A DNA stretch of 63,496 nucleotides, filler included, from Klebsormidium nitens (lineage: Eukaryota; Plantae; Klebsormidiophyceae): the NCBI GenBank assembly GCA_000708835.1. It is 4 parts of 4 records of this genome, joined end to end, with 100 filler letters (N's around TTAATTAATTAA, not from the genome) between each part and the next. Parts side by side here need not be neighbours in the genome. Positions count along the whole stretch, not along the records: positions 1 to 29,948 come from DF237777.1; 3 more parts are not named here. One strand, given 5' to 3'. A model generated the notes under the pieces. It had not been told where the DNA came from, made no database searches, and worked only from the letters and a program-made list of their open reading frames with translations. Made by a program: the position numbers and the translations under genes. This document shows positions 1 to 63,496 of this stretch, one piece after another; positions within the stretch are counted from its first letter, which is position 1; the number at the start of each line of letters is the position of its first letter.

Positions 1-170
1 AAGCCCCCTCAAACAGCGGCGTACCAAGGTCTTGCGTCTTCTTTTATACAATCTTAAAGGCCAAACCTTGGTACCTCACGGTGAACTATAACATCTTTCA
101 GAAACTCTGAGGTATGGCCGACCTTGCAGGCCTCCTCAGAATCTCTAAGGCATGGCCAACGTACTTGCAC
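1..170 (-). repeat. ~127-bp palindrome-containing repeat family, copy truncated by window edge
   Basis: Its reverse complement closely matches the units at 8852-9216 (gttrtagttcaccgtgaggtaccaag...tataaaagaagacgca...tggtacgcc.ctgtttgaggg). Perfect internal inverted repeat gtaccaaggt (21-30) / accttggtac (65-74). Confidence 0.9.
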
Positions 171-824
171 CCCTTTGCAGATCTTCTGTACGCGCGCGCT
201 GGCCGCAACAGCCTCAACCTCAACGTGTGCTACGATGCTAGCCCCCCCCGCAGCGCCCATCCATGCGAGCTGTGGCGTGCCCGAGTCGGATTGCGGCAAG
301 TCCAGCCCCGCCGCAGGCCAATTATCACTCCACAGTCGCAAACGAGTCTGAGATGTTCTGGGACTCTCGGGTCCCTTGACCAAGGGGCTGATAGGTGAGG
401 AATCTGTGTTGGACTTCGTTGTTGTTGCAAGTTGATTGGGTCACGTGCCTACGCGCTGCCAACCCGGCAACATTGAAGTCCGTGAGTTGCGGGGCACAAT
501 CATCATGTCTCGATCCGAGCAGTATATGTCACTGCAATACAGGCACCCTCCTCATGATCAGCGGGATCGAGAGCAACCCCGGGATGTCGCAGAATCCGGA
601 CACCCCAGGCGGCTCACGCGGACGGCACTTATTCACCATCCCGTCTTGGCAGGTACGTGGCAAACAACCTTTGTACAGCTGTGTCATGCACCGCTGTCGA
701 AGTTGCCTCCATGCTACTCCAAGAGCTGTTTGTCCTACCAGGATAGCAGAATCATCTCATTTTCATGATGTGAGCGAGTGCTAGAAGCATTGCGTCAAGA
801 ACTCACGCCATCATCAACGTGCAG

Positions 825-3800
825 GAGGTCCACGAAAGCAGTCGGCCAGCAGCACTTCACACTCAGTTGTTCGAGGAGTGGCAGCGGCAGGTGAGAGTGT
901 CTCGATGGACGAGTCTCAAGCATACTCGTTCGCGTGTGCTTAGGTCCGATCCAAGGGAACTGCCATCATCATGTGCACAAGTTTCAACCAAGAGAGGTCT
1001 CATTGAGGGGCACCCATTCTCATGTGCAGAGGTCTGGTCGAAGGGCAATAGTGTTCATGTGAAGAAGTCTGTTTGAGAGGCAATCGTTCTCATGTGCAGA
1101 AGTCTGATTCAGGGCCAGAAGCGTCAGCCCGCTCCACAAGCCAGCCAACTCAGTCGGGGGTGGAGCAGCCGATCGCGCTAGGATTCAGCGCGGAGGTGAG
1201 TGTCCTTGACGCTCTTCAATTGCTGCAAGGCAAATGGGCTTGAAGAGCTCGCCTTTAAGGGCCTCCTCTCTGTCCGGGTCATTGTCTAGGAAGTCCTCAA
1301 AGAGCAGACAAGGTTGTCGCTTGAGCGGCGCTCAAATCCCCCTACTAGCATGAATTTTCGAAAAAGTCATGGCCACTACAAAGCCCTCAGGTCGTCGCAT
1401 GTGCCCTTTCCGCAGAGGTGCCTGATAGCGAATGCGGCTGCATCTTGAAAGTCTGCTGCTGCCCCCAGAGTGTCTCTGTCATCGGTCGGAGTTGCCTCTT
1501 CTGTGCGCCCTTTGTCCCTAAGCTCCCTACCCAAAATTGTTGCTGCCTTGCAGGCGGGCCCCTCCTTCAGCGCCCCGCGTCCTGCTACCGATCCCCGTCC
1601 TGCTACACAGCTGGCACCTGCGGTGAGTCCGCTTGCCTGATAGTGACAGCCAGAGGCATCTTGACGATGATCTTGTCGTTCTCGACGCTGATCGAACCCT
1701 TGTCGCTTCGATTTGCGCCCTTCCAACTGACGGTCCCGCTCAGCTCTACTCTCCAAACGGCAAAGAAGTGGGAGATGAGGTACTCCAGCCAGCTCACATA
1801 GTCATAGAACTTCTCGCCTTTGTCCCATACTAGAGCGCGCTTGTTGGGCGTAATTGTCCACTGGCAGTAGTAAGAGGGGTACTTCTCCGAGAGGGAGTCG
1901 AACCCCTCACCAATGTACAAGCCCTTGATCACCTCTCGCTCGATCTTGACCGGACGCTTCTCGGAAACTGCATAAGGTAGCTTCAGGTCGTCCTGGTGGC
2001 AGTGATCGTGCACTGCATCCATTGTGGCTCTCTCCTTGGCAGTCAGGGGTCGAGAAAAGGTGAAGCGGCCGGTGAATCTGGTGTCGTAGCCCATGGTGCG
2101 ATGCCATTTGAGAGCTACAACGTTCTCCTAAGTCCGTGTATGTAACGCAGTTCTAGTGCTTGCGTGCAGGAGGTCGCAGAGGTTGCAGGCAGGAAGAGGG
2201 CAGCCTCGAGCAGGGAGAGCTCCCCGCCACCCCTTGGTACTAGGAAACGAACCGGAAGCCCAGATGAAGCGGTGAGCTGCAATCTGCGTTTATGTTCTTC
2301 AATCTTGAAGGAGGAGCTCTGGCGCCTGTTGCTTGCGCATGGTGACTGCAAGGGCTCGAGGCATGTTTGGGTTTGCCTGAGCATAAAGCATAGGCTCTGT
2401 TTCCAATGAGGCTGGGCTGGCCACCCTGGGTTTGCCACCGTCTGCAAAGCAGCTTTCCCTTGAGTTGCTTTCAAGCCTGTTCTCTTTCAAAGTAGAACCG
2501 TAGAAATCCCGGTACATGCGCCGTCGACTGCAGGCTATTTTAGGTCCCTTGCTCATGACGATCATAGCAGCAGCTTAAGCCCTTCTTTCAATTGGAGCAG
2601 CATCCCCTGCATCGTTTTGCAGGAGGTGTATTTGGCACCACCCCCAATCAAGGTAGTGTTGAGCGCAACTATGCAGCCTCCTTTGCGAGTTGGCGCGAGA
2701 GAGATCGGCTTAGTCACTTCTCATGCTGCCGTTTTCTGTTCGTAGGCTATGCGCCACGAGCCAACGTCACGCGAGCCTATTCTCTCCAAAGAACTTTTGC
2801 CTCAAGGAGAGCGTGCTACTCCTGCCTGCGCGCATGCAGAAGTGAGTGCCCCATCCTCATCATTGCTAGTAGTATCCCTCCTCGTCATATAGGTCCGAAG
2901 ATTCCTCCAAGTCTCTGACATCGTGGAGGAGAGAAGGTTGGCCCTCCTCGCCCTCACTTGCGTAGAAGCGTATCAAGAACAACGAGCTAGGACCTTCCAC
3001 GTCGAAACTGAGCCCCTGTCTCCATTGCTTGAAGACGGCCACCCAATCGAGCCTTGTCGTTCCACTGCGGCATCCAAACTGTTGACAGGCGGCCTTGAAC
3101 GCCTTCGTAACGACTTCGAAAACCAGCCTGGCTGACTTGCAAGCACCTTTTTTGTCGTTGATAATGCCGAAGAGTTCTCCGATCTGCTCGTCTGACAGGG
3201 CTTGATCTAGGTTGGCAGCCATCAGCTCGAAACCTGCTGCTACTAGTGGTGAAGCATTCCCCTAAGTGTCCGTCAACTCACCTTAGATCCCCGCTCCTTG
3301 CAGGTTGACATCGATCCAGGAAGCACGCTGCTTCCGAACCTGAAAGACCCTCCGGAGTCTGAACTGGCTGAGTTTCTCGCTGAGAGGCGGGCCCAGGCTG
3401 CAGAGGGAGGCAAAGCTGCAGCCGCATCCACACAGGTGGGGGATACCGCATTTCTAGTGAATACGGGCTTGCCTGAGCAGAAGGCATAGGCTCTGTTCCC
3501 ATTGAGACTGCCCACTAAGCACCCTGGGCTTGCCACCGTCTGCAAAGCAGTTTCCCCTGCCAGAGTTTGTGATTTGCTAAGTGAGCAGCCACTGGCCGGC
3601 ATGTCATAATGAAGACCCAAGGCCATTCCATCTGCCTTGTTGAACATTCGCTTCCGCTACCCCGCAGGAGGTTGCAGCGGATTCCGATCAAGAGGCAACG
3701 TCCTTTGGCATTGAGGAGACGTCGGGGGAGTCCAAATCCGAGGAAGAGGCCACTTTCGCGGATTTTCAAGGCATCGACGACTCCATGCAGCCCGACGCAG

Positions 3801-6800
3801 GCAACCTGGACCTGTTTCGGGCGATGGACTTGAAGGAGGAGGCAAGACGTGGGCTGGCGGCGGAGACCGTCGATGATATGCTGGCCCCCATGCGGGAGGA
3901 GATGCGGAGGAGGCAGGCTCGAGATGAAGACAACGCCCAACCGTCGACCTCTGCGTAAGTAGCTTGCTTCTAAGAATACTGTGGAAAGTCTTCGAATCCA
4001 ACCAGGGGTAAAAGCGCTCCCGCATCCCAAGTCTTTGGTTGCCACTTATGCTCACCGGTTGACTCGTGCAAAGTACTAATCACTCATCAGCAATCATGTA
4101 AAGTTATGATCGGTTAACGATCCCAAGCATCCAAGCCCGCCAAGCTCTCTGATGAGCCCCATTGAGCAAGTGGTATTTCAGATCTGCCTTGATCACTCTT
4201 ACGAAATGTTGAGTGCTCTGTTTGGTACATTCTTTGGGGCATGGCAAGCCTAAGACGCAACACAGGCTCTTCGAAGATTGCATCTTTCCAAGGCGACGCT
4301 CAACTTGCTGTAGAAGTAAAAGGCAGTTCTCTGGTACATCTTGGGGGGTATGGCAAGCTCTCCAGAGCGAGAGAGGGTCTCATTTTTGAGCACGGCACAA
4401 GCACGCACATCGTTTCCCACGTCGGTAGCTTCCTATTGCGCTGAGCCTTCGACTGACTCTAACGCTCCCCTCATGCAGCACCCCGATGTATGAGGCGGCA
4501 GTGCCCGAGCCGGCGGTGCAGTCTGACGTGCTCACGGGCAACGAGGTCTTCAAGAAGGACGACTTCCGGGTGCTACGCGTGCGAGAGCATGGCACCAACT
4601 GCTTCCATCAGGTCGGGGCCAACCCTAGGGGCCGCCTTCCTGGCCCAAAGTTCTTTATGCAGCAAGAGGCTGCGCTCCTGAACCATGAAGCGCAGGTTGC
4701 TCTGCACAAGTGGTCTGGCAAGGTCGAGAACGGGGTTAGGATTTCGTGGCGCAGCTTTGCTTCGTACCCAGATTGGGAGACAGCGCGTTCACATCTTGAG
4801 GGGAAGCATGGGTCAGTGACTGAGATCATCCAGGACGGGAAGCCCTGCAAGCCCTACCTCGACCTCGATGGAAAACACGGGCTCCCCTTCAAGCGTCAGC
4901 CAGTAGTTGGGCCAGACGGAGAGGTCGTAGAGGGCGGGGTGAGGTACTCGGTGAAGGAGGTGATTGGGATAATTGAGGAGTGGGCCACCCGCATCTTTAT
5001 GAGCTACGGCTATGAGCTGGCGCCGAGCAGCTTTGTGTGGATCGAGAGCTCCGGCCAGGCTAAATTCAGCCTCCATCTCACCATCAACCAGCTGGCGCCC
5101 CGCCAGCTCGTCTTCGGCTCCAACACCGGGGGGGCGGCCCACTTTGCGCGGCGGCTCAAGGAGAGGCTGCGCCAGTGGCATTCCAGCATCGCCGCCCTCA
5201 TCGACCTCAACGTGTACACAAAGGATCGTGAGTGGCGGACCCCGGGAAGCGCCAAGGTGGAGAGGCCGGAGAGCGTTCTGGCATGCATCAACCGGGGCCA
5301 TTCGTGGAAGGATGCCCTGGTCACCTGGTTGGAGCCCTTCGAGGTGAGCAGCATCAGAACACCGGTCACAGCATAGGTGGTCCGCCGACTCAGCCACACT
5401 TTAGTGCACTGCAGCTTCTGACGCAATCGGCAAGGCAACAAACAAAGGTCGCCCTTTCCTTCCAGAATTGAAGGATGACACTGCTCTGAGTTCGGCCACC
5501 CGTACTTCCGTTGCAGGTGCCTTCCTAGGTTTGTTGCTCGCAAATTGCTGCTCTACAGGATCGTCCCTTTGAGAGAGCTCGGCTTTTGCTGCCATCCGTC
5601 ATGTCCGTTTCATTCCCGAAAGAAGGCAGGTATAAACCGTTCAGGAAGCATCTTGGCATCCTCTCCTGCTCCTCATCTCTGTCAAATGCGCTGCAGGCCC
5701 GCAAAGAGGTCAAGGTGCCGTTCCAGCTGCCGGAGAGGCTTCACGAGAAGTTCAAAAACCCTCGAGACATGTCTGAACGGGGCACTGAGCGCAGCTCCAA
5801 GAACGAGGAGTTCGTCAAGGCCCGCATGCTGACTCTTCTCAGAGAGCGCTTGCACCCCACCGCTTACGAGGAAGGCCCCGATCGCTTCAATTACAGCGAT
5901 CGCTCGGAGCCGTGCTACACGGGTCGGATCCATGAGAACCGCCAGAATCTAACCTGCCACCTCAACCCAAACGGTAAGATCTATGCCCTATGCTTCAGCA
6001 ACAACACTGAGGGCGGGGACTCACAGTTGCCGTGTGTTAGCAGGGCGTTCTGCCTTGGAGACTTGTTCGAGGACAACATCTCGTTTGAGGCTGGCGCTGT
6101 TAAGGTGGACATGCAGCACCTTAAGCGGGTCCCAGGCGCGTCAACACCGGAGCTTGTGGCCGAAGTAGCAGCGGGTACGACGACGGCGGACGACCTGATG
6201 AAGCTGAACACATTCACTAACGAGTGAGCGACACTCTTCACAAAGCATGGCACTCCAAGTTCGTTGCATGAGGGATCTTGTCATCGATTGTTGCCAGCCT
6301 GCAGATTGGCGTTGATTATGCGGATTGCCTTTGAGCACGTGCATGCGCCCTCAACTCCAAGAGACACTCGTCTTACTTGACAACGTGCAGCATTCCTCAC
6401 TCATAATTAAGGCTCCTCGCAAAATCCCCTTGTGCCCCTCAGCAGCAACGAGGTTGACTTGTTCGCGTCCCAGGACGTGCCAGCACAGCAACGCTCGTGT
6501 TTACATTTCGCAGGTGGATCGCGGGCAAGTTTCCCCTCCTTGGCATCCGGTCAGGTGTGAACACCGGCAAGACGGTGCATTGCGGGGCGGTCTCGGACGA
6601 GCTTTATGAGCTGGTTCGGGAAGCAAGCGGCCGCCCCATGAGGACGGGCATGATCACTTACCGGGTGGCACAGGCCGAGGATCTCAAAGGGCGCTTTCAC
6701 CGCACTGCGAACTACCTCGATCTGAAGGCGGATTATGAGAACGAATGGTTCCAGGATCCGACTGATAAGCGCATTCTTCTAACAGCGCTCCAGTCTCGTG

Positions 6801-9800
6801 AGCAATTCCCGGAGATTGTAATTCAAGTCGACAGTCTTCTGAACCTTCGGCCTGATGGCATTGGTGAGGTTGCTCCGTTCGACCTCGTGATCTTGGACGA
6901 GGTGGCAAGCATCCTCGCGCATCTCTCGGCGGCGACCTTGAGAAATGGCATGGAGACTGCGGAGCTGTTCTTGGAGATTGTGCAACGAGCAAAGCGCGTG
7001 CTGGCCATGGACGACGGGTATGGGCAGCGGGAGCACGAGTTCTTCCGTCTTGCGAATGTGCCTGGAAAACTCATCATCAACACGAGAAGGGCAACGGTAG
7101 GCATCGAAACTCTCACCCACTCGGTCGTGTGTCTCAGCGCGCCCTTCGAGCTGGATTTGCTTGTCGCAAACTTGGCCATCAAAATTCTGGACGCTGAACA
7201 TCGACCAATGAAGGCTGTTTATCCTTTGGCTAGGATGGTGATGCGAGTGTCTATCTTAGTGCTTCTTCGCTTCCCCTCGTTGGTTCCTAGTCGCCCGCAC
7301 TTATGCGCTGTTGGTGACCGCTTTGCTAACATCTTGGCTTCGCCTAGCTACAGCTTCCAAAGCCTTTCTCGTTATGGCTCAGAAGGACCCCGCTCCTGGT
7401 ATGCAACGCTTTCAAGGGGCGCTGATATCGTTGAGCTCTTTCTGCGCAGGTTCCCCTTACCTTTCGCGTCTGTCAGGATGAGAGGGCGTGGCTGGAGCGG
7501 ATTGTCAGTGATCTTGCTGCTGGCAAGAACGTGGTCGTGGTCAGCATGTCTGCAAGGGTTTTAGAGCGCATCCAAGACCGGGTGATCACGCAGACCTCGC
7601 TCGGGCTCACAGAGAGCGACATTCTCATACACAGGCCCTAAGTGGGGGGGACAACACGGCTCTCTTGAGGAACGTCGCTGTGAACTGGAAGGTCCGTCTG
7701 CTCATGTACAGCCCAACCGTCGAGGCTGGCGTGAACTTCGACGAGGATTGGTTCCACACCAAATTCCTCTACATGTGCCGCAAGAGCACGACGGCTCGGG
7801 CAGCCTGGCAAGCGTCGCTGCGGGTCCGGCGAACGCAGAGCTCGCTGGTCCATTCTTTCGTCCAGGAGTCCATCTCTGTTGTGCTCGACTGTGCGCCAGT
7901 GATCCCAGCCTCCTGTCTTCACACTTATGGTCAGGTGAGCAGTCTGCTCATGGCAAACGGCGTTGCATGGCAGAGCGCACTCAAGATGCGGCTCGCATTA
8001 CCTTGCATGTTTGAGCAGCTTTAAAATTCTTCGTGAGCGCTGAGCTGTCCGTTCAGAGCTTCTGCCCAGTTGCAACTCGCTTGAGTTGGTGTCACGAGGC
8101 CTATTGGGCTGAAATCGGGGCCTCAATCTGAGCAATTGATCTGAAATTTACTCTATGAAAGTCCTTCGGGACTTCGTCCCCACACAGAAGCGCAGCCTGC
8201 TTGTGAAAACCAGAGCGTATGCTTATGACGGATCTTTCTCCACAGACTTCGACGGCGATGGCGGCGCGGACACCCGACTCAAGCGACGAGTCATCTTCGC
8301 AGGTATAGTTCGCACCATCCTACAGACCATCTCGTTCCTGCGTCATCTTGAAGTTGAGCGTATGTACAAGCTACTTGTACCGAGTTTAGCGTTCCGATTG
8401 CTTGAAGCTGAAGCTGGCACCTCGAGTCTCGGAGGGATGATGTGTCTGGATCTTTCTCCAACCACTAGGAGGGCAACCGCTTGGACGAGCAAGTTGCGGG
8501 CGGATCTTCTCTCGACCAGCCGTCGAGCCCCTACCAGCCAGCCGTGGAGGCTGCGACTTCGAAGCAGCAGCTCAAGGTAGGACATCAGGTCTCCCGTGCT
8601 TTTGGCTCTAGTGTGAATGTACAAAGTGTGAATTGCCAGAGGAAAGCGCAAATCCTTTTTCTTTGTCGTCCAGTCAAGTTAGTTCTGAGGATCACAGGGC
8701 ACGATCCGAGCACGATGTGACACGATGAGGCTGTATTCTCTTTGCGAGAACCTCTTTGGTCAGGTGAAAGATTGGCATGCGTTGCCAAGGAACTCAAAGC
8801 AACCTATGTGAGTGGGGCGCAAGGTCTGCTATGCCCTCAACATTTCGAAGGGTTGTAGTTCACCGTGAGGTACCAAGATTCGGCCTCTAATCTTGTATAA
8901 AAGAAGAAGCAGAATCATGGTACGCCTCTGTTTGAGGGATCCCTGCAAGGACGGCCATACCTCAGAGTTTCCTTCAGATGTTGTAGTTCACCGTGGCGTA
9001 CCAAGATTCGGCCTTTAAGATTGTATAAAAGAAGACGCAGATTCATGGTACGCCTCTGTTTGAGGGGCCTTGCAAGGTTGGCCATGCCTCAGAGTTTCCT
9101 TCAGATGTTGTAGTTCACCGTGAGGTACCAAGATTCGGCCTCTGAGATTGTTTATAAAGAAGTCGCAGAATCATGGTACGCCTCTGTTTGAGGGGCCCTG
9201 CAAGGTCGGCCAGGCCATGGTCTTTCTTTCCAAATCGCTCACATCAACCTTCTCGTTTGCAGCGGTCCTTCATTCCCCCACGCCGCGTCACCGTAGCGGA
9301 GACGCTGCAGTATCTACAAGCCTGCACCACCCATCAGACGGCTGCGTGGAGGCGGGTCCCTGCGCGCGCAGAGGGCTCTGCCCAACCTGTTCGGCTGATC
9401 GAGGACGGCCCCCTCTTCCGGGCCTTTGTGCACACCGAGGCGGAGCGGCAGAACTCTGACGCGCGGCTCCTTCAGGAATTCCAGCTGCAGTTGCGCGAGC
9501 TGGCCACGTGATAGAGATTGAGCAAAACGAGGAGGATTCGGGCAAGAGTAAGAAGCGGCGCGGGTTAGATCCAGAGGCTTTCAAGATCATCGAGGCGAAT
9601 GCGATCGATGAGGCGGAATATAGGCGGTTGAAGCGGTTGCGAGATGTGAAAAGGGACAGAGGGGCAGAGCACTTAGAGGTGGTTAGGTACGAGGCCTGCC
9701 AGTACTACGGCCTGAAGAACATTGACGAGCACTTCTTCAAGGAGACCCAAGCCGCCTTCAAGCCCCCGTTTTCGGAGCAGCTCGACTTCTTGAAGGTGAT

Positions 9801-10491
9801 AGTGAAGGGGAAGTTTCTTGACGAGGGGACGGTGGGTCGCAAGAGCAACGAGGTCGTCATGGTGGAGACTGCACGGACGTTGCTTCAGGACATGGGCCTT
9901 GCGCATGCATTCGACGTGGCTGGGGAGACTCGCTCGCTGCTGGAAGGCGGACTTAGAGATCGGCTGCTGAGGTCGGATCTGTTCAAAGGCCGCCCTACGT
10001 GCGCTGGTGCAAAAGCGGCAATGGGTGAGCGTGCCGTTTCTAAGATGTTTGGCATCGACTTGCCGGCACCCAGAGAGGGAAAAGCTCATCTCGACCCGGG
10101 CCAGTTCAAGACCGTAATAAATGAAGTGCTCGCGTTCATGGGCCTCAAAGTTGGGAAGCAGATCGAGGTGAAGCGTCCACGGCGAGGGAAAGGGAAGCAG
10201 AACGAGTCGGGGTCTGGAAATAGCGACTACAAGTACGAGCTGGAGCGAAAGTACGTTGTCAGGATGGCAAAGCTTGTCAAGTTGCAGTTTCGTGAAGTCC
10301 CTCGAGTCTGGCAGTATAGGGGGGAGCTGAGCCCCGCACTTCGAGAGTACCTCGACAGCGTAGATGCGAGTGACTTGGATCACCTGCTACGGAGGCCGTC
10401 TGGCCATCCGTTGTTGGAGAATCTTGCTGCGCCAGACGCATTGGGCGAGGATTGTATTATTAATCCGAGAAATAGGTTGCCGAGTGATTAG
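825..10491 (+). CDS. Multi-exon AEP/PrimPol primase - UL9-like SF2 origin-binding helicase fusion (two single-base frameshifts; possibly a pseudogene)
   Basis: Phase-consistent GT-AG chain traced by hand: 825-890, 1100-1195, 2170-2271, 2623-2652, 3304-3435, 3668-3954, 4479-5343, 5559-6223, 6514-7096, 7477-7934, (8188-8302?, 8469-8576), 9263-10491. AEP motifs KPYLDLD, FSLHL, IDLNVYTKDREWRTPGSAK. SF2 motifs GIRSGVNTGKT, VIQVDSL, LVILDEVASILAHL, YSPTVEAGVNFD..WFH. Frameshifts near 7635 and 9505. The 5' end and the 7935-9262 part are uncertain. Confidence 0.75.
985..1115 (+). repeat. ~35-bp tandem repeat (3-4 units) duplicating a splice-acceptor region
   Basis: catgtg occurs at 1021, 1056 and 1091, each followed by (c/a)aga(g/a)gtctg. 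The last unit supplies the acceptor at 1098-1099. Confidence 0.7.
1603..2094 (-). CDS. Intronless phage/giant-virus-type conserved hypothetical protein, nested antisense in intron 1196-2169
   Basis: MGYDTRFTGRFTF...YCQW...LVWDKGEKFYDYVSWLEYLISHF...LSGTVSWKG...DKGSISV resembles a phage/NCLDV hypothetical family (recognised by eye). ATG start, 163 aa. Confidence 0.8.
   Translation of the reverse strand: MGYDTRFTGRFTFSRPLTAKERATMDAVHDHCHQDDLKLPYAVSEKRPVKIEREVIKGLYIGEGFDSLSEKYPSYYCQWTITPNKRALVWDKGEKFYDYVSWLEYLISHFFAVWRVELSGTVSWKGANRSDKGSISVENDKIIVKMPLAVTIRQADSPQVPAV
2380..3560 (+). repeat. ~80-bp intronic segment present twice (about 2388-2462 and 3484-3558)
   Basis: gcataggctctgtt.cc.atgag...caccctggg.ttgccaccgtctgcaaagcag.tt.ccc occurs at both places. 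Confidence 0.8.
2866..3222 (-). CDS. Small intronless hypothetical protein nested antisense in intron 2653-3303
   Basis: 118-aa ATG-started ORF with globular-looking composition, lying wholly within a predicted intron. No family recognised. Confidence 0.5.
   Translation of the reverse strand: MAANLDQALSDEQIGELFGIINDKKGACKSARLVFEVVTKAFKAACQQFGCRSGTTRLDWVAVFKQWRQGLSFDVEGPSSLFLIRFYASEGEEGQPSLLHDVRDLEESSDLYDEEGYY
4479..5343 (+). CDS. Exon encoding the AEP (PrimPol, NCLDV-herpes clade-like) primase domain
   Basis: ORF 4486-5376 contains motif I (PYLDLDG), motif II (KFSLHL) and motif III (IDLNVY). Acceptor CAG at 4476-4478; donor GTGAGC at 5344. Confidence 0.85.
6514..7934 (+). CDS. Exons encoding the UL9/origin-binding-protein-like SF2 helicase core
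   Basis: Walker A-like SGVNTGKT, Walker B LDEV, QVDSL and YSPTVEAGVNFDEDWFH match the motif order of herpes UL9 and NCLDV origin-binding proteins. Intron 7097-7476. Confidence 0.8.
8852..9216 (+). repeat. ~127-bp tandem repeat x~2.9, intronic in the primase-helicase gene
   Basis: gttgtagttcaccg starts at 8852, 8980 and 9107. Each unit has the inverted repeat gtaccaagattc / ga(a/t)tcatggtac around an A/T-rich spacer. Confidence 0.95.
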
Positions 10492-10617
10492 ATTTCAAGA
10501 ATACTTGCTCGTGTTTGTGAATATCGGTAGGGCATAATTCTGCAATCACACGTCATACGCAAGCTGTCGTACAAATGAATGCATGTATAATTTCAAGACC
10601 TCATAGATAATAGAGAG

Positions 10618-11154
10618 TTGATGGACCGCATTCTCGACTTTCAACCGAAGAACCGTCTTGCAATCATGGATATGGATCGGGTAGTGCTCAACTCAACCAA
10701 ATCGGCAATACTGCGAGCATATCGTGAGAGTGGGGCAACTAGCATTACCTTAGATGTCGGGGCTTTGGCTGGAATTAGAGCCCTAGCACCTCCCTTCGAC
10801 ATGAGGCACATAACTCGTGAAGTCATGCGTCGATTGTGCGATGAGGGTTTTGATGCGGTATGGGACAACTCGTCTGCCAGTCTCTACACAATCCGTGTAA
10901 GTTGGCGACGCGCGCTGCGTACTTCACATATGGCAAAGAAGATGGGGCGCAATCAACACTATGTCTGCAATGCGTATAAACCAAGGCATCCGTCATTGTT
11001 GAGCAAATCACCGCGCTATGCAGAGCGGGGGTGCATGCAAGAACCTCATGTGCCGTCGGTTCGATGTCAAGAATCTATCGAAGATGTAGGCTTCGTTCCG
11101 GGTCTAGAGTACCTGGTCAATCCTGCTAAGATGAGTAAAAGCCAGCTCCAATAG
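10618..11154 (+). CDS. NCLDV-type conserved hypothetical protein (DUF5759-like pattern)
   Basis: ...PPFDMRHITREVMRRLCDEGFDAVW...IRVSW resembles the P.yd....yi...L...Gf.v....l.isW pattern of a conserved phycodna/mimivirus family. The family name is from memory and was not searched. Confidence 0.5.
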   Translation: MMDRILDFQPKNRLAIMDMDRVVLNSTKSAILRAYRESGATSITLDVGALAGIRALAPPFDMRHITREVMRRLCDEGFDAVWDNSSASLYTIRVSWRRALRTSHMAKKMGRNQHYVCNAYKPRHPSLLSKSPRYAERGCMQEPHVPSVRCQESIEDVGFVPGLEYLVNPAKMSKSQLQ

Positions 11155-11255
11155 GGCATGTGCATGCCACGAGTAAATGCGGAACGTTATCACCGAGCAG
11201 ATGATCGCTATACCTACATTGGTTGTACGGGCTGCGAGAGTTGCTGTTCTTTCTT

Positions 11256-11750
11256 CTACATGCTCTTGAGCTGCTTTTTCGAAATCCGATTGTCACATTC
11301 ATCCTCAATGTTTGGAAGTCTGTGAATTCGTTTGCCTTGATACATTCTCTTGTAGAAATCATCTACCTTCATCTTTAATGCAGAAGTCTTGTAGGTCCCT
11401 CGAAATGGCATATTCGCCGAAGCCTGCTGTTCCAATGGTAATGGAGCCAAAGTCACTTCGTATGCATATGTCTTATGATTGTTTCCTCTTGTCGTTTCCT
11501 CGGTTAGAACAGCAACTTTGTAGGGCATATTCACCTTTTCTTGCTTTTTCAAGGTCCGACAGATTGCGCTACCTGCCCGGGTACCAATCTGGCAAACACG
11601 CCCATTTGTATTGTCAATGTGGAAGCGGCCTTTGCTGAGAATATTAGATCGATCCACAACTCTCTTATTAACGATTTCAAATGCATTCAGTATGCGAAAC
11701 GAGCGAAGGTTTGAATGAGCTCCATCGAATTGGGAGGGTTCATCGATCAT
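11256..11750 (-). CDS. MC1-like DNA-bending/chromatin protein (NCLDV type)
   Basis: RSFRI...GRF.ID...GRVCQIGTRAGSAI...VLTEETTRGNNHKTYAYEV fits the RSF.../A..KA.../LRETTRGS.KK.Y.Y pattern of viral MC1-like proteins. Paralog at 45069-45662. Likely ATG at 11750 (the ORF track starts at 11954). Confidence 0.6.
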   Translation of the reverse strand: MIDEPSQFDGAHSNLRSFRILNAFEIVNKRVVDRSNILSKGRFHIDNTNGRVCQIGTRAGSAICRTLKKQEKVNMPYKVAVLTEETTRGNNHKTYAYEVTLAPLPLEQQASANMPFRGTYKTSALKMKVDDFYKRMYQGKRIHRLPNIEDECDNRISKKQLKSM

Positions 11751-12213
11751 CACTGGGGCTTTGTCTCTTAGAAGGAAAAAATGCTTCAGCTTTCTGAATG
11801 ACCCTGTAGCAAAATAGCTTTCTATTATGCGGCCCTGAGAGCTCAATGAGTTGGGCACAGCACACAAGATGCCTCGCGAGCAAGGAAAGGTGCAAGCACG
11901 GAAGTAGAGAATAAGGACCCCTAATGCACTTAAATCGTGAACGTGCTCCCTCACTAATTCTATCTTAAATGTATAATTTCCTGGAAATTTCCTATTTTTT
12001 TAAGGGGCCCTGTTGCGCTTTCTTCCGATTGATCTTTAGCATCACTATAAGCAATTCGAAAAATGTGACCTCCTCTCCTCACAATTCTGGATTGCTGAAT
12101 ATAACCGTTCCAATAACAAACAAAAGTGAACGGCTCATGGTTACGGAACCAACTCAAACCTCTGAGTGCGTTCCAAAATTGCAGAATTATTCTTGGCGTA
12201 ACATCATAGCAGC

Positions 12214-13341
12214 ATGGCTATGATATCAGCTGATTCCTCGACCGTTGACGAAGCATGCAACGGCCGTTCTGAAAGCAACGCAACCTGCTCCGAAAATATC
12301 AAAACGATACCAATATGCGGAGAACAGTATTGTCTTAGCGTCTTGCAAGACGGGTCGAATCGAGCGGCATCCACTTGCAGCCAATATGTCAACAGTCTAA
12401 CCGGGATCTATCGCGCACTCATGAGAAACGAAACAGCCGAATTGCCTGCCAGTATAGACTGGATTCGAGATGCTGCTAAAGTGTTGAATGTTATTAAGGA
12501 GCGAGAAGGCAGTGCTGAGAAGCCCTGGAGTCCTGGCAGCGTGTGCAACAAGCTCACTCCATTAATGGCCATATCGAAATCACAAAAGTGGACCGATGCT
12601 TATGAGCAGTATTACACAGCATTCATCTTGGCGAAGAATAAACAGCGAAACCAAACCATGTGCCAAATGCCCACTGAACGCGAGAAAGGAAATTGGATTA
12701 GCATGGAAGAGATAAAGGCAAAAGTGGAGGAACTTGGACGTAGAATCAGACGGCAGATTGTTCCCAATTATCAAATCGGGAAGCCTCTCGAGCGCAGCGA
12801 CATCAAAGTCGTCTTTCAGCACCTCATTTTGGCTGCAAACACGCTTGAGCCGCCAAAAAGAAGAGACTATAGTGACCTCCCCTTGCAGAAGCCGGACGGT
12901 TCGTTCTATAGTGTGGAAGCGCAGAACGTGTTTGAACAATCTGGAAACGTCATGAAGGAATGCTCAAAGGACTCTTTCGTGCTCACATTGAAAACGTTCA
13001 AGACCTCGGCAAAGTATGGCACTCAGGAGTTCCCATTGAGCAGACGCCTTTCGCAATACATCAAGCGATCTTTAATCCTTGTTCCGAGGCCGTTTTTCTT
13101 GACGAAACTGAATGACCTCACTAAACCTATCTCGGACAATCACTTGAGCCGGTTTATTGCAGATATTGAGTTTAGCAAAGGGAGATATCTGACCACAAAC
13201 CATTTGAGGCACATCTACATCTCAGATGCGTTTAAAGGCGACCATTCGATCTCTCAGAGGCAAGCTGTGGCGAAAAGAATGCTCCACGACTGGTGGACAG
13301 CAATGCAGAGTTATGAAAGGAAGCATCATGGAGGCGGCTAG
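12214..13341 (+). CDS. Tyrosine recombinase (PLV/NCLDV-type)
   Basis: All catalytic-type residues in order: PPKRRDY (R), FKTSAKYG (K), NHLRHIYIS (HxxR), MLHD (H), QSY (Y). 375 aa, intronless. Confidence 0.88.
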   Translation: MAMISADSSTVDEACNGRSESNATCSENIKTIPICGEQYCLSVLQDGSNRAASTCSQYVNSLTGIYRALMRNETAELPASIDWIRDAAKVLNVIKEREGSAEKPWSPGSVCNKLTPLMAISKSQKWTDAYEQYYTAFILAKNKQRNQTMCQMPTEREKGNWISMEEIKAKVEELGRRIRRQIVPNYQIGKPLERSDIKVVFQHLILAANTLEPPKRRDYSDLPLQKPDGSFYSVEAQNVFEQSGNVMKECSKDSFVLTLKTFKTSAKYGTQEFPLSRRLSQYIKRSLILVPRPFFLTKLNDLTKPISDNHLSRFIADIEFSKGRYLTTNHLRHIYISDAFKGDHSISQRQAVAKRMLHDWWTAMQSYERKHHGGG

Positions 13342-13415
13342 ACTTCACATAACAATGATGGACTCGTTTTAAAGCTTCTCTTCCGACTCTTGAATTCTCG
13401 TACTAACTGCTAGCA

Positions 13416-13745
13416 TTATGATGCCTCAATAGTGGCTAAAGCGCTTGGAATCATGTGAAAGGGTTCTTCGCGGCTTAGATGAGGGCCTAAAACATTGGCT
13501 TCGATTGTGAAACCAGCATCTTTCAACTTGATCAATGTCCGTTTCTGTGGTTTGATGCCCTTTAGGTATCTTGCGTACGCCTTGCTTAACAGGATTGAAT
13601 CTTTGTTCCTCTGATAGTATCGCCTCACTGACATGCAATGCTGTTCGGGGTGCATCTTTCGATATTGACGTTGTGAGCAGCACGTGTGGCACTCGCAGCT
13701 TGTTGCTTCGTTGGAAGGTGCCTCTATGTTGCCGTTGCTAGCCAT
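13416..13745 (-). CDS. Small basic helical protein (RRYYQRNKDSILL motif), putative DNA-binding
   Basis: Likely ATG at 13745, divergent from the D5 gene. Homologous to 44185-44598 (YYQRNK..ILL vs WYQRHK..ILL; TLIKLKDAG vs TISKLKEAG). Confidence 0.65.
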   Translation of the reverse strand: MASNGNIEAPSNEATSCECHTCCSQRQYRKMHPEQHCMSVRRYYQRNKDSILLSKAYARYLKGIKPQKRTLIKLKDAGFTIEANVLGPHLSREEPFHMIPSALATIEAS

Positions 13746-13751
13746 TTGTGA

Positions 13752-16700
13752 TTGGATCACTACAAGCAAGCCACGAAAATATTTCAGCGACGGCTCGACC
13801 GCACGCGTTCAAATATGGCCATTGATTATTTCCTCAACCAAGATGAGGATCCAAGTTTGTCTGCCATGGCCTTTGAAAGTCCCACGAGCACCCCCCAGCA
13901 CGTTGCTTCTGATACTAATGATCATGCTGCAGCGGTGCCCGGAGCTTCCAACAATGTTGTAGGCCTAAGGTCCCAAGGGGCCAAGGGGCCTCTCCCTGAG
14001 CTCCCAAGCCCTAGTGCCATTGGACTTGAGATCCAACGGCTCTGCGATCATGGGCTATTTTCAATTCCCGTATGCCTCCGCTGGGATTCGGATGAAGGCA
14101 GGAAAAAACCAATATTCCCTAAGAAATACGAACACATCAAAACCAAGGAGTCATGGTGGAAGTCAATCAACCAAGCAATGGAGGAAAGGCGATTCGATGC
14201 GAACGGGCTTGCCATTCTAACAGGAGTTAGTGGTCTGTTTTGTATCGACATCGATATCTCTACAAAAGATGAGAAAAGCAAGCGCCCGGGGATCGAGCTC
14301 TGGGAGCAACTTGTCCATGAGCACGGAGAACCGGAAACGCTTCGGGCAAGGACGGGATCAGGGGGCATTCATCTGTACTTCAAGGCCGACTCCCCGGGTT
14401 TGAAGCGGAAAAGGAACTTTCAAGGCGTAAAGGTTAACGGTGAAGCCTACGGTATCGATGGAAGGGCGGCTGGAGGAGTAATTTTTGCTGAGCCAACAAG
14501 CTATGTGAACGGCCAAGGTGAGCTTGCAATCTACCGGTGGGAGACTGAGAACGGGCCTCCCAGCTACGAGGCATGCCGAGAGATGCCCGTGTGGCTGACG
14601 GAGCTGGCGAATAACCCCAACGGCCATGGCCACGCAGCTGCAGGCGAGGAAGAAGAAGAGACAGGTGACGAAACTCAAGCAGCGGATACCAATGCGCCGC
14701 CCTCCAACATGACCATTAGTCCAAGCAATCAACGAAACGGCAATACAGAAGCGTCACATGGCAAAGAGCTTTTGTTGAAGGAACAATCGGAGATGCTTAA
14801 GGAAATCGGCGACTCAACGAGCACTTTTGCAAGCACACTCTCGCATGGGCTCTATGGAACCTACTATTGCTATCGAACGCATGGGCCACGGAGGTGCTAT
14901 TTGGGACACATGCACTCCGGAAGCAACAACTTCAATCTGCTGAAGAGAGGCCGCAAGATCTACTATCGCTGCCACGGTGACGACTGCTCCCACAAGCCGG
15001 CCAAAAAGCTCGGGGTCCTAAGCCTCAAGGCTGCCTTGCAGGATGCTACTGCAGAGCCGGTCGATCCTGATGACGATATGCAAGCGATTACCAAGTACAC
15101 CCGAGGCAGTCAAGAGGTGCAAGACTTACTTCTACGCATCGTTATTGAGCATGCGGCTCCCAAGGCCTTTGCCAATCTGGGACGTCTATTTGCTTATTTG
15201 TATATGATCGAGTGTCGGATCCTTGCAACTACAAACGAGACGGAGAAGAGTCGAGATCAGATATTCTTTGTATGGAACGGGACCTCTTGGGCACAAGACA
15301 CATCCAACCTGGTCATGGACGTATTCACAAGTCAGATGGGCTGTCTGTTGGCATGGTATGAGAAGCAGCGAGAGAGGTGCTTGAGCACCTTGTGCGCAGG
15401 CCGCCCTGAATTAGAGGGTTTTGTGGTCGGTGGCGTCCTACAGTCTCTCGATTCCAAAGAGGTCGATTCCAAGCAGGCGAAAAAGGTTAAGATGGCTGTG
15501 GACTCATGTATAAAAGAGCTAGAGAAGACCATGCCAAGCTTTGGGAAGATCAATGTGCAGGATCCCGCTGATGTTCGCAAGTGCATGCATTCCGTGGTAC
15601 CTAAGTTGCACGTGAAGGGATTGCTCGACCTGTTCGATCAAGACCCGACAGTTGCAAATGCTCAGAACGGGCTGATCGACCTTATAACGGGTGCTCTGCT
15701 TTCCCACCACCCCCAAGATCTCTGCAACAATCAGACTTGCAAGTACATTTCCGGCGCGTCCACACGATCAACCGCCCGATTTCAAACGTTCTTAATGGAT
15801 ATCCTCCCACCGGAGGCGATCAAGTGGCTCCAGATGTTTCTGGGATACTGCCTGACGGGAGAGACATCGGAGGAACTCTTAGTGATTGCCAACGGGCTAA
15901 GTGGAGCGAATGGTAAAAGCGCGCTGAAGGGAGCGCTTGAAAGGGCATTCGGAAGCTATGCTTGCCCTGGTAACAAAGCCATCTTTATGAAGCCTTCATT
16001 CAAGGCCAATGGTTCCGCGGCATCGAGTCACCTGATGCAGATTCGGACCAATAGATTCGTCTCATGTGACGAAAGCGATGGAGTCGAAGAGCTCCATGCA
16101 TCATTCTTGAAGGAGGCGAGCACAGGAGGTAGGATCAACGCACGTGAGCTGTTTTGCAAAGCACAGAGCTACGTGCCGCAATACAAGCTTTTCCTATTTA
16201 CGAACTATCGGCCACACTTTCCAAGTGATGACACCGCCCTCATTCGGCGGATGGTTCTCATGATGTTCAACTACACCTTCAAAACCCCAGACAAGCTTGA
16301 TGCAAACAATGAATGGCACAAGCCCATTGATGTGAGCTTGAAGCCCTACTTCGAGTCGGATGAAGGAGCAGCTGACACTCTAGACTTTTGCGTTCGGGGA
16401 GCAATCATGTATTATGCTGAAAAGGAGCTTGCACCCAGCTCAAAGGTTCTCTCCCCTATTCCGAAGGCGTTCATGGCTGCAGTCGACGAGTATGCTGAAG
16501 AGAACGACAAGCTTCAAGCGTTCATTGACGAGGCTTGCACAACCAAGGGCGCGAATCTCAGTGTTGCCAAATCTGATTTCGTTGAGGCCTTCACGACTTT
16601 CTTGTATGCGGGCGGACATGATGTGACTTTGGCGGGCGACGGATTGGCAAGAGCGATGTGCTTGAAAGGATTCTCGCAGAAGCCGCCAGGAGGGGGAAAC

Positions 16701-16832
16701 AATCCAATGATAAGGACCCTCGATGGTAAGAAACGGGGAAGAGGCTTCTTTGGGATCCGTTTAAAGACCGACGAAGAACTTATGGAAGCGGCTAAGAAGG
16801 ATCCCGACCCTAAACAGCCTGATACAACATGA
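13752..16832 (+). CDS. Prim-Pol (bifunctional primase/polymerase) + Cys/His domain + D5-like SF3 helicase
   Basis: N-terminal LFCIDID, TGSGGIHLYF and IDGRAAGGVIF. D5_N-like DPTVANAQNGLIDL. Walker A GANGKS and Walker B FVSCDES. Later TNYRP and RRMV motifs. 1026-aa intronless ORF; first ATG at 13815. Confidence 0.92.
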   Translation: MDHYKQATKIFQRRLDRTRSNMAIDYFLNQDEDPSLSAMAFESPTSTPQHVASDTNDHAAAVPGASNNVVGLRSQGAKGPLPELPSPSAIGLEIQRLCDHGLFSIPVCLRWDSDEGRKKPIFPKKYEHIKTKESWWKSINQAMEERRFDANGLAILTGVSGLFCIDIDISTKDEKSKRPGIELWEQLVHEHGEPETLRARTGSGGIHLYFKADSPGLKRKRNFQGVKVNGEAYGIDGRAAGGVIFAEPTSYVNGQGELAIYRWETENGPPSYEACREMPVWLTELANNPNGHGHAAAGEEEEETGDETQAADTNAPPSNMTISPSNQRNGNTEASHGKELLLKEQSEMLKEIGDSTSTFASTLSHGLYGTYYCYRTHGPRRCYLGHMHSGSNNFNLLKRGRKIYYRCHGDDCSHKPAKKLGVLSLKAALQDATAEPVDPDDDMQAITKYTRGSQEVQDLLLRIVIEHAAPKAFANLGRLFAYLYMIECRILATTNETEKSRDQIFFVWNGTSWAQDTSNLVMDVFTSQMGCLLAWYEKQRERCLSTLCAGRPELEGFVVGGVLQSLDSKEVDSKQAKKVKMAVDSCIKELEKTMPSFGKINVQDPADVRKCMHSVVPKLHVKGLLDLFDQDPTVANAQNGLIDLITGALLSHHPQDLCNNQTCKYISGASTRSTARFQTFLMDILPPEAIKWLQMFLGYCLTGETSEELLVIANGLSGANGKSALKGALERAFGSYACPGNKAIFMKPSFKANGSAASSHLMQIRTNRFVSCDESDGVEELHASFLKEASTGGRINARELFCKAQSYVPQYKLFLFTNYRPHFPSDDTALIRRMVLMMFNYTFKTPDKLDANNEWHKPIDVSLKPYFESDEGAADTLDFCVRGAIMYYAEKELAPSSKVLSPIPKAFMAAVDEYAEENDKLQAFIDEACTTKGANLSVAKSDFVEAFTTFLYAGGHDVTLAGDGLARAMCLKGFSQKPPGGGNNPMIRTLDGKKRGRGFFGIRLKTDEELMEAAKKDPDPKQPDTT

Positions 16833-17299
16833 TACAACAATCTCGTCATCTTCAGACGGGCGTGTATCAGCTTTAAAAGATCCAGTTTTCCTCTCGAATT
16901 AGCGCTATCATGATGCCAACGGACCGGAGTTATGTGTCAAAAAAAGGCCATGTGTCTCCCAAATCATGCAATTGTGGCGAGCCGTTCTGCAATCTGGCCA
17001 GTGGGGGTTGATACAATTGATACAAGATACAACATAAAATTGTCAAGAATATTGTTAAAGTGAAATGTCTTCACAACATAATAGGGCAATCCTTTGCCAG
17101 AGTCCAGTGTATCAGTTGTATCGGCTCCCATTGCACCAATCTCGCCTCTTTCGCGCTCGCACATGCAAATGCGTGCAATGCGGACCTTCATTGCAACAAT
17201 CGAGAGCGTGGGAAACCGTTTTTCAACCGTTTAAAGCCATCTAATCTGCTATATAGAGCGTGATACATACCGCGATTGGTGTATCAGCTGTTGTATCGA
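16820..17299. repeat. Cluster of at least 11 GATACA/TGTATC motifs in both orientations (iteron-like)
   Basis: (t/a)gataca at 16820, 16830, 17009, 17018, 17025 and 17261; tgtatc(a/g) at 16863, 17108, 17117, 17280 and 17292. Confidence 0.8.
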
Positions 17300-17416
17300 C
17301 GTAAGAGCATGCTGCAAGTGCATTGGTGTGTCACGTTACCTCACAAGACTCCTTCTTGAACTTCGAGGCCATATAGAAGTGTTGCCAAGGTGGGCAACTT
17401 GGAATGCTCATGAATA

Positions 17417-20400
17417 TCAACGGCGCGCTCCTCTGATCAAGCCCCTCAATGGATTGCTACCTTCGCTCCACAAAACTGCGTACTTTGAGCGCTCAAAGAG
17501 CGTGTCAAGGATTGTTGTGACCCTGCTCAAAAGCCGCCGAATGCTAGTGATCTGCTGAAGGCTAGCTGCACATCTCTTCAACCCGGAGTTTATGCCCTCG
17601 GAGGCCGTCGTGATTGTGTGGCTGTGTTGCGGAAAAGAGTCGATGAAGAGCGTCGGAGAACAAGTGTGCGTCGCATAACGCTTGGCTCCCGATGGAGCGC
17701 AGCTCACAGGGCCCGAGTGGAAGCGATCCACAATGAAGAGCATGAACTTGGCGAGCTGTGGCACCCGGTTGAGGGGCCACTCCTGAGCGTTGCAAGCAGC
17801 GTCCTCGACAATTGTGAGCCCTCGCAGCGTCTTGAAAGGGAATCGGGTGAGCAGCACCGTGCCGAGGTCAGAAACGGACTCCCCACCCTTCAGCCAATGA
17901 TAGCCTAGGGGAGCCCGATCTTGGCAGCAGGCAATGAACACCCCAGCGCGGCCCTTGGAAGACCGAGGATTTGGAGCGCTGCAGTGCTGGCTGAGCCGCT
18001 CCTCCGACCCCTTCTTCACTCGGCCCATCTCGTCTTCCCAATCCTCGAATCTTGGGCGCCCATAGAGCAACGAGTGGAAAGGATATTGAGAGACTTCAGC
18101 AACTCGCTCCGCATAAGCTGCTGAAGGCGCCTGAAGGAAGCCACCCTCTCCATAACACTCTGGCTCACGAACCTCCAGCTCAAATAGGAGCGAGTTGGCG
18201 GCCCTCTTCAGCGCCACGCCCCTTTGCTCAGCGTACTAAATTGCAGCCCCTTCTTGCTGTTCCACGAGCCGCCGCTTCTCACGCTCGACCGCCCAGAGGT
18301 GCTCAGTTGCATCGTGGAGGGTAGCCAAAGGCGACAGAGAGGAGGAGCAATGCCAGTTGGCGCTTGGCTCAAAGCAAAGGAGATTGGTCGCATAGATGTC
18401 CCGCAAGAGAGGCCTCACTGTCGTCGGAAAGGCATACAAGCCGCCGCCAACAGGTTGATGGCGCAAGATGGCCGCCAGCATGGGGCCGTCTTCAGAGAGG
18501 TACGCCATCCCTCGCTCGTCAAGCGGCCCTTCCAGCAGCAGGTGGCGGAGCAGCTTGAGTGTCACCACGTGACCAAACACCCACGAGTAGCGGGGGATGA
18601 GGAGGGCGTGGAGGAGAGCCCCAAACGGCTGGAAGTGTGTCGGGCACCAGCCCGTCGCCCCCACAGGCCCTTCCTTGAGAAATCCTTGCATCCAAGGCCG
18701 CCGAGGGACCGCCTTGCAGATCGCACACGTGTCAGGGGTTGGACACGCTCCCGACTCTGTCACGTGGTCAATGAGAGCCCTCACGTTTGGAGGCAGCCCC
18801 TCGCGCATGGTCGCAAACTCCTCGGCCGACAGGGGCGCATTGCTTCCTTGTCCTGGCGCCTTGCGAAAGTTGCACCATCTGAATGCCAGATTGCGAACGG
18901 CCGGCCGCAGCTCCGATAGTCCGTTGCGAAACTTCCAAGGGCAGTCGATTCCTTCCAAAGGCACGTTCGAGGGTCGCACTCCACCGACGCTTAGGGGCGT
19001 GAAGCCGCCAGCTACCCGAGGCGCCTCCGGATCCGGTTCGCAGATGCTATGCAGCGAGGCCTCCGAGCTGTCGCGCATGGCGCTCGAGTTGGCAAAAAAG
19101 GTCCCATCGAAAGTGATGAACCTTGTCCCGGCCGAAGGCATAGGTTGACAGGTCGGAGCTTGGCCCCTCCATTCGCTGCGCTCTGAGAGGGCTGCCAGCT
19201 TTTCGAGCCTCCGCTTCGGCCGCCTCCACCTCTGATGTGTAGAGGTGCGTGCAGTTGGCACGTGAGCAGACGTGCTGGATGCGCGAGCGTGCAGCTAGGT
19301 CGTTGAAGGCTTGCATGGCCGCATCAAAGACCCGATCGTCCAGCCTGGGCACGTCTGACCCTTCGAGGCACCGCGTAGCCATGTCGGATGCATCGAAGTT
19401 GAGCGAGTGGCTTGCACCAAGGGCCGCACCAAAGTGGTTGCGAAGGAGGAGGCCGTGGGAGATCAGGGTGTGGCCCGAGAAGTTGAAGATGCCATCTTCC
19501 TGTAGAGTCATAGCAAAGGAAGGCGGTTAGTTGCTGCGTTTAAAACGAGTGTTGTCTTTTGGGGGCTATCAATAGCGGTCCGTCCTCCAGAATGGACACC
19601 AACGCACATTTAGGATTGGTGTTGAACATCATCGGCGAGAATGGCAAGCTCGACATTGAAGACCTCTCAAACGCTGCTTGTACATGCACAGACGCACGTG
19701 ACTATGTAGAAAGCAGGCTACACGAGTATCCACAATCAACAAGAGCTCCCTTGCCAGGTCCGCATCCTTGCGGAGAAGTGCTCCCAATGCAAAAATGTAC
19801 GATCTGTAAGCAGAGCGATTTTTGCTTCCACTGGCCCTTTCCACACCTTCTTGGAGTAGCTGTTTGCAGAGATTGTATCGCAAGAAAGTACGGTGTCCTG
19901 GGCTGTTTGACAACCATGGAAGCTCGACGCAAGTATCGAGTGCGTGATCTATCACGCTTGCCTTGGGTTCCAACACCTGAGCCACCTTATAAAGCCCGCT
20001 TCTATCTCAAATCGAGCATCGTGCTAAGAGCGCTTCAGGAGAAGAATGAAAGTCGAGACTTGCGAAAGGCACGTGGCGCTAGCAGCAAAAGGGCGATGGC
20101 GCGATCGAAGATGAAAGAAGCTTGTGAGGCTTTTACTCCCCCGGATGATCTTCATCGTTTGTGATTGTATTCGCCTCTAATCATCTTCTAAGTGCGCAAC
20201 AACGAACAACAATCAGCCCACGTTGCTGCAAGCGTGAACGGTGTTGGAAGCCAAAACTCACCTGTCCATCGTAAGCTAGTGAACAGCACGCCGCCTCACG
20301 CCCTGGAGCGATGCGGCAAACCCGTCGGTACGTGGTGACCTCGTAGCGCGCGCCGGCCATTGTGAGCCCTCCTTTTCTGCTCTCGAGTTGCCAAGGTTGA

Positions 20401-22094
20401 CCGCACGGCGCCCAAGGATTGCAAGGTCTGGGGCCGCAAAAGTGTTGGACCTGGTCCCGTTGCCTGACCCCTTCCTCTCCCCAGCGCTCGCAGAGGCTGG
20501 TGACAGCCACCCCCCCTTGGCTCATGACCGTGTTGACCTTCTTGTGGCTGTGGCCCATATCGAGAGCAGCAGCAGAAGAGCACTCCCACAGCTCGAGGGT
20601 AGCTTGATGCGTGCACGCGCCCTTGAAATCAGGCCGTCGGCACACAGGGTGGTTGCAGACCAGGAGCTTCCTCGCTCCCGCCTCTCGTTGCTCCTGCCTC
20701 TCTGCTCGCCTCTTGGTGAGAGTCGGGCCCTTCCCATTGTGTGCACCATCTGCAACGGGGCCCTCAAGTCCAGACGTTGCCAACTCTGAGAGCACCCTCG
20801 AGAGGTGTCGGCACCGGTCCGCACCATTGCAGTCCACGTGGCTACAGTGCGTACTCTTGCCCCCCAGCACGCAAAGTACAGGCTGCTCTCCCCGATCACA
20901 CACGACAAAGACGCGAAGTTGTGGACCGCCACCCCACGCCTCTGCGTCTAGTCCGTAGAGAGGCGTCCCAACACGCCCCCATTGATCTAACGGCAACACC
21001 CACTGCACGCCTCCTCTTGTGACTTCGTGCACAAAGGACCGACTTTCGTTGAAGGAGGTGAAGTTGGCAAGCCCTCCTTGCCACCAGCCGTTCAACAAAC
21101 GAGTCTCTTCGAGGAAGCTCGTCTCATGATCTCTGCACGCCCTCTGCCCGCACACGCACGCAGTTTTCCCCGTATGGTCGATCTTAACGAGCCGCGGCAC
21201 GTTCACGAGCCCCTTGTCTGTCATTGAAACGTCCAAAAGGCGCCCGTCTGAGGCCAACTGTGGTACCAAGAAGAGGCCAGGGGCAATGGCCATTGGTGGA
21301 ATCTTGCTTCGAGCGAGCTCCGCCAGGATGGCCATCCGCCCAAGCTCCAATGGCGCCGGCCCTTCTTCGAGCCCCCTCTTAATTCCACGCTTAGAAGTTG
21401 CCTTCGGCTCGGTGCAATACGTGCAAGGCGCGAGGTCTCTTCGTTGGACGAAGAAGTGGTGCCCACCCTCTGTAGCCGCCTCCCCTGATCGTGCCTGGCG
21501 CAGGTCATTCCTCTCAGGAAAGACCTCGAATTTCGCGAACAGGTCCCGTTGAGGGATGGCGCATCCCGTCTTCTTCGATACAAAGGGCCGTCCTCCGACG
21601 TACTCGGCCTCAACACAACGGATGCACAAGAGATGCCCCCCAGCGCCAGGGCAGATGACCGCCCCACCTCGGTTGCGCTTCCGCTCCCAAATGAAAGGCT
21701 CTTGACCTCGGGCATAGATCGGGTTCTTCCCAAGGCACGTGCTCCCCATGCAGGCAGTGCCGAACCCGTTCCGAGCAAAGGCCTCCGTTTGACGCAGTTG
21801 AAAGGCGAGCCCATAGTCAAAGACGAACTCATCGAGCCCCTGCTGAGCAGCATATGAGGCCCGCCCCCCGCGCACGCCGCCAGCATTTGGTGGAGGTGGG
21901 ACGGCTGCTGGGACGCTCTTGATGTCCGAAAAGGTTGGGGATGGGCCTTCAAAGTGGACAGCAGCGTAGCTCCGCACCGCTTGCCCGGCTGTTAGAGAGG
22001 CGTGTAGAGCGACCGAGGCGGCTGGAGTGGTCGAAGCGAGCAGCACGGTGCTAGCTAGCTCCAGAGGGTCTTGAGTTGATGAAAGAGGCTCCAT
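17417..22094 (-). pseudogene. KDZ (Kyakuja-Dileera-Zisupton) transposase with Cys-rich/SWIM-like and CxC domains; one frameshift and one in-frame stop
   Basis: Exon 22094-20262 ends YDGQ|gtgagt and splices in frame to EDGIFNF at 19499. Catalytic region: ITFDGT, GVFIACC..R..G, GESVSDL..VLLTRF, EDAACN, VDRFH, HTCS, SEGINS. Frameshift near 19125; TAG at 18238-18236 is in frame with the downstream ORF. Confidence 0.85.
19592..20164 (+). CDS. F-box-like + XPA-like Zn-finger/DNA-binding protein, nested antisense in the KDZ intron
   Basis: N-terminal VLNII...LDIEDLSNAACTC (F-box-like), then CTIC...VCRDC and LTTMEARRKYRVRDL...RFYL, as in the XPA core. Intronless and wholly inside intron 19500-20261. 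Confidence 0.55.
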   Translation: MDTNAHLGLVLNIIGENGKLDIEDLSNAACTCTDARDYVESRLHEYPQSTRAPLPGPHPCGEVLPMQKCTICKQSDFCFHWPFPHLLGVAVCRDCIARKYGVLGCLTTMEARRKYRVRDLSRLPWVPTPEPPYKARFYLKSSIVLRALQEKNESRDLRKARGASSKRAMARSKMKEACEAFTPPDDLHRL

Positions 22095-22206
22095 CCTGTT
22101 GACGGGAGGACAAATTGTTAGTTTGAGCCTCTTTTCGTTCTCCTAAGTCTCAAAGCACCATCGCCCTTCGATGCATCGTGCTGCAAAGTACCCTGATTGT
22201 ACCAAC

Positions 22207-22524
22207 TTTTCTGAGGTGTTGTAGTTCACCGCGCTGTACCAAGAAAGTGCGTATTGTATCTTAAAAAAGAATTGGAAGAAGCTTGGTACACCACTGCAAG
22301 GTCGGCCATTCCACAGAGTTTCTGAGATGTTGTACTTCATTGCGCTGTACTAAGGAAGTGCCAATTCTATCTTTATAAAGAATTGGAAGAAGCTTGGTAC
22401 ACCACTGCTTGTGTGGCCAGGTCGGCCATTCCACGGAGTTTCCTGAGATATTGTAGTTCATCGCGCTGTACCACGATTTGGCCTTCTATATCTTTAAAAG
22501 AATGACATTGAATCTTGGTACATC
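22207..22524 (+). repeat. Diverged copies (~111-121 bp units) of the 127-bp palindromic repeat family
   Basis: (g/a)ttgta(g/c)ttca at 22218, 22329 and 22450; tgtaccaag...cttggtaca inverted repeat; ctgcaaggtcggccat shared with the 8.9-kb array. Runs into a gap. Confidence 0.85.
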
Positions 22525-22622
22525 ANNNNNNNNNNNNNNNNNNNNNNNNNNNNNNNNNNNNNNNNNNNNNNNNNNNNNNNNNNNNNNNNNNNNNNNNNNN
22601 NNNNNNNNNNNNNNNNNNNNNN
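22525..22622. other. Assembly gap
   Basis: Run of N. Confidence 0.99.
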
Positions 22623-22969
22623 GATTACAACCGGGCACTCGGCGGTGTGCTCGGTGCTGTTGAGCCGAAATCGCGGATCGACGGCGCTCGGAGAAACCCT
22701 GCCTATCGGACGGCCGAGAAAGTTGGGTGGAAATGTAGCCTCGCGCCGCCCCGTACGTAAGGTACGCCCTTGCATGTGCTGCCCCTGTCGGGGTTTATGA
22801 TACGAAGTGTCCGCACCGGCGGCCGCAAGTCCCGCGCGCGGCCGCGCTCGAGGGGATCCGCGGCCGCCCACCGCGTTACCGCCCTGCTTGGCCGCGCGAT
22901 TGACCACGGCGCCGGCGCGCCCAAATTAAGTCGGAGGAATGCAGCCGCTTATGAAATGAAAACGGGCGG

Positions 22970-23250
22970 CCACGTCCAGAGCTCTTTCTGGCGACGTGAA
23001 TCTGATCATCCTGCGCAAGCTAGCGCTGCAAGACTCTAGCTTCCTCTATAGTGAGTAACTTCTGCTTGCAAGTTCTTCAGTCAGAAGGCGGAAAAGCGGA
23101 GGGAAGCCCTAGCGTATGAAAGGAAGCGTTCTCTGGTAGAGCGGTGATAGCCTGGGCTCCGTGAGCACAGCAACGACGAGCGCACTGAGGCGTATTTCAG
23201 CTCCTCTAGTTGACAAATGTATAAGCGCTTGATCAAGGTGCGGTGGGAAG
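22970..23250 (+). pseudogene. F-box pseudogene
   Basis: ALSGDVNLIILRKLALQD and YKRLIKVRW are readable but have lost the start codon and are interrupted by stops. Confidence 0.7.
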
Positions 23251-24945
23251 GTTGCAGTCATTGAAAACCTGAACAATCCCAAGCACGCGAAAGTAAGTGC
23301 TCGCCAAATACGATGCTCTCAGCTTTACGAGTCCGTCAACCTTGAAAGCAATAGAAAGGCTGGTCATTATGAAAGACGGAGGGAAATTGATTCTGTGGGG
23401 CCTATAGAGTCTTGATTCGTGAGCAAATGCCGCCCTGCCATCTGCATAAGCTGGGCGATTTGCAGGCCGTTGGGGATCAGCTTATCCTACTTTGTCGACT
23501 TGATTCTGAGCACACCTCTGCTTGAGCAGTCCTTCAGATAAAGGGCGGTCGATCTTCGCAAATGTTGTTAAGGGCGGTCGCATCGTGCGGCATCCGTTCT
23601 TTGGAATTCTACGACTTCGTGCAGACATGGTCGAAGCGAAGAGTTCACTCGTCACAGAAGCTGATCAGCTCGGTCTTAACTGGAAATGCCATTCAGTTTA
23701 GAGAAGCAATGCGGATTAATTTCATACAGGGAGCTTTCAAAATTCTACCAGGATGGAACACGTCTATATTTCTTTCGGTAACGATAAGACAGGGTACGAC
23801 GGATCCGATGATCTCTAGCTGCCACGAGGTGGGCACGGATTGGTTCTGGCGCTATTCCAAAACCAATCCGTTGCACCGTTTTATCAAGAGAGATACTATA
23901 CACAGGCGAGAGTCATGCGAGCCCGGCTTCGTTTGTGCTGGAATCGAGACCAGTCTTTGTCTTTGTATTCAAGATCTGCGTACTTTTACTAAAGAGCCAA
24001 TAACCAATAAGCAGATTGTTGAATCAAGCGCACGTGCTGCGTGACTGTCTCTGCTCTCACCAGTTAGCTTGCTGTCCGTACATACAGAGAAGGCTGCTTA
24101 CACGATAAGACGACGATACCGTACCGTATGCACTCGTTACACGTGCGCTTATCCTTTTTTGGTGGGCTCGTGCTAAGTCCACGTTTGTAACGCCCGGCCG
24201 GCTTTCTCTTTTCACATGGTTCGTGAAAGCTGGTCAAAGACAAGGGTTTTGGGTATTGTATGACTGGGCTGCTAATCCACGAAGTTGCAGCAAGGTTGGT
24301 ACGCATATGATGAAAACCGCTGGCCAGGTCTCGGGCGTGCATAGCCCCGAGTGCTTGGCCGCATGGCAGTCATGATGTATGTGTTTGGTCCAGCATGTGA
24401 ATTTTAAAGCTGTAGGTAAGTAAGCCACGAGAAAGCTTCGAACATGAAGCGCATATTTCGCATTGGCTCTTGCTTACTTCATGGTGATAAGAGTTTTGTT
24501 GTGAGACGAAGCACGAACAGTCTGCAAAGACAGACTGAGCAGAAATTCTATAATGATACAGCCCGATCAACAGTGAAGAGCCCACTGGCTTCCCTCATTG
24601 CAAAGGCGTCTTAGATGAGTTTGAATTTGTTAAGAGAGGGTGTAGTAGGTTGAGCAATTCTTACGTAGTTGACGAATTGTCAGCCCAATTGTTCCGCGGT
24701 GCAATCGACGGGATCTGATCTTCCGGTTTTAAGTTCATGACACACCGTGCTCATTTGTTTCTTACATACATGGAGTACTAGCAAGGGGCTGGGCGTTGAG
24801 CTGATACTAGTCAGAACACGAACCAAATGTAGGAAAGTTGAGCCGAAGCAGCTTTGTCTTCTGGGCAATCGACGTGTCATTCAATGCTATCCCTGCCCTG
24901 TAAAGCTGTGTAGCATGACTGCTTACTGGATTGCGCGTTCCTTCT

Positions 24946-25824
24946 TTATTTTCCATTCCAACAGATCCTCCAGTTGGGCTTTCTCTCCCCCTCATTATTC
25001 AGATAGTATTGCACGTCACAGGGGGAGTTCCCCTTAAGCGGTTTGGGATGTGAACACAGAAAGCCCCGCAAAGCATACCATGGACCGCTTCCGCCGATCA
25101 CCCAAGTCTTCTTCGGACGAAGAGTTTCCCAGCAAGCAGGATCTCTCAAAGCGAGTGACTTTGTGATTTCACAGGGTGGAATTGTGTAGAGTTCTACAGA
25201 CAGGGGCCCCGGCGGCTCACTTTCGACACCCAATCGGATTAAGTTGCCAGCAACAGAGGCGGTGCAAGTCTGGCTCACTTCTTCCAGTGACTTCACAGGG
25301 TACACAGGCTGGAGCGAAACGTCCACATATCTGTAAAACGCTGAGCTAGAACTTCCAACGTTGTCTGCTATTTTGTGTTCCGGATAGATGCCCCACATCC
25401 AAAGGCTTCCCCGTACGCGAACGAGGATCAAGATCGTCCCCCCAGAGAAAAGCCGCGCCCGAAAGCAGCATGCAGCGCAAAATCCATCTTCTACTGTCGA
25501 GACTTCCACCCCTTGACTTTGTTCAGCATGGTTGATCTTCTTTGCCGCACAGAATCGAGCGGTCAACAGTCGTTTGTACCCACCCAAAGCTTCCACCTTT
25601 GCACCCAGATTCACATCCTCCTGAAAATTCTGAATCTCAGACTGACAACTGTCTTGCACGGCCGTCGGTGAGCCACAAAAAGCTTCCTTCCAGACGTCTG
25701 GATTTTCTGCTGCCGCGCGGTACAGGGGCGCCAAAGCACACGTGCTTCGCACCAACGAGAGGGGTTCCTGAGCAGCCAGCTTGCGGAGGATGATTGAGAG
25801 CAAGTCGTCCGGAAGGCGCTCCAT
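24946..25824 (-). CDS. F-box protein (LAAQDP-type expanded family)
   Basis: MERLPDDLLSIILRKLAAQEPLSLVRSTC...WKEAF...GGYKRLL; intronless. Confidence 0.85.
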   Translation of the reverse strand: MERLPDDLLSIILRKLAAQEPLSLVRSTCALAPLYRAAAENPDVWKEAFCGSPTAVQDSCQSEIQNFQEDVNLGAKVEALGGYKRLLTARFCAAKKINHAEQSQGVEVSTVEDGFCAACCFRARLFSGGTILILVRVRGSLWMWGIYPEHKIADNVGSSSSAFYRYVDVSLQPVYPVKSLEEVSQTCTASVAGNLIRLGVESEPPGPLSVELYTIPPCEITKSLALRDPACWETLRPKKTWVIGGSGPWYALRGFLCSHPKPLKGNSPCDVQYYLNNEGERKPNWRICWNGK

Positions 25825-26188
25825 GCCTCCGTTTAACTGTACTGCCAAGATGAACTCCGCCCACTAGCTGGGCTGAAAGCCGAGTCCGGTTGGAACGCCG
25901 CCGGTTGGAACGCCGCGGCTCAGCGGCCGCGCGTCACTCGAATTTCCTCCGGGGTACGTCACGTCTCGGCAGCGCCGCGCCTGCCCCGGTCGGGGTTTAA
26001 TAATCAAAGTGCAGTGTCCGCACAGTCACGCGCGCGGTTGGGTCCGCGCTCGAGGAGATCCGCAGCTGCGTTATATACCGCCCGGCTTGGCCGCCCAATC
26101 GTCCACGGCGGCGCGCGCGGCGGTCCGTGCGGCAGCGCGCCTAAATATGAAAGGCATGCAGCCGCGTTCGAAATGAAAGCGGGCGGCC

Positions 26189-26450
26189 ATGGAAGCTCTT
26201 TCTGGCGACGTGAATCTGATGATCCTGCGCACGCGCTGCAAGACTCTTCAATCCTCTCTATTGCGGGCAATTTGTACCTGCCAATTGCTTCATTTGAAGG
26301 CCGAAGAAAGCCCCGGCGTCTGAAAGGAAGCGTTCTTTGATTCTTCGGTACAGCGGAGGCCTAGGTGAGCACAGCAACGACAAGCGCACTAACGTGCGCT
26401 TCAGCTCTTTTAGTTGATGTAAGCGCCTGCTCGAGGCGCGGTGGGAAGAT
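26189..26450 (+). pseudogene. F-box pseudogene (duplicate of the 22970 copy)
   Basis: MEALSGDVNLMILR followed by a frameshift; CKRLLEARW downstream. Confidence 0.7.
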
Positions 26451-28046
26451 TGCATAAGTTCTTTGAAAAACTGACTTAATCCCAGGAACGCGAAGCGCTC
26501 GCCAAATGAGGTGCTCTCAGCTTTTAACGATTCCGTAAACTTTGGAAGCGGTAGAAAGGCTGATCTCTCTGAGAGACGGAGCAAAATTTCTTTTGTGGAG
26601 CCTATTCTTAACTCGTGAGCAGGCCGCCCTGCATGATTCGCTGGGCGATTTTGCCGGCCGTCGGGCCCAGATCCTACTTCGTTGACTTGCTTATGAGCAC
26701 AACGGTCTCGGCTTGAGCAAGTTATTTCGAGATCAGGGCGTTCGATCTTTGCAAAATTTGTTGAGGGCGGACGCGTTTCTTCTGAATTCTACGACCTCGC
26801 GCAGACATGGTCGAAGCCAAGAATTCACTCGTCACTAAAGCTGGGTCTTGATTGGACGTGCCCTTTACCTTTCAGAGGCGTTGCGGATCATTTCATAAGG
26901 TTCTTTTAAGATTCTACGAGGATGGAACACCTCTATAGTACCTCCGGTAACGAGAAAACAGGGTACAAAGGATCCGATGATCTCTATCTGCCACGAACAG
27001 TGTACAATGCACCGCTGGTACTAACCGGAATGAAATGGATGTGCTGCACCACTTTCAGTGACGGAGAGACTTGGTATAGGCGAGAATTATGTGAGCCCGG
27101 CTTCGGTAGTTCAGGACTCGAGACCAGACGTCTTTGCCATTGGATTCCAGATCTGCGTACTTCTCCTAAAGAGAAACTAGTAGAATAAAGAAGTTGTGGA
27201 ATCAGTTAGGCGCGTGCTGCGTGTCTGTCTCTGCTCTCACTGGTTGAGCCTGCTGTCCCTACGGACAGAGAAGGCTGGAGACATGCCAAAACCACGATAA
27301 CGTTCTGCACTTGTTACCATGCGCTTATCGTATTTTGTTGGGCTCGTATCAAACCACGCCAGTAACCCAGTAACTTGAAGGTCCGGCCAGCTTTATCTTC
27401 TCCCATGGATCGTAGAACCTGAAAGACAAGGGATCTTGTATGGCTGGGCTTAGAAAGTCTATTATTCGAAGCGCATTTTGCTGGCCGGTCAGGTCACGGG
27501 CGTGCTCCTCTACGTGCTCGGCCGCATGGCTATCGTTATATATGTGAGATTCTGGCGCTGAAGGTACGTAAGCAACGGAGCAGGTTTAGACATGATGCGC
27601 ATATTTTGAATTGCCTCTTGCCATTTCGTGAAACGAAGTACGAACAGTCTGACGATTCTGCATGGAAAGTCCGAACACATTGAAATGCTAGTATCATAAT
27701 GCCGTCAGGTTACGGCCATCGCCATCTCTGATTGCGCAGGCGTCTTACAGAGCTCGCGTTTTAAGAAGAGTGGATTAGGCTAAGCAAGTCTTACATGGTT
27801 GTAGCAATGTCAGCCCACTTGTAATAGGTGACATCGACGAGATATCATCTTGCGGTATAAGTTCATGACATACCTCACTCACGTGTTTCTTTCGCGAGGG
27901 GTTGGGCGGGTGAGCGGAGAGCTTCAAGAAGGCAAACTAAAAGTAGTAGGAAAATTGAATCAAAGCATCTTTTGACTTCTGGGCAATCGACGTCCCTTAA
28001 TGCTTCCCTAGCTCTGCAAACAACGCTGTAGAGCATGACGCCTTGC

Positions 28047-28967
28047 TTACTGGACGGCGATTCGATCTCGAATGTCCCAGTCCCAACTGATTTCCCAGTT
28101 GGCATGACGTCTCCATCCCAGATATCTGAGATACGAGTTCACGTTAACAAGTGAGCTCTCCTCATGCGGTTTCGATTGTGAACACAGAAAGCCCCGCAAA
28201 GGATACCATGAGCCTACATCGTCGACCGCCCCAGATTTCTTCCGATGGAGAATCGCGCAGCAGGCACAACCAGCAGCTTTTTTCAAAGCAGGTGCATCTA
28301 TTTCAAAGGGTGGAAGTGTGTAGAGTTCTACAGACAGGGGCCCCGGCTCCTCATTTTCGACACTGACTCGGCCGATTTTACCAGCTACATGGGCGGTATG
28401 AGTCTGGCTTAACTCTTCCAGCATTGCATGGGAACTATAACATCCGGGGTAAACCAGCTGAAGCGAAGCGTCCACGTATCGGTGAAACTCTGTGCTCCTG
28501 TGTGCAACACTGTCTGCAAGTTTGATGCCCCACATCCGAATGCTACCCCGTAAGCGAACAATGATCAGGATCATCCCCCCAGAGATTAGCCGCGCCCGAA
28601 AGCAGCATGCAGAGCAAGACCCATCCTCTAATTTAGAGCCTTCCGCCTCTTGGCTTTGTTCAGCAAGGTTAATTCTTTCCGCTGCACGGCATCGAGCCGT
28701 CAATAGTTGTTTGTAACCACCCAGAGCTTCCACCTTTGCATCCAAGTTCACACCTTCCTCTGAGTTGTGAATCCCAGACTGACAACTGCCTTGCACAGCC
28801 TTCTCTGAGCCACACTGGCAGAACGCTTCCTTCCAAACGTCTGGATTTTCGGCCGCGGCGCGGTAGAAGGACGACAAAGCACACGTGCTTCGGACTAGAG
28901 ACAAGGGGTCCAGAGCAGCCAGCTTGCGGAGAATGACCAAGATCAGGTCGTTTGGAAGGCGCTCCAT
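28047..28967 (-). CDS. F-box protein (paralog of 24946-25824)
   Basis: MERLPNDLILVILRKLAALDPLSLVRSTC; collinear similarity along the whole ORF. Confidence 0.85.
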   Translation of the reverse strand: MERLPNDLILVILRKLAALDPLSLVRSTCALSSFYRAAAENPDVWKEAFCQCGSEKAVQGSCQSGIHNSEEGVNLDAKVEALGGYKQLLTARCRAAERINLAEQSQEAEGSKLEDGSCSACCFRARLISGGMILIIVRLRGSIRMWGIKLADSVAHRSTEFHRYVDASLQLVYPGCYSSHAMLEELSQTHTAHVAGKIGRVSVENEEPGPLSVELYTLPPFEIDAPALKKAAGCACCAILHRKKSGAVDDVGSWYPLRGFLCSQSKPHEESSLVNVNSYLRYLGWRRHANWEISWDWDIRDRIAVQ

Positions 28968-29364
28968 TTTCTACGCTAAGAACGTCCGCAGAACAGTAGA
29001 TCGAGACGGCTAACCAACACTGATCTGAAGGTGATACTCAGCGCGGCCGCGGGTCCAATCTGGCGCGGCTGCCCGTCTATTCAACGGGCGTGGCCGCGGG
29101 TCCACAGGCGCAGCCGCGGCTGCTTTGGTCCGCGGCCGCCAGAGCGCCCTCCTTACCAATCGGCAGGCGGCGCGCGGCGTGCGCGGGGTTTTGCCCAGGC
29201 GCATCTGCCGCCCACTAGAAGACGAGAGCGGACGCATGACGTCCACCAAACCCCACATCGCTTCGCGGCCGCGGACGCGCTTCGAAGGGCGCGCCATTCA
29301 GCGACGTCGTCTGAAGTGCGCCCTGCAAAAGTGCGGAGAGATTCGAGCTGAAGCAAAGCGCGAC

Positions 29365-29948
29365 ATGGAAAATCTACCAGGTGAACTCGTGCGGGTCGTT
29401 CTGTCGAAGCTGGCAGCGCAGGACCCTCCGTCATTGATGCGGGCCACGTGCGCCTGCAAAGCCTTCCACAGGCAGGTGAAGGAAATTCCTAAACTTTGGA
29501 AGGATGCACTCTTTGGCAGGGACTCGGATTATGGAGATCACTGCAGAGACGAGAGCCTTGAGACTGAAATTTCCTTGTTGGGTGGGTACAAGCGGCTAGT
29601 AAAAGCTCGGTGGGGGATACCAATGTCTTTAGATTCTGAACAAAGTCAGGAATTGCATTCCACGTGTGGATCGGAATCATTCACGTTTTCACATCGTGAA
29701 GATATTCACATCAAATACCTTGTCTTGATGAGGGAGCAAAACAGGCTCATCTTGTGGGGCTTCTTAAAGCATACGCCATCAGCGAACGCGGATCTCGGCG
29801 ATCTGACCCTCAAGTTTGTGATTTTTAGTGCTCCTAATCCTGGGGACCTTGACTTTGATCTGGTTACCTCGCGCCTAGAGCCGCTTTCTTCTAGTGCTCT
29901 CACGAGTTCCGACGAACTTGAAGTGCTGGAAGTGCAGACCAGAATTGC
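29365..29948 (+). CDS. F-box protein, 3'-truncated by gap
   Basis: MENLPGELVRVVLSKLAAQDPPSLMRATCACKAF...LWKDALF...GGYKRLVKARW. Confidence 0.85.
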
Positions 29949-30048
29949 NNNNNNNNNNNNNNNNNNNNNNNNNNNNNNNNNNNNNNNNNNNNTTAATTAA
30001 TTAANNNNNNNNNNNNNNNNNNNNNNNNNNNNNNNNNNNNNNNNNNNN
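29949..30048. other. Assembly gap with artificial TTAATTAATTAA spacer
   Basis: The same N-flanked spacer occurs at 46229 and 54466. Confidence 0.97.
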
Positions 30049-30877
30049 AGGCAGCGTGTGACCCTGTCCAACCGTCACAATCAACTTCTCTAGCTATCTT
30101 CTCTCGCAAAAACAGCCTGCCAGCCACACTCTTCTGAGCACAACATCACCAGCTTCCTTTGGGCCATCTTGTGGAGCGGGACCTCTGGAGCTCTCCGACG
30201 CGCTCTCTAAGATCCTTTTTCCACCAGCAAGCAGCCCGCCAGCTCGTGCTTTCACTTCAAGCAGCCGCCGACTGTGCATCAATTCAATCAATCAACCTGC
30301 AACCAACCAAGCTGTTGATTGAGCTCCAGCGCTGTTTGCCAGTGCCAGAAGCATGTGCTGCGATCAACCAGCTTCATGTTGAATTTTTGCCGGAAAGGAT
30401 CAGTAGATAATGGTTGGTGGTGCTCAAATTCAGAGGGTGCCATCATGTGTTTCTTATAGAAGTCAACTGCCACAGTGGGTCGAGTGTGTCTCCACCAGTG
30501 CAGATCGCGTGAGTCAGCTCAAATTTAGCTGCTTTTTTGCAAGGTTTTGCAAGCGCATGTGACTTGCCCAGCTGACCTGCCAAAAGGTGAGCTGAAAGGA
30601 GCTTCAGAAGGTCTCTCTAGATAAGCGTGATTGGATACCTGGTGAACTCGAGTCGTCTAGATGTTGGATTCATAGGGCAGCAATTCCCTCGAGCTACCAT
30701 TGACTCTAGTCCATATTTGGTGCAGCATCCGTATGTAGTTGCCACCCAAAGGAGTCACTTGTGTACTAGAGTTTATCTTAGTCAAGGCTCTGGGCTTTTG
30801 GTTGTAGTCGATGAGGTCACGTGTTTGACGATCTATCCCTGGTGCGTTTTTGACAGATGGAGACCCTATCTGATAAA

Positions 30878-31878
30878 GATGCAGCCATTTGAGCCGAGCT
30901 TAAAGAAAAAGAAGTGGCGTCGCAGGAAGAAGTGAAGCCCCCCTATGGCAGCCAGACGAATGACAAGGTTCTTCTTCGAGTTCGTCCTCTAAATTCAACT
31001 GAATGCGTCAATATATGACCGTTTGTCTCAGTTAACTTGATCAGAGACATTACTGCAGGCCTGGTTTAGTCTGCTGTTGGCATAGTCGGATCTACATCAT
31101 ACTTGGTAATCATCATCCCAACCTGTCCATCAAGACAAATTCCTGGTCAAGTCTCTCTCTCATAGACAGCATGATGACTTTGCCGAGTGAACATTCAAGC
31201 CAGGTTGACTGCCCCGCTCTTGTTGTTCTGCGCAGGAAAGCGTCCTTCCCATCCAACACGAGCGGGGCACAAAGCGCAAACACATTGAAGCGGAGGGCGT
31301 CGATGGGTCAACAAAAGAACCACAAGGAAGTCTCCGCGAGCCTCGAACGGTCGATGGGGCTGGGTCTAGAGAAGCATCAGTAAGATTGCAAGCCCTACCT
31401 GCTAAGTGAAACTTTCCGCCTCAGTGGCTTGTGCTTGATAGAACCTGTTGTCACTCAAAGCCAGCCAGACGACAGCAGTGCTGTCCGTCAAGCGAAGCCT
31501 TCAAACACAGATTCCTCTTCATGGACAGTGCAGACAGCGTAGACAGAGCTTATTGAACTTCTCGTGCAAAAGAAGATTTTCTCTTTTCTTTGGACTGCCG
31601 GCTGCCGTGTCCCCCGCGCTGACAGCATGTCTGTCCGTCAAGCGAAGCCTTCAAAAACAGATTCCTCTTCATGGACAGTGCAGACAACATAGACAGAGCT
31701 TTTCACTGATCCTGATATTATTTGTCTTTTTTGCAGGGTACGGGTGAGCCCGCGCGGCCATCCGCACCTGAGGAGGACTGTAAAAACGAGCCTTCCGAAG
31801 AGGAAGGGAAGGACCCTTGCTCGGACTCGAGCAACGCGCGCCTTGAAATGAAAGGAGAGCTCAGAGCATACCCAATGG
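30878..31878 (+). CDS. Fragments of a hypothetical multi-exon low-complexity gene
   Basis: Exon-like segments with CAG acceptors and GT donors near 31235-31380 and 31738-31878. No domain recognised. Confidence 0.3.
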
Positions 31879-32033
31879 TGAGTCGTTCAACGGTTCCGGA
31901 AGGCTTACTTGACAAGCTCAACAATCCAGGAACGTTGATTTGAACCTGTCAACACTGATGTCTGGCGTTTTTCTATACACAAGAATTGGAAAAGCTCTGT
32001 CTTTACTGTCCACACTGTCCATCAAGGAAAATC
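31471..32033. repeat. ~80-bp direct repeat (31471-31551, 31621-31701) plus a diverged inverted copy (31992-32033)
   Basis: ctgtccgtcaagcgaagccttcaaa.acagattcctcttcatggacagtgcagaca occurs twice; aagctctgtct...ctgtcc..actgtccat...gaa.atc matches its reverse complement. Confidence 0.75.
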
Positions 32034-32873
32034 GCTGATAGAAGATGCATTCGCATAGACAGAACGGATGTCTTTTGATAATACAAGCTGATTCGTCGGA
32101 GATCCTCACAAGCTAGCTCTTGTGGCGCGGGCCCTACTACGTCTAGATAAGGGCCGGCGGCCACACCATGAAATAAACCTCTGCAATTGACCATCGCACC
32201 GCGTCAAAGGCTCGACATACATGACACGGATACATTAAGTCAAGTTTAATTGGTGACTCTAATCAACTGGGTCCATTCGTAACATGAACATGGACTCATT
32301 GTCATATGCGCAAAGCTTAAATACTCTTGCTTAATGAAATGGCACGTATGACCGATTGCCACATCAAACTAGTGCATCTGGGATTCCAGCAGCTGCTGGT
32401 AGCGCGCATGCAGATCATTTATATAGTACGTACAAGCTAGTGATGTTCCATTCAGTTGTAGTGAGTGTATGGCTTTCATCATGTGTATGAATGAGCAGAG
32501 CCATGCATGATGATATCTAGGTCAATAAACTGAGATCCATCTTCGATTTCTAACGGTTGAAGTGGAAGGCTGGTCATGGCAGGCCGGATGCAATGCGTTT
32601 CATGGTAATTGCGCTCTCGATTTTGTAACTTGGGGAACAATGATCATTCAAGTCTATAATAAAAAAAGAGCGTGCGTCTTTAGGCAAACTCTATGTGACT
32701 GCTTTGACCTGAATCCGGAGGAGGAGGAAACCCTTTTGACGTGTTACTATGCCTGGATATAGTACATGATCTTTTATCCACTCTACACTGAACCCATGGT
32801 TGTCCATGTCCGATTTTGCCTACCATCTTGCAAAGTCATTACACTCTGAAACTTGCGATCTATGCCTCATTCC

Positions 32874-33797
32874 TTACCGCACCTTCATGTCATCGTCGTG
32901 CCTCCCGCTCATTGACTTCAAAAGATCCACGGCAATGGTGACCTGCGATGCTAAGCCGCCTAACTCGCTCTTAACCTCACTAAGTTCCTTCTTGATGTCC
33001 GCAAACTCTTTGTCAATGGAGTCAATTCTTGGCTTGAGCCACTCGTCCATGTTTTTTTGGGACACTGCAGTAAGAGCCGGGTTTAGATGCTGCTCAACGT
33101 CTTCTCCACGGGAATCGCACAGAAAATTGCCTGTCGGATTCAGATTGCCCTCGAGGTTCAAGCAGATGTTGCGCATGCAAGAGCTTGTGATGTCAGCCCA
33201 AGAAGGAAATCCTTCTTTCAAAGGAGCATTTCCATCCGTATTCCTGCGCCAACAGTGCTTGGGAATTCTTTCCTGCTTACATGGTTGCCGAACATACTTC
33301 CAACCAGCCACTCGGAGGCATCAGGTCTTACATTAGGTCTCACCTGCACTCACACCCTCGTCCTTCATTAGCTCCAGGGCGAAAGACCTGAGTCGATCCT
33401 TGATCACGTCCTGCGAAAGCGCCCGCGCCATGACGGTGGCGAGCTCCACCTGCCCCTCATCACGACGCGACATCTGGTTGAGTACCTCGAGGATCCGCTC
33501 TTGGCACTTTCGCTCGCCCCGCTCTTGGAGCAGTCCCACAGTATTCGTTCCAGTCAAGAACTGTACCCCGACCGTTAGGATTGGTCCTATGATGCTGAAC
33601 GCCACGCCCCATTTAATGCTTGCAATCAGGTCCTGAAGCACCTGGAAGAAACAGGATGAAAACACGGTTACGTCTCGAGATTGTTGGATCAAACAGGCAA
33701 AAGACCACTCCGTGTTAGACACCCGCAGGAAAGGCAGGATGCAACAAGCAAGAAGGATCCACTTGTCAAAACAAGAAGGGTCGGCCCTCACCACCAC
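32874..33797 (-). CDS. Hypothetical spliced gene with a hydrophobic segment and coiled coil
   Basis: Two ORFs with GTGAGT/GTGCGG donors; GVAFSIIGPILTVGVQFL segment and IDSIDKEFADIKKELSEVK heptads. Confidence 0.4.
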
Positions 33798-36700
33798 AGC
33801 ATGTGATCCATGTCAAGAGCGTTGCAAACAATTTGATAGCGGCCTCCGGCGAAAGTCTGGTTGGCCGTTCTGAAAAGCGCCTCGACTTGCAGCGAACCCC
33901 GAGGCAAATCAACTCGCTCACCTGCGTATCAAGGTCCCCCGGACTGGTCGCTGCAAAGGCAGGCTCCGGCCAAGACAGCGCCGCCAACCCGAGGCCCACC
34001 ATCAACCTGCAGACAACAGCCGGGTCTTAATATTTGGGAAGAACTGCAACATTGGCCTAGGTCTTGATATTTCGCTTTTCCAACAGCCTTCTTTTGTCTG
34101 CTCTATCTAGAACAAAAGAGGATCGGGCCTCGCTCTGTGTGAAGACGAGACTGCATGCACGTGAGGGGTTATGAACTGCTCGGACATTGGCGCCACCAGG
34201 GGTGGATGCTTGCGACAAACCAAGGACAAGGTAATGTACTGGGTGCACTCGCCTGCATCAAGGAATGCAGGCGACTGCCTAGACACAACGGATACAGGGA
34301 GCGAGGGGTAGTCCTCTGGTGGCGGTCGCTTCCTCTCGGTTCAAGGAATGGAGGGGCCTTCAAAGCTTTGGGGTACCAAAATGCCTGCACGGCTCAGAAA
34401 AGAAGGCGCCGGGCTTTCTCTGCAGCGCTCCATTAAAAAGCAACTGAAGAACTGCAACCCCCCCGCTGAAGGCGGCCGGACAGTTCGGGAAGCCAATGCA
34501 TCGCCAAGACTGCCCCAGAGGCAGGCAAAGATGGCTAGGCGGGCAGCCGAGATCGCAATCGCAACTGGCAGAAGGAAGCGAGCCTACTGGGCCGTCAGGA
34601 ATAAGGAACCATTGAAGATTGCTGCTTGAGCCAAGCTTTGAGATCTTTGCTTTGCGCCTCGAGCTTGTGTTGATGAACGCTGGAACCCGGATCAAAAGTG
34701 CGCGAAGTTGGTGACCACGTGTCTAAGCAGACAATGCGCAGTTGGAAGTCGAATTTGATGGGCGGCAATCCTTTCAATCGGGAATTGCCAGAGTTCATTG
34801 AGTGCACTGTCTGAAACATACGGAAATCCTATGGGTCTGTGCACCCTGTTCCGAAACTGAGTCCCTTGTTCTATAGGGACATCTGTACAATGCTCTCTGT
34901 ATAGTCATTACGACCTGATTCTTCTGTTTCTTTTGCATCAGCTGACCCAAACACAGTGCTCGCCATAAGTTCGAAACTCGAGCAGCTCTCTTTCCGCTGC
35001 GAAGGCTGGTAAGAGGTATTCAACCATCTAGTAGAGGTCCATTAGCTGACGGATAAGATTTCAGTGTTCAAGCCACCACAAGCTTCAGTGCAATTATCGT
35101 TTTATTGATTGAAGATTGAAAGGTGAGGTGTGAACCCCCACCTTCACAAGATCGGAGTTTTTAAATGACCCCCCACCCTCTTGACCACTCAGTAAGGTTT
35201 AGTGCGGCAACTTGGAAAGGGGAGGTGCTGTTGACCAGAGAGAGGTGAGCCTTTCCCGTCCATCGACATTTCCAGGAGATCTGAGCTGGCCACTTATGAA
35301 GCGTAGAATCAGATTCACAAAGAACGCTCTCACCACTTCAAAGGGTCCTCCACGGCGCCCATCTTGAGCAGCACCGCAGCGTAGTCCTCCTCCTGAACAT
35401 GCGGGAACAAGTCAAACACAGGCCACACTCAACCGGCAACCTTGGACAACGCAAACGTCATTCATCCCCTTGAATGCGTCCATGGGCTGGATCGAGCAAG
35501 GTCCATGTGCACTGTGAGTGCACAAAAGCAATCAAAAAGTAGATGCCTTAAGAAGCCCGATCATGTGATCCTTTTCTTCCGTCAATCCATTGCCAGGGCT
35601 TGAAGACCAGTGTCCAACACCAAAGCAGGCCACACGCTGGGTCATGTCACACAATATAAAAGCTTGAGACTCTTTGCGCACGACTCCTTGCTTTCTCAAT
35701 CACTGCTGGAGCATCCACCTTGGGGTCTGCAGAAAGAGTGCAGGACAGCATCTTGCAAAGGTGGATGCTGTCGTTGCTGCAAGGTGTGGGTAATGAATAA
35801 TGACACCGAAAGTGTCCATCAGTTCCTTGGTACCTACCTCGACTTCCTTCCGGTGCTTCCCTTCTGCCTCATCCGTCCTCGGGGCGTCAAATCCGCAGCT
35901 GATGTGTCCGATAGCCGGCTGCCTCCCCTGCCTCACCGATGGAATGCCGCGGCCGCGACTGACGCCAAAGGCCTGCAAGTGACATAGGCGCGTTTAAAAG
36001 GGGGGGACCTCTGCAATCGCAGCGTATGCCTGTGCAGTTCCCAGACATCTGCGTCTGCTTTTGGAAAAGAAAGTGCACTGTGCCAGAAGAGACACGCAAG
36101 GCCCGTTGGTTTCCAAATGCTTGCAGGATGAAGGATGAGATTGCAATGCAAATGTTGCTGCCGGTACTGTTGCTTACAGCCATGCTCATAACGGCGTTGC
36201 ATTGAAGCTGCTGCATTTACTAAAAAGGACCGCAACCCCTAATTCCAAAAACGGTCCACACCTGGCAGTTTTTCAAGAAGCTGACTTATTGCTCATTGTT
36301 GCCCCTGTAATGAAAAGCAATCCTGGCTGAAGCCAGCTTGTGGCACTTCACAAGTCCTCAATATGTTTGCTTCATCGCCTCGCTTAGACATGCCCCCAAT
36401 TCAAACGGGGCAAAAGATTCTCAGACAGATCAACATTGTTCGCAATCGTTTTCAATCTGCAGACAGCAGATGCAGCCTGGATTATGAAATCTGTCACAGA
36501 TCTAGGTTTTCTCCATGGACCAGAAAAGTGGCAGCCTGCTTGGAAAAAAAGTGAAACGATTCCTTCAACGAATCGGCTCTGCTTAGAAAGGGAAGCCCAG
36601 AACTTGGCAAGAGTAAGACATTTTAGACGCTTTGTTCAGAGACGCACCTTCTGTCCCTGGAATGTCAAAATTTGTGGCACCAGATGATCCCGGTGTGAAG

Positions 36701-39387
36701 TCACTCGCCCCCAGTTGCGACTCCCTTCAGCGCCCCTGACAGGAGTAGCGACCGGGTTGCTGCTGCCGCCATTCCCGCTAATCCTACCAGGCCCAGAAGC
36801 TAATTTGCGTTCAAACGAGACACCGAAGAGCGAGAGCCGAACCAACACCCCTCAACAGCTTCTAGTTTCAGGTGTTTGCAGAGACAGAAGAGGGGTGCAA
36901 CTAACCAACTGATCGTTGGCATTCAATCGGTAAACCGCTTTTCGGGTGAAACGGGTTTGTGGAAGAAATCTTGGGTTTTTGGCATGCCATTTTCTGTGCT
37001 GTCCAGTGTGCGCCAGTGTGCGCGCGAGCGTACGCGTATTATTCAAAATGGCGACAGCCTCCGGAATGGTGTCGTGCAATGCCGCAGTACGACGTCGCAA
37101 AAAGAGTGGCGACCACCTCCCAGGGACCCTCGCTTGTTCGTCCGCCTTGTTACCCTTAAAAATCCGTCAGATCTTTTATGCGAGAAGAGTCCGGTCGACC
37201 GCTTTCCCAGGAGGTTCGATGGGCCACAGCAAAGATGGTGTATGACTCGGGAAGGGTATCCGACTAGCTACTCATACCTGGCACTTGAAAAGTTGTACAG
37301 TCGATTCACGACTGTTTGTCGTTTTATGCCATTATTGTAGGTCGGCCGACGGTCGCAGGCCCTCCGATGGAGACCCGCATGTGTGCTTGAAAGTCGCAGG
37401 CCGTAGATGACATTTCCAGCCTGTTCCAGGGGGTACAACCGTCGCCTCGGAACCCTCCTGCCAAACATGTGTCAAGTCGGAAACCCGGATCATCAGGGTT
37501 TGAATTTGCACATCGATATCCGACGGTCTGATCGAACGTGACCAGCCGCGCTCGGCGCAAAAATGAGATGATGGCATGCCGAGTGCAGCACAGTGTGCTG
37601 CCAATCTAGTTTTACGCGGTTTTGACCGCGATCGATCGGCTTTCTGACATTCCAACCGTGTACACGTCTGCATATCGAAGTTCTGTTTAATGTCTCTCTT
37701 TCTCTCTTAGATCGGATGCAACGAGAAGACGACCACGTTAGAGGAAGCCTAGGCTTGAGGGCTGGTTGAAAGCTTACAATCTAGTCGTTGCAATTACAAC
37801 CCAGCTTAGCGCGCTCGCTACGGTAGCTTGCTTACGAGACGCCGGTAGTTGAGGAAGACATAGTGATAACCCCCGGCACACACATTCATATTATGTATGC
37901 AATGAGAAGCCTATGGCCCAGGTGGCTACGGCGAGTAGAAGAGAACATCATGCCACCGGACTGACTCTCGATTGCTTCATTGCGAACCCTAACCCTAAGC
38001 CTGAGACGTTTCAAGAGGAGGCTCGGCCCCTTCGGAATCGCTCAACCGCCCGAGCTGAGGCACTTTGGAATCGTTCAACCGCCTCAGTGAGCTGCCAGGT
38101 GGAGCTCGCTCAAGTGGTTTGCGTCAAATTTTTCCATTAAGAGAGAGCGGATCACCGGCAATCTGAATTCGCTCAACCGCCTAAGCTGCCAGCTGGAGCT
38201 TGCTCAGACGTCTGAGTCAGGTTTCTCTTTAGAGAGAAGAGCTCGGCTCCGGAAACGGCACTGTTGGAATCGATAACTGCAACAACCACCACAGTCTCAG
38301 CTGATGTCTGGGCTGAGCTTACTGTTGATGTCCAGCTTGTCCGCCTCGAATCGCAAACTTTTTGGCCAGCCAAAATGCTTGCTCAGGGGATCTATAAAAA
38401 GGGGAGCTGCCCCCTCCATTCAAACAATTCCCCAACACTTTCTTCCTTAGCTTCTCCTCAACCTTCCTGCAAGCATCCTCTTCCCTCTTTCCCCTCTCCC
38501 AACACCAGCTGCCACTGTCTCATCAGGACAGCTGCCGATTGAAGTGACGTGCCAGCAGGGCACAACGCAAAGCTGCGCAGCGCCGGCAGATCATCTTGAG
38601 CTGGCTGCCTCTCCATCAAGCTGCTGGCACAGCGCATATCTCTCCAGCTGAGCAGAACCGGCAGATGCTTAAGTTGATTGCCTGTTCGTGGCCTATTCTC
38701 CATCAAGGGTTTAGAACGCAGAAGTTGCGCAGAGGGCCAAAAAGCTCATACAAGGTGAGCGGGGCGCTTTTTCGAGGGTGCAGATCCAGATGGCTGATCG
38801 TTGGAAGAATACTTAGACTCAGCTTCAACCAGACCAGGTCCAGTGGACAGGCATCTATCTCTAATGCTCAGCAGATGCGCGGCAGATCCGCCAGCAAACT
38901 GGCTCGTTATCAAGAGTTTCTTGTTAAGGACAGCTAGAAACGCTGTGAGCGCTGCGCTCAATAGAAGGGGCAGACTTTGGCATCTCGTGGGAACCTCCAA
39001 GCTTGTTGAGAAAACACGTTTGCACCTTCTGAAAGCTACTATCCTTCACCTTTGTGAACAGATGTTGTCTGGACCGGAACCCAGTTCCAGTGAAGGAGAG
39101 GGCGACAAAAGATCCTCAGTCGGCAGCGACCAGGAAGAGTCGCCGTGTCACTTCCTCCAAGACGAGGCTGACAGCATGATGCATCTGAGCCAAGAGGTCG
39201 GCAACATGTCGCTATCGCCCGGCCCCTTTCGACGCCACGCCAAACGCCTGAAAGTCGACTTCCTTTCCGAAGGTCTGGAAGACAAGTCAAGTCCAGCAAT
39301 CTCGTCCTCAGATGCGCTGGTGCCCGCACTACCTCTCCTTTCAGATGTGGTGAGACGTTTGAGCTGAACACGGTTTTCAAGAGTGTC

Positions 39388-39760
39388 TTGTGTCCCAGAT
39401 GTCCAACCAAAATCATGACTTTCCAGAGGCTCACAAGGGACCATGTCCGAGCCCTCTGTCCGACCAGGAACGTGACTATCTCAAAGGCTCCAAAACAACC
39501 ATGTCTGAGATGTCCAACCAAAATCAAGACTTTTTCAGAGGCTCCCAAATGGCCATGTCCGAGATGTCCGACCAAAATCAAGACTTTTCAGAAGCTCCCA
39601 AACGGCCTTGTCCGAGATGTCCAACCAAAATCAAGACTTTTTCAGAAGCTCCCAAACGGCCTTGTCCGAGATGTCCGATCAAAATCAAGACTTTTTCAGA
39701 AGCTCCCAAATGGCCATGTCCGAGATGTCCGACATGAATCAAGACTTTCTCAACGCTTCC
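39388..39760 (+). repeat. 53-54-bp tandem repeat x~7 (intronic)
   Basis: Unit tgtccgagatgtcc(a/g)accaaaatcaagactttttcagaagctcccaaa(c/t)ggcc; starts near 39390, 39443, 39502, 39556, 39609, 39663 and 39717. Confidence 0.95.
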
Positions 39761-40149
39761 CAACGACAGCAGAATAGAAGATTCACCTCTTTTCGCTCTG
39801 AGTGTCTAGTTGGAATGAACACAAGTTTTAGAGGCGCGCTTTATGCAAGCCAGTAACTGAAGCCGATTCCTTCTTGTATGCAGCCTCACATGGCCCTGCA
39901 TGCCCAATCGACTGATGGAGCTCAGACGGATTCTACTCCTTCACTGGCAACTTCAAAACCTCCCGTAAGTGGAAGAACCCTCCCTTTGTAAGCACACTTG
40001 CACTCATTTGACTGCTAGTGGTAGATTGAGCAGCTTGTTTTGGTGATGGCAGTCAGTGGGTGTGATCAGGCCTGGGTTACAGATGTTTAAAAAGACACCG
40101 GTCGCAGATGCTGCCACCCTGATCGAGATCGCCTTCCTCTCAGAACAGG

Positions 40150-41330
40150 GCCATGTCCGAGATGTACGACCAAAAATCAAGATTTTTTTAGAAGCTCCCA
40201 AACAGCCATGTCCGAGATGTCCAAGCTTTTTGTGCGGTCTTTTGAGAACCATTATGATGACGTCAGCACCGCGGCAGATCTGTGTCCTACTTTTTTTGCA
40301 AACTTGGGAAAACATTCTCCTTCTGCAATATGCTGATATCGTCTCGTGTGCCCTTTCTTCCTCGCAGGATACCGCACCCTGTTTGGACCCCATCCTCGCC
40401 GCCGCACATCATTTCCACTCGTTGGGAGTCGTGACCATCACCTTCGACCTTGAGGAGGAGCGCAATAAGAAGAGCGAAGTCAGGAAGGCCGCAAAGGATA
40501 TGGGGTACTGGAAGCGGGCCAACCACGACAATTGCCTGAGCGAGAAGTTTGCCAGGCCTGGGCGGAACTCCATCGCCATCATCACGGAGGAGTCCGACCT
40601 ATTTGCAGTCGACGTCGACGTGAAGGATGGGGGCTTTGAGGCGCTACAGCAGATGCTCGAGGAGCACGACAACTTCCCAGAGGACACGCCCCGCCTGACG
40701 ACGGGGAACAAGGGCATGCACGTCCTCTTCTCCCTGTCCAAGTCCGAGGAGGCCGGTCTGCGGAACGGCAGCAATCGGACCCGGATCCGGTACAAGGGAG
40801 AAAAGGTGGGCATCGACATTCGCGGCAGAGGGGGGATGCTGTACACGGCACCCAGCAGCTACCAGGGGCTTGACGGCGAGCTCCGGCGCTACGAGTGGGA
40901 TCACGAGATCCTCCCCGACCGCTCTAATCTCATGGCAATTCCGGATTGGCTGATTGCCATCCTGAATGAGGACCAATCGGGTGCGGGGAGCACTATCAAT
41001 GGGGGCGGTTCAAGAACCGGCTACGTCTGGGGCATTTGATGCCAAGCAGCCTAGCTGATCCTGATCATCCACAGCCCGAAGTTCGAGCAGCACCGGGGCG
41101 ATTAAGGGCTCTATCTGGGCCAACATCAGATCAGGCCGGTTTGATCTATGCTTGCAGTCGGGATGCAATGTTCAATTCCAATTGCAGGGGATTAAGCGCA
41201 ACCGAAGCTGTGCCATGAAAACTTTGGAATCGCATTTTTGATAGCTTCAAGCATGATTGGAGCAGCTAACTTCCAAGATCGAACCTTGTGGTCATGTCCG
41301 AGAAGTCCGATCAAAATCGAGACTTTTTAC
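40150..41330 (+). repeat. Dispersed copies of the 54-bp family (40150-40225 and 41291-41330), both intronic
   Basis: ccatgtccgagatgt(a/c)c...caaaa(a)tcaaga and catgtccgagaagtccgatcaaaatcgagac. Confidence 0.85.
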
Positions 41331-41904
41331 TCAAGTCTTGATGGTCTTGCAGGACCGCCGCAGCAACAAGCCAAAGGCGGGCATCCCTCGAGCTGCCTGC
41401 CCCCGTCGTGGGAGTTTTTTGATAAAGAGCCCGACATCGCCGTGCTGGAGCGCATCAAAAGCTGTTTTGCAGAATGCGGCGACAGTGGTTCGCGCTTCGA
41501 CAAGCGAAAGGGCAACCTGTACGTCTTCCGGGTTCAAGGAGAGCGGACATGCCCCTACGGTCATCACCACCAGGGTTCCAACAATCTTTCAATCCTGGTG
41601 AAGGGCAGCAGTTTCTATTACCACTGCAACTCGTCCGAGTGCCAGTCCATCATGCCACGGAAGCAGATCGGCGACTTGAGTGGTGTCGAGGAAGAAGCAC
41701 GTGGCTCTGTGCGACCAGTGGATGTTGATGGAGATGAAGCCGTGCTCGGGTGTGTTACGAAGGAATTCGTGGACTACTGGGCGCTGCAGGGGGACAGGGG
41801 TGGGAGCCGGATAAGTTTTTGCAAATGTATTCGGTCTGCAAGAGGTAAGCACAGATTCATGCCATAGTCTGGATAGGACACAGCCCTTTGGGTGCTTTTG
41901 AGAA

Positions 41905-42105
41905 AGTCGTGATTCAGGTTGGACATCTCGGACATGGCCGAAGTCAGGACCTTTCAGAAAGTCTGTTTTTAGGGCGGACATCTCGGACATGGCCGAAGTC
42001 AAGACCTTTCAGAAAGTCTGTTTTCAGGGCGGACATCTCGGACATGGCCGAAGTCAGGACCTTTCAGAAAGTCGTGATACAGGTCGGACATCTCGGACAT
42101 GACCG
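41905..42105 (-). repeat. 55-bp tandem repeat x4, inverted relative to the 39.4-kb array, in intron 41845-42156
   Basis: ggacatctcggacat at 41921, 41976, 42031 and 42086. Confidence 0.95.
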
Positions 42106-44184
42106 TTCAAAGTCTGTAAAAACGCCACTGGATTGAAGCTATTGTTCACGCCCCAGGATTGTGTACACTTCGGCGGGCTTCTACATGTGGACCGGGAAGG
42201 TGTACGAGCGGGCTCATGACGTTCAAGTGCTGTACATCCTCATGCACCAGCTGAGCACGATCATCGACCGTGTCAGGCGCGAGCTGCGAGAGGAAGAGAG
42301 GAAAATCCCCAAAGATGACAAGGCCAAGCTAGAGATAGTCGAGGCGAAGCTCAAGCTGCTTCGTGACTACAATAACAGGCGTACCACGGAGGACACGTTG
42401 AAGGTTGTGAAAGGAAAGTTGTTCTCGAACACGTTTCTTAACGAGCTCGACCGCAATCCTGACATCCTCAACGTGAGCAACGGAGTGATCGACTTGCGCA
42501 CTGGCAAGCTCGACATCCACCGCCCACGATACATGTGCACGAAGCTTGCAGAAACGATCTATAGCGTAAGTTTTCACTGCTCAATCTGTTGCTTTCCGTG
42601 TCAAAGATTGTTTCTCAGGCAGCCTTCCATTGAACGCAGTGAGATCCGCTCGCAACTCTGAACATAAGGTCGGCATTCGGCTGTTGATTCGTCGCTTTAA
42701 GTTGCGAAGTAGCTTTCATCACATCGTCGAGCTCATGATGCTACACTTGTGATTCTGGTGTAGGGGCTCGAGCTTCCCTCCCCTCGGATCGAAGACTTCT
42801 TCAACGATGTGTTCAAAGGAGAGGAGGAGGTCATCCGGACCCTCCAGATTGTGCTCGGCTACGGCATGACGGGGTCGAAGGCTTGCGAGATCATGGTCTT
42901 CTGGATCGGATTGGGCGGTAAGTCCTGCATCTGGTAATGGACACGAAGAGCTTTTTGATATCTTTCGAGGACAATTCTAAACGGTCCGAACAACTCGAAC
43001 ACGGCCCTAATCTTTTGAAAAATCATGAGCCTGGCCCCTGTGCAAAATCACTGATTGGTTCTAATTGCTAGTCTAGTTGCTTTTGAATCGAAATCTGATA
43101 TCTTGATCATTTTGTGCAGGGAATGGGAAGGGCGTGACCAAGGAGATGTTGGAGAAAGCTTTGGGACCCTACTGCGGGGTCATGTCCACGGACGTGGTGG
43201 TGAGAACGGCGGGGCAGAGACCGGCGTCCAAAGGCGCTCCCACTCCCCATGTATGCATGCCTTGAAAGGGCTTCGCTTCAGCATCACAGATGAGAACAAT
43301 GAGGAGGCAGATGTCGGGCTCGATTACAGGAACCACGGGGGGAGGAAATGTCTCTGCGAACGCACCATACGGCCAGACGGAGACATTTCCGCTCATGAAT
43401 CTCCCAATCCTGCTGACCAACCACCCCTCCAAACTCCGGGACGTCACCGAACCGGCTATGCTCCGTCGGTTGCTTATCTTCGACTTCCCCAACGTCTACG
43501 TGAGCCGGACCAGATTTGACCCGACCAACCCTCGGCACCAGTCTGTGGACGAAGGTTTGAAGGCGAGGATGCAGAAAAACGAGACGCTCGAGCAGTTTCT
43601 GTCATGGCTGGTTCGAGGGGCGGTGAAGTTCTATGCGCAAGGGGAGTCGATTGGAGCTGTCCCGCCCTCTGTCCAGGCAAACTTGGATACGTATCTCGCA
43701 CTGAACGACAAGCTGCAGCAGTTCATCGACGAGCACTGTACAATAGATCCACAGCTTAGGGGAAACGCGGCGGCGTTTCTCAAGGATTACAAAGCAGCGT
43801 CGGGCGAGCTTACAATCAGCGTCGAAAGCTTGGCTGCTAGAATGAACAAGAAGGGCTTTGTAAAGAAAAAACTCGAAACCCAGAACCACTTAGGTAAAAG
43901 GCCACATGTGTTTGTAGGCATTGAAAGCAGTTACGAACCAAGTTAGTCGTGCATTGATGGACACGAGACCTCTTCCTTCGACGTTGTTATGAATATGCAA
44001 ACGTGCATGCCGACCATAAGAAGTCCGTGTCCAACGGTCTGAAAAGTCTGTCTTCATTGCCCGAGTTGTCTATGAAAGCAAAGTATTGTATGCAATGGTT
44101 TGCATTGATAGACAACAGATTGGGATCGGACGGAATGATCATTCACGAGCTTATTCGATTTTGATCGTAGAAGCCTGAGCTTTG

Positions 44185-44598
44185 CTAAGGGTTCGAAGCT
44201 TTTGTCTCAACGGCTGCCGTTGAATTTGAGGTGGGGGTGAGAATCCTATTCTTAGAATCAAACTCGATGCCAGCTTCCTTCAACTTCGAGATCGTCTTGG
44301 GATGAGGTTGCCTAGTCCTTCCGCTCCTCAGCCGCTTGGCAGCATCTTGTAGCAAGATAGCTTGCTTATGTCTCTGATACCAGACAGACCTGTTCTTGAG
44401 TACGTTCTCTCTATCACGCTTATAGCGGGTTTGCCTCTTCATTTGAATCAATTCAATGCACAAAGGCACGCCCTCGGAGGATAGAGGAATCTTCGAGTCG
44501 TTTGGAAACAGTGCATTTTGAACGATACGATGCTTATTACCACAAAGTGTGCAAGGTACAAGACGCGTGATAGTTATCTCAGTGCTGCTGGTCGCCAT
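44185..44598 (-). CDS. Small basic helical protein, paralog of 13416-13745
   Basis: CTLC near the N-terminus; WYQRHKQAILL...KTISKLKEAGIEF. Confidence 0.65.
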   Translation of the reverse strand: MATSSTEITITRLVPCTLCGNKHRIVQNALFPNDSKIPLSSEGVPLCIELIQMKRQTRYKRDRENVLKNRSVWYQRHKQAILLQDAAKRLRSGRTRQPHPKTISKLKEAGIEFDSKNRILTPTSNSTAAVETKASNP

Positions 44599-45068
44599 CT
44601 TGTCGTAAATGTTCAGTTATCTCTTCATTGAATAATTTTTCCAACGGGCAACGCGATTTCAATCGTCTTCGGCGTCCTTGCAGACCTTGAGTATCCCCAT
44701 AGCAATTGACAATAGAAGCTCACCCTCCTTCACGGAATACCCTGCACAATCTCCGTAAGAAACACCTGCTTCGATTATGGCCTTGACGTCGTCGTCACAC
44801 ACGACGAGGGCTTCGTTAGAGAGTTGGCGAAGCAAAAGCAGAACGCCTTGTCGAAGCAAAGCCATGTTCCAGTGGACTTCTGAAGCCACGATCCACAAGC
44901 CTTTCATAGTGAAGGGGCCCAAAGCTCTCAATCTCGTCGATGAACGGAAGCAAGAGCTCTATAGCACCCTCGTGGCTGCTTTGGCACGTAGTACGAATAC
45001 CCACTCTCCACCATTCTTTTTTGTATCACTGGAGGAAAAAAAAAATTGGCATGTTCGGCCTTCGTCTC

Positions 45069-45662
45069 TCAATCCTCGTCGCTTTCAACTGCAACACATT
45101 TAAGCGTAATTCCCTTGCTCTGAGCTTTTCCCGCGGCTTTTGAGTTGCCCGTGGTAGCCGATCGCTTTGCCTTGCCTTTATTAGCAGTTGATCTTGGACG
45201 GCCCTTTGAATTCTGCTTCGTAGCTTTGCTCACAGCTTTGCATTTCTTGGTGCTCCGTTGCTTCTTCTCTGGCTTCGACTCTGCTGAGGCGTGCATCTCA
45301 AGAAGCTTTTCGACCGGTATCTTGGTAGCTGATGTAGAGAAGCTTCCCTGAAAGGGGAGGCCGACAGGTCTGTCACACTTTTTTACTGGAGAGATCTTCA
45401 CTTGATATCCGAAATCCTTCTTTAAAGAGCCTCTTGTCTTTTCTCTCAGCAGTACATAGACACTGCAGAGTGCTTTAGCTGCACCGTCAGATTTTAGCGC
45501 CCTAAATAGCTGGCTACCCGCGCGCGCACCTGCCTGCGATACACGGCCTTCCTCAGCGTCGATTTCCAGCCGAGTGTCTTCAAGGAGGCTGGAAGCATCT
45601 GATTGCTTATGGTCGAGCGCAAGGATCACCTTAAAGCTACGTTTTGAGCATGCACTATCCAT
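45069..45662 (-). CDS. MC1-like DNA-bending protein with Lys-rich tail, paralog of 11256-11750
   Basis: KRSFKV...GRVSQAGARAGSQLFRALK...LLREKTRGSLKKDFGYQV...LPFQGSFSTSA; basic C-terminal tail. Confidence 0.62.
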   Translation of the reverse strand: MDSACSKRSFKVILALDHKQSDASSLLEDTRLEIDAEEGRVSQAGARAGSQLFRALKSDGAAKALCSVYVLLREKTRGSLKKDFGYQVKISPVKKCDRPVGLPFQGSFSTSATKIPVEKLLEMHASAESKPEKKQRSTKKCKAVSKATKQNSKGRPRSTANKGKAKRSATTGNSKAAGKAQSKGITLKCVAVESDED

Positions 45663-46184
45663 GGACCGGCTGTATGAATGTAAGATCAGATAAATACGCT
45701 GCAAAGTGCATCATGCTGCCCAACCTCAGAGGTTGCCCCCCTGAAGCACTTTGGTCGCCTCGTGGACCTGGCAAAATTGTTGACAGCCGATTATTAGAAA
45801 TCGCCCTTTTCATCAAAGTGTCCGCTACATAACGCACTCGGAAATGACGGACGAGCTCCGTCACTATTCTAGAAGGGGGAGTCCCGATTTCGACGAAATT
45901 CGGACTCAGATGTGGGACCCCAAAAGCACAAAAAGCTGGGAGCTTTTGCTAAAATTGACCGCTTGTTGGGAAAAGTTGTCGCTTCAAAGTTTGAATTCTG
46001 GAATACAGCACAAAATCAATGATCATGTATCTGAATCTAAAATTCAAACGGTGGTGCATTTTAGCCGGCTGCGTTTCCATCTCATGTTTTCGAATTCTAG
46101 AATCGAGAAAAAAACAGTATCTTTTCGAGGTATGCAGCCCTCGTCTTACCCAACTTTAGCAGCAAAGGTAGAAATTCGAAAAGG

Positions 46185-46284
46185 NNNNNNNNNNNNNNNN
46201 NNNNNNNNNNNNNNNNNNNNNNNNNNNNTTAATTAATTAANNNNNNNNNNNNNNNNNNNNNNNNNNNNNNNNNNNNNNNNNNNN
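46185..46284. other. Assembly gap with artificial spacer
   Basis: N run with TTAATTAATTAA. Confidence 0.97.
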
Positions 46285-46299
46285 ACATACGCTATTGCA

Positions 46300-46930
46300 G
46301 ACACTGCACAGGTAGGTACCGTAGAACGTCACTGCAATAGGTACACCCGGTCATGCCTTTGGTACAGTCCAATGGTACTAACCAGGTACATTCTACCCGT
46401 ACGGTACTGCGGCACCCGGCTTTGCATGTACCGTACTGTCAAGGTATGATTCCGAATGCTCAAAATATGCAATTATTTTACAGAATGCGAGTCCAAATCT
46501 TATATTATTATCCAGAATCCGACCCTAAATCCGAATGCGTTCAAAGGTACCCCGGTATCGTTATCTCCTGACTTTTCAAGCAGTACCGGTAGGTACCTTA
46601 GTTCATATGGGCTTTGACATCACTTTCCGAACAGGATTTAGCAGTTATTTTCCCTTTCCGAAAAAGCAGATTCCAATTTCCGACTGCTTATTTGGAGTTT
46701 CCAACCTTCCGAATGCAAATAATTATGTATTTATTCGGAATCATACCTTGGCAGTACGGTAGGTACAAAATCGGTCGTTGTTGAGGGCGATCTGCGTACG
46801 GTTTTGAAGCATGCAGGCCTGGGCCTAGCGACTCGAATTGGTTGTCAGCGCGACGGGTGCCTACTAGGTAGAGGCGAAACCGTCGTTTACCCAACTGAAA
46901 TTCCCTACCTTGGTACGTACCTTTGGAATC
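46300..46930. repeat. GTAC-dense region with a 27-bp inverted repeat
   Basis: About 17 GTAC tetramers in ~630 bp; arms 46431-46457 and 46733-46759 match at 26/27. Confidence 0.75.
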
Positions 46931-48457
46931 GGTAGCACCGTCGGTCGAGTTTCGAAGGAATATCAGTCGCCTACAAGTTCGACCGATTGTGCACATTGTG
47001 CATAGGCCCTCGCGGACATGCTGGGATTTCAGTCGCCAAGCGGCACCGATTTGGCAGAGTTCAGCCCCTCAACTATAGTGGATCGGTCGCTCATCCAAAC
47101 GACCGATTTAGCATGCAGTGAGCCAAGTGAGCATGCATTGCTAGCGGAACGATCAAGTCCAATTTTACAATTGTGATCGTCAACGAAGTTCAAGAAACAA
47201 ACAGCATGAATCATCGTAGACACTAATGATAGATATACAATGGATCATGGCATATTCCAAACACCGATGATCAATAAGTGACAAGTTTCAATCTTGTCGA
47301 ACTATCCGAACATTCGCGGAAAGACGTCGAAGTGGATTAGACCGCATGCGGCCCGTGACTGGCATATCGAACTTTATTACTAGGTTCATATGAATCCATA
47401 TTGACATCGTTACGACATGCCAAATTGAAAAATATATAATACGATGTAGATTCATTGGAAGTTTGCAACGTTCAAGTATGCATGTTCCAATCATCATGCA
47501 TAGTAATAAGTTGAAGAAACATTCTTGACAATATTGCATATGTGCAATTGTGCATTTGAATAAGTATACAATTCAACAATTGCGAGGTGCAAAGCCAGTG
47601 CAAAGTTTTTGTGACATAGTGAGGCATACGATACATCATAGTACTACACTTTGCAACATAAATATCAACAAAAGTTCTATCGAAGTCAAAGAATCCGGCT
47701 TCATATTATATTGTTTGTAGCACGCTGGAATGTCGTAGACATTCGGTTGAAATATGACTGAGTTTGCCCGGATATTATTGCTTCACATACAATTCGGTCG
47801 CTTGGAAATAACGGAATTGCCGGCCAATACTTCTCCCATGTGCGATTTCGGTCGTGACACCGTGACCGCAACCGATCCGTGTCCGGTCCGTAAATTTGAC
47901 GGGCCAATCAGTTGCAAGGGGACGGATTTGCCATCCATAGACTCCCCGAGTCCGTAAGTGGCGACCGTTTTCAGGAGATTCGGTCTTGATGGCAACCGAT
48001 CCTCGTACCCGTCCAGAGAAAACCGGTCGTGCACGTCTCTCAGGCACCGGGCATGCACAGGTAAGACAGTTCGGTCGAGGTAGATGGACTCATTTGCATG
48101 GCCGGCAAACTCCCCGGGCCTGGAGTCCGAGCTGTACGGAAATTTAAGACCCGTACGTAAATGCCGGGCAGTAGGTACCATTCGAGTACTTATTATGACA
48201 CCTGGTACATACCGAGGTAGGTACCTTGACCTGTACTCTTTTGAAGCGGTAATGATACTAGTCCGCAAAAATCATTACCGCGGCCCGGGGCAATATTTTT
48301 TGATCAGATACTCCCGACCGACCGACCCACCAAGCCCGAGCCCGAGGGTGCGGGGGGGAGGGCAACCGAGGAGGCGATCTCGGCAGAAGCACTCCTCCAA
48401 CTCCGACGCAAGCAGGTCGCGAACGATCCGTGGTCCAAAGTCCCAGACGAGGACGCG

Positions 48458-49096
48458 TTGGAGGACAACAGTTGGCTGCAGGAGGCGTTGGGGTCAGCGC
48501 GGTATCCCTTGAGAAGCCGGAGGGGGAGAGCAGAAGCCCACGGTCCGGTGAAGCAGAAGGGGAGCGCGGCGACGACAAAGAGCGCGGTGCACCCAGCCGC
48601 CGTTGCGAAAAAGCCTGGAGTCCCCTCGTCCCTGCTAGGGATCACTCCCGAGGAGATGGAACGGCGGGTCAAACGGTCCAGCCGGTGGTTGGACCCGATG
48701 GGAGATATCCCGGGGTTCGACAACAAAGATGATTGGTACGACCAGGTGCCGGTGGACGTGTCCGAGGGCTGGAGGGAGGTGCTCGAAAAGAAAGGGCTGC
48801 CCCGCAGAGACTACGACTCGATGCAGGCAGCTATGGCGGTGCGTCACTGGTGGATCAACCTGGGGCCCGGCGAGATAGCCCACACGTATGGGGGGCCTCG
48901 GCTTCAGCTGCTTCATGCCCAGGTGGGGCTGCTTCAAAGTTTACAGTGGGTCAAACACGCGGCGGGGCAGGGCCGGGAGGCGTTGGCGGGGCTTCGGGAG
49001 CGGTTGCGGCAAGCGGCCCATGATCTGTTCCGCATGTACGGGGCCGAACCACCCAACGCAGGAGGGCACCCAGAAAGGCAAGGCCTGGAGCCCTAG
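48458..49096 (+). CDS. Hypothetical protein, possibly an upstream exon or accessory ORF of the MULE-like element
   Basis: 212-aa ORF on the same strand as the transposase, with coding-like composition. No family recognised. Confidence 0.4.
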   Translation: MEDNSWLQEALGSARYPLRSRRGRAEAHGPVKQKGSAATTKSAVHPAAVAKKPGVPSSLLGITPEEMERRVKRSSRWLDPMGDIPGFDNKDDWYDQVPVDVSEGWREVLEKKGLPRRDYDSMQAAMAVRHWWINLGPGEIAHTYGGPRLQLLHAQVGLLQSLQWVKHAAGQGREALAGLRERLRQAAHDLFRMYGAEPPNAGGHPERQGLEP

Positions 49097-49654
49097 GAGC
49101 CCGCCAGAAGTGAGAGCCCGGACGGAGTCAGACGCGGAGGCCGAGGGCGCGAGACCGGCAGAAAAGGCTGGGAAGGAGGAAACCAAAAAGGAGAGCCCGC
49201 CGAAACCCTAGAGGACGCGCGAGGAGAGCCCGGACAGAACCGAGACGCGTGGAGAGTCTCAGTGGGAGAGTAAGGCGTGCAGCTCCGGTGAGACGGTGTC
49301 CGGACTGCCGCGGACGGCACAAGGCCCGCCGGCACCAGAGGAAGGAGCCGGGGGGGAGCCTACCGCAAAGCAGAGACTGAGCACACCGGCCACCGAGGGG
49401 CGGAGTCAAGCTGGGAATGAGCAGACGTCGCCGGTGAAGGAGTCAGCCCCTGCCGAGGAGATGGAGGTGGAGACCCCGAGAGAGGGGCAGGCGCAAGCGG
49501 AGCCGGAGGGCGAAAACCCGGGTGGAGATTAGGCGAGGACAAGGGGTGAGCCAGCCGGGGAGAGCGGGGAAGAAATACCGCCGGCACAACCGGGGGATCA
49601 GGAGACAACGCAGGGGAGGAAGTACCAATGGGGAAGATTACAAGAATAGACATT

Positions 49655-50065
49655 CATTGTCATTTTCATCATCATTCTAATTTTTAGGTATTTTCACAGT
49701 GAATTCATCAGGAAATTTAAAAATAAAACCAATATTCATTGTAAAATCCGGGTTACACAGCTTGTTAGCGTAACCACAAGCCAAACCAATCTGCTATACC
49801 CTCCATTCACTTGGTTCATCATCATCAATTCCACTTAGTTGGTTTTTGACCCCCATATAGAGCTAGTTCACTAAGTTCATCATCATCAATTGTACTTAGA
49901 CGGCTGTTGTCTACCCCTATCTACTCGATTCAAAGTCTTCATCATCATCACATATGCTTACATACTAAAATGATGATGATGAAGAGAAAGATAAGGGGGA
50001 AGGGGGGAGGGGCTGATGCTTGGGCCTAAGATACCCTACTTCGGCTTGTTCATCATCATCATTTG
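49655..50065. repeat. AT-rich stretch with recurring (CAT)n tracts, including three ~60-bp units
   Basis: ttcatcatcatca near 49815, 49876 and 49938, plus further copies in both orientations. Confidence 0.6.
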
Positions 50066-50288
50066 GCCTATGGCGGAGTCCTGATAGTAATGAATACAAA
50101 TATGTGAGTTTTTGATCTTGCAGCGAGGCCGGTACCCTACAAGGATCCGGCTGATGGGGCGGATATCTGGCGGTTTCCCCCCCTCTTCGACGGCCTCTAC
50201 TGCCCACTCCGGCAGATCGATATGTCCAGAGTGATCAACATGGAAACGAGGGGATGGAAAGAATACGAGGGGACGGGGGCGACCCAGT

Positions 50289-51752
50289 ATGTCGTCCATC
50301 AGCTACGTCGATCAGCATTTCCCGGTGCACTTGTCTTTGGTGACGGCTAAGGACATCCAGGTGAAGACGCGCACTGTATCGGAGCGGGGCAAGGGGGGTT
50401 TGCGGAACAAGCCAACCCCAAGCGACTTCCCCGACTGGAAGATGGTACTGCAGTGCGAAGGGCCGAGGTGCAAAACCATGCTGCTCGTTGGTGGGTACTT
50501 CGAGTGGCAGCTGGCCAGCACGGGTCCTGCTGACAAGCCTTTCTACAAGGCGTCTCTCTCCGAGACCGTCTTCGTCTGGTCGGAGCTCACACAGGGCATG
50601 CGGCTGCGGGCCGGCAGTAAGGCGGGAACGCTGTCCAAGCTGGCAGTGGGAACCCTCCCGCTCGGCAAGGTTTGCACGCATCGGTTCAATCCGAAGACGG
50701 GGTTGGGACTGGGCTATTCGGTCTGCAGGGGTGTGCCCAGGCGAGAGCTTACCGACTCCCTCAATCCGAGCCTGAAGGGCAACACTAGGCAAACCCAGAT
50801 CATAGGGGAGATGTCGCACGCGGAAGTCGTGACGGGGAATAACGCCCGGGTTGGCAGAACCGGTGCGGTGGCTAGAAAAGCGGCCTCGGAAGTTGCAAAG
50901 AAGAAGCGGCCGGGAGGGGAGGACGAGGTTGCGGGTCTGAGACAGCTTCGAGAACGATACATTTTAGAGGATAAGAAGCTGCTGGGACCTGACGAAGCTG
51001 CCAACGAAAGGCATGTGCTCGGTTTCGTTAAGGGGATCTCAAGTGAGCCTTTCATGATCACCTGCTTCCACGCAGCAATGCTGATCATGCTGCGGTGGTA
51101 TGGAAAGCGGGAGGAAGGGGTTTTTATAGACTCGATCGGCCACCAAGTTAAAGACCTCGCGTTCCTCAGCAGCAAAACGGGGCTGTGGGAAATCTGCAAA
51201 CGGCTGGTTGTGACCATAGTCGGTGCTCATCCAGGAGCAACCGATCCCAGACGCATAAAGTCAGAAAATTACCCCCCAGTCGTGCTTATGAAGGGGATCA
51301 GCAGCTCCGAGAACAGCTACAACCTCCTCATGGCGATGTTCCTGCTCCTTCAGAAGGAGCAGGACGCCAACGGCAACAACGTTCCGATTTGCCGTATCTG
51401 GAGCGACTGCTCCGACATGATCATGGGCGTCTGCCTGACGGTCATGAACAAGGAGACCCGCGAGGACTACGTGACCAGGATGGCACGACTCCTCTTGGCC
51501 GGTTCCCCCTTCCCCGAGAACCGCACCATCCACAACTGGTGCAATCCTCACGCCATGGCGGCCAACTCGCGGTGGGGGAAATACGACCTCAAGGGCCTCG
51601 ACGGGAAGGTGGACTCCATGCCGCGCGATCTACGAGTTCTCCTGACCCGGTACCTGCTGGCGGCGCAAGAGCTGTTGACGATCGCGCCTTCGTTCCCGCT
51701 TCTAGTCCAATGGATAAGGTTCGTCTTTTCGTCGCAATTAAAATGCTTTTGA
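50289..51752 (+). CDS. MULE-superfamily (NOF-FB/Foldback-like) DDE transposase, C-terminus missing
   Basis: VFIDSIG (first D), IWSDCS..IMGVC..MN.ET..DY (second D with the A..FN...Y-type helix) and WCNPH (CxxH). The third acidic residue was not found. Confidence 0.6.
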   Translation: MSSISYVDQHFPVHLSLVTAKDIQVKTRTVSERGKGGLRNKPTPSDFPDWKMVLQCEGPRCKTMLLVGGYFEWQLASTGPADKPFYKASLSETVFVWSELTQGMRLRAGSKAGTLSKLAVGTLPLGKVCTHRFNPKTGLGLGYSVCRGVPRRELTDSLNPSLKGNTRQTQIIGEMSHAEVVTGNNARVGRTGAVARKAASEVAKKKRPGGEDEVAGLRQLRERYILEDKKLLGPDEAANERHVLGFVKGISSEPFMITCFHAAMLIMLRWYGKREEGVFIDSIGHQVKDLAFLSSKTGLWEICKRLVVTIVGAHPGATDPRRIKSENYPPVVLMKGISSSENSYNLLMAMFLLLQKEQDANGNNVPICRIWSDCSDMIMGVCLTVMNKETREDYVTRMARLLLAGSPFPENRTIHNWCNPHAMAANSRWGKYDLKGLDGKVDSMPRDLRVLLTRYLLAAQELLTIAPSFPLLVQWIRFVFSSQLKCF

Positions 51753-52671
51753 CTGCCATCGGTTCTAATCTAGGCTTCCCTTCAGATATTTGCACCCGTG
51801 CACGCTGGCGGCTACCTTTTGAAAACGTGTCTGGGCCCAGGTCGGCAAGCTTCAGTCCAAATGGGATTGTAGGGCAGCTTAGACAGGTTAAAATGCACGC
51901 TCATAGCCCCTTTCAGATACGGTTGGCTCGCGGTCTTGCCGTTCCAAAGCGGGCGGGCTAGCGTGTGCAAAATGCACGCGGGCCGTGCGCCAGGTTTGCA
52001 ACGTACCTGAGCGCACATTAGGAACTGATGACCTTTCTTGTGTAGATTTGAGAGGTCATCGTGCTTCATATTTTGCCAAGATCGATTCAGTGGTTGTGTT
52101 TTTGAGAGTACATTTTCTTGCGTCGCAGAGAGAAGTGGGCGTTAGGCTGAAGACATTGCTAACTGACGAACCGAGCCGTTCTCAGCCTTTACGTGACGAA
52201 GACCGAGCAAAGAGTTTTACGAATGTCGACTCCAACGTCATTCGAACTTTTCAGGTGATCAACGGTCTCCTTATCGCTTCCAAGATAATTGCCTCTACCA
52301 TCAACCCTGCTGCCGAATCTGCCAGACGAGATCAAGAGCAGTGATCCTTTGAGCCGAGAGCAGCTCGCCCAGATCGATCTCCTTGCTGTGGATGTCATCG
52401 AAGAGCGAAGCGCCCCTCAAAGCAACGGACGCCACACCTTTGAGGTCTGACAACTGGTGGCGGTGAGTGATATTGAGAATCACCCATCATGCAACATTAT
52501 AAGCACTCCATCTACCCCGCGAGCTTCTCATGCCCGTGCAACACGCGGACACATTCCGAGGTTCACTGGGGCTTGAACGCCCTACACCCAAGCGCCTCTC
52601 GATCTTCTCCTAAGCACTTCTCTCAGAATGATTACATCATGTTCATCTTCCTTCTCATCAAGCAAGCTGCC

Positions 52672-52873
52672 TGTCACATTCCAGTCTGACTATTCTAGTC
52701 TTAGACTGGAAACACTGAGGCTACTCCATACACTCCAAGTTCTGATCAATCCTTTGGGCTCTAGGCTATTCTCTACCGTTCGATCCAACTGACTCCATAG
52801 CCTATGCAATTATGGCCGTCGATAAGCAGTCGACTGACTCTGAGTGAGTCAACGACTTCCAACACTCCCCCTC
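52672..52873 (-). repeat. Copia PPT (52865-52873) and putative ~190-bp 3' LTR
   Basis: Minus-strand GAGGGGGAG is followed by TG at 52864. The candidate CA end at 52672 is tentative because the other LTR is not in view. Confidence 0.45.
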
Positions 52874-54420
52874 AGCCGACATGCTTCTAGTGTTCTAGCC
52901 CTTCTCCTTTCCGCTCGTACCCTTGGCGGCTTCCAACCACGTTACCGGCTTCCGGACTCTTCTGGGATAGCGCCTCTTGTCCATCTTCTCTCGCGTCTTC
53001 TCATTCTCCGAGTTGCTCCCCGGGAGGTCAATCTCCTCAATCTCCACGGCTTTCCGTTGCCGCCGCCGCCCGGGTTCCCCGTTTCCTCCCCGTTCCCTTG
53101 CATGTTTGCCGGGGTCTTTTCTCCTACCGGCTCCCCCGTTGCCCCGTTCTTCGCTTTCTCCGCTTGAGGCTCTAACCCGGCCTCGTCAAACTCGAGCTCA
53201 ATCTCCACGAGCTCCTCCCGTTTCTCCTTCACGCTTTCCGCTTGCGCCTTCTTTTGCGCCGTTGGCGCCTTCTTTGCTCCGTCCATCGAGTACCGAGGGG
53301 TTTCGTCAAATAACCACACCCCTTTTACCGGCTTTGCTCCGGCCGTTGCAATCTCCTAAAGGCCGTTCTTCTCCTCCGCCTCCATGCACACAACTCCGCC
53401 TAGCTCGAACTGAGCGACCCGCCTTTCAGTGGTCACCCTCGCCCCCGCGTCTGTCACTCGTCTTAAAGCAAACAAGTTTGCCCTCGCCTTGGGCACGTGC
53501 CTCACCTCGTACAATGTCACGGTGCCCACACCTTTTGGGGTCCTGCACTGTAGCTCGACCATCCCAACTCCGACCGCTGTCAGGGGCTCTCCCCCGATCC
53601 CATCAATCACCTCCGGCTGTGCGAGCTTCTTGTAGCTCACAAACTTCCTCCGATCACCTGTGATGTGCTGCGTGCTGCCGGAATCTACAAGCCAGACCTC
53701 CGTCTGAGCTCCAGCGCCGCCCCGCCACGCTGTGAACGCCACTCCGCGCACGTCTGCACCCTCCTTGACCGCATACGCCCGCTCCGCTCTCCGTGCCGGC
53801 TGCCTGCACACCGCCTTTGTGTGCCCCCGCTTGCCGCAGTTCTCGCATTCTGCATTTCTGAACTTGCAGTTCAGCTTAATGTGACCGGTCTCGCCACACC
53901 CGTAACAACTCCGCGAGTCTGAGCTACCCGCGTGCTCGCGTGAGCTGCCCGTGCTCCCTCCTGAGCTCCCAAAGTGCCTATGCTTGGCCACAAAGGCCGA
54001 CGCCTGGCCCCCGTCTGCACTCTCTGCCGGCGCAGGCTTGCTCTCACCTTGCAGCCTCTGCTCCCGCTGCATCAGCTTTGGCTGCACCATGTCCAGGCTC
54101 AGCTCATCGTCTTCCGCCTCTAGGATTCTCTGAGAGTCTCATACTCCTCAGGCAGCCCCTTCAAGGCATGCACCGTCAGCTGCATATCCGAAATGGTCTG
54201 CCCTGCCGCCTCCAGATCTACCTTGATCTCTCGAAACTCCCCCAGATACTCAGCAATGCTCTGCTTTTCTCTCCGCTTCATGTTGGTCAGCTTCCCCGTG
54301 AGCTAGACCACTCTTGCATTGCTGGTCTTCTCAAAGTTCTGTTTCAACTTCTTCCATGCCCCGGCTGCTGTGGTCTCCCCCGCAATGAACTTCACAAAAG
54401 CATCCTCAACGGACAACTTT
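52672..54420 (-). mobile_element. Internally deleted Ty1/Copia LTR retrotransposon (gag-protease, integrase remnant, PPT, 3' LTR)
   Basis: Gag remnants with stops (EYLGEF...KGLPEEYE); two CCHC knuckles (CYGCGETGHIKLNC, CENCGKRGHTKAVC); WLVDSGSTQHITG protease; LFDE linker; then directly ctgagggggag-TGTTGG. No RT or RNase H. Confidence 0.85.
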
Positions 54421-54521
54421 ANNNNNNNNNNNNNNNNNNNNNNNNNNNNNNNNNNNNNNNNNNNNTTAATTAATTAANNNNNNNNNNNNNNNNNNNNNNN
54501 NNNNNNNNNNNNNNNNNNNNN
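54421..54521. other. Assembly gap with artificial spacer
   Basis: N run with TTAATTAATTAA. Confidence 0.97.
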
Positions 54522-55453
54522 GATCCTGGGCCTGCTCTCCCAAAATAGGGGAGGCGGTCCCCAGCACTTTTGGCCCTGCAGCCATCCCTGCAGCACGCTC
54601 CAAAACACTCTCCTCGTCCTTCTCCATTAGCCCCTCCAAAGTTTCCTCCACCTCCCCCCGAGTTGCCAGGAAAGGCTTGTCCGTCCATTCTGCAATGGGA
54701 ACGTCACTTTCAGTCAGGACTTTCCCCTGTTCCTCGAGCGGCTCCTCCACAATGGGCCCCTCCTTCAATTGGAAGGCTTGAGTAAGCTCTTCCGGATATT
54801 CCCTGTAGTGTTTTGCCACTGCAATGCTCAGCGTATCGCTGTAGCTTGCGAGCACCAACCTGGGGAGGATATGGGGGGCATACAACTGAACTTTGAGGCC
54901 CTTGAAGAAGAACTCCTCCCTCATTACAAGCACAGCCTTAGTCCGGGAGGAAAGGTCACCTTCTCCTTCCTCCTCTCGGGCGGCAGCAATCCCCTCCAGG
55001 GCTTGTGCCAGCTCCGCCTGCAACTTTTCTTCGGTCATCCCTGTGATGGGGGCGACTCCCTGCGGAAAAGACGCTTCCGGACTAGGCCGCCATACTCGGG
55101 GCATGTCTTCCCCCGTGTATTGCACCTTTGCAGCATTGCATGCTGCTGGGAATTGGCCCCTCGTCAGCCATCCCCACCCCTGCAATTTCTTGCGCTCTCT
55201 TCTGATGCCCTGAAGCTGCTGCGGACCACAAGTCCAGCAACCTGTTTCGCTTGGGAGTGCGCCTTGGCTCGGAGGGTGGAGTTTCTGTGCTGCCTACCCC
55301 TTCCGTTTTTCTGCGTTTTGGGAATGAAGCTTGGAGTGGAGTTTTCTCTCCTTTTGCTTCTTTCCTTTCCCGCTTCAAGTCCCCTGCCTGCACTAATGAA
55401 TCCAGAGGCTCACTCAGTGGAGCTCTTAGGGACTTGTCAGGGTTCTGCCCCAT
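54522..55453 (-). CDS. Frameshifted hypothetical ORF downstream of Gypsy pol (possible extra 3' ORF)
   Basis: Overlapping ORFs 55082-55453 and 54466-55185 on the pol strand; runs into the gap. Confidence 0.45.
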
Positions 55454-55899
55454 TTTGCCTGCGGTTGGCCAGCTAATAATAGGGAATAGACCGTAGAGGC
55501 CTCGAGTTTGAATTCTGTTGCACTCCGCACTTGTATTATTGAGCAGGCTCGATTGTGACGAGTCTCCGCCCTGGTGCGGTCGTCAGCTGCGGATCGTGCG
55601 AAGTGGTCGGGCGATATCTCCGACGAGGGCCGACACGCTTCGAGGAGGCTCTCGGGAAGTCCGACCAAGCGTGCAACCGCCGGGAATGATTGCGGAGCTC
55701 TCCGCACCCTGCAAATCGAGTCTCCGCGGAGACTCCAATGTACGGATTTGTACGGCTCTGCCCTTCTTATATTCGAATGTTTGTTTTCTCTGACGGCGAG
55801 GTTTTAGGACCCGCGGATTTTAATTCGCGGCCACGTCTCCTCCTGTCCCTTGTTTAAAGCTGCCGCGTCGAGGACTTCGACTGCGCCCAGCTGTGTTGT

Positions 55900-57271
55900 T
55901 TTACGCAGTGTTGTACTACTCCCCGACCGCTGCCCGCGGCTCATGGGGGTGTAGCATAACAATGTGGCGCGTCTGGACAGCGCTGCCCATTCTGGTCTTC
56001 CAGTACCGCGACCTGCGCGGCTTCGTCGAAGAAGTAGGCGAACTTGTAAGGTCCTTCCCACCCTGTATCGAATTTGTGCTCGCGCTTAGCGTTTTTCATG
56101 ATGACCAACTGTCCCGGTTTGAGGTTGGCGACCCGGTAGACTCCTCTGTGCTAGCGCCTTTGGTAAGCGGCTTCCGCTCGGACCTGCGAGATGTCCCTGT
56201 TCGCAGCGGCGGTCGCGCGCATATTTGCTTGGTGCGCTTGTCTCAGGAGGATGTCGACACGCCGGATCTCGCAAATTCCCTGCACTGCGGCGTCGAACTC
56301 GCGCTCCGCCCTCTCTTCCCCTTCAGAGGTAGAGGATTGGCTTATCCGGAACCGTGCCGCGAGCAGTCGCTCCGCTGGCAGGACCGGCTGTCTTCCGTTG
56401 ATATCTTAAACGGAGACATCCTGGTAGCTGTGCGGTAGCACACCCTGATGACCAATAAGGCCTCGTAGATGTGAAAAACCCAGTCAGGTCCGTATTGAAT
56501 CACCAGCTTGCGGACATTCTTGGTGAATATCTTCACCGATGATTCCGCTCCTCCGTTCATCCAGGGAGAGTAGGGGACGATCACCTGCACTTGAGTCCCC
56601 ATTCGTTGGCAAAGGTCTTTCACCTCCCCAACGTGTGCGTCGTTGTCCATGATTATAAGCGCCGGGCAGGCGTGGGCTGCAAAGAGATCCATTTTAAGGA
56701 ACTTCGCGACCTCCGCAGACTGCTTGGTCCTTCCCAACCCTGCACCAATCCAGCCGGAGAAGTAGTCGTACCAAATGTAGACGTACTCGTATCCCTCTGT
56801 CGTTGGTGGGAATGGCCCGAGCAAGTCGAAGCCGACTTTCTCAAGGGGTAGGTCCACCTCTGTGCTCGTCAGCTTTCGGCCGTCCGTTCGCTCTGTTGTG
56901 GGTTGGTTGGCGAATTGGCAGGCGACGCAGGACTTGATGAAGTCGCGCACGTCCTCGTACATTCCTTTCCAGAAGAATCGTGACTGCAAAAGCTTCCTCG
57001 TCTTCGAAATAGAGGGGTGCCCTCCCTGATTGTGTACTTTTTCCAAGACCATTTGTTTCTCAAAACGGCACGCCTGCGGACCGGCCCCTGCACTTGATTC
57101 TTGCGCTTTGGGGGCGCGTCCAGTTTCCAAAGCCTGCCTTCTTCGAATAAGAAGCGGCGAGCTCTGTCCCGGATTTGGCGGCGCGCTTCTTTGCGTTGTT
57201 TGGCCGTCATTTCCTTGAATGCTGGAAGTTGTCCGCGGCACAGCCAATCTATGACTTCTGCGTCTTCGCAC
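55900..57271 (-). pseudogene. pol: Gypsy integrase
   Basis: HNQGGH...CVAC Zn-binding region, GFDLLGP, MDND and GGAESS; C-terminal WEGPY after a frameshift near 56400 and a stop near 56150. Confidence 0.85.
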
Positions 57272-58299
57272 AGTGCTCCGGTTTGGGCCGGGAAAGGTGC
57301 CCCAGGGAGGATGTTTCCATTTGGGCGGCGCCGGCTTCGTTGGAGTTGTCCCTAATCCCCTCGCTAGGATTCAGGCCACCCCGAGCTAGGAGGTTCTCCC
57401 GCACTGCTGCAATCACGTTCTCCCTGCAGTCTTGCCGCATGTTCAGGATGGCCTTTTTGGCCTCCCTCAGAACCTCCTCTGGGTCCGCATTCGGGCAACT
57501 GGTGAGGATCGTTATGGCCACTCTTTCCACCAGAGTGCTCTCCGCTAAAGGGGTATTTACTCCCCCGTTTCGCAGAAAGTTCCTGCGCCGAGTGAGGACC
57601 TGCAGGACGTCAGCATCAAAGCCATCTAGCTCCGGAAGTTCCGCATCCCCTTCGCGTGTTGCTGCTTCCAGGATTTGTTGTGCGTCCCAGCCAAGGTGCC
57701 TGTCCAGGTCTCGTGTGAGCTATTCTACCATTTCTTCTTCTTCCAGAACTGTGCGTGCCCGAGCCGGGATTCCCGAAAGTCCCTGCATTTGTTCGGAAGG
57801 TTCCAAAGCCGTGGTCTCCCCTGCAAGGATGGTCAGGATTGTGAGCCCCTCCGGAGCCGCCCAATCCTGAAAGGTGATTTCCTCTTCCATTATGAGAAGT
57901 TCCTCCTCTTCTTCGAACAGCTTGCGCGGTTGGAAAGTCACTTCCTCCCGTTTGCTAGCGCTTTCTTCTCCGGACTTGTCCTCCCAGTCGCTGGCGCCGT
58001 CGCTCGTTGTTGTTTCCCAAGTCATCTTGACAGGAGAGCCTCTTGTCTCGTGGGTAAAGTCCATGTGAGAGTCTGCATCCGGTGTGCAAGGAGATTATTC
58101 CATCCCCTCGCTAAAGTCGACGTCCCGGGCGACTTCGCACAGAGAAACCTGAGGGAGGGAGGGTGGGTATTCAAAATCCGGTGCTGCATAGCTGGGGAGT
58201 TCGTCGGGGTCTTCATCTTGCTCCCAAGGTAGTGTTGCTACCGGATTGCGGGACAGGGGGTCTACATTTGAGTGGAGCCGGCCCGGACGGTAGACAACC

Positions 58300-59920
58300 G
58301 TGAAGTTAAACTCCAACAGCTTACAGTGCCAGCGCGCGAGTCTCCCCGTCAGTCCGGTCTGTTGGTGAAGCCATACGAGGGGGTTGTGGTCGACCCACAC
58401 TGTAAAAGTGGGTCCCCCGAAAGGGTAAGAGCGAAACTTGTCCGTTTAATCGCCCAAACCATGGCTAGCAATTCTCCATCTGTGACAGAATAGTTGGCTT
58501 CTGCGCCATGAAGTGCGCGAGAAGCAAATGCGACCGGGCACTCGCGTCCCTCGTTGTTTAGCTGGCTGAGGGTTGCCCCGATGCCAAGCTTGCTGTAATC
58601 CGTGTCCAGAAGGAACGGCTTAGCGAATTCAGGTCTTGTGAGTGCCTGCGCATCAATCAGAGCCTATTTGAGCAGCTTAAAGCTCACCGCTTGGTGCGGG
58701 CCCCAGGCGAAGGGAACTCCGATTTTCGTCAGGTCGTGAAGCGGCTTGGCCAGCTGTGCGAACCGGGGGACGAAAATCCTGTTATAGCCCAACATCCCTA
58801 GGAAGCTTTCAATCTCCGTAGGGTTGATTGGTTCGTAACAATCCCGAATTGCGCGAACCTTTTCCGGCGTGGGCAAGAGTTGATTGTGCCGGATAAGGTG
58901 CCCGAGATGTTCTGTTTCGCTGGCGCCAAAGTGGCACTTGCTCGGGCAGAGCTTAAGGTCGATGGCCTCTAGCTTTGTCAGGACGGTGTCTAGCGCAGAA
59001 AGGTGCTCCGCAAAGTCGTCGGAGTATAGCAGAGTGTCGTCCAGGTACTCTGTCACGCAGGGCTTGGGCCCGCTGATTTCCTCCTGCAGGGTTTGGTCCA
59101 TGACCATTTGATAAGTCCCTGGAGCTCCGGTCAGGCCGAATGGCATCCGGAGGAATTCGAACAGGCCGCGGTGGGTAAGAAACGCCGTCTTTTGAACATC
59201 CTCCGGGTGCAGCCGAATCTGCCAGTACCCTGCCTGCGCGTCGAGCGAAGTAAAGTAAGTCGCTCGCCCCAACTTGTCGAAGATGGAGTTGATGCGCGGC
59301 AAGGGGTACCGATTTGGTACAGTCGCCAGGTTGATTTTCCTGTAGTCGACGCAGAAGCGCCACTTGCCCCCTTTCTTTCGTGCCAGCACGACAGCCGCTG
59401 CATAGGGGCTGCTTGACCTGCGGACTACGTTGTAATCCTCCATAGGTGTCATCTGCCTGTCACTTTCATCTTTTTCAAAAGGACTGTGATTTTGGGGGCC
59501 TTCCCGAATGGGTTTGATGTCCCCGGTGTCGATCCTGTGAGTGTACCCCTTTACCAACCCCAAATCGGATGGATCTTTGGAGAAGGCGTGAGGGTGACGC
59601 TTACGGACGTCAAGCAGCTCCTTCTTTTGCTCCGGAGTCAGACTTTCTGCTATCTGTAGTTGAGGCAGGACGGCCTGCCACTGCTCCTCTGGGGGCAATC
59701 GGGGGAGCGGTTTCGCCTCGACCACGGGGCAGTCCGTGGCTTTTCGGACCTGCGGAAGCTCGAATCCAAAAATGTCCTCCCCCCAATCATTTGTCCTCTC
59801 CCTTTCGTGGGCGTCACCTGCTTCCACTTTCGCTTCGACTAACAAGACTGTGGCGCGGAGCCCGGTGGCCCAGAGCGGCCAGTAGCGGTGTGGGGATGGG
59901 GTGGAGAATCTCGTCCACAT
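58300..59920 (-). pseudogene. pol: Gypsy reverse transcriptase and RNase H
   Basis: WRFCVDYR, YPLPRI, MPFGL and YLDD; stop at 58664; FLLDTDYS..GIGATLSQ, YSVTDGELLA and WVDHNPL with a frameshift near 58430. Confidence 0.93.
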
Positions 59921-61556
59921 CGAATTGAAGGAACGTTAGCTCATACTCTCTGATTCTGTTTGAAGCATAATCCGGAGAGTACACACTCTGCTGCACCATT
60001 TCGTCGAAGAAGCGGCGGACCTCCTGCGGAGAAGAGAGTACGATGCCCCGGTTGGGTTCGTCCGGGGGCTCGTTTCTGAACGGTCGGGTCGGGGAACACA
60101 GGGGCTCCGTATCTGCCGGAAAGTTTTCCTCCGGATCCTGGAATTGCTCCAGCCAGGAGACGGTGTCGTCCATATAGCAGAGTTGGGTGAACGCAGTTGT
60201 GCCCATGAGCGCCATGTCCGAGCGGAATCTAAGTTTGCCCCGGCGGATGGGCGGCGCCAGGGGCGCCCGCGCCACGGTCGGGGGAGCGACCTCAGAGTCC
60301 GTGTCACCCGTCTCGTCCTCTTCCTCCTCTGCGTAGGAGACCAAGTCGGGGACGTCGTCATCGGAGTCCACTTGTTCGCCGTCCGGATTGCTGATGTAAG
60401 CACCTGATCGATGTGTTTCTTCGTGGCCCGGTCCCTCCGCCCGACCATTGGTCCAGGGAGCGCTGGGCAGGATGATGTTAAGGGCAACAAAATTGTCCAA
60501 GACCTCCGCCAACGTGGGAAGGTCTGTTTCCTCTGCCCGAGCTTCTGCCATCCAGGACAAGAGTGCTGACTCATGCCACTCTTCCTCTGCGCTTTCGTCG
60601 CAGTCAGAAAAGCCCAAGGAGTCCTGTTCGTCCCCGCTTTCCGCGAAGGTGATTCGTACGGCGCATTCCTCCTGCATCAGAGGCGCGCTTGGGAGGGTTG
60701 CCTCGCCGGCTTGGCGCTCCGTCGTTAGAGCGGAGAAAGCGAGGGCTGACGTCACGGTGTCGTCAGTAACCTGCGGCGGCTCCGGGGGTCCTTCGTCCGG
60801 GGGTAGCAGCCCGGGCATCCCGGCGTCTTCTTCGTCGGGGTCGCTCTCCTGCGTTTCCGTTCCTTCGGCGTCCGATTCCCCTCCTCCAGAGTCGGAGTCA
60901 TCTTCTGCACAGCCGGGGTAGTAATAAGTGGGCGGCCCCGCTTGCGTAATTGTATACCTGCGCCAGCATTCAGGGTGGATGCCTTCGGGTATCCCTTTAA
61001 TTCGTCTCCGCTGTAAGTTCTCAGCGATGGCCACCTGCGGAAGCTCAGGGATCCCCTCGCTGGAGTCGTACCGGGCGTCTTTTCGGGGCTCCTTTCCGGC
61101 CGACTCTGGCAGAGTCATCATCTGGACCTGGGAAAGCACTCGACCCCGCTTTGGCGGCATTATAAGATTTAGCGAGACAATTTTGTGACTATGGGAGAGT
61201 TGGAATTCAAACCTCCCTTTTGGGAAGTTTATCACCCCGTTGACTTTCTTCATGGATGAGGTCCCCAGAAGCACGTCGTAGTTCAAGTGATCCTGCACCA
61301 GAAATCGCGCGCCCAACTCCATGTGTGGGCCCAGACCGATTGTGCAGTCGATCCAGCCCGCAGTTGTGCTGCTCCGGCCATCCGCTTGTAGAAAAGTGGG
61401 AGAACCACGTTGGAACTTGTGCTCAAGTCCCGCGGCCTTTACCGTGTCTAGTGACATCACGTTGACGTCATCGCCTGAATCCATGCAGGTCGGCCTTTCG
61501 ATGCCCCGCACTCCTCCCACTCTGCTTACAATGTAAGCGATGCTTTCCCGGAGCAA
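59814..61556 (-). CDS. pol: Gypsy aspartic protease plus long acidic linker
   Basis: CMDSG..VNVM and YDVLLG motifs, followed by ~400 aa of D/E-rich sequence. Confidence 0.75.
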   Translation of the reverse strand: MLRESIAYIVSRVGGVRGIERPTCMDSGDDVNVMSLDTVKAAGLEHKFQRGSPTFLQADGRSSTTAGWIDCTIGLGPHMELGARFLVQDHLNYDVLLGTSSMKKVNGVINFPKGRFEFQLSHSHKIVSLNLIMPPKRGRVLSQVQMMTLPESAGKEPRKDARYDSSEGIPELPQVAIAENLQRRRIKGIPEGIHPECWRRYTITQAGPPTYYYPGCAEDDSDSGGGESDAEGTETQESDPDEEDAGMPGLLPPDEGPPEPPQVTDDTVTSALAFSALTTERQAGEATLPSAPLMQEECAVRITFAESGDEQDSLGFSDCDESAEEEWHESALLSWMAEARAEETDLPTLAEVLDNFVALNIILPSAPWTNGRAEGPGHEETHRSGAYISNPDGEQVDSDDDVPDLVSYAEEEEDETGDTDSEVAPPTVARAPLAPPIRRGKLRFRSDMALMGTTAFTQLCYMDDTVSWLEQFQDPEENFPADTEPLCSPTRPFRNEPPDEPNRGIVLSSPQEVRRFFDEMVQQSVYSPDYASNRIREYELTFLQFDVDEILHPIPTPLLAALGHRAPRHSLVSRSESGSR

Positions 61557-61566
61557 AGGATCGACC

Positions 61567-62853
61567 TTAGCGCGTTCGATCCCAAAATGTCCCTTCTCCG
61601 ACCGGTGGTTCCGGAGTTGGAAAGGTCGTGGCGTTCCGCACTACTGGCTCGTTGGTGGGGTCCGCAGAGGTCGCTGCCAGTTGGCCCACTTTCCGGAGCG
61701 TACGACTCATGTCCTGCAGGAGCTGAGGGCTGCCGTGAGCTAGGTAAGGCTCAGTCTTGAACCAGCTCAGGGGGAAAGTCCCTGTGACGGAGGGACAGGG
61801 GACAGGCGGATTGGAAGTCGCACGCCCTGCGGCGTGTTCGGTCGCCGGGGCGATGCCACGTGGCCTTCCGCTCGGGTGCAGAGCCGCGGCCGCTGGGGCC
61901 TGCTGGCTTCGCGCCGGTTGCCTGTGAGTGTCACGCCCAAGGGGCTGTGGAACCTGCCTAGGCGCCAAGGGGGGTGTGATGATCACCGGCGTTCTGTGCG
62001 CTGGCATCCGGGCGCGCGCCCCATAAGGGTCGAGCACTTCTGGTCCGCTGCGCGTGACGCGCACGTTTCCGTAGTCCTCCTCTTCGTAGGATTCTTCGTC
62101 GGAGAGATCAAGCTCCGGTTGGTGCTCCCAGACAATGGGCCTGGTGACCAAATGGACCTGCGGTTCTTCCTGCGTCGCTCGCTTTGACCTTGTCTGTCTG
62201 AGAGGCATCTTTTCCTTCTGCGGAGAGGACTTCGTCTTCTGTGGAGGCACCTTCGGCTGCGACATTTTGGTGCGCGCCCTCGTGCAGGGCCCGTTCGGGC
62301 AGCTGGGCGCTAAGTGCGGCAGACAAGTGCGCACTGTGCCCTTAACTCCACAGGAGTGGCAAACCCGTTCTTTCCGGGGGGCGGCCGGGGCCGTCCCCGA
62401 GGCCCGTCGGGGCGAGGGAGTGTCTGGCACCCATTCTCCTTCAAAAGTGGAGTGCAGAATAGTGGGCGGCTCGCAGTCTTCGTAAACTGTTTCAGTGTCG
62501 CAATCGGTGTAGCCATAGTCGACTTTCTCTCCGTTAGCCCAGCGGGCCGTGTTCTTCTGTGGCTCGGGGCAGTTCATCTGCACGTGCCCTGTCTTGCCGC
62601 AGTTAAAGCAGGCTCGGGGCTTGGTCGGGGGGAAGTTAGACCGACCCTGCTGTGGAGGGCGCTCATTCCTTGCGCCATTGTTTCGATCGCGGTAACGACC
62701 GGCGGGTGGTGGGCGCGGAGGATCCTGTTGAGTCAACCAGGCGGTGTCGAAGTCTTCGTCCGGTGGGCGCTCTGAATCAGCTTCAGAGTACCTGTCGGCC
62801 TCGGTCAGTCGAACTTGGTTCGTGGCGCGCGCGGTGACCCGCAGCGGCGCCAT
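61567..62853 (-). CDS. gag: Gypsy Gag C-terminal part with CCHC knuckle
   Basis: CFNCGKTGHVQMNC, followed by CHSCG and a Pro-rich tail. Confidence 0.75.
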   Translation of the reverse strand: MAPLRVTARATNQVRLTEADRYSEADSERPPDEDFDTAWLTQQDPPRPPPAGRYRDRNNGARNERPPQQGRSNFPPTKPRACFNCGKTGHVQMNCPEPQKNTARWANGEKVDYGYTDCDTETVYEDCEPPTILHSTFEGEWVPDTPSPRRASGTAPAAPRKERVCHSCGVKGTVRTCLPHLAPSCPNGPCTRARTKMSQPKVPPQKTKSSPQKEKMPLRQTRSKRATQEEPQVHLVTRPIVWEHQPELDLSDEESYEEEDYGNVRVTRSGPEVLDPYGARARMPAHRTPVIITPPLAPRQVPQPLGRDTHRQPARSQQAPAAAALHPSGRPRGIAPATEHAAGRATSNPPVPCPSVTGTFPLSWFKTEPYLAHGSPQLLQDMSRTLRKVGQLAATSADPTNEPVVRNATTFPTPEPPVGEGTFWDRTR

Positions 62854-63496
62854 TGGCTTAGCCGTAGGAGCTTTCTCCTGCTGTCCCTCCGCCGCTCGTC
62901 CGGACGAGGGGTATGGGGTGTGAACCCATCGGAGCCCCCGGGGGAAGGCGGTGGGTCGGGGGACGAGGCCACCTGTCTCTGCAAAGAAGGGGAAAGCTCC
63001 CGCGGTCTTGTTTCCGGGGCGTTGTTAACTGCTTGGCTCTGGGGAAAAACTCGAAGCCGTATCGGCTCTTTTCGGGAGTCGATTTGTTCGAACGGAGAGG
63101 TTTCTGTGGGGCCCCCCGTTCGCTGCCTCCCATAATCCTGCCATAGCCGCTCAGTCGTTCTGGGCCTGGGCATCTGTTCCTGCACTTCTATTCGGATTTC
63201 AGGAACGGAAGCGAATTGCTCAGGCGGCTGCACTTCCCCGCGTGTTGGCAGCGGAGAAGAAGCCTGCTCCGAGTCACTTCTGTTTGGGACGAGTCGCCAA
63301 CGGTTGAGTCTGATTCAAGCTTGGCGGCTCCTCGTTCCCTTCCTCTTTTATTTTCTGTCTTCTGGTGAACTCCCTGAACCTTTGGTACTCTTCCCATTCT
63401 TCGTCGAAGCCTGAGGAATTTCCACTGGCGGAGTTTGTTCCTTTGGGGCAACTGAGCCCTCCTTCCGGAATTTCCGGTGGGCTAGCTCCTGAAACG

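Follow-up and report, generated by a model that had tools for sequence, protein, structure and literature searches.

The window analysed here is a stretch of 63,496 nucleotides of Klebsormidium nitens DNA in which N/TTAATTAA linkers connect four scaffolds end to end. Only two primase-helicases lie on the 29.9-kb scaffold that carries this gene, and the second D5-type gene (40-44 kb) belongs to another scaffold; the cluster of three viral-type primase-helicases in 45 kb that a sequence-only reading had described is therefore an artefact of concatenation. The features of the scaffold are as follows.

1..138, minus strand: left repeat array of about one unit, at the very beginning of the scaffold and overlapping the gene 5' end; its dyad boxes lie at 21-74
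1..394, plus strand: exon 1 of the primase-helicase gene, 5' end undefined; stop at 349 in the upstream frame, several upstream ATGs
543..652, plus strand: exon 2, in-frame ATGs at 554 and 584, StopGo/2A-like motif
825..3954, plus strand: exons 3-9 (825-890, 1100-1195, 1554-1622, 2170-2271, 2746-2841, 3304-3435, 3668-3954), an A/E/S/P-rich extension predicted to be largely disordered
1603..2094, minus strand: ORF of 163 aa without introns, lying inside intron 5 (match to phrog_38666, E 1.5e-20)
4479..5343, plus strand: exon 10, AEP primase (motifs I 4849-4869, II 5062-5079, III 5200-5217)
5697..6223, plus strand: exon 11, C-H-C(-C) zinc finger (5913-6041) and linker
6514..7096, plus strand: exon 12, SF2 helicase lobe 1 (Walker A 6551-6574, II 6887-6904, III 7004-7015)
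7450..7934, plus strand: exon 13, helicase lobe 2 (V 7707-7742, VI 7809-7829), assembly error at 7632
8246-8302 and 8469-8576, plus strand: exons 14-15, low-complexity insert
8852..9216, plus strand: 128-bp tandem array in intron 15, 2.9 units, three dyad units
9263..10545, plus strand: exon 16, with a genuine frameshift of one base (9490-9493), a stop at 9509 and poly(A) at 10545
10546..17400, plus strand: intronless lower-GC block (GC 0.48) with a recombinase-like ORF (12202-13341), a Prim-Pol/D5 primase-helicase (13752-16832) and GATACAA-type short repeats (16821-17297)
17417..22094, minus strand: transposase gene of KDZ (Kyakuja-like) type with two exons, oriented towards the primase-helicase
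22208..22525, plus strand: right repeat array of three dyad units, in the opposite orientation to the left array
directly after the right array: 97-N gap, with host-like tandem F-box DNA from 22779 or earlier

A spliced primase-helicase gene and its frame

RNA contigs define a primase-helicase gene of 16 exons and 15 introns with a poly(A) site at 10545. Fifteen GT..AG joints were seen in all three RNA-type runs and not in the single DNA run, one further joint of the gene not being displayed in this comparison; three 3' joints were seen again in three further runs and are absent from DNA run X3. Splicing and polyadenylation are supported by runs from six studies. The small, mostly phase-0 exons described from the sequence hold up, in that introns 2-8 are all phase 0, as are 12 of the 14 introns within the coding frame. 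The transcript begins upstream of position 825, where the gene had been taken to start: contigs extend across position 200, and the first in-frame ATGs lie at 554 and 584. With the assembly error at 7632 allowed for, the RNA-supported joints hold a single frame from 352 to helicase motif VI, as judged from short-read contigs and not full-length reads. In other words, the proposed union of an AEP domain, a Cys/His zinc finger and a UL9-type helicase in one spliced frame is confirmed by 15 RNA-supported joints, and the AEP and helicase exons, joined in the contigs, are not on separate transcripts. The AEP-linker-helicase part occupies seven exons (exons 10-16), rather than about 12.

AEP motifs I-III are present and near-invariant across 20 relatives, and exon 12 has Herpes_ori_bp (PF02399, E 3.7e-8) as its sole Pfam match. 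A profile built without Klebsormidium rows gives the AEP exon 170 bits and the helicase exons 130, 50 and 73 bits, and the family profile matched only OBP and PrimPol in the PDB, with the HSV helicase family at E 2e-34. A structure model of the window's own protein has human PrimPol as its top match (E 2.8e-10) and HSV OBP as its top match among SF2 helicases, and for P0013, which is closely related, the model best matches giant-virus 'replication origin-binding proteins' (E 1.5e-59). The UL9 affinity claimed earlier is therefore supported, and the helicase did not group with cellular SF2 families in the Pfam and PDB profile comparisons (the trees contained no cellular SF2 row). Judged from the sequence, the primase and helicase catalytic motifs are intact. 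A Gly-to-Leu change in motif VI was considered as a sign of inactivity and rejected, since only 58 of 116 relatives have Gly at that position.

Of the two frameshifts suspected near 7635 and 9505, only the latter proved genuine. At 7632 an extra base relative to the assembly is found at full depth in five of eight runs, including DNA run X3 (X1, X5 and X6 gave no row), and this break is an assembly error. The other, placed at 9490-9493 by comparison with five paralogs, is crossed by four of four runs with no gaps and no other letters; it is real and present in both DNA and RNA, so that this copy is without the last ~330 residues. A programmed -1 frameshift at 9490 is unlikely, since 9441-9512 holds no XXXYYYZ site. 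The public model KFL_008280015 bypasses the break by a predicted intron, and no such joint was seen in the three spliced runs that cover it; contigs drop rare forms, and one joint was not displayed in the comparison that gave the fifteen. The C-terminal domain (9490-10488) is therefore out of frame, and the predicted product is a protein of ~1260 aa with the primase and helicase core and no C-terminal domain, which suggests a likely ageing, non-autonomous copy. The C-terminal ORF gave no usable ESM Atlas match, and the RVKNL origin-recognition motif of UL9 is absent from it (9460-10488).

The core of StopGo/2A peptides is (D/G/C/N)(V/I)ExNPGP, and one paper on them reports no natural use by plant viruses (PMC12846837; see also PMC6249498); use of StopGo in a streptophyte element would therefore be unusual. 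Among 13 paralog models examined, nine carry (V/I)ExNPG and three fit the full core, whereas the window copy differs, with Met in place of the last Pro in exon 2 and a frame broken upstream of the motif. The 2A-like region is conserved between subfamilies, and its flanks are not.

A multi-copy family with virus-like relatives

A survey of copy number and neighbours, which the sequence-only reading had proposed, returned at least 15 copies of the gene in K. nitens and a pairing with a KDZ-type gene on two other scaffolds. That reading had noted neither the existence of a multi-copy family nor the KDZ-type transposase neighbour, and it had also overlooked the 2A-like motif and the real truncation of this copy. 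The copies form one clade in the tree among intronless, virus-like proteins, a finding that appears to be new, and both Klebsormidium subfamilies fall on one branch (SH-aLRT 98). Several copies are annotated as partial or truncated; the full C-terminal domain and motifs are found in 5 of 13 paralog models, and P0003 and P0009 keep the C-terminal domain too. An intron position near 6223 appears common to subfamilies that are only ~33% alike in the core.

The nearest relatives are mostly single-ORF metagenome proteins of 1030-1200 aa, together with Tetrabaena and one 'Astpho2' protein, and the neighbours of these outside relatives include T5orf172, PriCT-2, collagen and ankyrin genes. An alignment-based search found one viral and 77 metagenome loci, whose viral nature is judged from neighbour genes and fold matches. 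None of the 14 loci inspected contains a Klebsormidium-like spliced gene, and none of the 78 contains a KDZ-type gene. Single-protein locus searches with P0010 against metagenomes and P0006 against viral contigs gave no match. Klebsormidium has been reported to contain NCLDV genes (PMC5294986). A giant virus of green algae is the likely source of the gene; the 15 spliced introns, the virus-like relatives and the tree position support the earlier view of a viral-type gene that has been eukaryotised.

The proposal of a second, SF2-based type of replicon as something new did not survive, because an AEP and a UL9-related SF2 helicase in one chain are already described for mimivirus R8, ASFV F1055L, OsHV-1 and the SF2_hel of mriyaviruses (bioRxiv 10.1101/2024.02.29.582850). 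The Klebsormidium gene, likened to the R8/F1055L type by description, shares with it the N-terminal AEP with catalytic motifs and the helicase, but is nuclear and multi-copy, with 15 introns, a disordered extension of 300+ aa and a 2A-like motif, and lies beside a KDZ transposase with no capsid genes seen; the C-terminal domain that follows the helicase in the viral type is out of frame in the window copy. Nor does the locus resemble a giant endogenous viral element: it has 15 introns, the 30 window ORFs scanned gave zero matches to capsid, PolB, A32 or VLTF3, and only a D5-like gene lies near.

The transposase neighbour and the dyad-repeat arrays

The intronless block between the two genes is probably a separate insertion. 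Its ORF at 12202-13341, labelled recombinase-like from its motifs, had no match in Pfam, PHROGs, NCBIfam or the PDB. RNA depth is 0 at 10843-11200 and 0-2 over the 163-aa ORF in intron 5, both of which we read as lack of cover only.

The two-exon gene beyond this block carries motifs at 19114, 17806, 17731 and 17605, and we take D, DxxC, DxFH and E-x-x-N to be the KDZ motif set. These motifs and a CxC4-like cluster are shared with KDZ transposons, and the paralog P0199 matches KDZ clusters in the ESM Atlas at 0.95/0.93. Pfam KDZ itself was unmatched, and CxC4 was below the cut-off in 6 of 13. By these signatures the gene is classed as a KDZ-type transposase; in the assembly it has a stop at 18236-18238 and a frame change near 19110. 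KDZ (Kyakuja-Dileera-Zisupton) elements carry cargo genes (TET/JBP), and the available part of the source does not mention a primase among them (PMC12730594). Kyakuja is described there as lacking terminal inverted repeats, in contrast to the inverted arrays on this scaffold.

Two other scaffolds carry the pair as well, numbered alike in both cases: transposases KFL_008920030 and KFL_009560030 with primase-helicases KFL_008920010 and KFL_009560010. Among 16 other transposase copies, 2 therefore lie on a scaffold that also has a primase-helicase paralog; P ranges over 0.004-0.055 with the choice of null, the most conservative being 0.055. The remaining 14 of 16 have no listed primase-helicase on their scaffold, and a transposase is likewise missing from the list for 12 of the 14 other scaffolds with a primase-helicase, in incomplete lists from a fragmented assembly. 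Of the copies compared, the KFL_00956 pair is most similar to the window's own genes over the primase-helicase core (87%) and transposase exon 1 (82% vs 54-70%), but not over transposase exon 2 (78% vs up to 84%).

Related inverted arrays sit at the 5' ends of both genes. Each dyad has inverted 8-bp boxes around an AT-rich 38-bp spacer, the boxes being 88-92% conserved and the spacer 54%. The intron 15 array is 84-87% alike to the inverted left array, whereas the left and right arrays are only ~67-81% alike. HSV-1 OriS also consists of two inverted boxes around an AT-rich spacer (PMC12543377); the box sequence differs, and the Klebsormidium arrays are candidate sites only. HSV-1 UL9 belongs to the same helicase family (profile E 2e-34) but has no primase, whereas the Klebsormidium protein is fused to an AEP. 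When viral contigs were searched for the dyad pattern, the 120+ matches were scattered and their spacers varied, which we read as chance.

A proposed transposon with a viral replication gene, and rival readings

We give about even weight, for and against, to the reading that a virus-derived replication gene is carried here by a large KDZ-type DNA transposon. The transposase family match, the recurring pairs, the closeness of KFL_00956, the inverted arrays at both 5' ends and the host-like DNA that resumes just past the right array argue for it. On the contrary, most copies are unpaired (14/16 and 12/14), the conservative P is 0.055, exon 2 does not follow, the left array is less alike to the right array than to that of intron 15, 15 introns and transcription would equally fit a host gene, and a KDZ-type gene was found in 0 of 78 outside loci. 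KDZ hallmark ends are 5'-CA..TG-3' termini with a 7-8-bp target-site duplication; here the left end of the element is off the scaffold and the right end adjoins the N gap, so termini and duplications are out of view.

Selfish elements typically have 2A-like motifs and repeat arrays of the terminal type, and both weigh against a domesticated host family, which would have arisen from a single viral capture, gained introns and now serve host DNA repair or repriming, its copies spreading by segmental duplication in repeat-rich regions and dragging a KDZ neighbour along. The 15 canonical introns and the poly(A), seen in runs that come from six studies, the intron near 6223 apparently common to distant subfamilies and the retained catalytic motifs speak for such a family; the many copies, several of them partial or truncated, and the breaks in this primase-helicase and, as assembled, in the transposase next to it do not, and we hold it unlikely. 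The primase-helicase may instead be a mobile or episomal unit of its own, plasmid- or transpoviron-like and replicated from the dyad arrays, with the KDZ gene or the recombinase/D5 block only as neighbours or helpers. The 14 of 16 partnerless transposase copies, the location of the closest array pair (left end and intron 15) inside the gene and the adjoining recombinase-like ORF and D5 gene agree with this, but a related array also lies at the transposase 5' end, the pair recurs twice with numbering 010 and 030, and the block differs in GC and is without introns, which makes it improbable. Least probable, and in our view very unlikely, is a decaying giant-virus insertion, functionless now and accidentally transcribed: the real frameshift, the broken frame upstream of the 2A-like motif, the lost terminal Pro and the NCLDV genes reported in PMC5294986 would fit, but the 15 introns are precisely spliced, five paralogs keep the full C-terminal domain and motifs (P0003 and P0009 keep the domain), the 2A-like region is conserved where its flanks are not, and no capsid, PolB, A32 or VLTF3 match was found among the 30 window ORFs.

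Under the transposon reading, intact copies would work as follows. The enzyme would be set free from a peptide upstream of it by the StopGo/2A-like motif and would attach to the inverted 8-bp boxes through its C-terminal domain; its helicase would then melt the 38-bp AT-rich spacer, and its AEP would make the primers for a host polymerase. The KDZ transposase would insert copies, and the primase-helicase would help copy the transposon DNA. An undescribed class of large, intron-rich, self-priming KDZ transposon, with a StopGo-released giant-virus primase/origin-binding helicase, OriS-like dyad arrays at its ends and reliance on host polymerases, is a tentative and somewhat doubtful extension. 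Polintons and casposons likewise pair a transposase or integrase with a DNA-replication enzyme, but encode a family B polymerase, whereas this scaffold, its left end cut, has a primase-helicase and no polymerase or capsid among the ORFs scanned. Among the openly accessible papers searched, we found none combining Kyakuja, primase and helicase, linking KDZ with Klebsormidium, or describing a self-synthesizing transposon with an origin-binding protein or endogenous, intron-bearing UL9 primase genes in algae.

If the transposon reading is true, a cut-and-paste superfamily, KDZ, has gained a replication initiator from a giant virus, and a model alga near land plants would have a route of replicative amplification unlike those of Polintons, casposons and Helitrons. 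Even otherwise, the Klebsormidium family is a clear example of a replication gene of giant-virus origin that has gained 15 introns, multiplied and is still transcribed. It also provides a streptophyte candidate for a natural StopGo site, and an alga in culture where enzymes of the R8/F1055L type, so far little studied, may be assayed on candidate binding sites.

Transcript and domains of the primase-helicase gene

The window is made of four unrelated scaffolds, the first ending at 29948, because linkers of N and TTAATTAA lie at 29949, 46185 and 54422. The D5-type gene at 40-44 kb (a Prim-Pol match) sits on the second scaffold, so the three viral-type primase-helicases in 45 kb that the sequence-only reading had claimed shrink to two on the first. 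KFL_008280010, a Klebsormidium nitens protein, matches the helicase exon at 100% identity.

When contigs of one DNA run and three RNA-type runs were aligned over 200-11200, 15 GT..AG joints were present in all three RNA-type runs and absent from the DNA run (the listing omitted one further joint), and one run ended loosely in poly(A) at 10545. Over 7400-9760, the three 3' joints were found in three more runs and not in DNA run X3. The six spliced runs belong to six separate studies; run types are the tool's guesses, and X19 is labelled “DNA?” yet spliced. Although the types are guesses, the joints missing from DNA, together with the poly(A), show that transcripts of the gene exist; read depth is no measure for ranking their expression. 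One open frame of 1055 codons crosses the joints (352-7638), with 12 of 14 coding introns in phase 0, and from this frame and the chain of joints in short-read contigs we infer a single molecule. The AEP domain, Cys/His linker and UL9-type helicase lie in one spliced chain, as had been proposed. It should be mentioned that position 278 is C in all three RNA-type runs and T in the window and DNA run X1 (a strain difference, assembly error or editing), and that intron 5 encloses a 163-aa ORF without introns (1603-2094, minus strand), which matches phage family phrog_38666 (E 1.5e-20) and has variant copies visible in DNA contigs.

Exon 12 matches Herpes_ori_bp above the Pfam cut-off (E 3.7e-8), and the AEP exon matches no Pfam family. 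A family profile built from 19 relatives, Klebsormidium excluded, scores 170 bits against the AEP exon, 118 against the zinc finger, 130, 50 and 73 against the helicase exons, and 55 against the out-of-frame C-terminal ORF. AEP motifs I-III, the Cys/His ligands, the Walker A lysine, DE and the motif VI arginines are all there, near-invariant across the family. For the window's own 1054-aa protein, the AlphaFold model (mean pLDDT 72.5, low for most of residues 1-330) has human PrimPol as its top structural match; among SF2 helicases, HSV OBP outranks XPB by a narrow margin, with lobe 1 alone modelled. In the PDB, the family profile matches OBP (2e-34) and PrimPol (2e-11) and nothing else. The Pfam and PDB matches place the helicase with UL9/OBP, in agreement with the sequence-only reading.

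Frame breaks and the predicted product

Frameshifts had been suspected near 7635 and 9505, and they fared differently. At 7632, an extra base stands at full depth in five of eight runs, including DNA run X3 (X1, X5 and X6 gave no row), and we read this break as an assembly error. The second was placed at 9490-9493 by comparison with five paralogs; contigs of X3, X13, X18 and X19 cross these positions with no gaps and no other letters, so this break is real, in both genome and RNA. No slippery heptamer was found there. The frame stops at 9509, the predicted product from ATG 584 has about 1263 aa, and the window copy is truncated. According to PMC12543377, HSV UL9 contacts the origin through its C-terminal domain, and helicase activity survives in a truncated form; by analogy, the window copy would have lost site recognition along with its C-terminal domain. 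At 8842 and 8889, in intron 15, DNA run X1 differs slightly from the assembly, a further sign of assembly errors.

The motif (V/I)ExNPG stands upstream of the primase in 9 of 13 K. nitens models, followed by Pro (four), Trp (three) or Met (two, the window copy and its closest paralog). Three models match the StopGo core (D/G/C/N)(V/I)ExNPGP, as defined in a portion of PMC12846837. This 2A-like region is 30-46% conserved between the two Klebsormidium subfamilies, and a word like it lies at an internal position in P0066, one hit not named Klebsormidium. StopGo skipping is unlikely in the window copy, whose protein probably starts at ATG 554 or 584; its translation could be held down by ATGs further upstream and by a stop at 349.

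Dyad arrays and the KDZ-type gene

Related tandem arrays, found by sequence, and a transposase gene, called by paralog score and motifs, lie on the first scaffold.

1-138, minus strand: tandem array
Intron 15: related tandem array
17417-22094, minus strand: KDZ-type (Kyakuja-Dileera-Zisupton) transposase gene, two exons
22208-22525, plus strand: related tandem array

Arrays stand at the 5' ends of both the primase-helicase and KDZ-type genes, in inverted order. In all seven array units, 8-bp boxes in inverted orientation flank a spacer of 38-39 nt that is 62-74% AT. Identity between arrays is 88-92% in the boxes, 54% in the spacer and 73-74% in the flanks; since the dyad pattern was taken from the same sequence, a shuffle control says little, and the contrast between boxes and spacer carries the evidence. 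HSV OriS, as passages of PMC12543377 describe it, has the same anatomy, and the arrays also fit transposase sites. That the primase-helicase replicates a KDZ transposon from these arrays is a tentative and rather doubtful proposal.

A paralog of the transposase gene scores 0.95 to KDZ transposase clusters; there are weak CxC4 matches, and the gene has acidic motifs of a set that we take to be KDZ-type. In the assembly, it carries a stop and a frame change. Its intron holds, on the opposite strand, a 206-aa Cys-rich ORF that matches no family (19544-20164, plus strand). The intronless block next to the primase-helicase gene (10546-17400; GC 0.48 vs 0.55 and 0.59) encodes a Prim-Pol/D5 primase-helicase of 1026 aa beside a recombinase-like ORF, and is probably a separate insertion. 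After the Prim-Pol/D5 stop, GATACAA-type short repeats, about ten in all and pointing both ways (16821-17297), resemble a replication origin or element end. On the far side of the right array, after a gap, F-box-like DNA in tandem begins by 22779 and is taken as host DNA; at 22779-29948 it forms units of about 3.2 kb with F-box-like ORFs.

Elsewhere in the window, a split Prim-Pol/D5-type gene (40047-43946, second scaffold) has inverted 54-55-bp tandem arrays before and inside it (39391-39752, 41897-42105), a 505-aa ORF at 50235-51752 (plus strand) with Cys/His and acidic motifs and no Pfam match is transposase-like by impression, and the third and fourth scaffolds bear copia-like and gypsy-like retroelement ORFs (53356-54138 and 56342-63024, minus strand).

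Do the two genes move together? In the transposase search, paralogs KFL_008920030 and KFL_009560030 share scaffolds with primase-helicase paralogs KFL_008920010 and KFL_009560010. With hidden cluster members added, 2 of 16 other transposase scaffolds have a listed primase-helicase partner (P = 0.005 under a length-proportional null with a genome size that we take to be 104 Mb; 0.004-0.055 when eligibility is restricted to 1200 to 300 small scaffolds). In enzyme core and transposase exon 1, though not in exon 2, the KFL_00956 pair comes nearest to the window. Shared scaffolds, P values and this closeness make co-duplication likely for some copies; either transposition or segmental duplication may lie behind it, and most transposase copies seem to be without primase-helicase cargo. 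The longest contig given for a metagenome transposase has 77,436 bases, as has that given for an AEP exon; perhaps the two are one contig. The 78 outside loci yielded no KDZ-type gene, so any association arose within the Klebsormidium lineage. Whether a KDZ transposon carries the family we judge to be an even question. The literature searched, with partial coverage, yielded neither a KDZ element with a primase-helicase nor a description of this primase-helicase family.

Relatives and origin of the family

The architecture is not new, since AEP fused to a UL9-like SF2 helicase has been described in mimivirus R8, ASFV F1055L, OsHV-1 and some mriyaviruses (parts of bioRxiv 2024.02.29.582850). Searching 1.84 billion proteins by phmmer, with the paralog P0006 as query, gave 1586 matches at E 0.001. 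Among the best 150 of the 1586, the nearest outside relatives are mostly metagenomic proteins of 1030-1200 aa, 31-39% alike, with one protein named Tetrabaena socialis and one “Astpho2” protein. Fourteen of the 78 outside loci were inspected and have long ORFs, some split, with no sign of splicing. T5orf172, PriCT-2, collagen, ankyrin and HNH genes are neighbours of outside relatives. A single 96-kb metagenome contig has two split copies (L014, 9980-13470; L032, 9857-13565). The structure model of one relative best matches giant-virus origin-binding proteins, and NCLDV genes have been reported from Klebsormidium (parts of PMC5294986).

By protein names, K. nitens has a member on at least 15 scaffolds; clustering and length filters shorten the lists behind this count. 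In Klebsormidium the family has two subfamilies, which are about 33% alike across the core and group on a single branch (SH-like 0.987 for 78 rows; SH-aLRT 98 for 25 of them) among rows that include no cellular SF2, R8 or F1055L. Exon-sized metagenome fragments of subfamily B start and stop at the intron 11 position, an indirect hint of an old intron common to both subfamilies. Paralogs P0014 and P0008 show an unannotated N-terminal module common to subfamilies A and B (54% over 67 aa), and P0014 additionally has a ubiquitin-like domain. We infer a viral origin for the primase-helicase family, and hold with high confidence that a spliced, virus-derived family is real.

What the first reader, a model, noticed from the sequence alone, without database searches (positions are those of the whole stretch)
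39062..45704. The same three-gene module recurs in an intronised form 25 kb away
Seen: a second Prim-Pol/D5 gene with five GT-AG introns (one splits the Walker A motif GLG|GNGKG). Beside it are clear paralogs of the small YQRxK protein and the MC1-like protein from the 10.5-17.3 kb island, in a different gene order and strongly diverged. No YR is visible here. Inference: D5 + small basic protein + MC1 is the conserved core of an element family, and one window holds both a young intronless state and an older intron-invaded, integrase-less state. This allows intron gain in virus-like genes to be studied directly.
Basis: partly seen in the sequence, partly recalled or inferred. Interest (0 to 1): 0.8.

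Follow-up and report, generated by a model that had tools for sequence, protein, structure and literature searches.

The report
Intron-bearing giant-virus primase-helicase gene in Klebsormidium
A giant-virus-type DNA primase-helicase gene in a small scaffold of the green alga Klebsormidium nitens carries five old, conserved spliceosomal introns; this copy is broken, and virus-derived genes with introns are already known from green algae, so it is a good new example and not a new kind of thing.

Summary
The piece (30049-46184) has the length of a whole 16,136-bp Klebsormidium nitens scaffold. On the + strand, 39890-43946, lies a Prim-Pol/D5_N/SF3-helicase gene ("D5i") cut by five GT..AG interruptions.

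These are real introns. The last three or four sit at the same positions in four other loci from two other datasets, whose exons are 42-97% identical in protein. The exons evolved under purifying selection (dN/dS 0.2-0.4). The nearest uninterrupted relatives (43% identity or less) lie on giant-virus-like contigs.

The window copy is broken by three frameshifts; related copies are open over the parts held.

Downstream on the - strand are three small genes: P137, an unreported 82-aa gene (P99), and P197. P197's model has the MC1 topology and matches giant-virus MC1-domain proteins by fold only. P137-like, P197-like and D5 genes co-occur in five loci, so a shared gene set is supported.

The "young versus old state of one element" reading is not supported. 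Uninterrupted D5s of the family are only about 31% identical to D5i. In two related loci one sits on the far side of the same cassette. Synonymous divergence jumps more than 10-fold at about 44045, so the locus is a mosaic.

Introns in endogenous giant-virus genes are already described.

The parts
39890..43946 (+). D5i: interrupted Prim-Pol/D5_N/SF3-helicase (D5-type primase-helicase) gene. Six exons are modelled: 39890-39964, 40368-40980, 41353-41844, 42157-42565, 42764-42917, 43120-43946. This copy is broken by three frameshifts and has no other premature stop in the conserved frames.
   Evidence: Pfam Prim-Pol and D5_N. Colinear match to phrog_1156. Junctions. Frameshift counts. Only the 3' part is annotated, as K. 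nitens KFL_010450035.
40515..40949 (+). Prim-Pol (archaeo-eukaryotic primase) domain, inside exon 2
   Evidence: Pfam PF09250, E 5.2e-16, residues 154-298 of ORF 40056-41039
42176..42565 (+). D5_N domain, inside exon 4
   Evidence: Pfam PF08706, E 2e-15; several PHROG primase families
42764..43946 (+). SF3 helicase part and C-terminal domain (exons 5-6, with intron 5 between them). Walker A is split by intron 5. Walker B, the motif C 'TN' and an RR pair are conserved in relatives.
   Evidence: phrog_1156 positions 522-826; alignment A3
39965..40367 (+). Intron 1 (GTAAGT..CAG), carrying two copies of the 54-nt repeat. This intron has the least support: L007 only shows a consensus acceptor a few codons upstream of the same conserved peptide.
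40981..41352 (+). Intron 2 (weak donor GTGCGG..CAG), carrying one repeat copy. L007 has an intron in the same region, but in phase 2 against phase 1 here, so the exact junction is uncertain.
41845..42156 (+). Intron 3 (GTAAGC..CAG), phase 2 in relatives, carrying about 3.8 inverted copies of the repeat. The position is shared with L004 (acceptor), L007, L008 (GC donor) and L131.
42566..42763 (+). Intron 4 (GTAAGT..TAG), phase 0. The position is shared with L004, L007, L008 and L131.
   Evidence: contiguity in the intronless L001 D5 (616 to 618)
42918..43119 (+). Intron 5 (GTAAGT..CAG), phase 1, splitting Walker A. The position is shared with L004, L007, L008 and L131.
39385..39765 (+). Array of about 6.7 copies of a 54-nt repeat upstream of exon 1. 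It is probably intronic if the ORF 38798-39364 is a further 5' exon.
38798..39364 (+). Upstream open frame, a probable additional 5' exon. Acidic SEGEGD and basic RRHAKRLK motifs are conserved in L007. In both loci the frame ends at a GTGAG donor (window 39350), and it is in phase with an acceptor at 39883.
   Evidence: no Pfam or PHROG hit
44185..44598 (-). P137: small basic protein with a predicted beta-hairpin carrying C-x2-C and a long basic helix with the WYQ.HK motif. It belongs to a family found next to D5 genes.
   Evidence: homologues P0004 (67%) and L007 (54-56%); link to the A5 family; dN/dS 0.24; model pLDDT 67
44659..44907 (-).
   Evidence: 43% identity to L004 and 51% to L007; dN/dS 0.47; no family hit
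45069..45662 (-). P197: MC1-like-fold domain of about 125 aa followed by a disordered lysine-rich tail
   Evidence: homologues P0001-P0003; model topology b1-b2-a1-b3-b4-b5; BFVD hits to giant-virus MC1-domain proteins; dN/dS 0.10-0.17
44040..44050 (.). Approximate divergence boundary against L004: about 88-98% nucleotide identity to the left and about 70-78% to the right
45844..46184 (+). Open frame cut by the scaffold end, 49% identical over 57 aa to the L004 region upstream of its 357-aa gene

Best explanation
The piece is a small Klebsormidium nitens scaffold carrying part of a giant-virus-derived (Nucleocytoviricota-like) gene cluster that sits in the algal nuclear genome.

D5i, its primase-helicase gene, belongs to a clade of D5 genes found so far only in Klebsormidium-like assemblies. 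An ancestor of that clade, related to intronless giant-virus D5, acquired at least five spliceosomal introns. The gene then diversified into several paralogues that kept the intron positions and stayed under purifying selection. It must therefore have been expressed through nuclear transcription and host splicing. That fits either a host-adapted ('latent-programme'-like) viral gene or a domesticated one. The K. nitens copy on this scaffold has since decayed through three frameshifts.

The neighbouring intronless cassette is also under purifying selection. It encodes a small basic helix protein (P137), an unknown protein (P99), and a protein with an MC1-like fold and a lysine-rich tail (P197). 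P197 most likely binds and compacts DNA, by analogy with mimivirus gp275. The cassette has a separate history from D5i, so the locus is a recombinant mosaic.

Shown: domains, intron positions and their conservation, selection, breaks, co-occurrence, mosaic divergence. Inferred: splicing in vivo, DNA binding by P197, giant-virus origin of the whole cluster.
For: Host:
- A K. nitens protein, KFL_010450035, sits on a 16,136-bp contig, exactly the piece length. It matches window 43290-43907 at 98%.
- A plant-type TIR-NB-ARC-LRR gene lies next to a sister element in L001.

Domains.

Introns:
- Splice sites are conserved in L004.
- The same positions occur in L007, L008 and L131, with exon protein identity of 42-87%.
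- L007 exons 3-6 are open with consistent phases.
- The intronless relatives L001, L129 and L130 are contiguous across the junctions.

Selection:
- Window vs L004: dS 0.078, dN 0.029, dN/dS 0.38, with exons 96-98% and introns 87% identical.
- L004 vs L007: dS 0.90, dN/dS 0.20.

Origin:
- Of 9,588 HMMER hits, the best full-length one (43% identity) lies on a contig with EsV_1_7_cys, PCNA, Bro-N and kinase genes.
- NCLDV-like genes and giant-virus endogenisation in Klebsormidium are already reported (PMC5294986; PMC11244446).

Breaks.

Cassette.

MC1-like fold: and 10.1101/2024.02.22.580433.

Mosaic.
Against: - No transcript evidence for any junction was available.
- Intron 1 has only weak comparative support, and the donor of intron 2 is weak with a phase that differs from L007.
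- No giant-virus hallmark gene (capsid, packaging ATPase, PolB, VLTF3) lies on this scaffold. The 'giant-virus cluster' label rests on D5 relatives and the MC1-like fold.
- The organisms behind L004/L008 (Logan SRR23617307) and L001-L007/L131 (JGI 3300060284/85) are not named. 'Klebsormidium-like' is an inference.
- L004 is a short-read contig and could be chimeric at the divergence boundary.
- P197 fails every sequence-level test for MC1.
Confidence: 0.7

Rival explanations
1. One reading: the locus is an old, integrase-less, intron-invaded copy of the same mobile element family whose young copies are intronless. The pair would then show intron gain after insertion.
For: The three families co-occur. 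Intronless family members exist (L001-L004). No recombinase was found here.
Against: - D5i is only about 31% identical to the family's intronless D5, and 43% to the nearest intronless relative of any kind.
- The introns are shared by paralogues down to 42% identity and kept under dN/dS of about 0.2. They are therefore an ancestral trait of a separate D5 lineage and not decay of one insertion.
- Both D5 types lie side by side in L004 and L007.
Confidence: 0.12
2. D5i and its neighbours belong to a latent giant-virus-like element of Klebsormidiophyceae that is still able to move. It would carry spliceosomal introns in part of its own genes, as reported for the Chlamydomonas punuivirus, and would recombine with incoming relatives.
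For: - Several diverged D5i copies with the same introns occur within one sample (L007 and L131; L004 and L008).
- Divergence is mosaic, including a 357-aa gene 90% identical between loci whose neighbours are 55-75% identical.
- The cassette genes are under purifying selection.
- There is a precedent in 10.64898/2026.10.09.758095.
Against: - No virion or other hallmark genes were seen in the about 16 kb here or in the flanks fetched.
- The window copy is broken.
- No relative was found in IMG/VR with the pattern searches.
- Paralogy by ordinary genomic duplication explains multiple copies equally well.
Confidence: 0.15
3. The interruptions are not introns. They are insertions of a repeat-bearing element (the 54-nt repeat) into a dead gene.
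For: Four of the non-coding stretches in the window hold the same 54-nt repeat. The window copy is a pseudogene.
Against: - The positions are identical in L008 and L131, which lack the repeat altogether.
- The ends are GT/GC..AG with consistent phases, and relatives have open exons.
- Exons are under purifying selection while the interruptions diverge faster.
Confidence: 0.03

Closest known systems
Spliceosomal introns in genes of giant endogenous viral elements of green algae (Chlamydomonas GEVEs; punuivirus)
   Same: Giant-virus-type genes inside an algal nuclear genome carry host-type GT-AG introns. It is an open question whether the introns belong to the virus or arose after insertion (PMC9693826; 10.64898/2026.10.09.758095).
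   Different: The host here is a streptophyte (Klebsormidium). The gene is the D5 primase-helicase. Intron positions are shown to be conserved across diverged paralogues with dN/dS of about 0.2. No full viral element is visible on this scaffold.
NCLDV D5-type primase-helicase (Prim-Pol + D5_N + SF3 helicase); NCLDV-like genes reported in Klebsormidium
   Same: Same three-part architecture. The nearest full-length relatives are on giant-virus-like contigs. Klebsormidium is already known to hold phycodnavirus-like core genes (PMC5294986).
   Different: That survey's table lists no D5 for K. flaccidum. The gene here is annotated only as a 209-aa fragment. Identity to any uninterrupted relative is 43% or less.
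Mimivirus gp275 (R252) and other giant-virus MC1-domain proteins; archaeal MC1
   Same: The P197 model has the b1-b2-a1-b3-b4-b5 topology described for MC1 and gp275. It matches giant-virus MC1-domain proteins in BFVD (E 1e-3 to 2e-2; best hit an uncharacterised mimivirus protein, E 8e-6). It also has a basic tail suited to DNA binding.
   Different: There is no Pfam MC1 hit for any of four family members even at E<=10. There is no PDB hit by sequence profile or by Foldseek. Whether it has the DNA-bending Arg/Lys of the helix was not examined.
Introner elements (introns that multiply as repeats)
   Same: Several introns of one gene share a repeated sequence.
   Different: The shared part is a 54-nt tandem unit and not the whole intron. 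The older paralogues L008 and L131 have the same introns without it. No target-site duplications or terminal repeats were looked for, and a genome-wide distribution could not be obtained.

Membership tests
D5-type primase-helicase | N-terminal Prim-Pol (AEP) domain | tested here: met
   PF09250, E 5.2e-16, 59.9 bits against a cut-off of 22.8
D5-type primase-helicase | D5_N domain ahead of the helicase | tested here: met
   PF08706, E 2e-15, 57.8 bits against a cut-off of 22.4
D5-type primase-helicase | SF3 helicase core with Walker A, Walker B and motif C in one reading frame | tested here: not met
   The motifs are present and colinear, but the window copy changes frame in this part. They are in one frame in L004, L007, L008 and L131.
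Spliceosomal introns | GT(GC)..AG ends with a pyrimidine-rich 3' end | tested here: met
   Donors: GTAAGT three times, GTAAGC once, GTGCGG once. Acceptors: yAG|G.
Spliceosomal introns | Same position and phase in homologues, with sequence diverging faster than the exons | tested here: met
   Introns 3-5 are shared by L004, L007, L008 and L131. Intron 2 is shared by L007 only, with a different phase. Introns are 87% identical against 96-98% for exons.
Spliceosomal introns | Removal gives one open frame | tested here: inconclusive
   Phases and open exons are consistent in L007. They are not in the window because of three frameshifts.
Spliceosomal introns | Spliced transcripts | not testable with these tools
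   No RNA data were at hand. No transcript-derived protein spanning a junction was found.
MC1 chromosomal protein (PF05854) | Sequence match to the family profile | tested here: not met
   No Pfam hit for P197 or its three homologues at E<=10. No PDB profile hit.
MC1 chromosomal protein (PF05854) | b1-b2-a1-b3-b4-b5 pseudo-barrel fold | tested here: inconclusive
   The model (4-sequence alignment; overall mean pLDDT 70.4, higher over the first ~125 residues than in the tail) has this order of elements. BFVD hits include MC1-domain proteins. Nothing in the PDB search reached E<=0.001 and the best rows were unrelated proteins.
Giant endogenous viral element (Nucleocytoviricota) | Several hallmark genes (capsid, A32 ATPase, PolB, VLTF3) linked in one region | tested here: not met
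   Only D5 was found among the ORF segments scanned. The scaffold is only 16 kb.
Giant endogenous viral element (Nucleocytoviricota) | Closest relatives of the marker gene are giant-virus genes | tested here: met
   The best full-length hits sit on contigs with EsV_1_7_cys, PCNA, Bro-N, kinases and glycosyltransferase. No tree was built.
Polinton-like virus / virophage-type element | Double and single jelly-roll capsid genes, packaging ATPase, and a recombinase or integrase | tested here: not met
   No such Pfam or PHROG hit in the piece or in the neighbours tested
Introner elements | Near-identical whole introns spread over many genes, with insertion signatures | not tested
   Only a shared 54-nt unit was seen, within one gene. 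The one metagenome scan used too short a pattern and returned single-match hits that look like chance.

The most novel reading that the evidence does not exclude
The interrupted D5 and its cassette are part of a giant-virus-like element of Klebsormidiophyceae that is still evolving as a lineage of its own. It would carry spliceosomal introns in its own replication gene and exchange modules by recombination. The 54-nt arrays are confined to the non-coding parts of this one gene and are as conserved between genomes as its exons. On this reading they would be functional cis-elements (for example binding sites near the replication gene) and not junk.
Probability: 0.12. Interest if true: 0.75.

Novelty: new member of a known kind. 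Interest (0 to 1): 0.45.

Why it matters
Whether introns in endogenous giant-virus genes belong to the virus or arise after insertion is stated as open in the literature (PMC9693826). This D5 clade gives a clean case.

- Five introns sit at fixed positions.
- They are kept through divergence down to about 42% protein identity.
- The exons stayed under purifying selection.
- The host is a streptophyte alga close to the land-plant lineage.

This shows long-term expression of a viral replication gene through the host spliceosome. It also points to gene models that current K. nitens annotation misses.

Tried and rejected
1. A non-GT (GA) donor for intron 3, which I first used to keep the window frame. 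I took it as a hint of dinoflagellate-type splicing. It is rejected: L007 and L008 show that coding continues to the conserved GTAAGC/GCAAGT donor, and the window has a frameshift instead. The GA model would have bridged a break.
2. Dinoflagellate host: rejected once the K. nitens protein was found.
3. Exact look-up of P137 in public assemblies: nothing.
4. Rfam scan of the piece: nothing.
5. PDB sequence searches for P137, P197 and the P197 profile: nothing.
6. Foldseek of P197 against PDB: nothing at E<=0.001. Foldseek of the low-confidence P137 model against BFVD: nothing usable.
7. IMG/VR pattern searches with the last D5 block, P0005 and the P197 alignment: no relatives. A 20-nt repeat core gave one single match, most likely chance.
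9. Pfam and PHROG scans of the conserved neighbours (350-358, 271, 413, 439 aa and others): no function found.
10. Paper search for SRR23617307: none.

Exons were searched one by one, by reference.

- In one search the script concatenated in-frame D5 blocks in memory to pool substitution counts. Two of those blocks lie on either side of frame changes. Nothing was saved or printed, and later pooling summed counts instead.
- One search printed the size and direction of two indels, without places.
- My notes name the exons that hold the breaks, without coordinates.

Full report
**What the piece is.** A search with the last D5 block returned 'hypothetical protein KFL_010450035 [Klebsormidium nitens]'. 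This 209-aa protein sits on a contig of 16,136 bases, exactly the length of the piece 30049-46184. It maps to window 43290-43907 at 98%. The piece is therefore a whole small scaffold of the streptophyte alga K. nitens. GC content is about 50% throughout. No Rfam family matches.

**The interrupted gene.** Pfam finds Prim-Pol (E 5e-16) and D5_N (E 2e-15) on the + strand. Every coding block matches a single 855-position primase profile, phrog_1156, in order:

| Window block | Profile positions |
|---|---|
| 40368-40979 | 34-191 |
| 42158-42565 | 383-516 |
| 42764-42907 | 522-563 |
| 43107-43262 | 568-598 |
| 43266-43943 | 629-826 |

From the sequence and from relatives, the exon model is 39890-39964, 40368-40980, 41353-41844, 42157-42565, 42764-42917 and 43120-43946. 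That gives five GT..AG introns of 403, 372, 312, 198 and 202 nt.

**Are they introns?** Four other loci carry the same interruptions.

| Locus | Source | What it shows |
|---|---|---|
| L004 | Logan SRR23617307 | Aligns to window 42030-46043. Donors and acceptors of introns 4 and 5, and the acceptor of intron 3, are conserved. Exons 96-98% and introns 87% identical |
| L007 | JGI 3300060284, 121-kb contig | All blocks at 48-87% protein identity, with gaps at the same places. Exons 3-6 open, with consistent phases |
| L008 | Logan SRR23617307 | 42-70% identity. Introns 3-5 present, one with a GC donor |
| L131 | JGI 3300060284 | 42-76% identity. Introns 3-5 present |

Uninterrupted relatives are contiguous across the junctions. 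In L001 D5, residue 616 is followed by 618 and about 665 by 668. In L129 and L130 the blocks abut.

Selection on the exons:
- Window vs L004: dS 0.078, dN 0.029, ratio 0.38, from 22.5 synonymous and 29.5 non-synonymous changes over 303 and 1023 sites.
- L004 vs L007, both open: dS 0.90, dN 0.18, ratio 0.20.

Conserved positions, canonical ends, faster-diverging interiors and constrained exons are the signature of spliceosomal introns in a gene that has been expressed. Intron 1 rests on consensus sites, plus a similar acceptor in L007. Intron 2 has a weak donor, and its phase differs from L007.

**State of the window copy.** It is broken by three frameshifts. Two were counted against L004, and they are not in homopolymer runs. 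One was seen against L007 and L008. There is no further premature stop in the conserved frames. The public annotation models only the part after the last shift. L004's last exon, and L007's exons 3-6, are open.

**Origin.** An all-against-library HMMER search with the open last exon of L004 (P0005) found 9,588 proteins at E<=1e-3. Only 26 reached E<=1e-30.
- The nearest hits are exon-sized products from other assemblies (58-75% identity, 265-269 aa). This is what a shared exon boundary would give.
- The best full-length proteins are 39-43% identical. Two were inspected. They lie on contigs with EsV_1_7_cys, PCNA, Bro-N and protein kinases, or with glycosyltransferase, 2OG-Fe(II) oxygenase and a 1,591-aa ORF. 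These are giant-virus-like contexts.
- NCLDV-like core genes in Klebsormidium are already on record, although that survey lists none for D5 in K. flaccidum (PMC5294986). Giant-virus endogenisation in Klebsormidium is also mentioned in PMC11244446.

**The neighbours.**

*P197 (45069-45662, -).* It has three JGI homologues at 47-58% identity. A four-sequence AlphaFold model (mean pLDDT 70; the N-terminal ~125 residues score well above the tail) gives b1-b2-a1-b3-b4-b5, an extra helix and a disordered lysine-rich tail. This is the topology described for MC1 and for mimivirus gp275 (10.1101/2024.02.22.580433). Foldseek against BFVD returns giant-virus proteins, several named 'Chromosomal protein MC1 domain-containing' (E 1e-3 to 2e-2). 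The best hit is an uncharacterised mimivirus protein at E 8e-6. Against this, Pfam MC1 is not hit by any of the four members even at E<=10. PDB gives nothing by profile or by fold. 'MC1-like' therefore holds at the level of fold only.

*P137 (44185-44598, -).* It has homologues in L004 (67%) and L007 (54-56%). A modest model shows a beta-hairpin and a long basic helix. Its profile matches the small proteins that sit directly beside each uninterrupted D5 in L001, L002, L004 and L007. The hhalign probability is 89.6%, E 1.9e-6, over 42 columns. Reciprocal HMM hits range from E 1.6e-6 to 3e-3 among 2,296 ORF segments.

*A third gene (44659-44907, -).* It is conserved in L004 and L007.

All three genes are under purifying selection, with ratios of 0.10-0.47.

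**Co-occurrence and architecture.** In L001, L002/L003 and the left half of L004 the order is: uninterrupted D5, small protein, 350-358-aa protein, (271-aa protein), then a divergently transcribed P197-like gene. These D5s are 61-76% identical to each other but only about 31% identical to D5i.

In L004 the order is: D5i, P137, P99, P197, 357-aa gene, small protein, uninterrupted D5. L007 has the same series, ending in a different uninterrupted D5 of 822 aa. The window shows D5i, P137, P99, P197 and the start of a frame similar to L004's next segment, and then the scaffold ends.

So the three families do travel together. P197, however, fits the unit of the uninterrupted D5, and the window trio may join two units. 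L131 has a D5i paralogue without the cassette within the 4.5 kb of flank held; L008 is only a 4.5-kb contig.

**Mosaic history.** Between the window and L004, identity falls from about 88-98% to about 70-78% near 44045. That point lies about 100 nt past the D5i stop. Synonymous divergence is 0.078 in D5i against 0.85-1.16 in P137, P99 and P197. Between L004 and L007 the 357-aa protein is 90% identical, while D5i is 75% and the small genes are lower. Segments of this locus therefore have different histories, through recombination, replacement or gene conversion. A chimeric short-read contig could mimic the first jump, but it could not produce the shared gene order.

**The 54-nt repeat.** A 54-55-nt unit occurs only in the non-coding parts of D5i.

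| Locus | Where the repeat lies |
|---|---|
| Window | About 6.7 copies upstream (39385-39765), two in intron 1, one in intron 2, about 3.8 inverted in intron 3 |
| L007 | Upstream and in introns 3, 4 and 5, with the same switch of orientation |
| L004 | At the contig end, in intron 3 |
| L008, L131 and six other loci | Absent |

Between the window and L007 the repeat is 76-79% identical, about the same as the exons, and it gave the only blastn hits between the introns of the two loci. What the repeat does is unexplained.

**A probable sixth intron.** The frame 38798-39364 shares acidic and basic (RRHAKRLK-type) motifs with L007. In both loci it ends at a GTGAG donor. In the window that donor is in phase with an acceptor at 39883, just before the first modelled exon. 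If this is right, the repeat array is intronic and the product is longer than 855 aa.

**Comparison with what is known.** Spliceosomal introns in giant endogenous viral elements of green algae are published (PMC9693826). A 2026 preprint reports 61 intron-bearing genes in a latent Chlamydomonas giant virus, enriched among latency genes (10.64898/2026.10.09.758095). This finding is a new example of that kind. It comes from a streptophyte and has unusually clear evidence that the introns are old and the gene was constrained.

**Verdict.**
- The 'module' inference is supported.
- The 'young versus old state' inference, and the promise of reading intron gain directly, are not supported.
- The copy in hand is a pseudogene.

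Noticed in passing
window 39385-39765, 40148-40241, 41289-41327, 41897-42105; L007 6395-6782, 8728-8830, 9375-9472, ~9852: A 54-55-nt tandem unit is found only in the introns and upstream region of D5i, in three genomes. It is in + orientation 5' and - orientation 3'. Between the window and L007 it is as conserved as the exons. It is absent from older paralogues that have the same introns.
   Followed up: partly
window 38798-39364 and 39350/39883: An upstream frame has motifs conserved in L007 (SEGEGD; MSLSPG.F.RHAKR.KV, which looks like a nuclear localisation signal). In both loci it ends at a GTGAG donor. It is probably a further 5' exon of D5i.
   Followed up: partly
window ~44045: Sharp change in divergence from L004: dS 0.08 to the left and about 1 to the right. 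It lies in the 238-nt spacer between the convergent D5i and P137 genes.
   Followed up: yes
window 44659-44907 (-): A conserved 82-aa gene lies between P137 and P197. It has no family or fold assignment.
   Followed up: partly
L004 3584-4657 and L007 12880-13950: A 356-357-aa protein is 90% identical between two loci whose neighbouring genes are 55-75% identical. It is distantly related (24-26%) to both the 358-aa and 271-aa proteins of L001. Its function is unknown.
   Followed up: partly
L001 12821-15241: An intronless TIR-NB-ARC-LRR (plant NLR-type) gene lies 2.3 kb from the P197-like gene of a sister element.
   Followed up: no
window 30889-33501 and 38170-38700 vs L007 976-3603 and 4414-4929: Weak colinear translated similarity extends far to the left of D5i. 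The window has about 4.7 kb (33500-38197) that L007 lacks. The conserved region is therefore larger than the finding.
   Followed up: no
L008 ~1730-1745: Intron 3 of this paralogue has a GC donor (AG|GCAAGT) where the others have GT.
   Followed up: no
L002 13440-14201, L005 6903-7655: A Herpes_ori_bp-type (SF2 helicase) fragment (Pfam E 6e-21) lies a few kb beyond the P197-like gene in the intronless elements.
   Followed up: no
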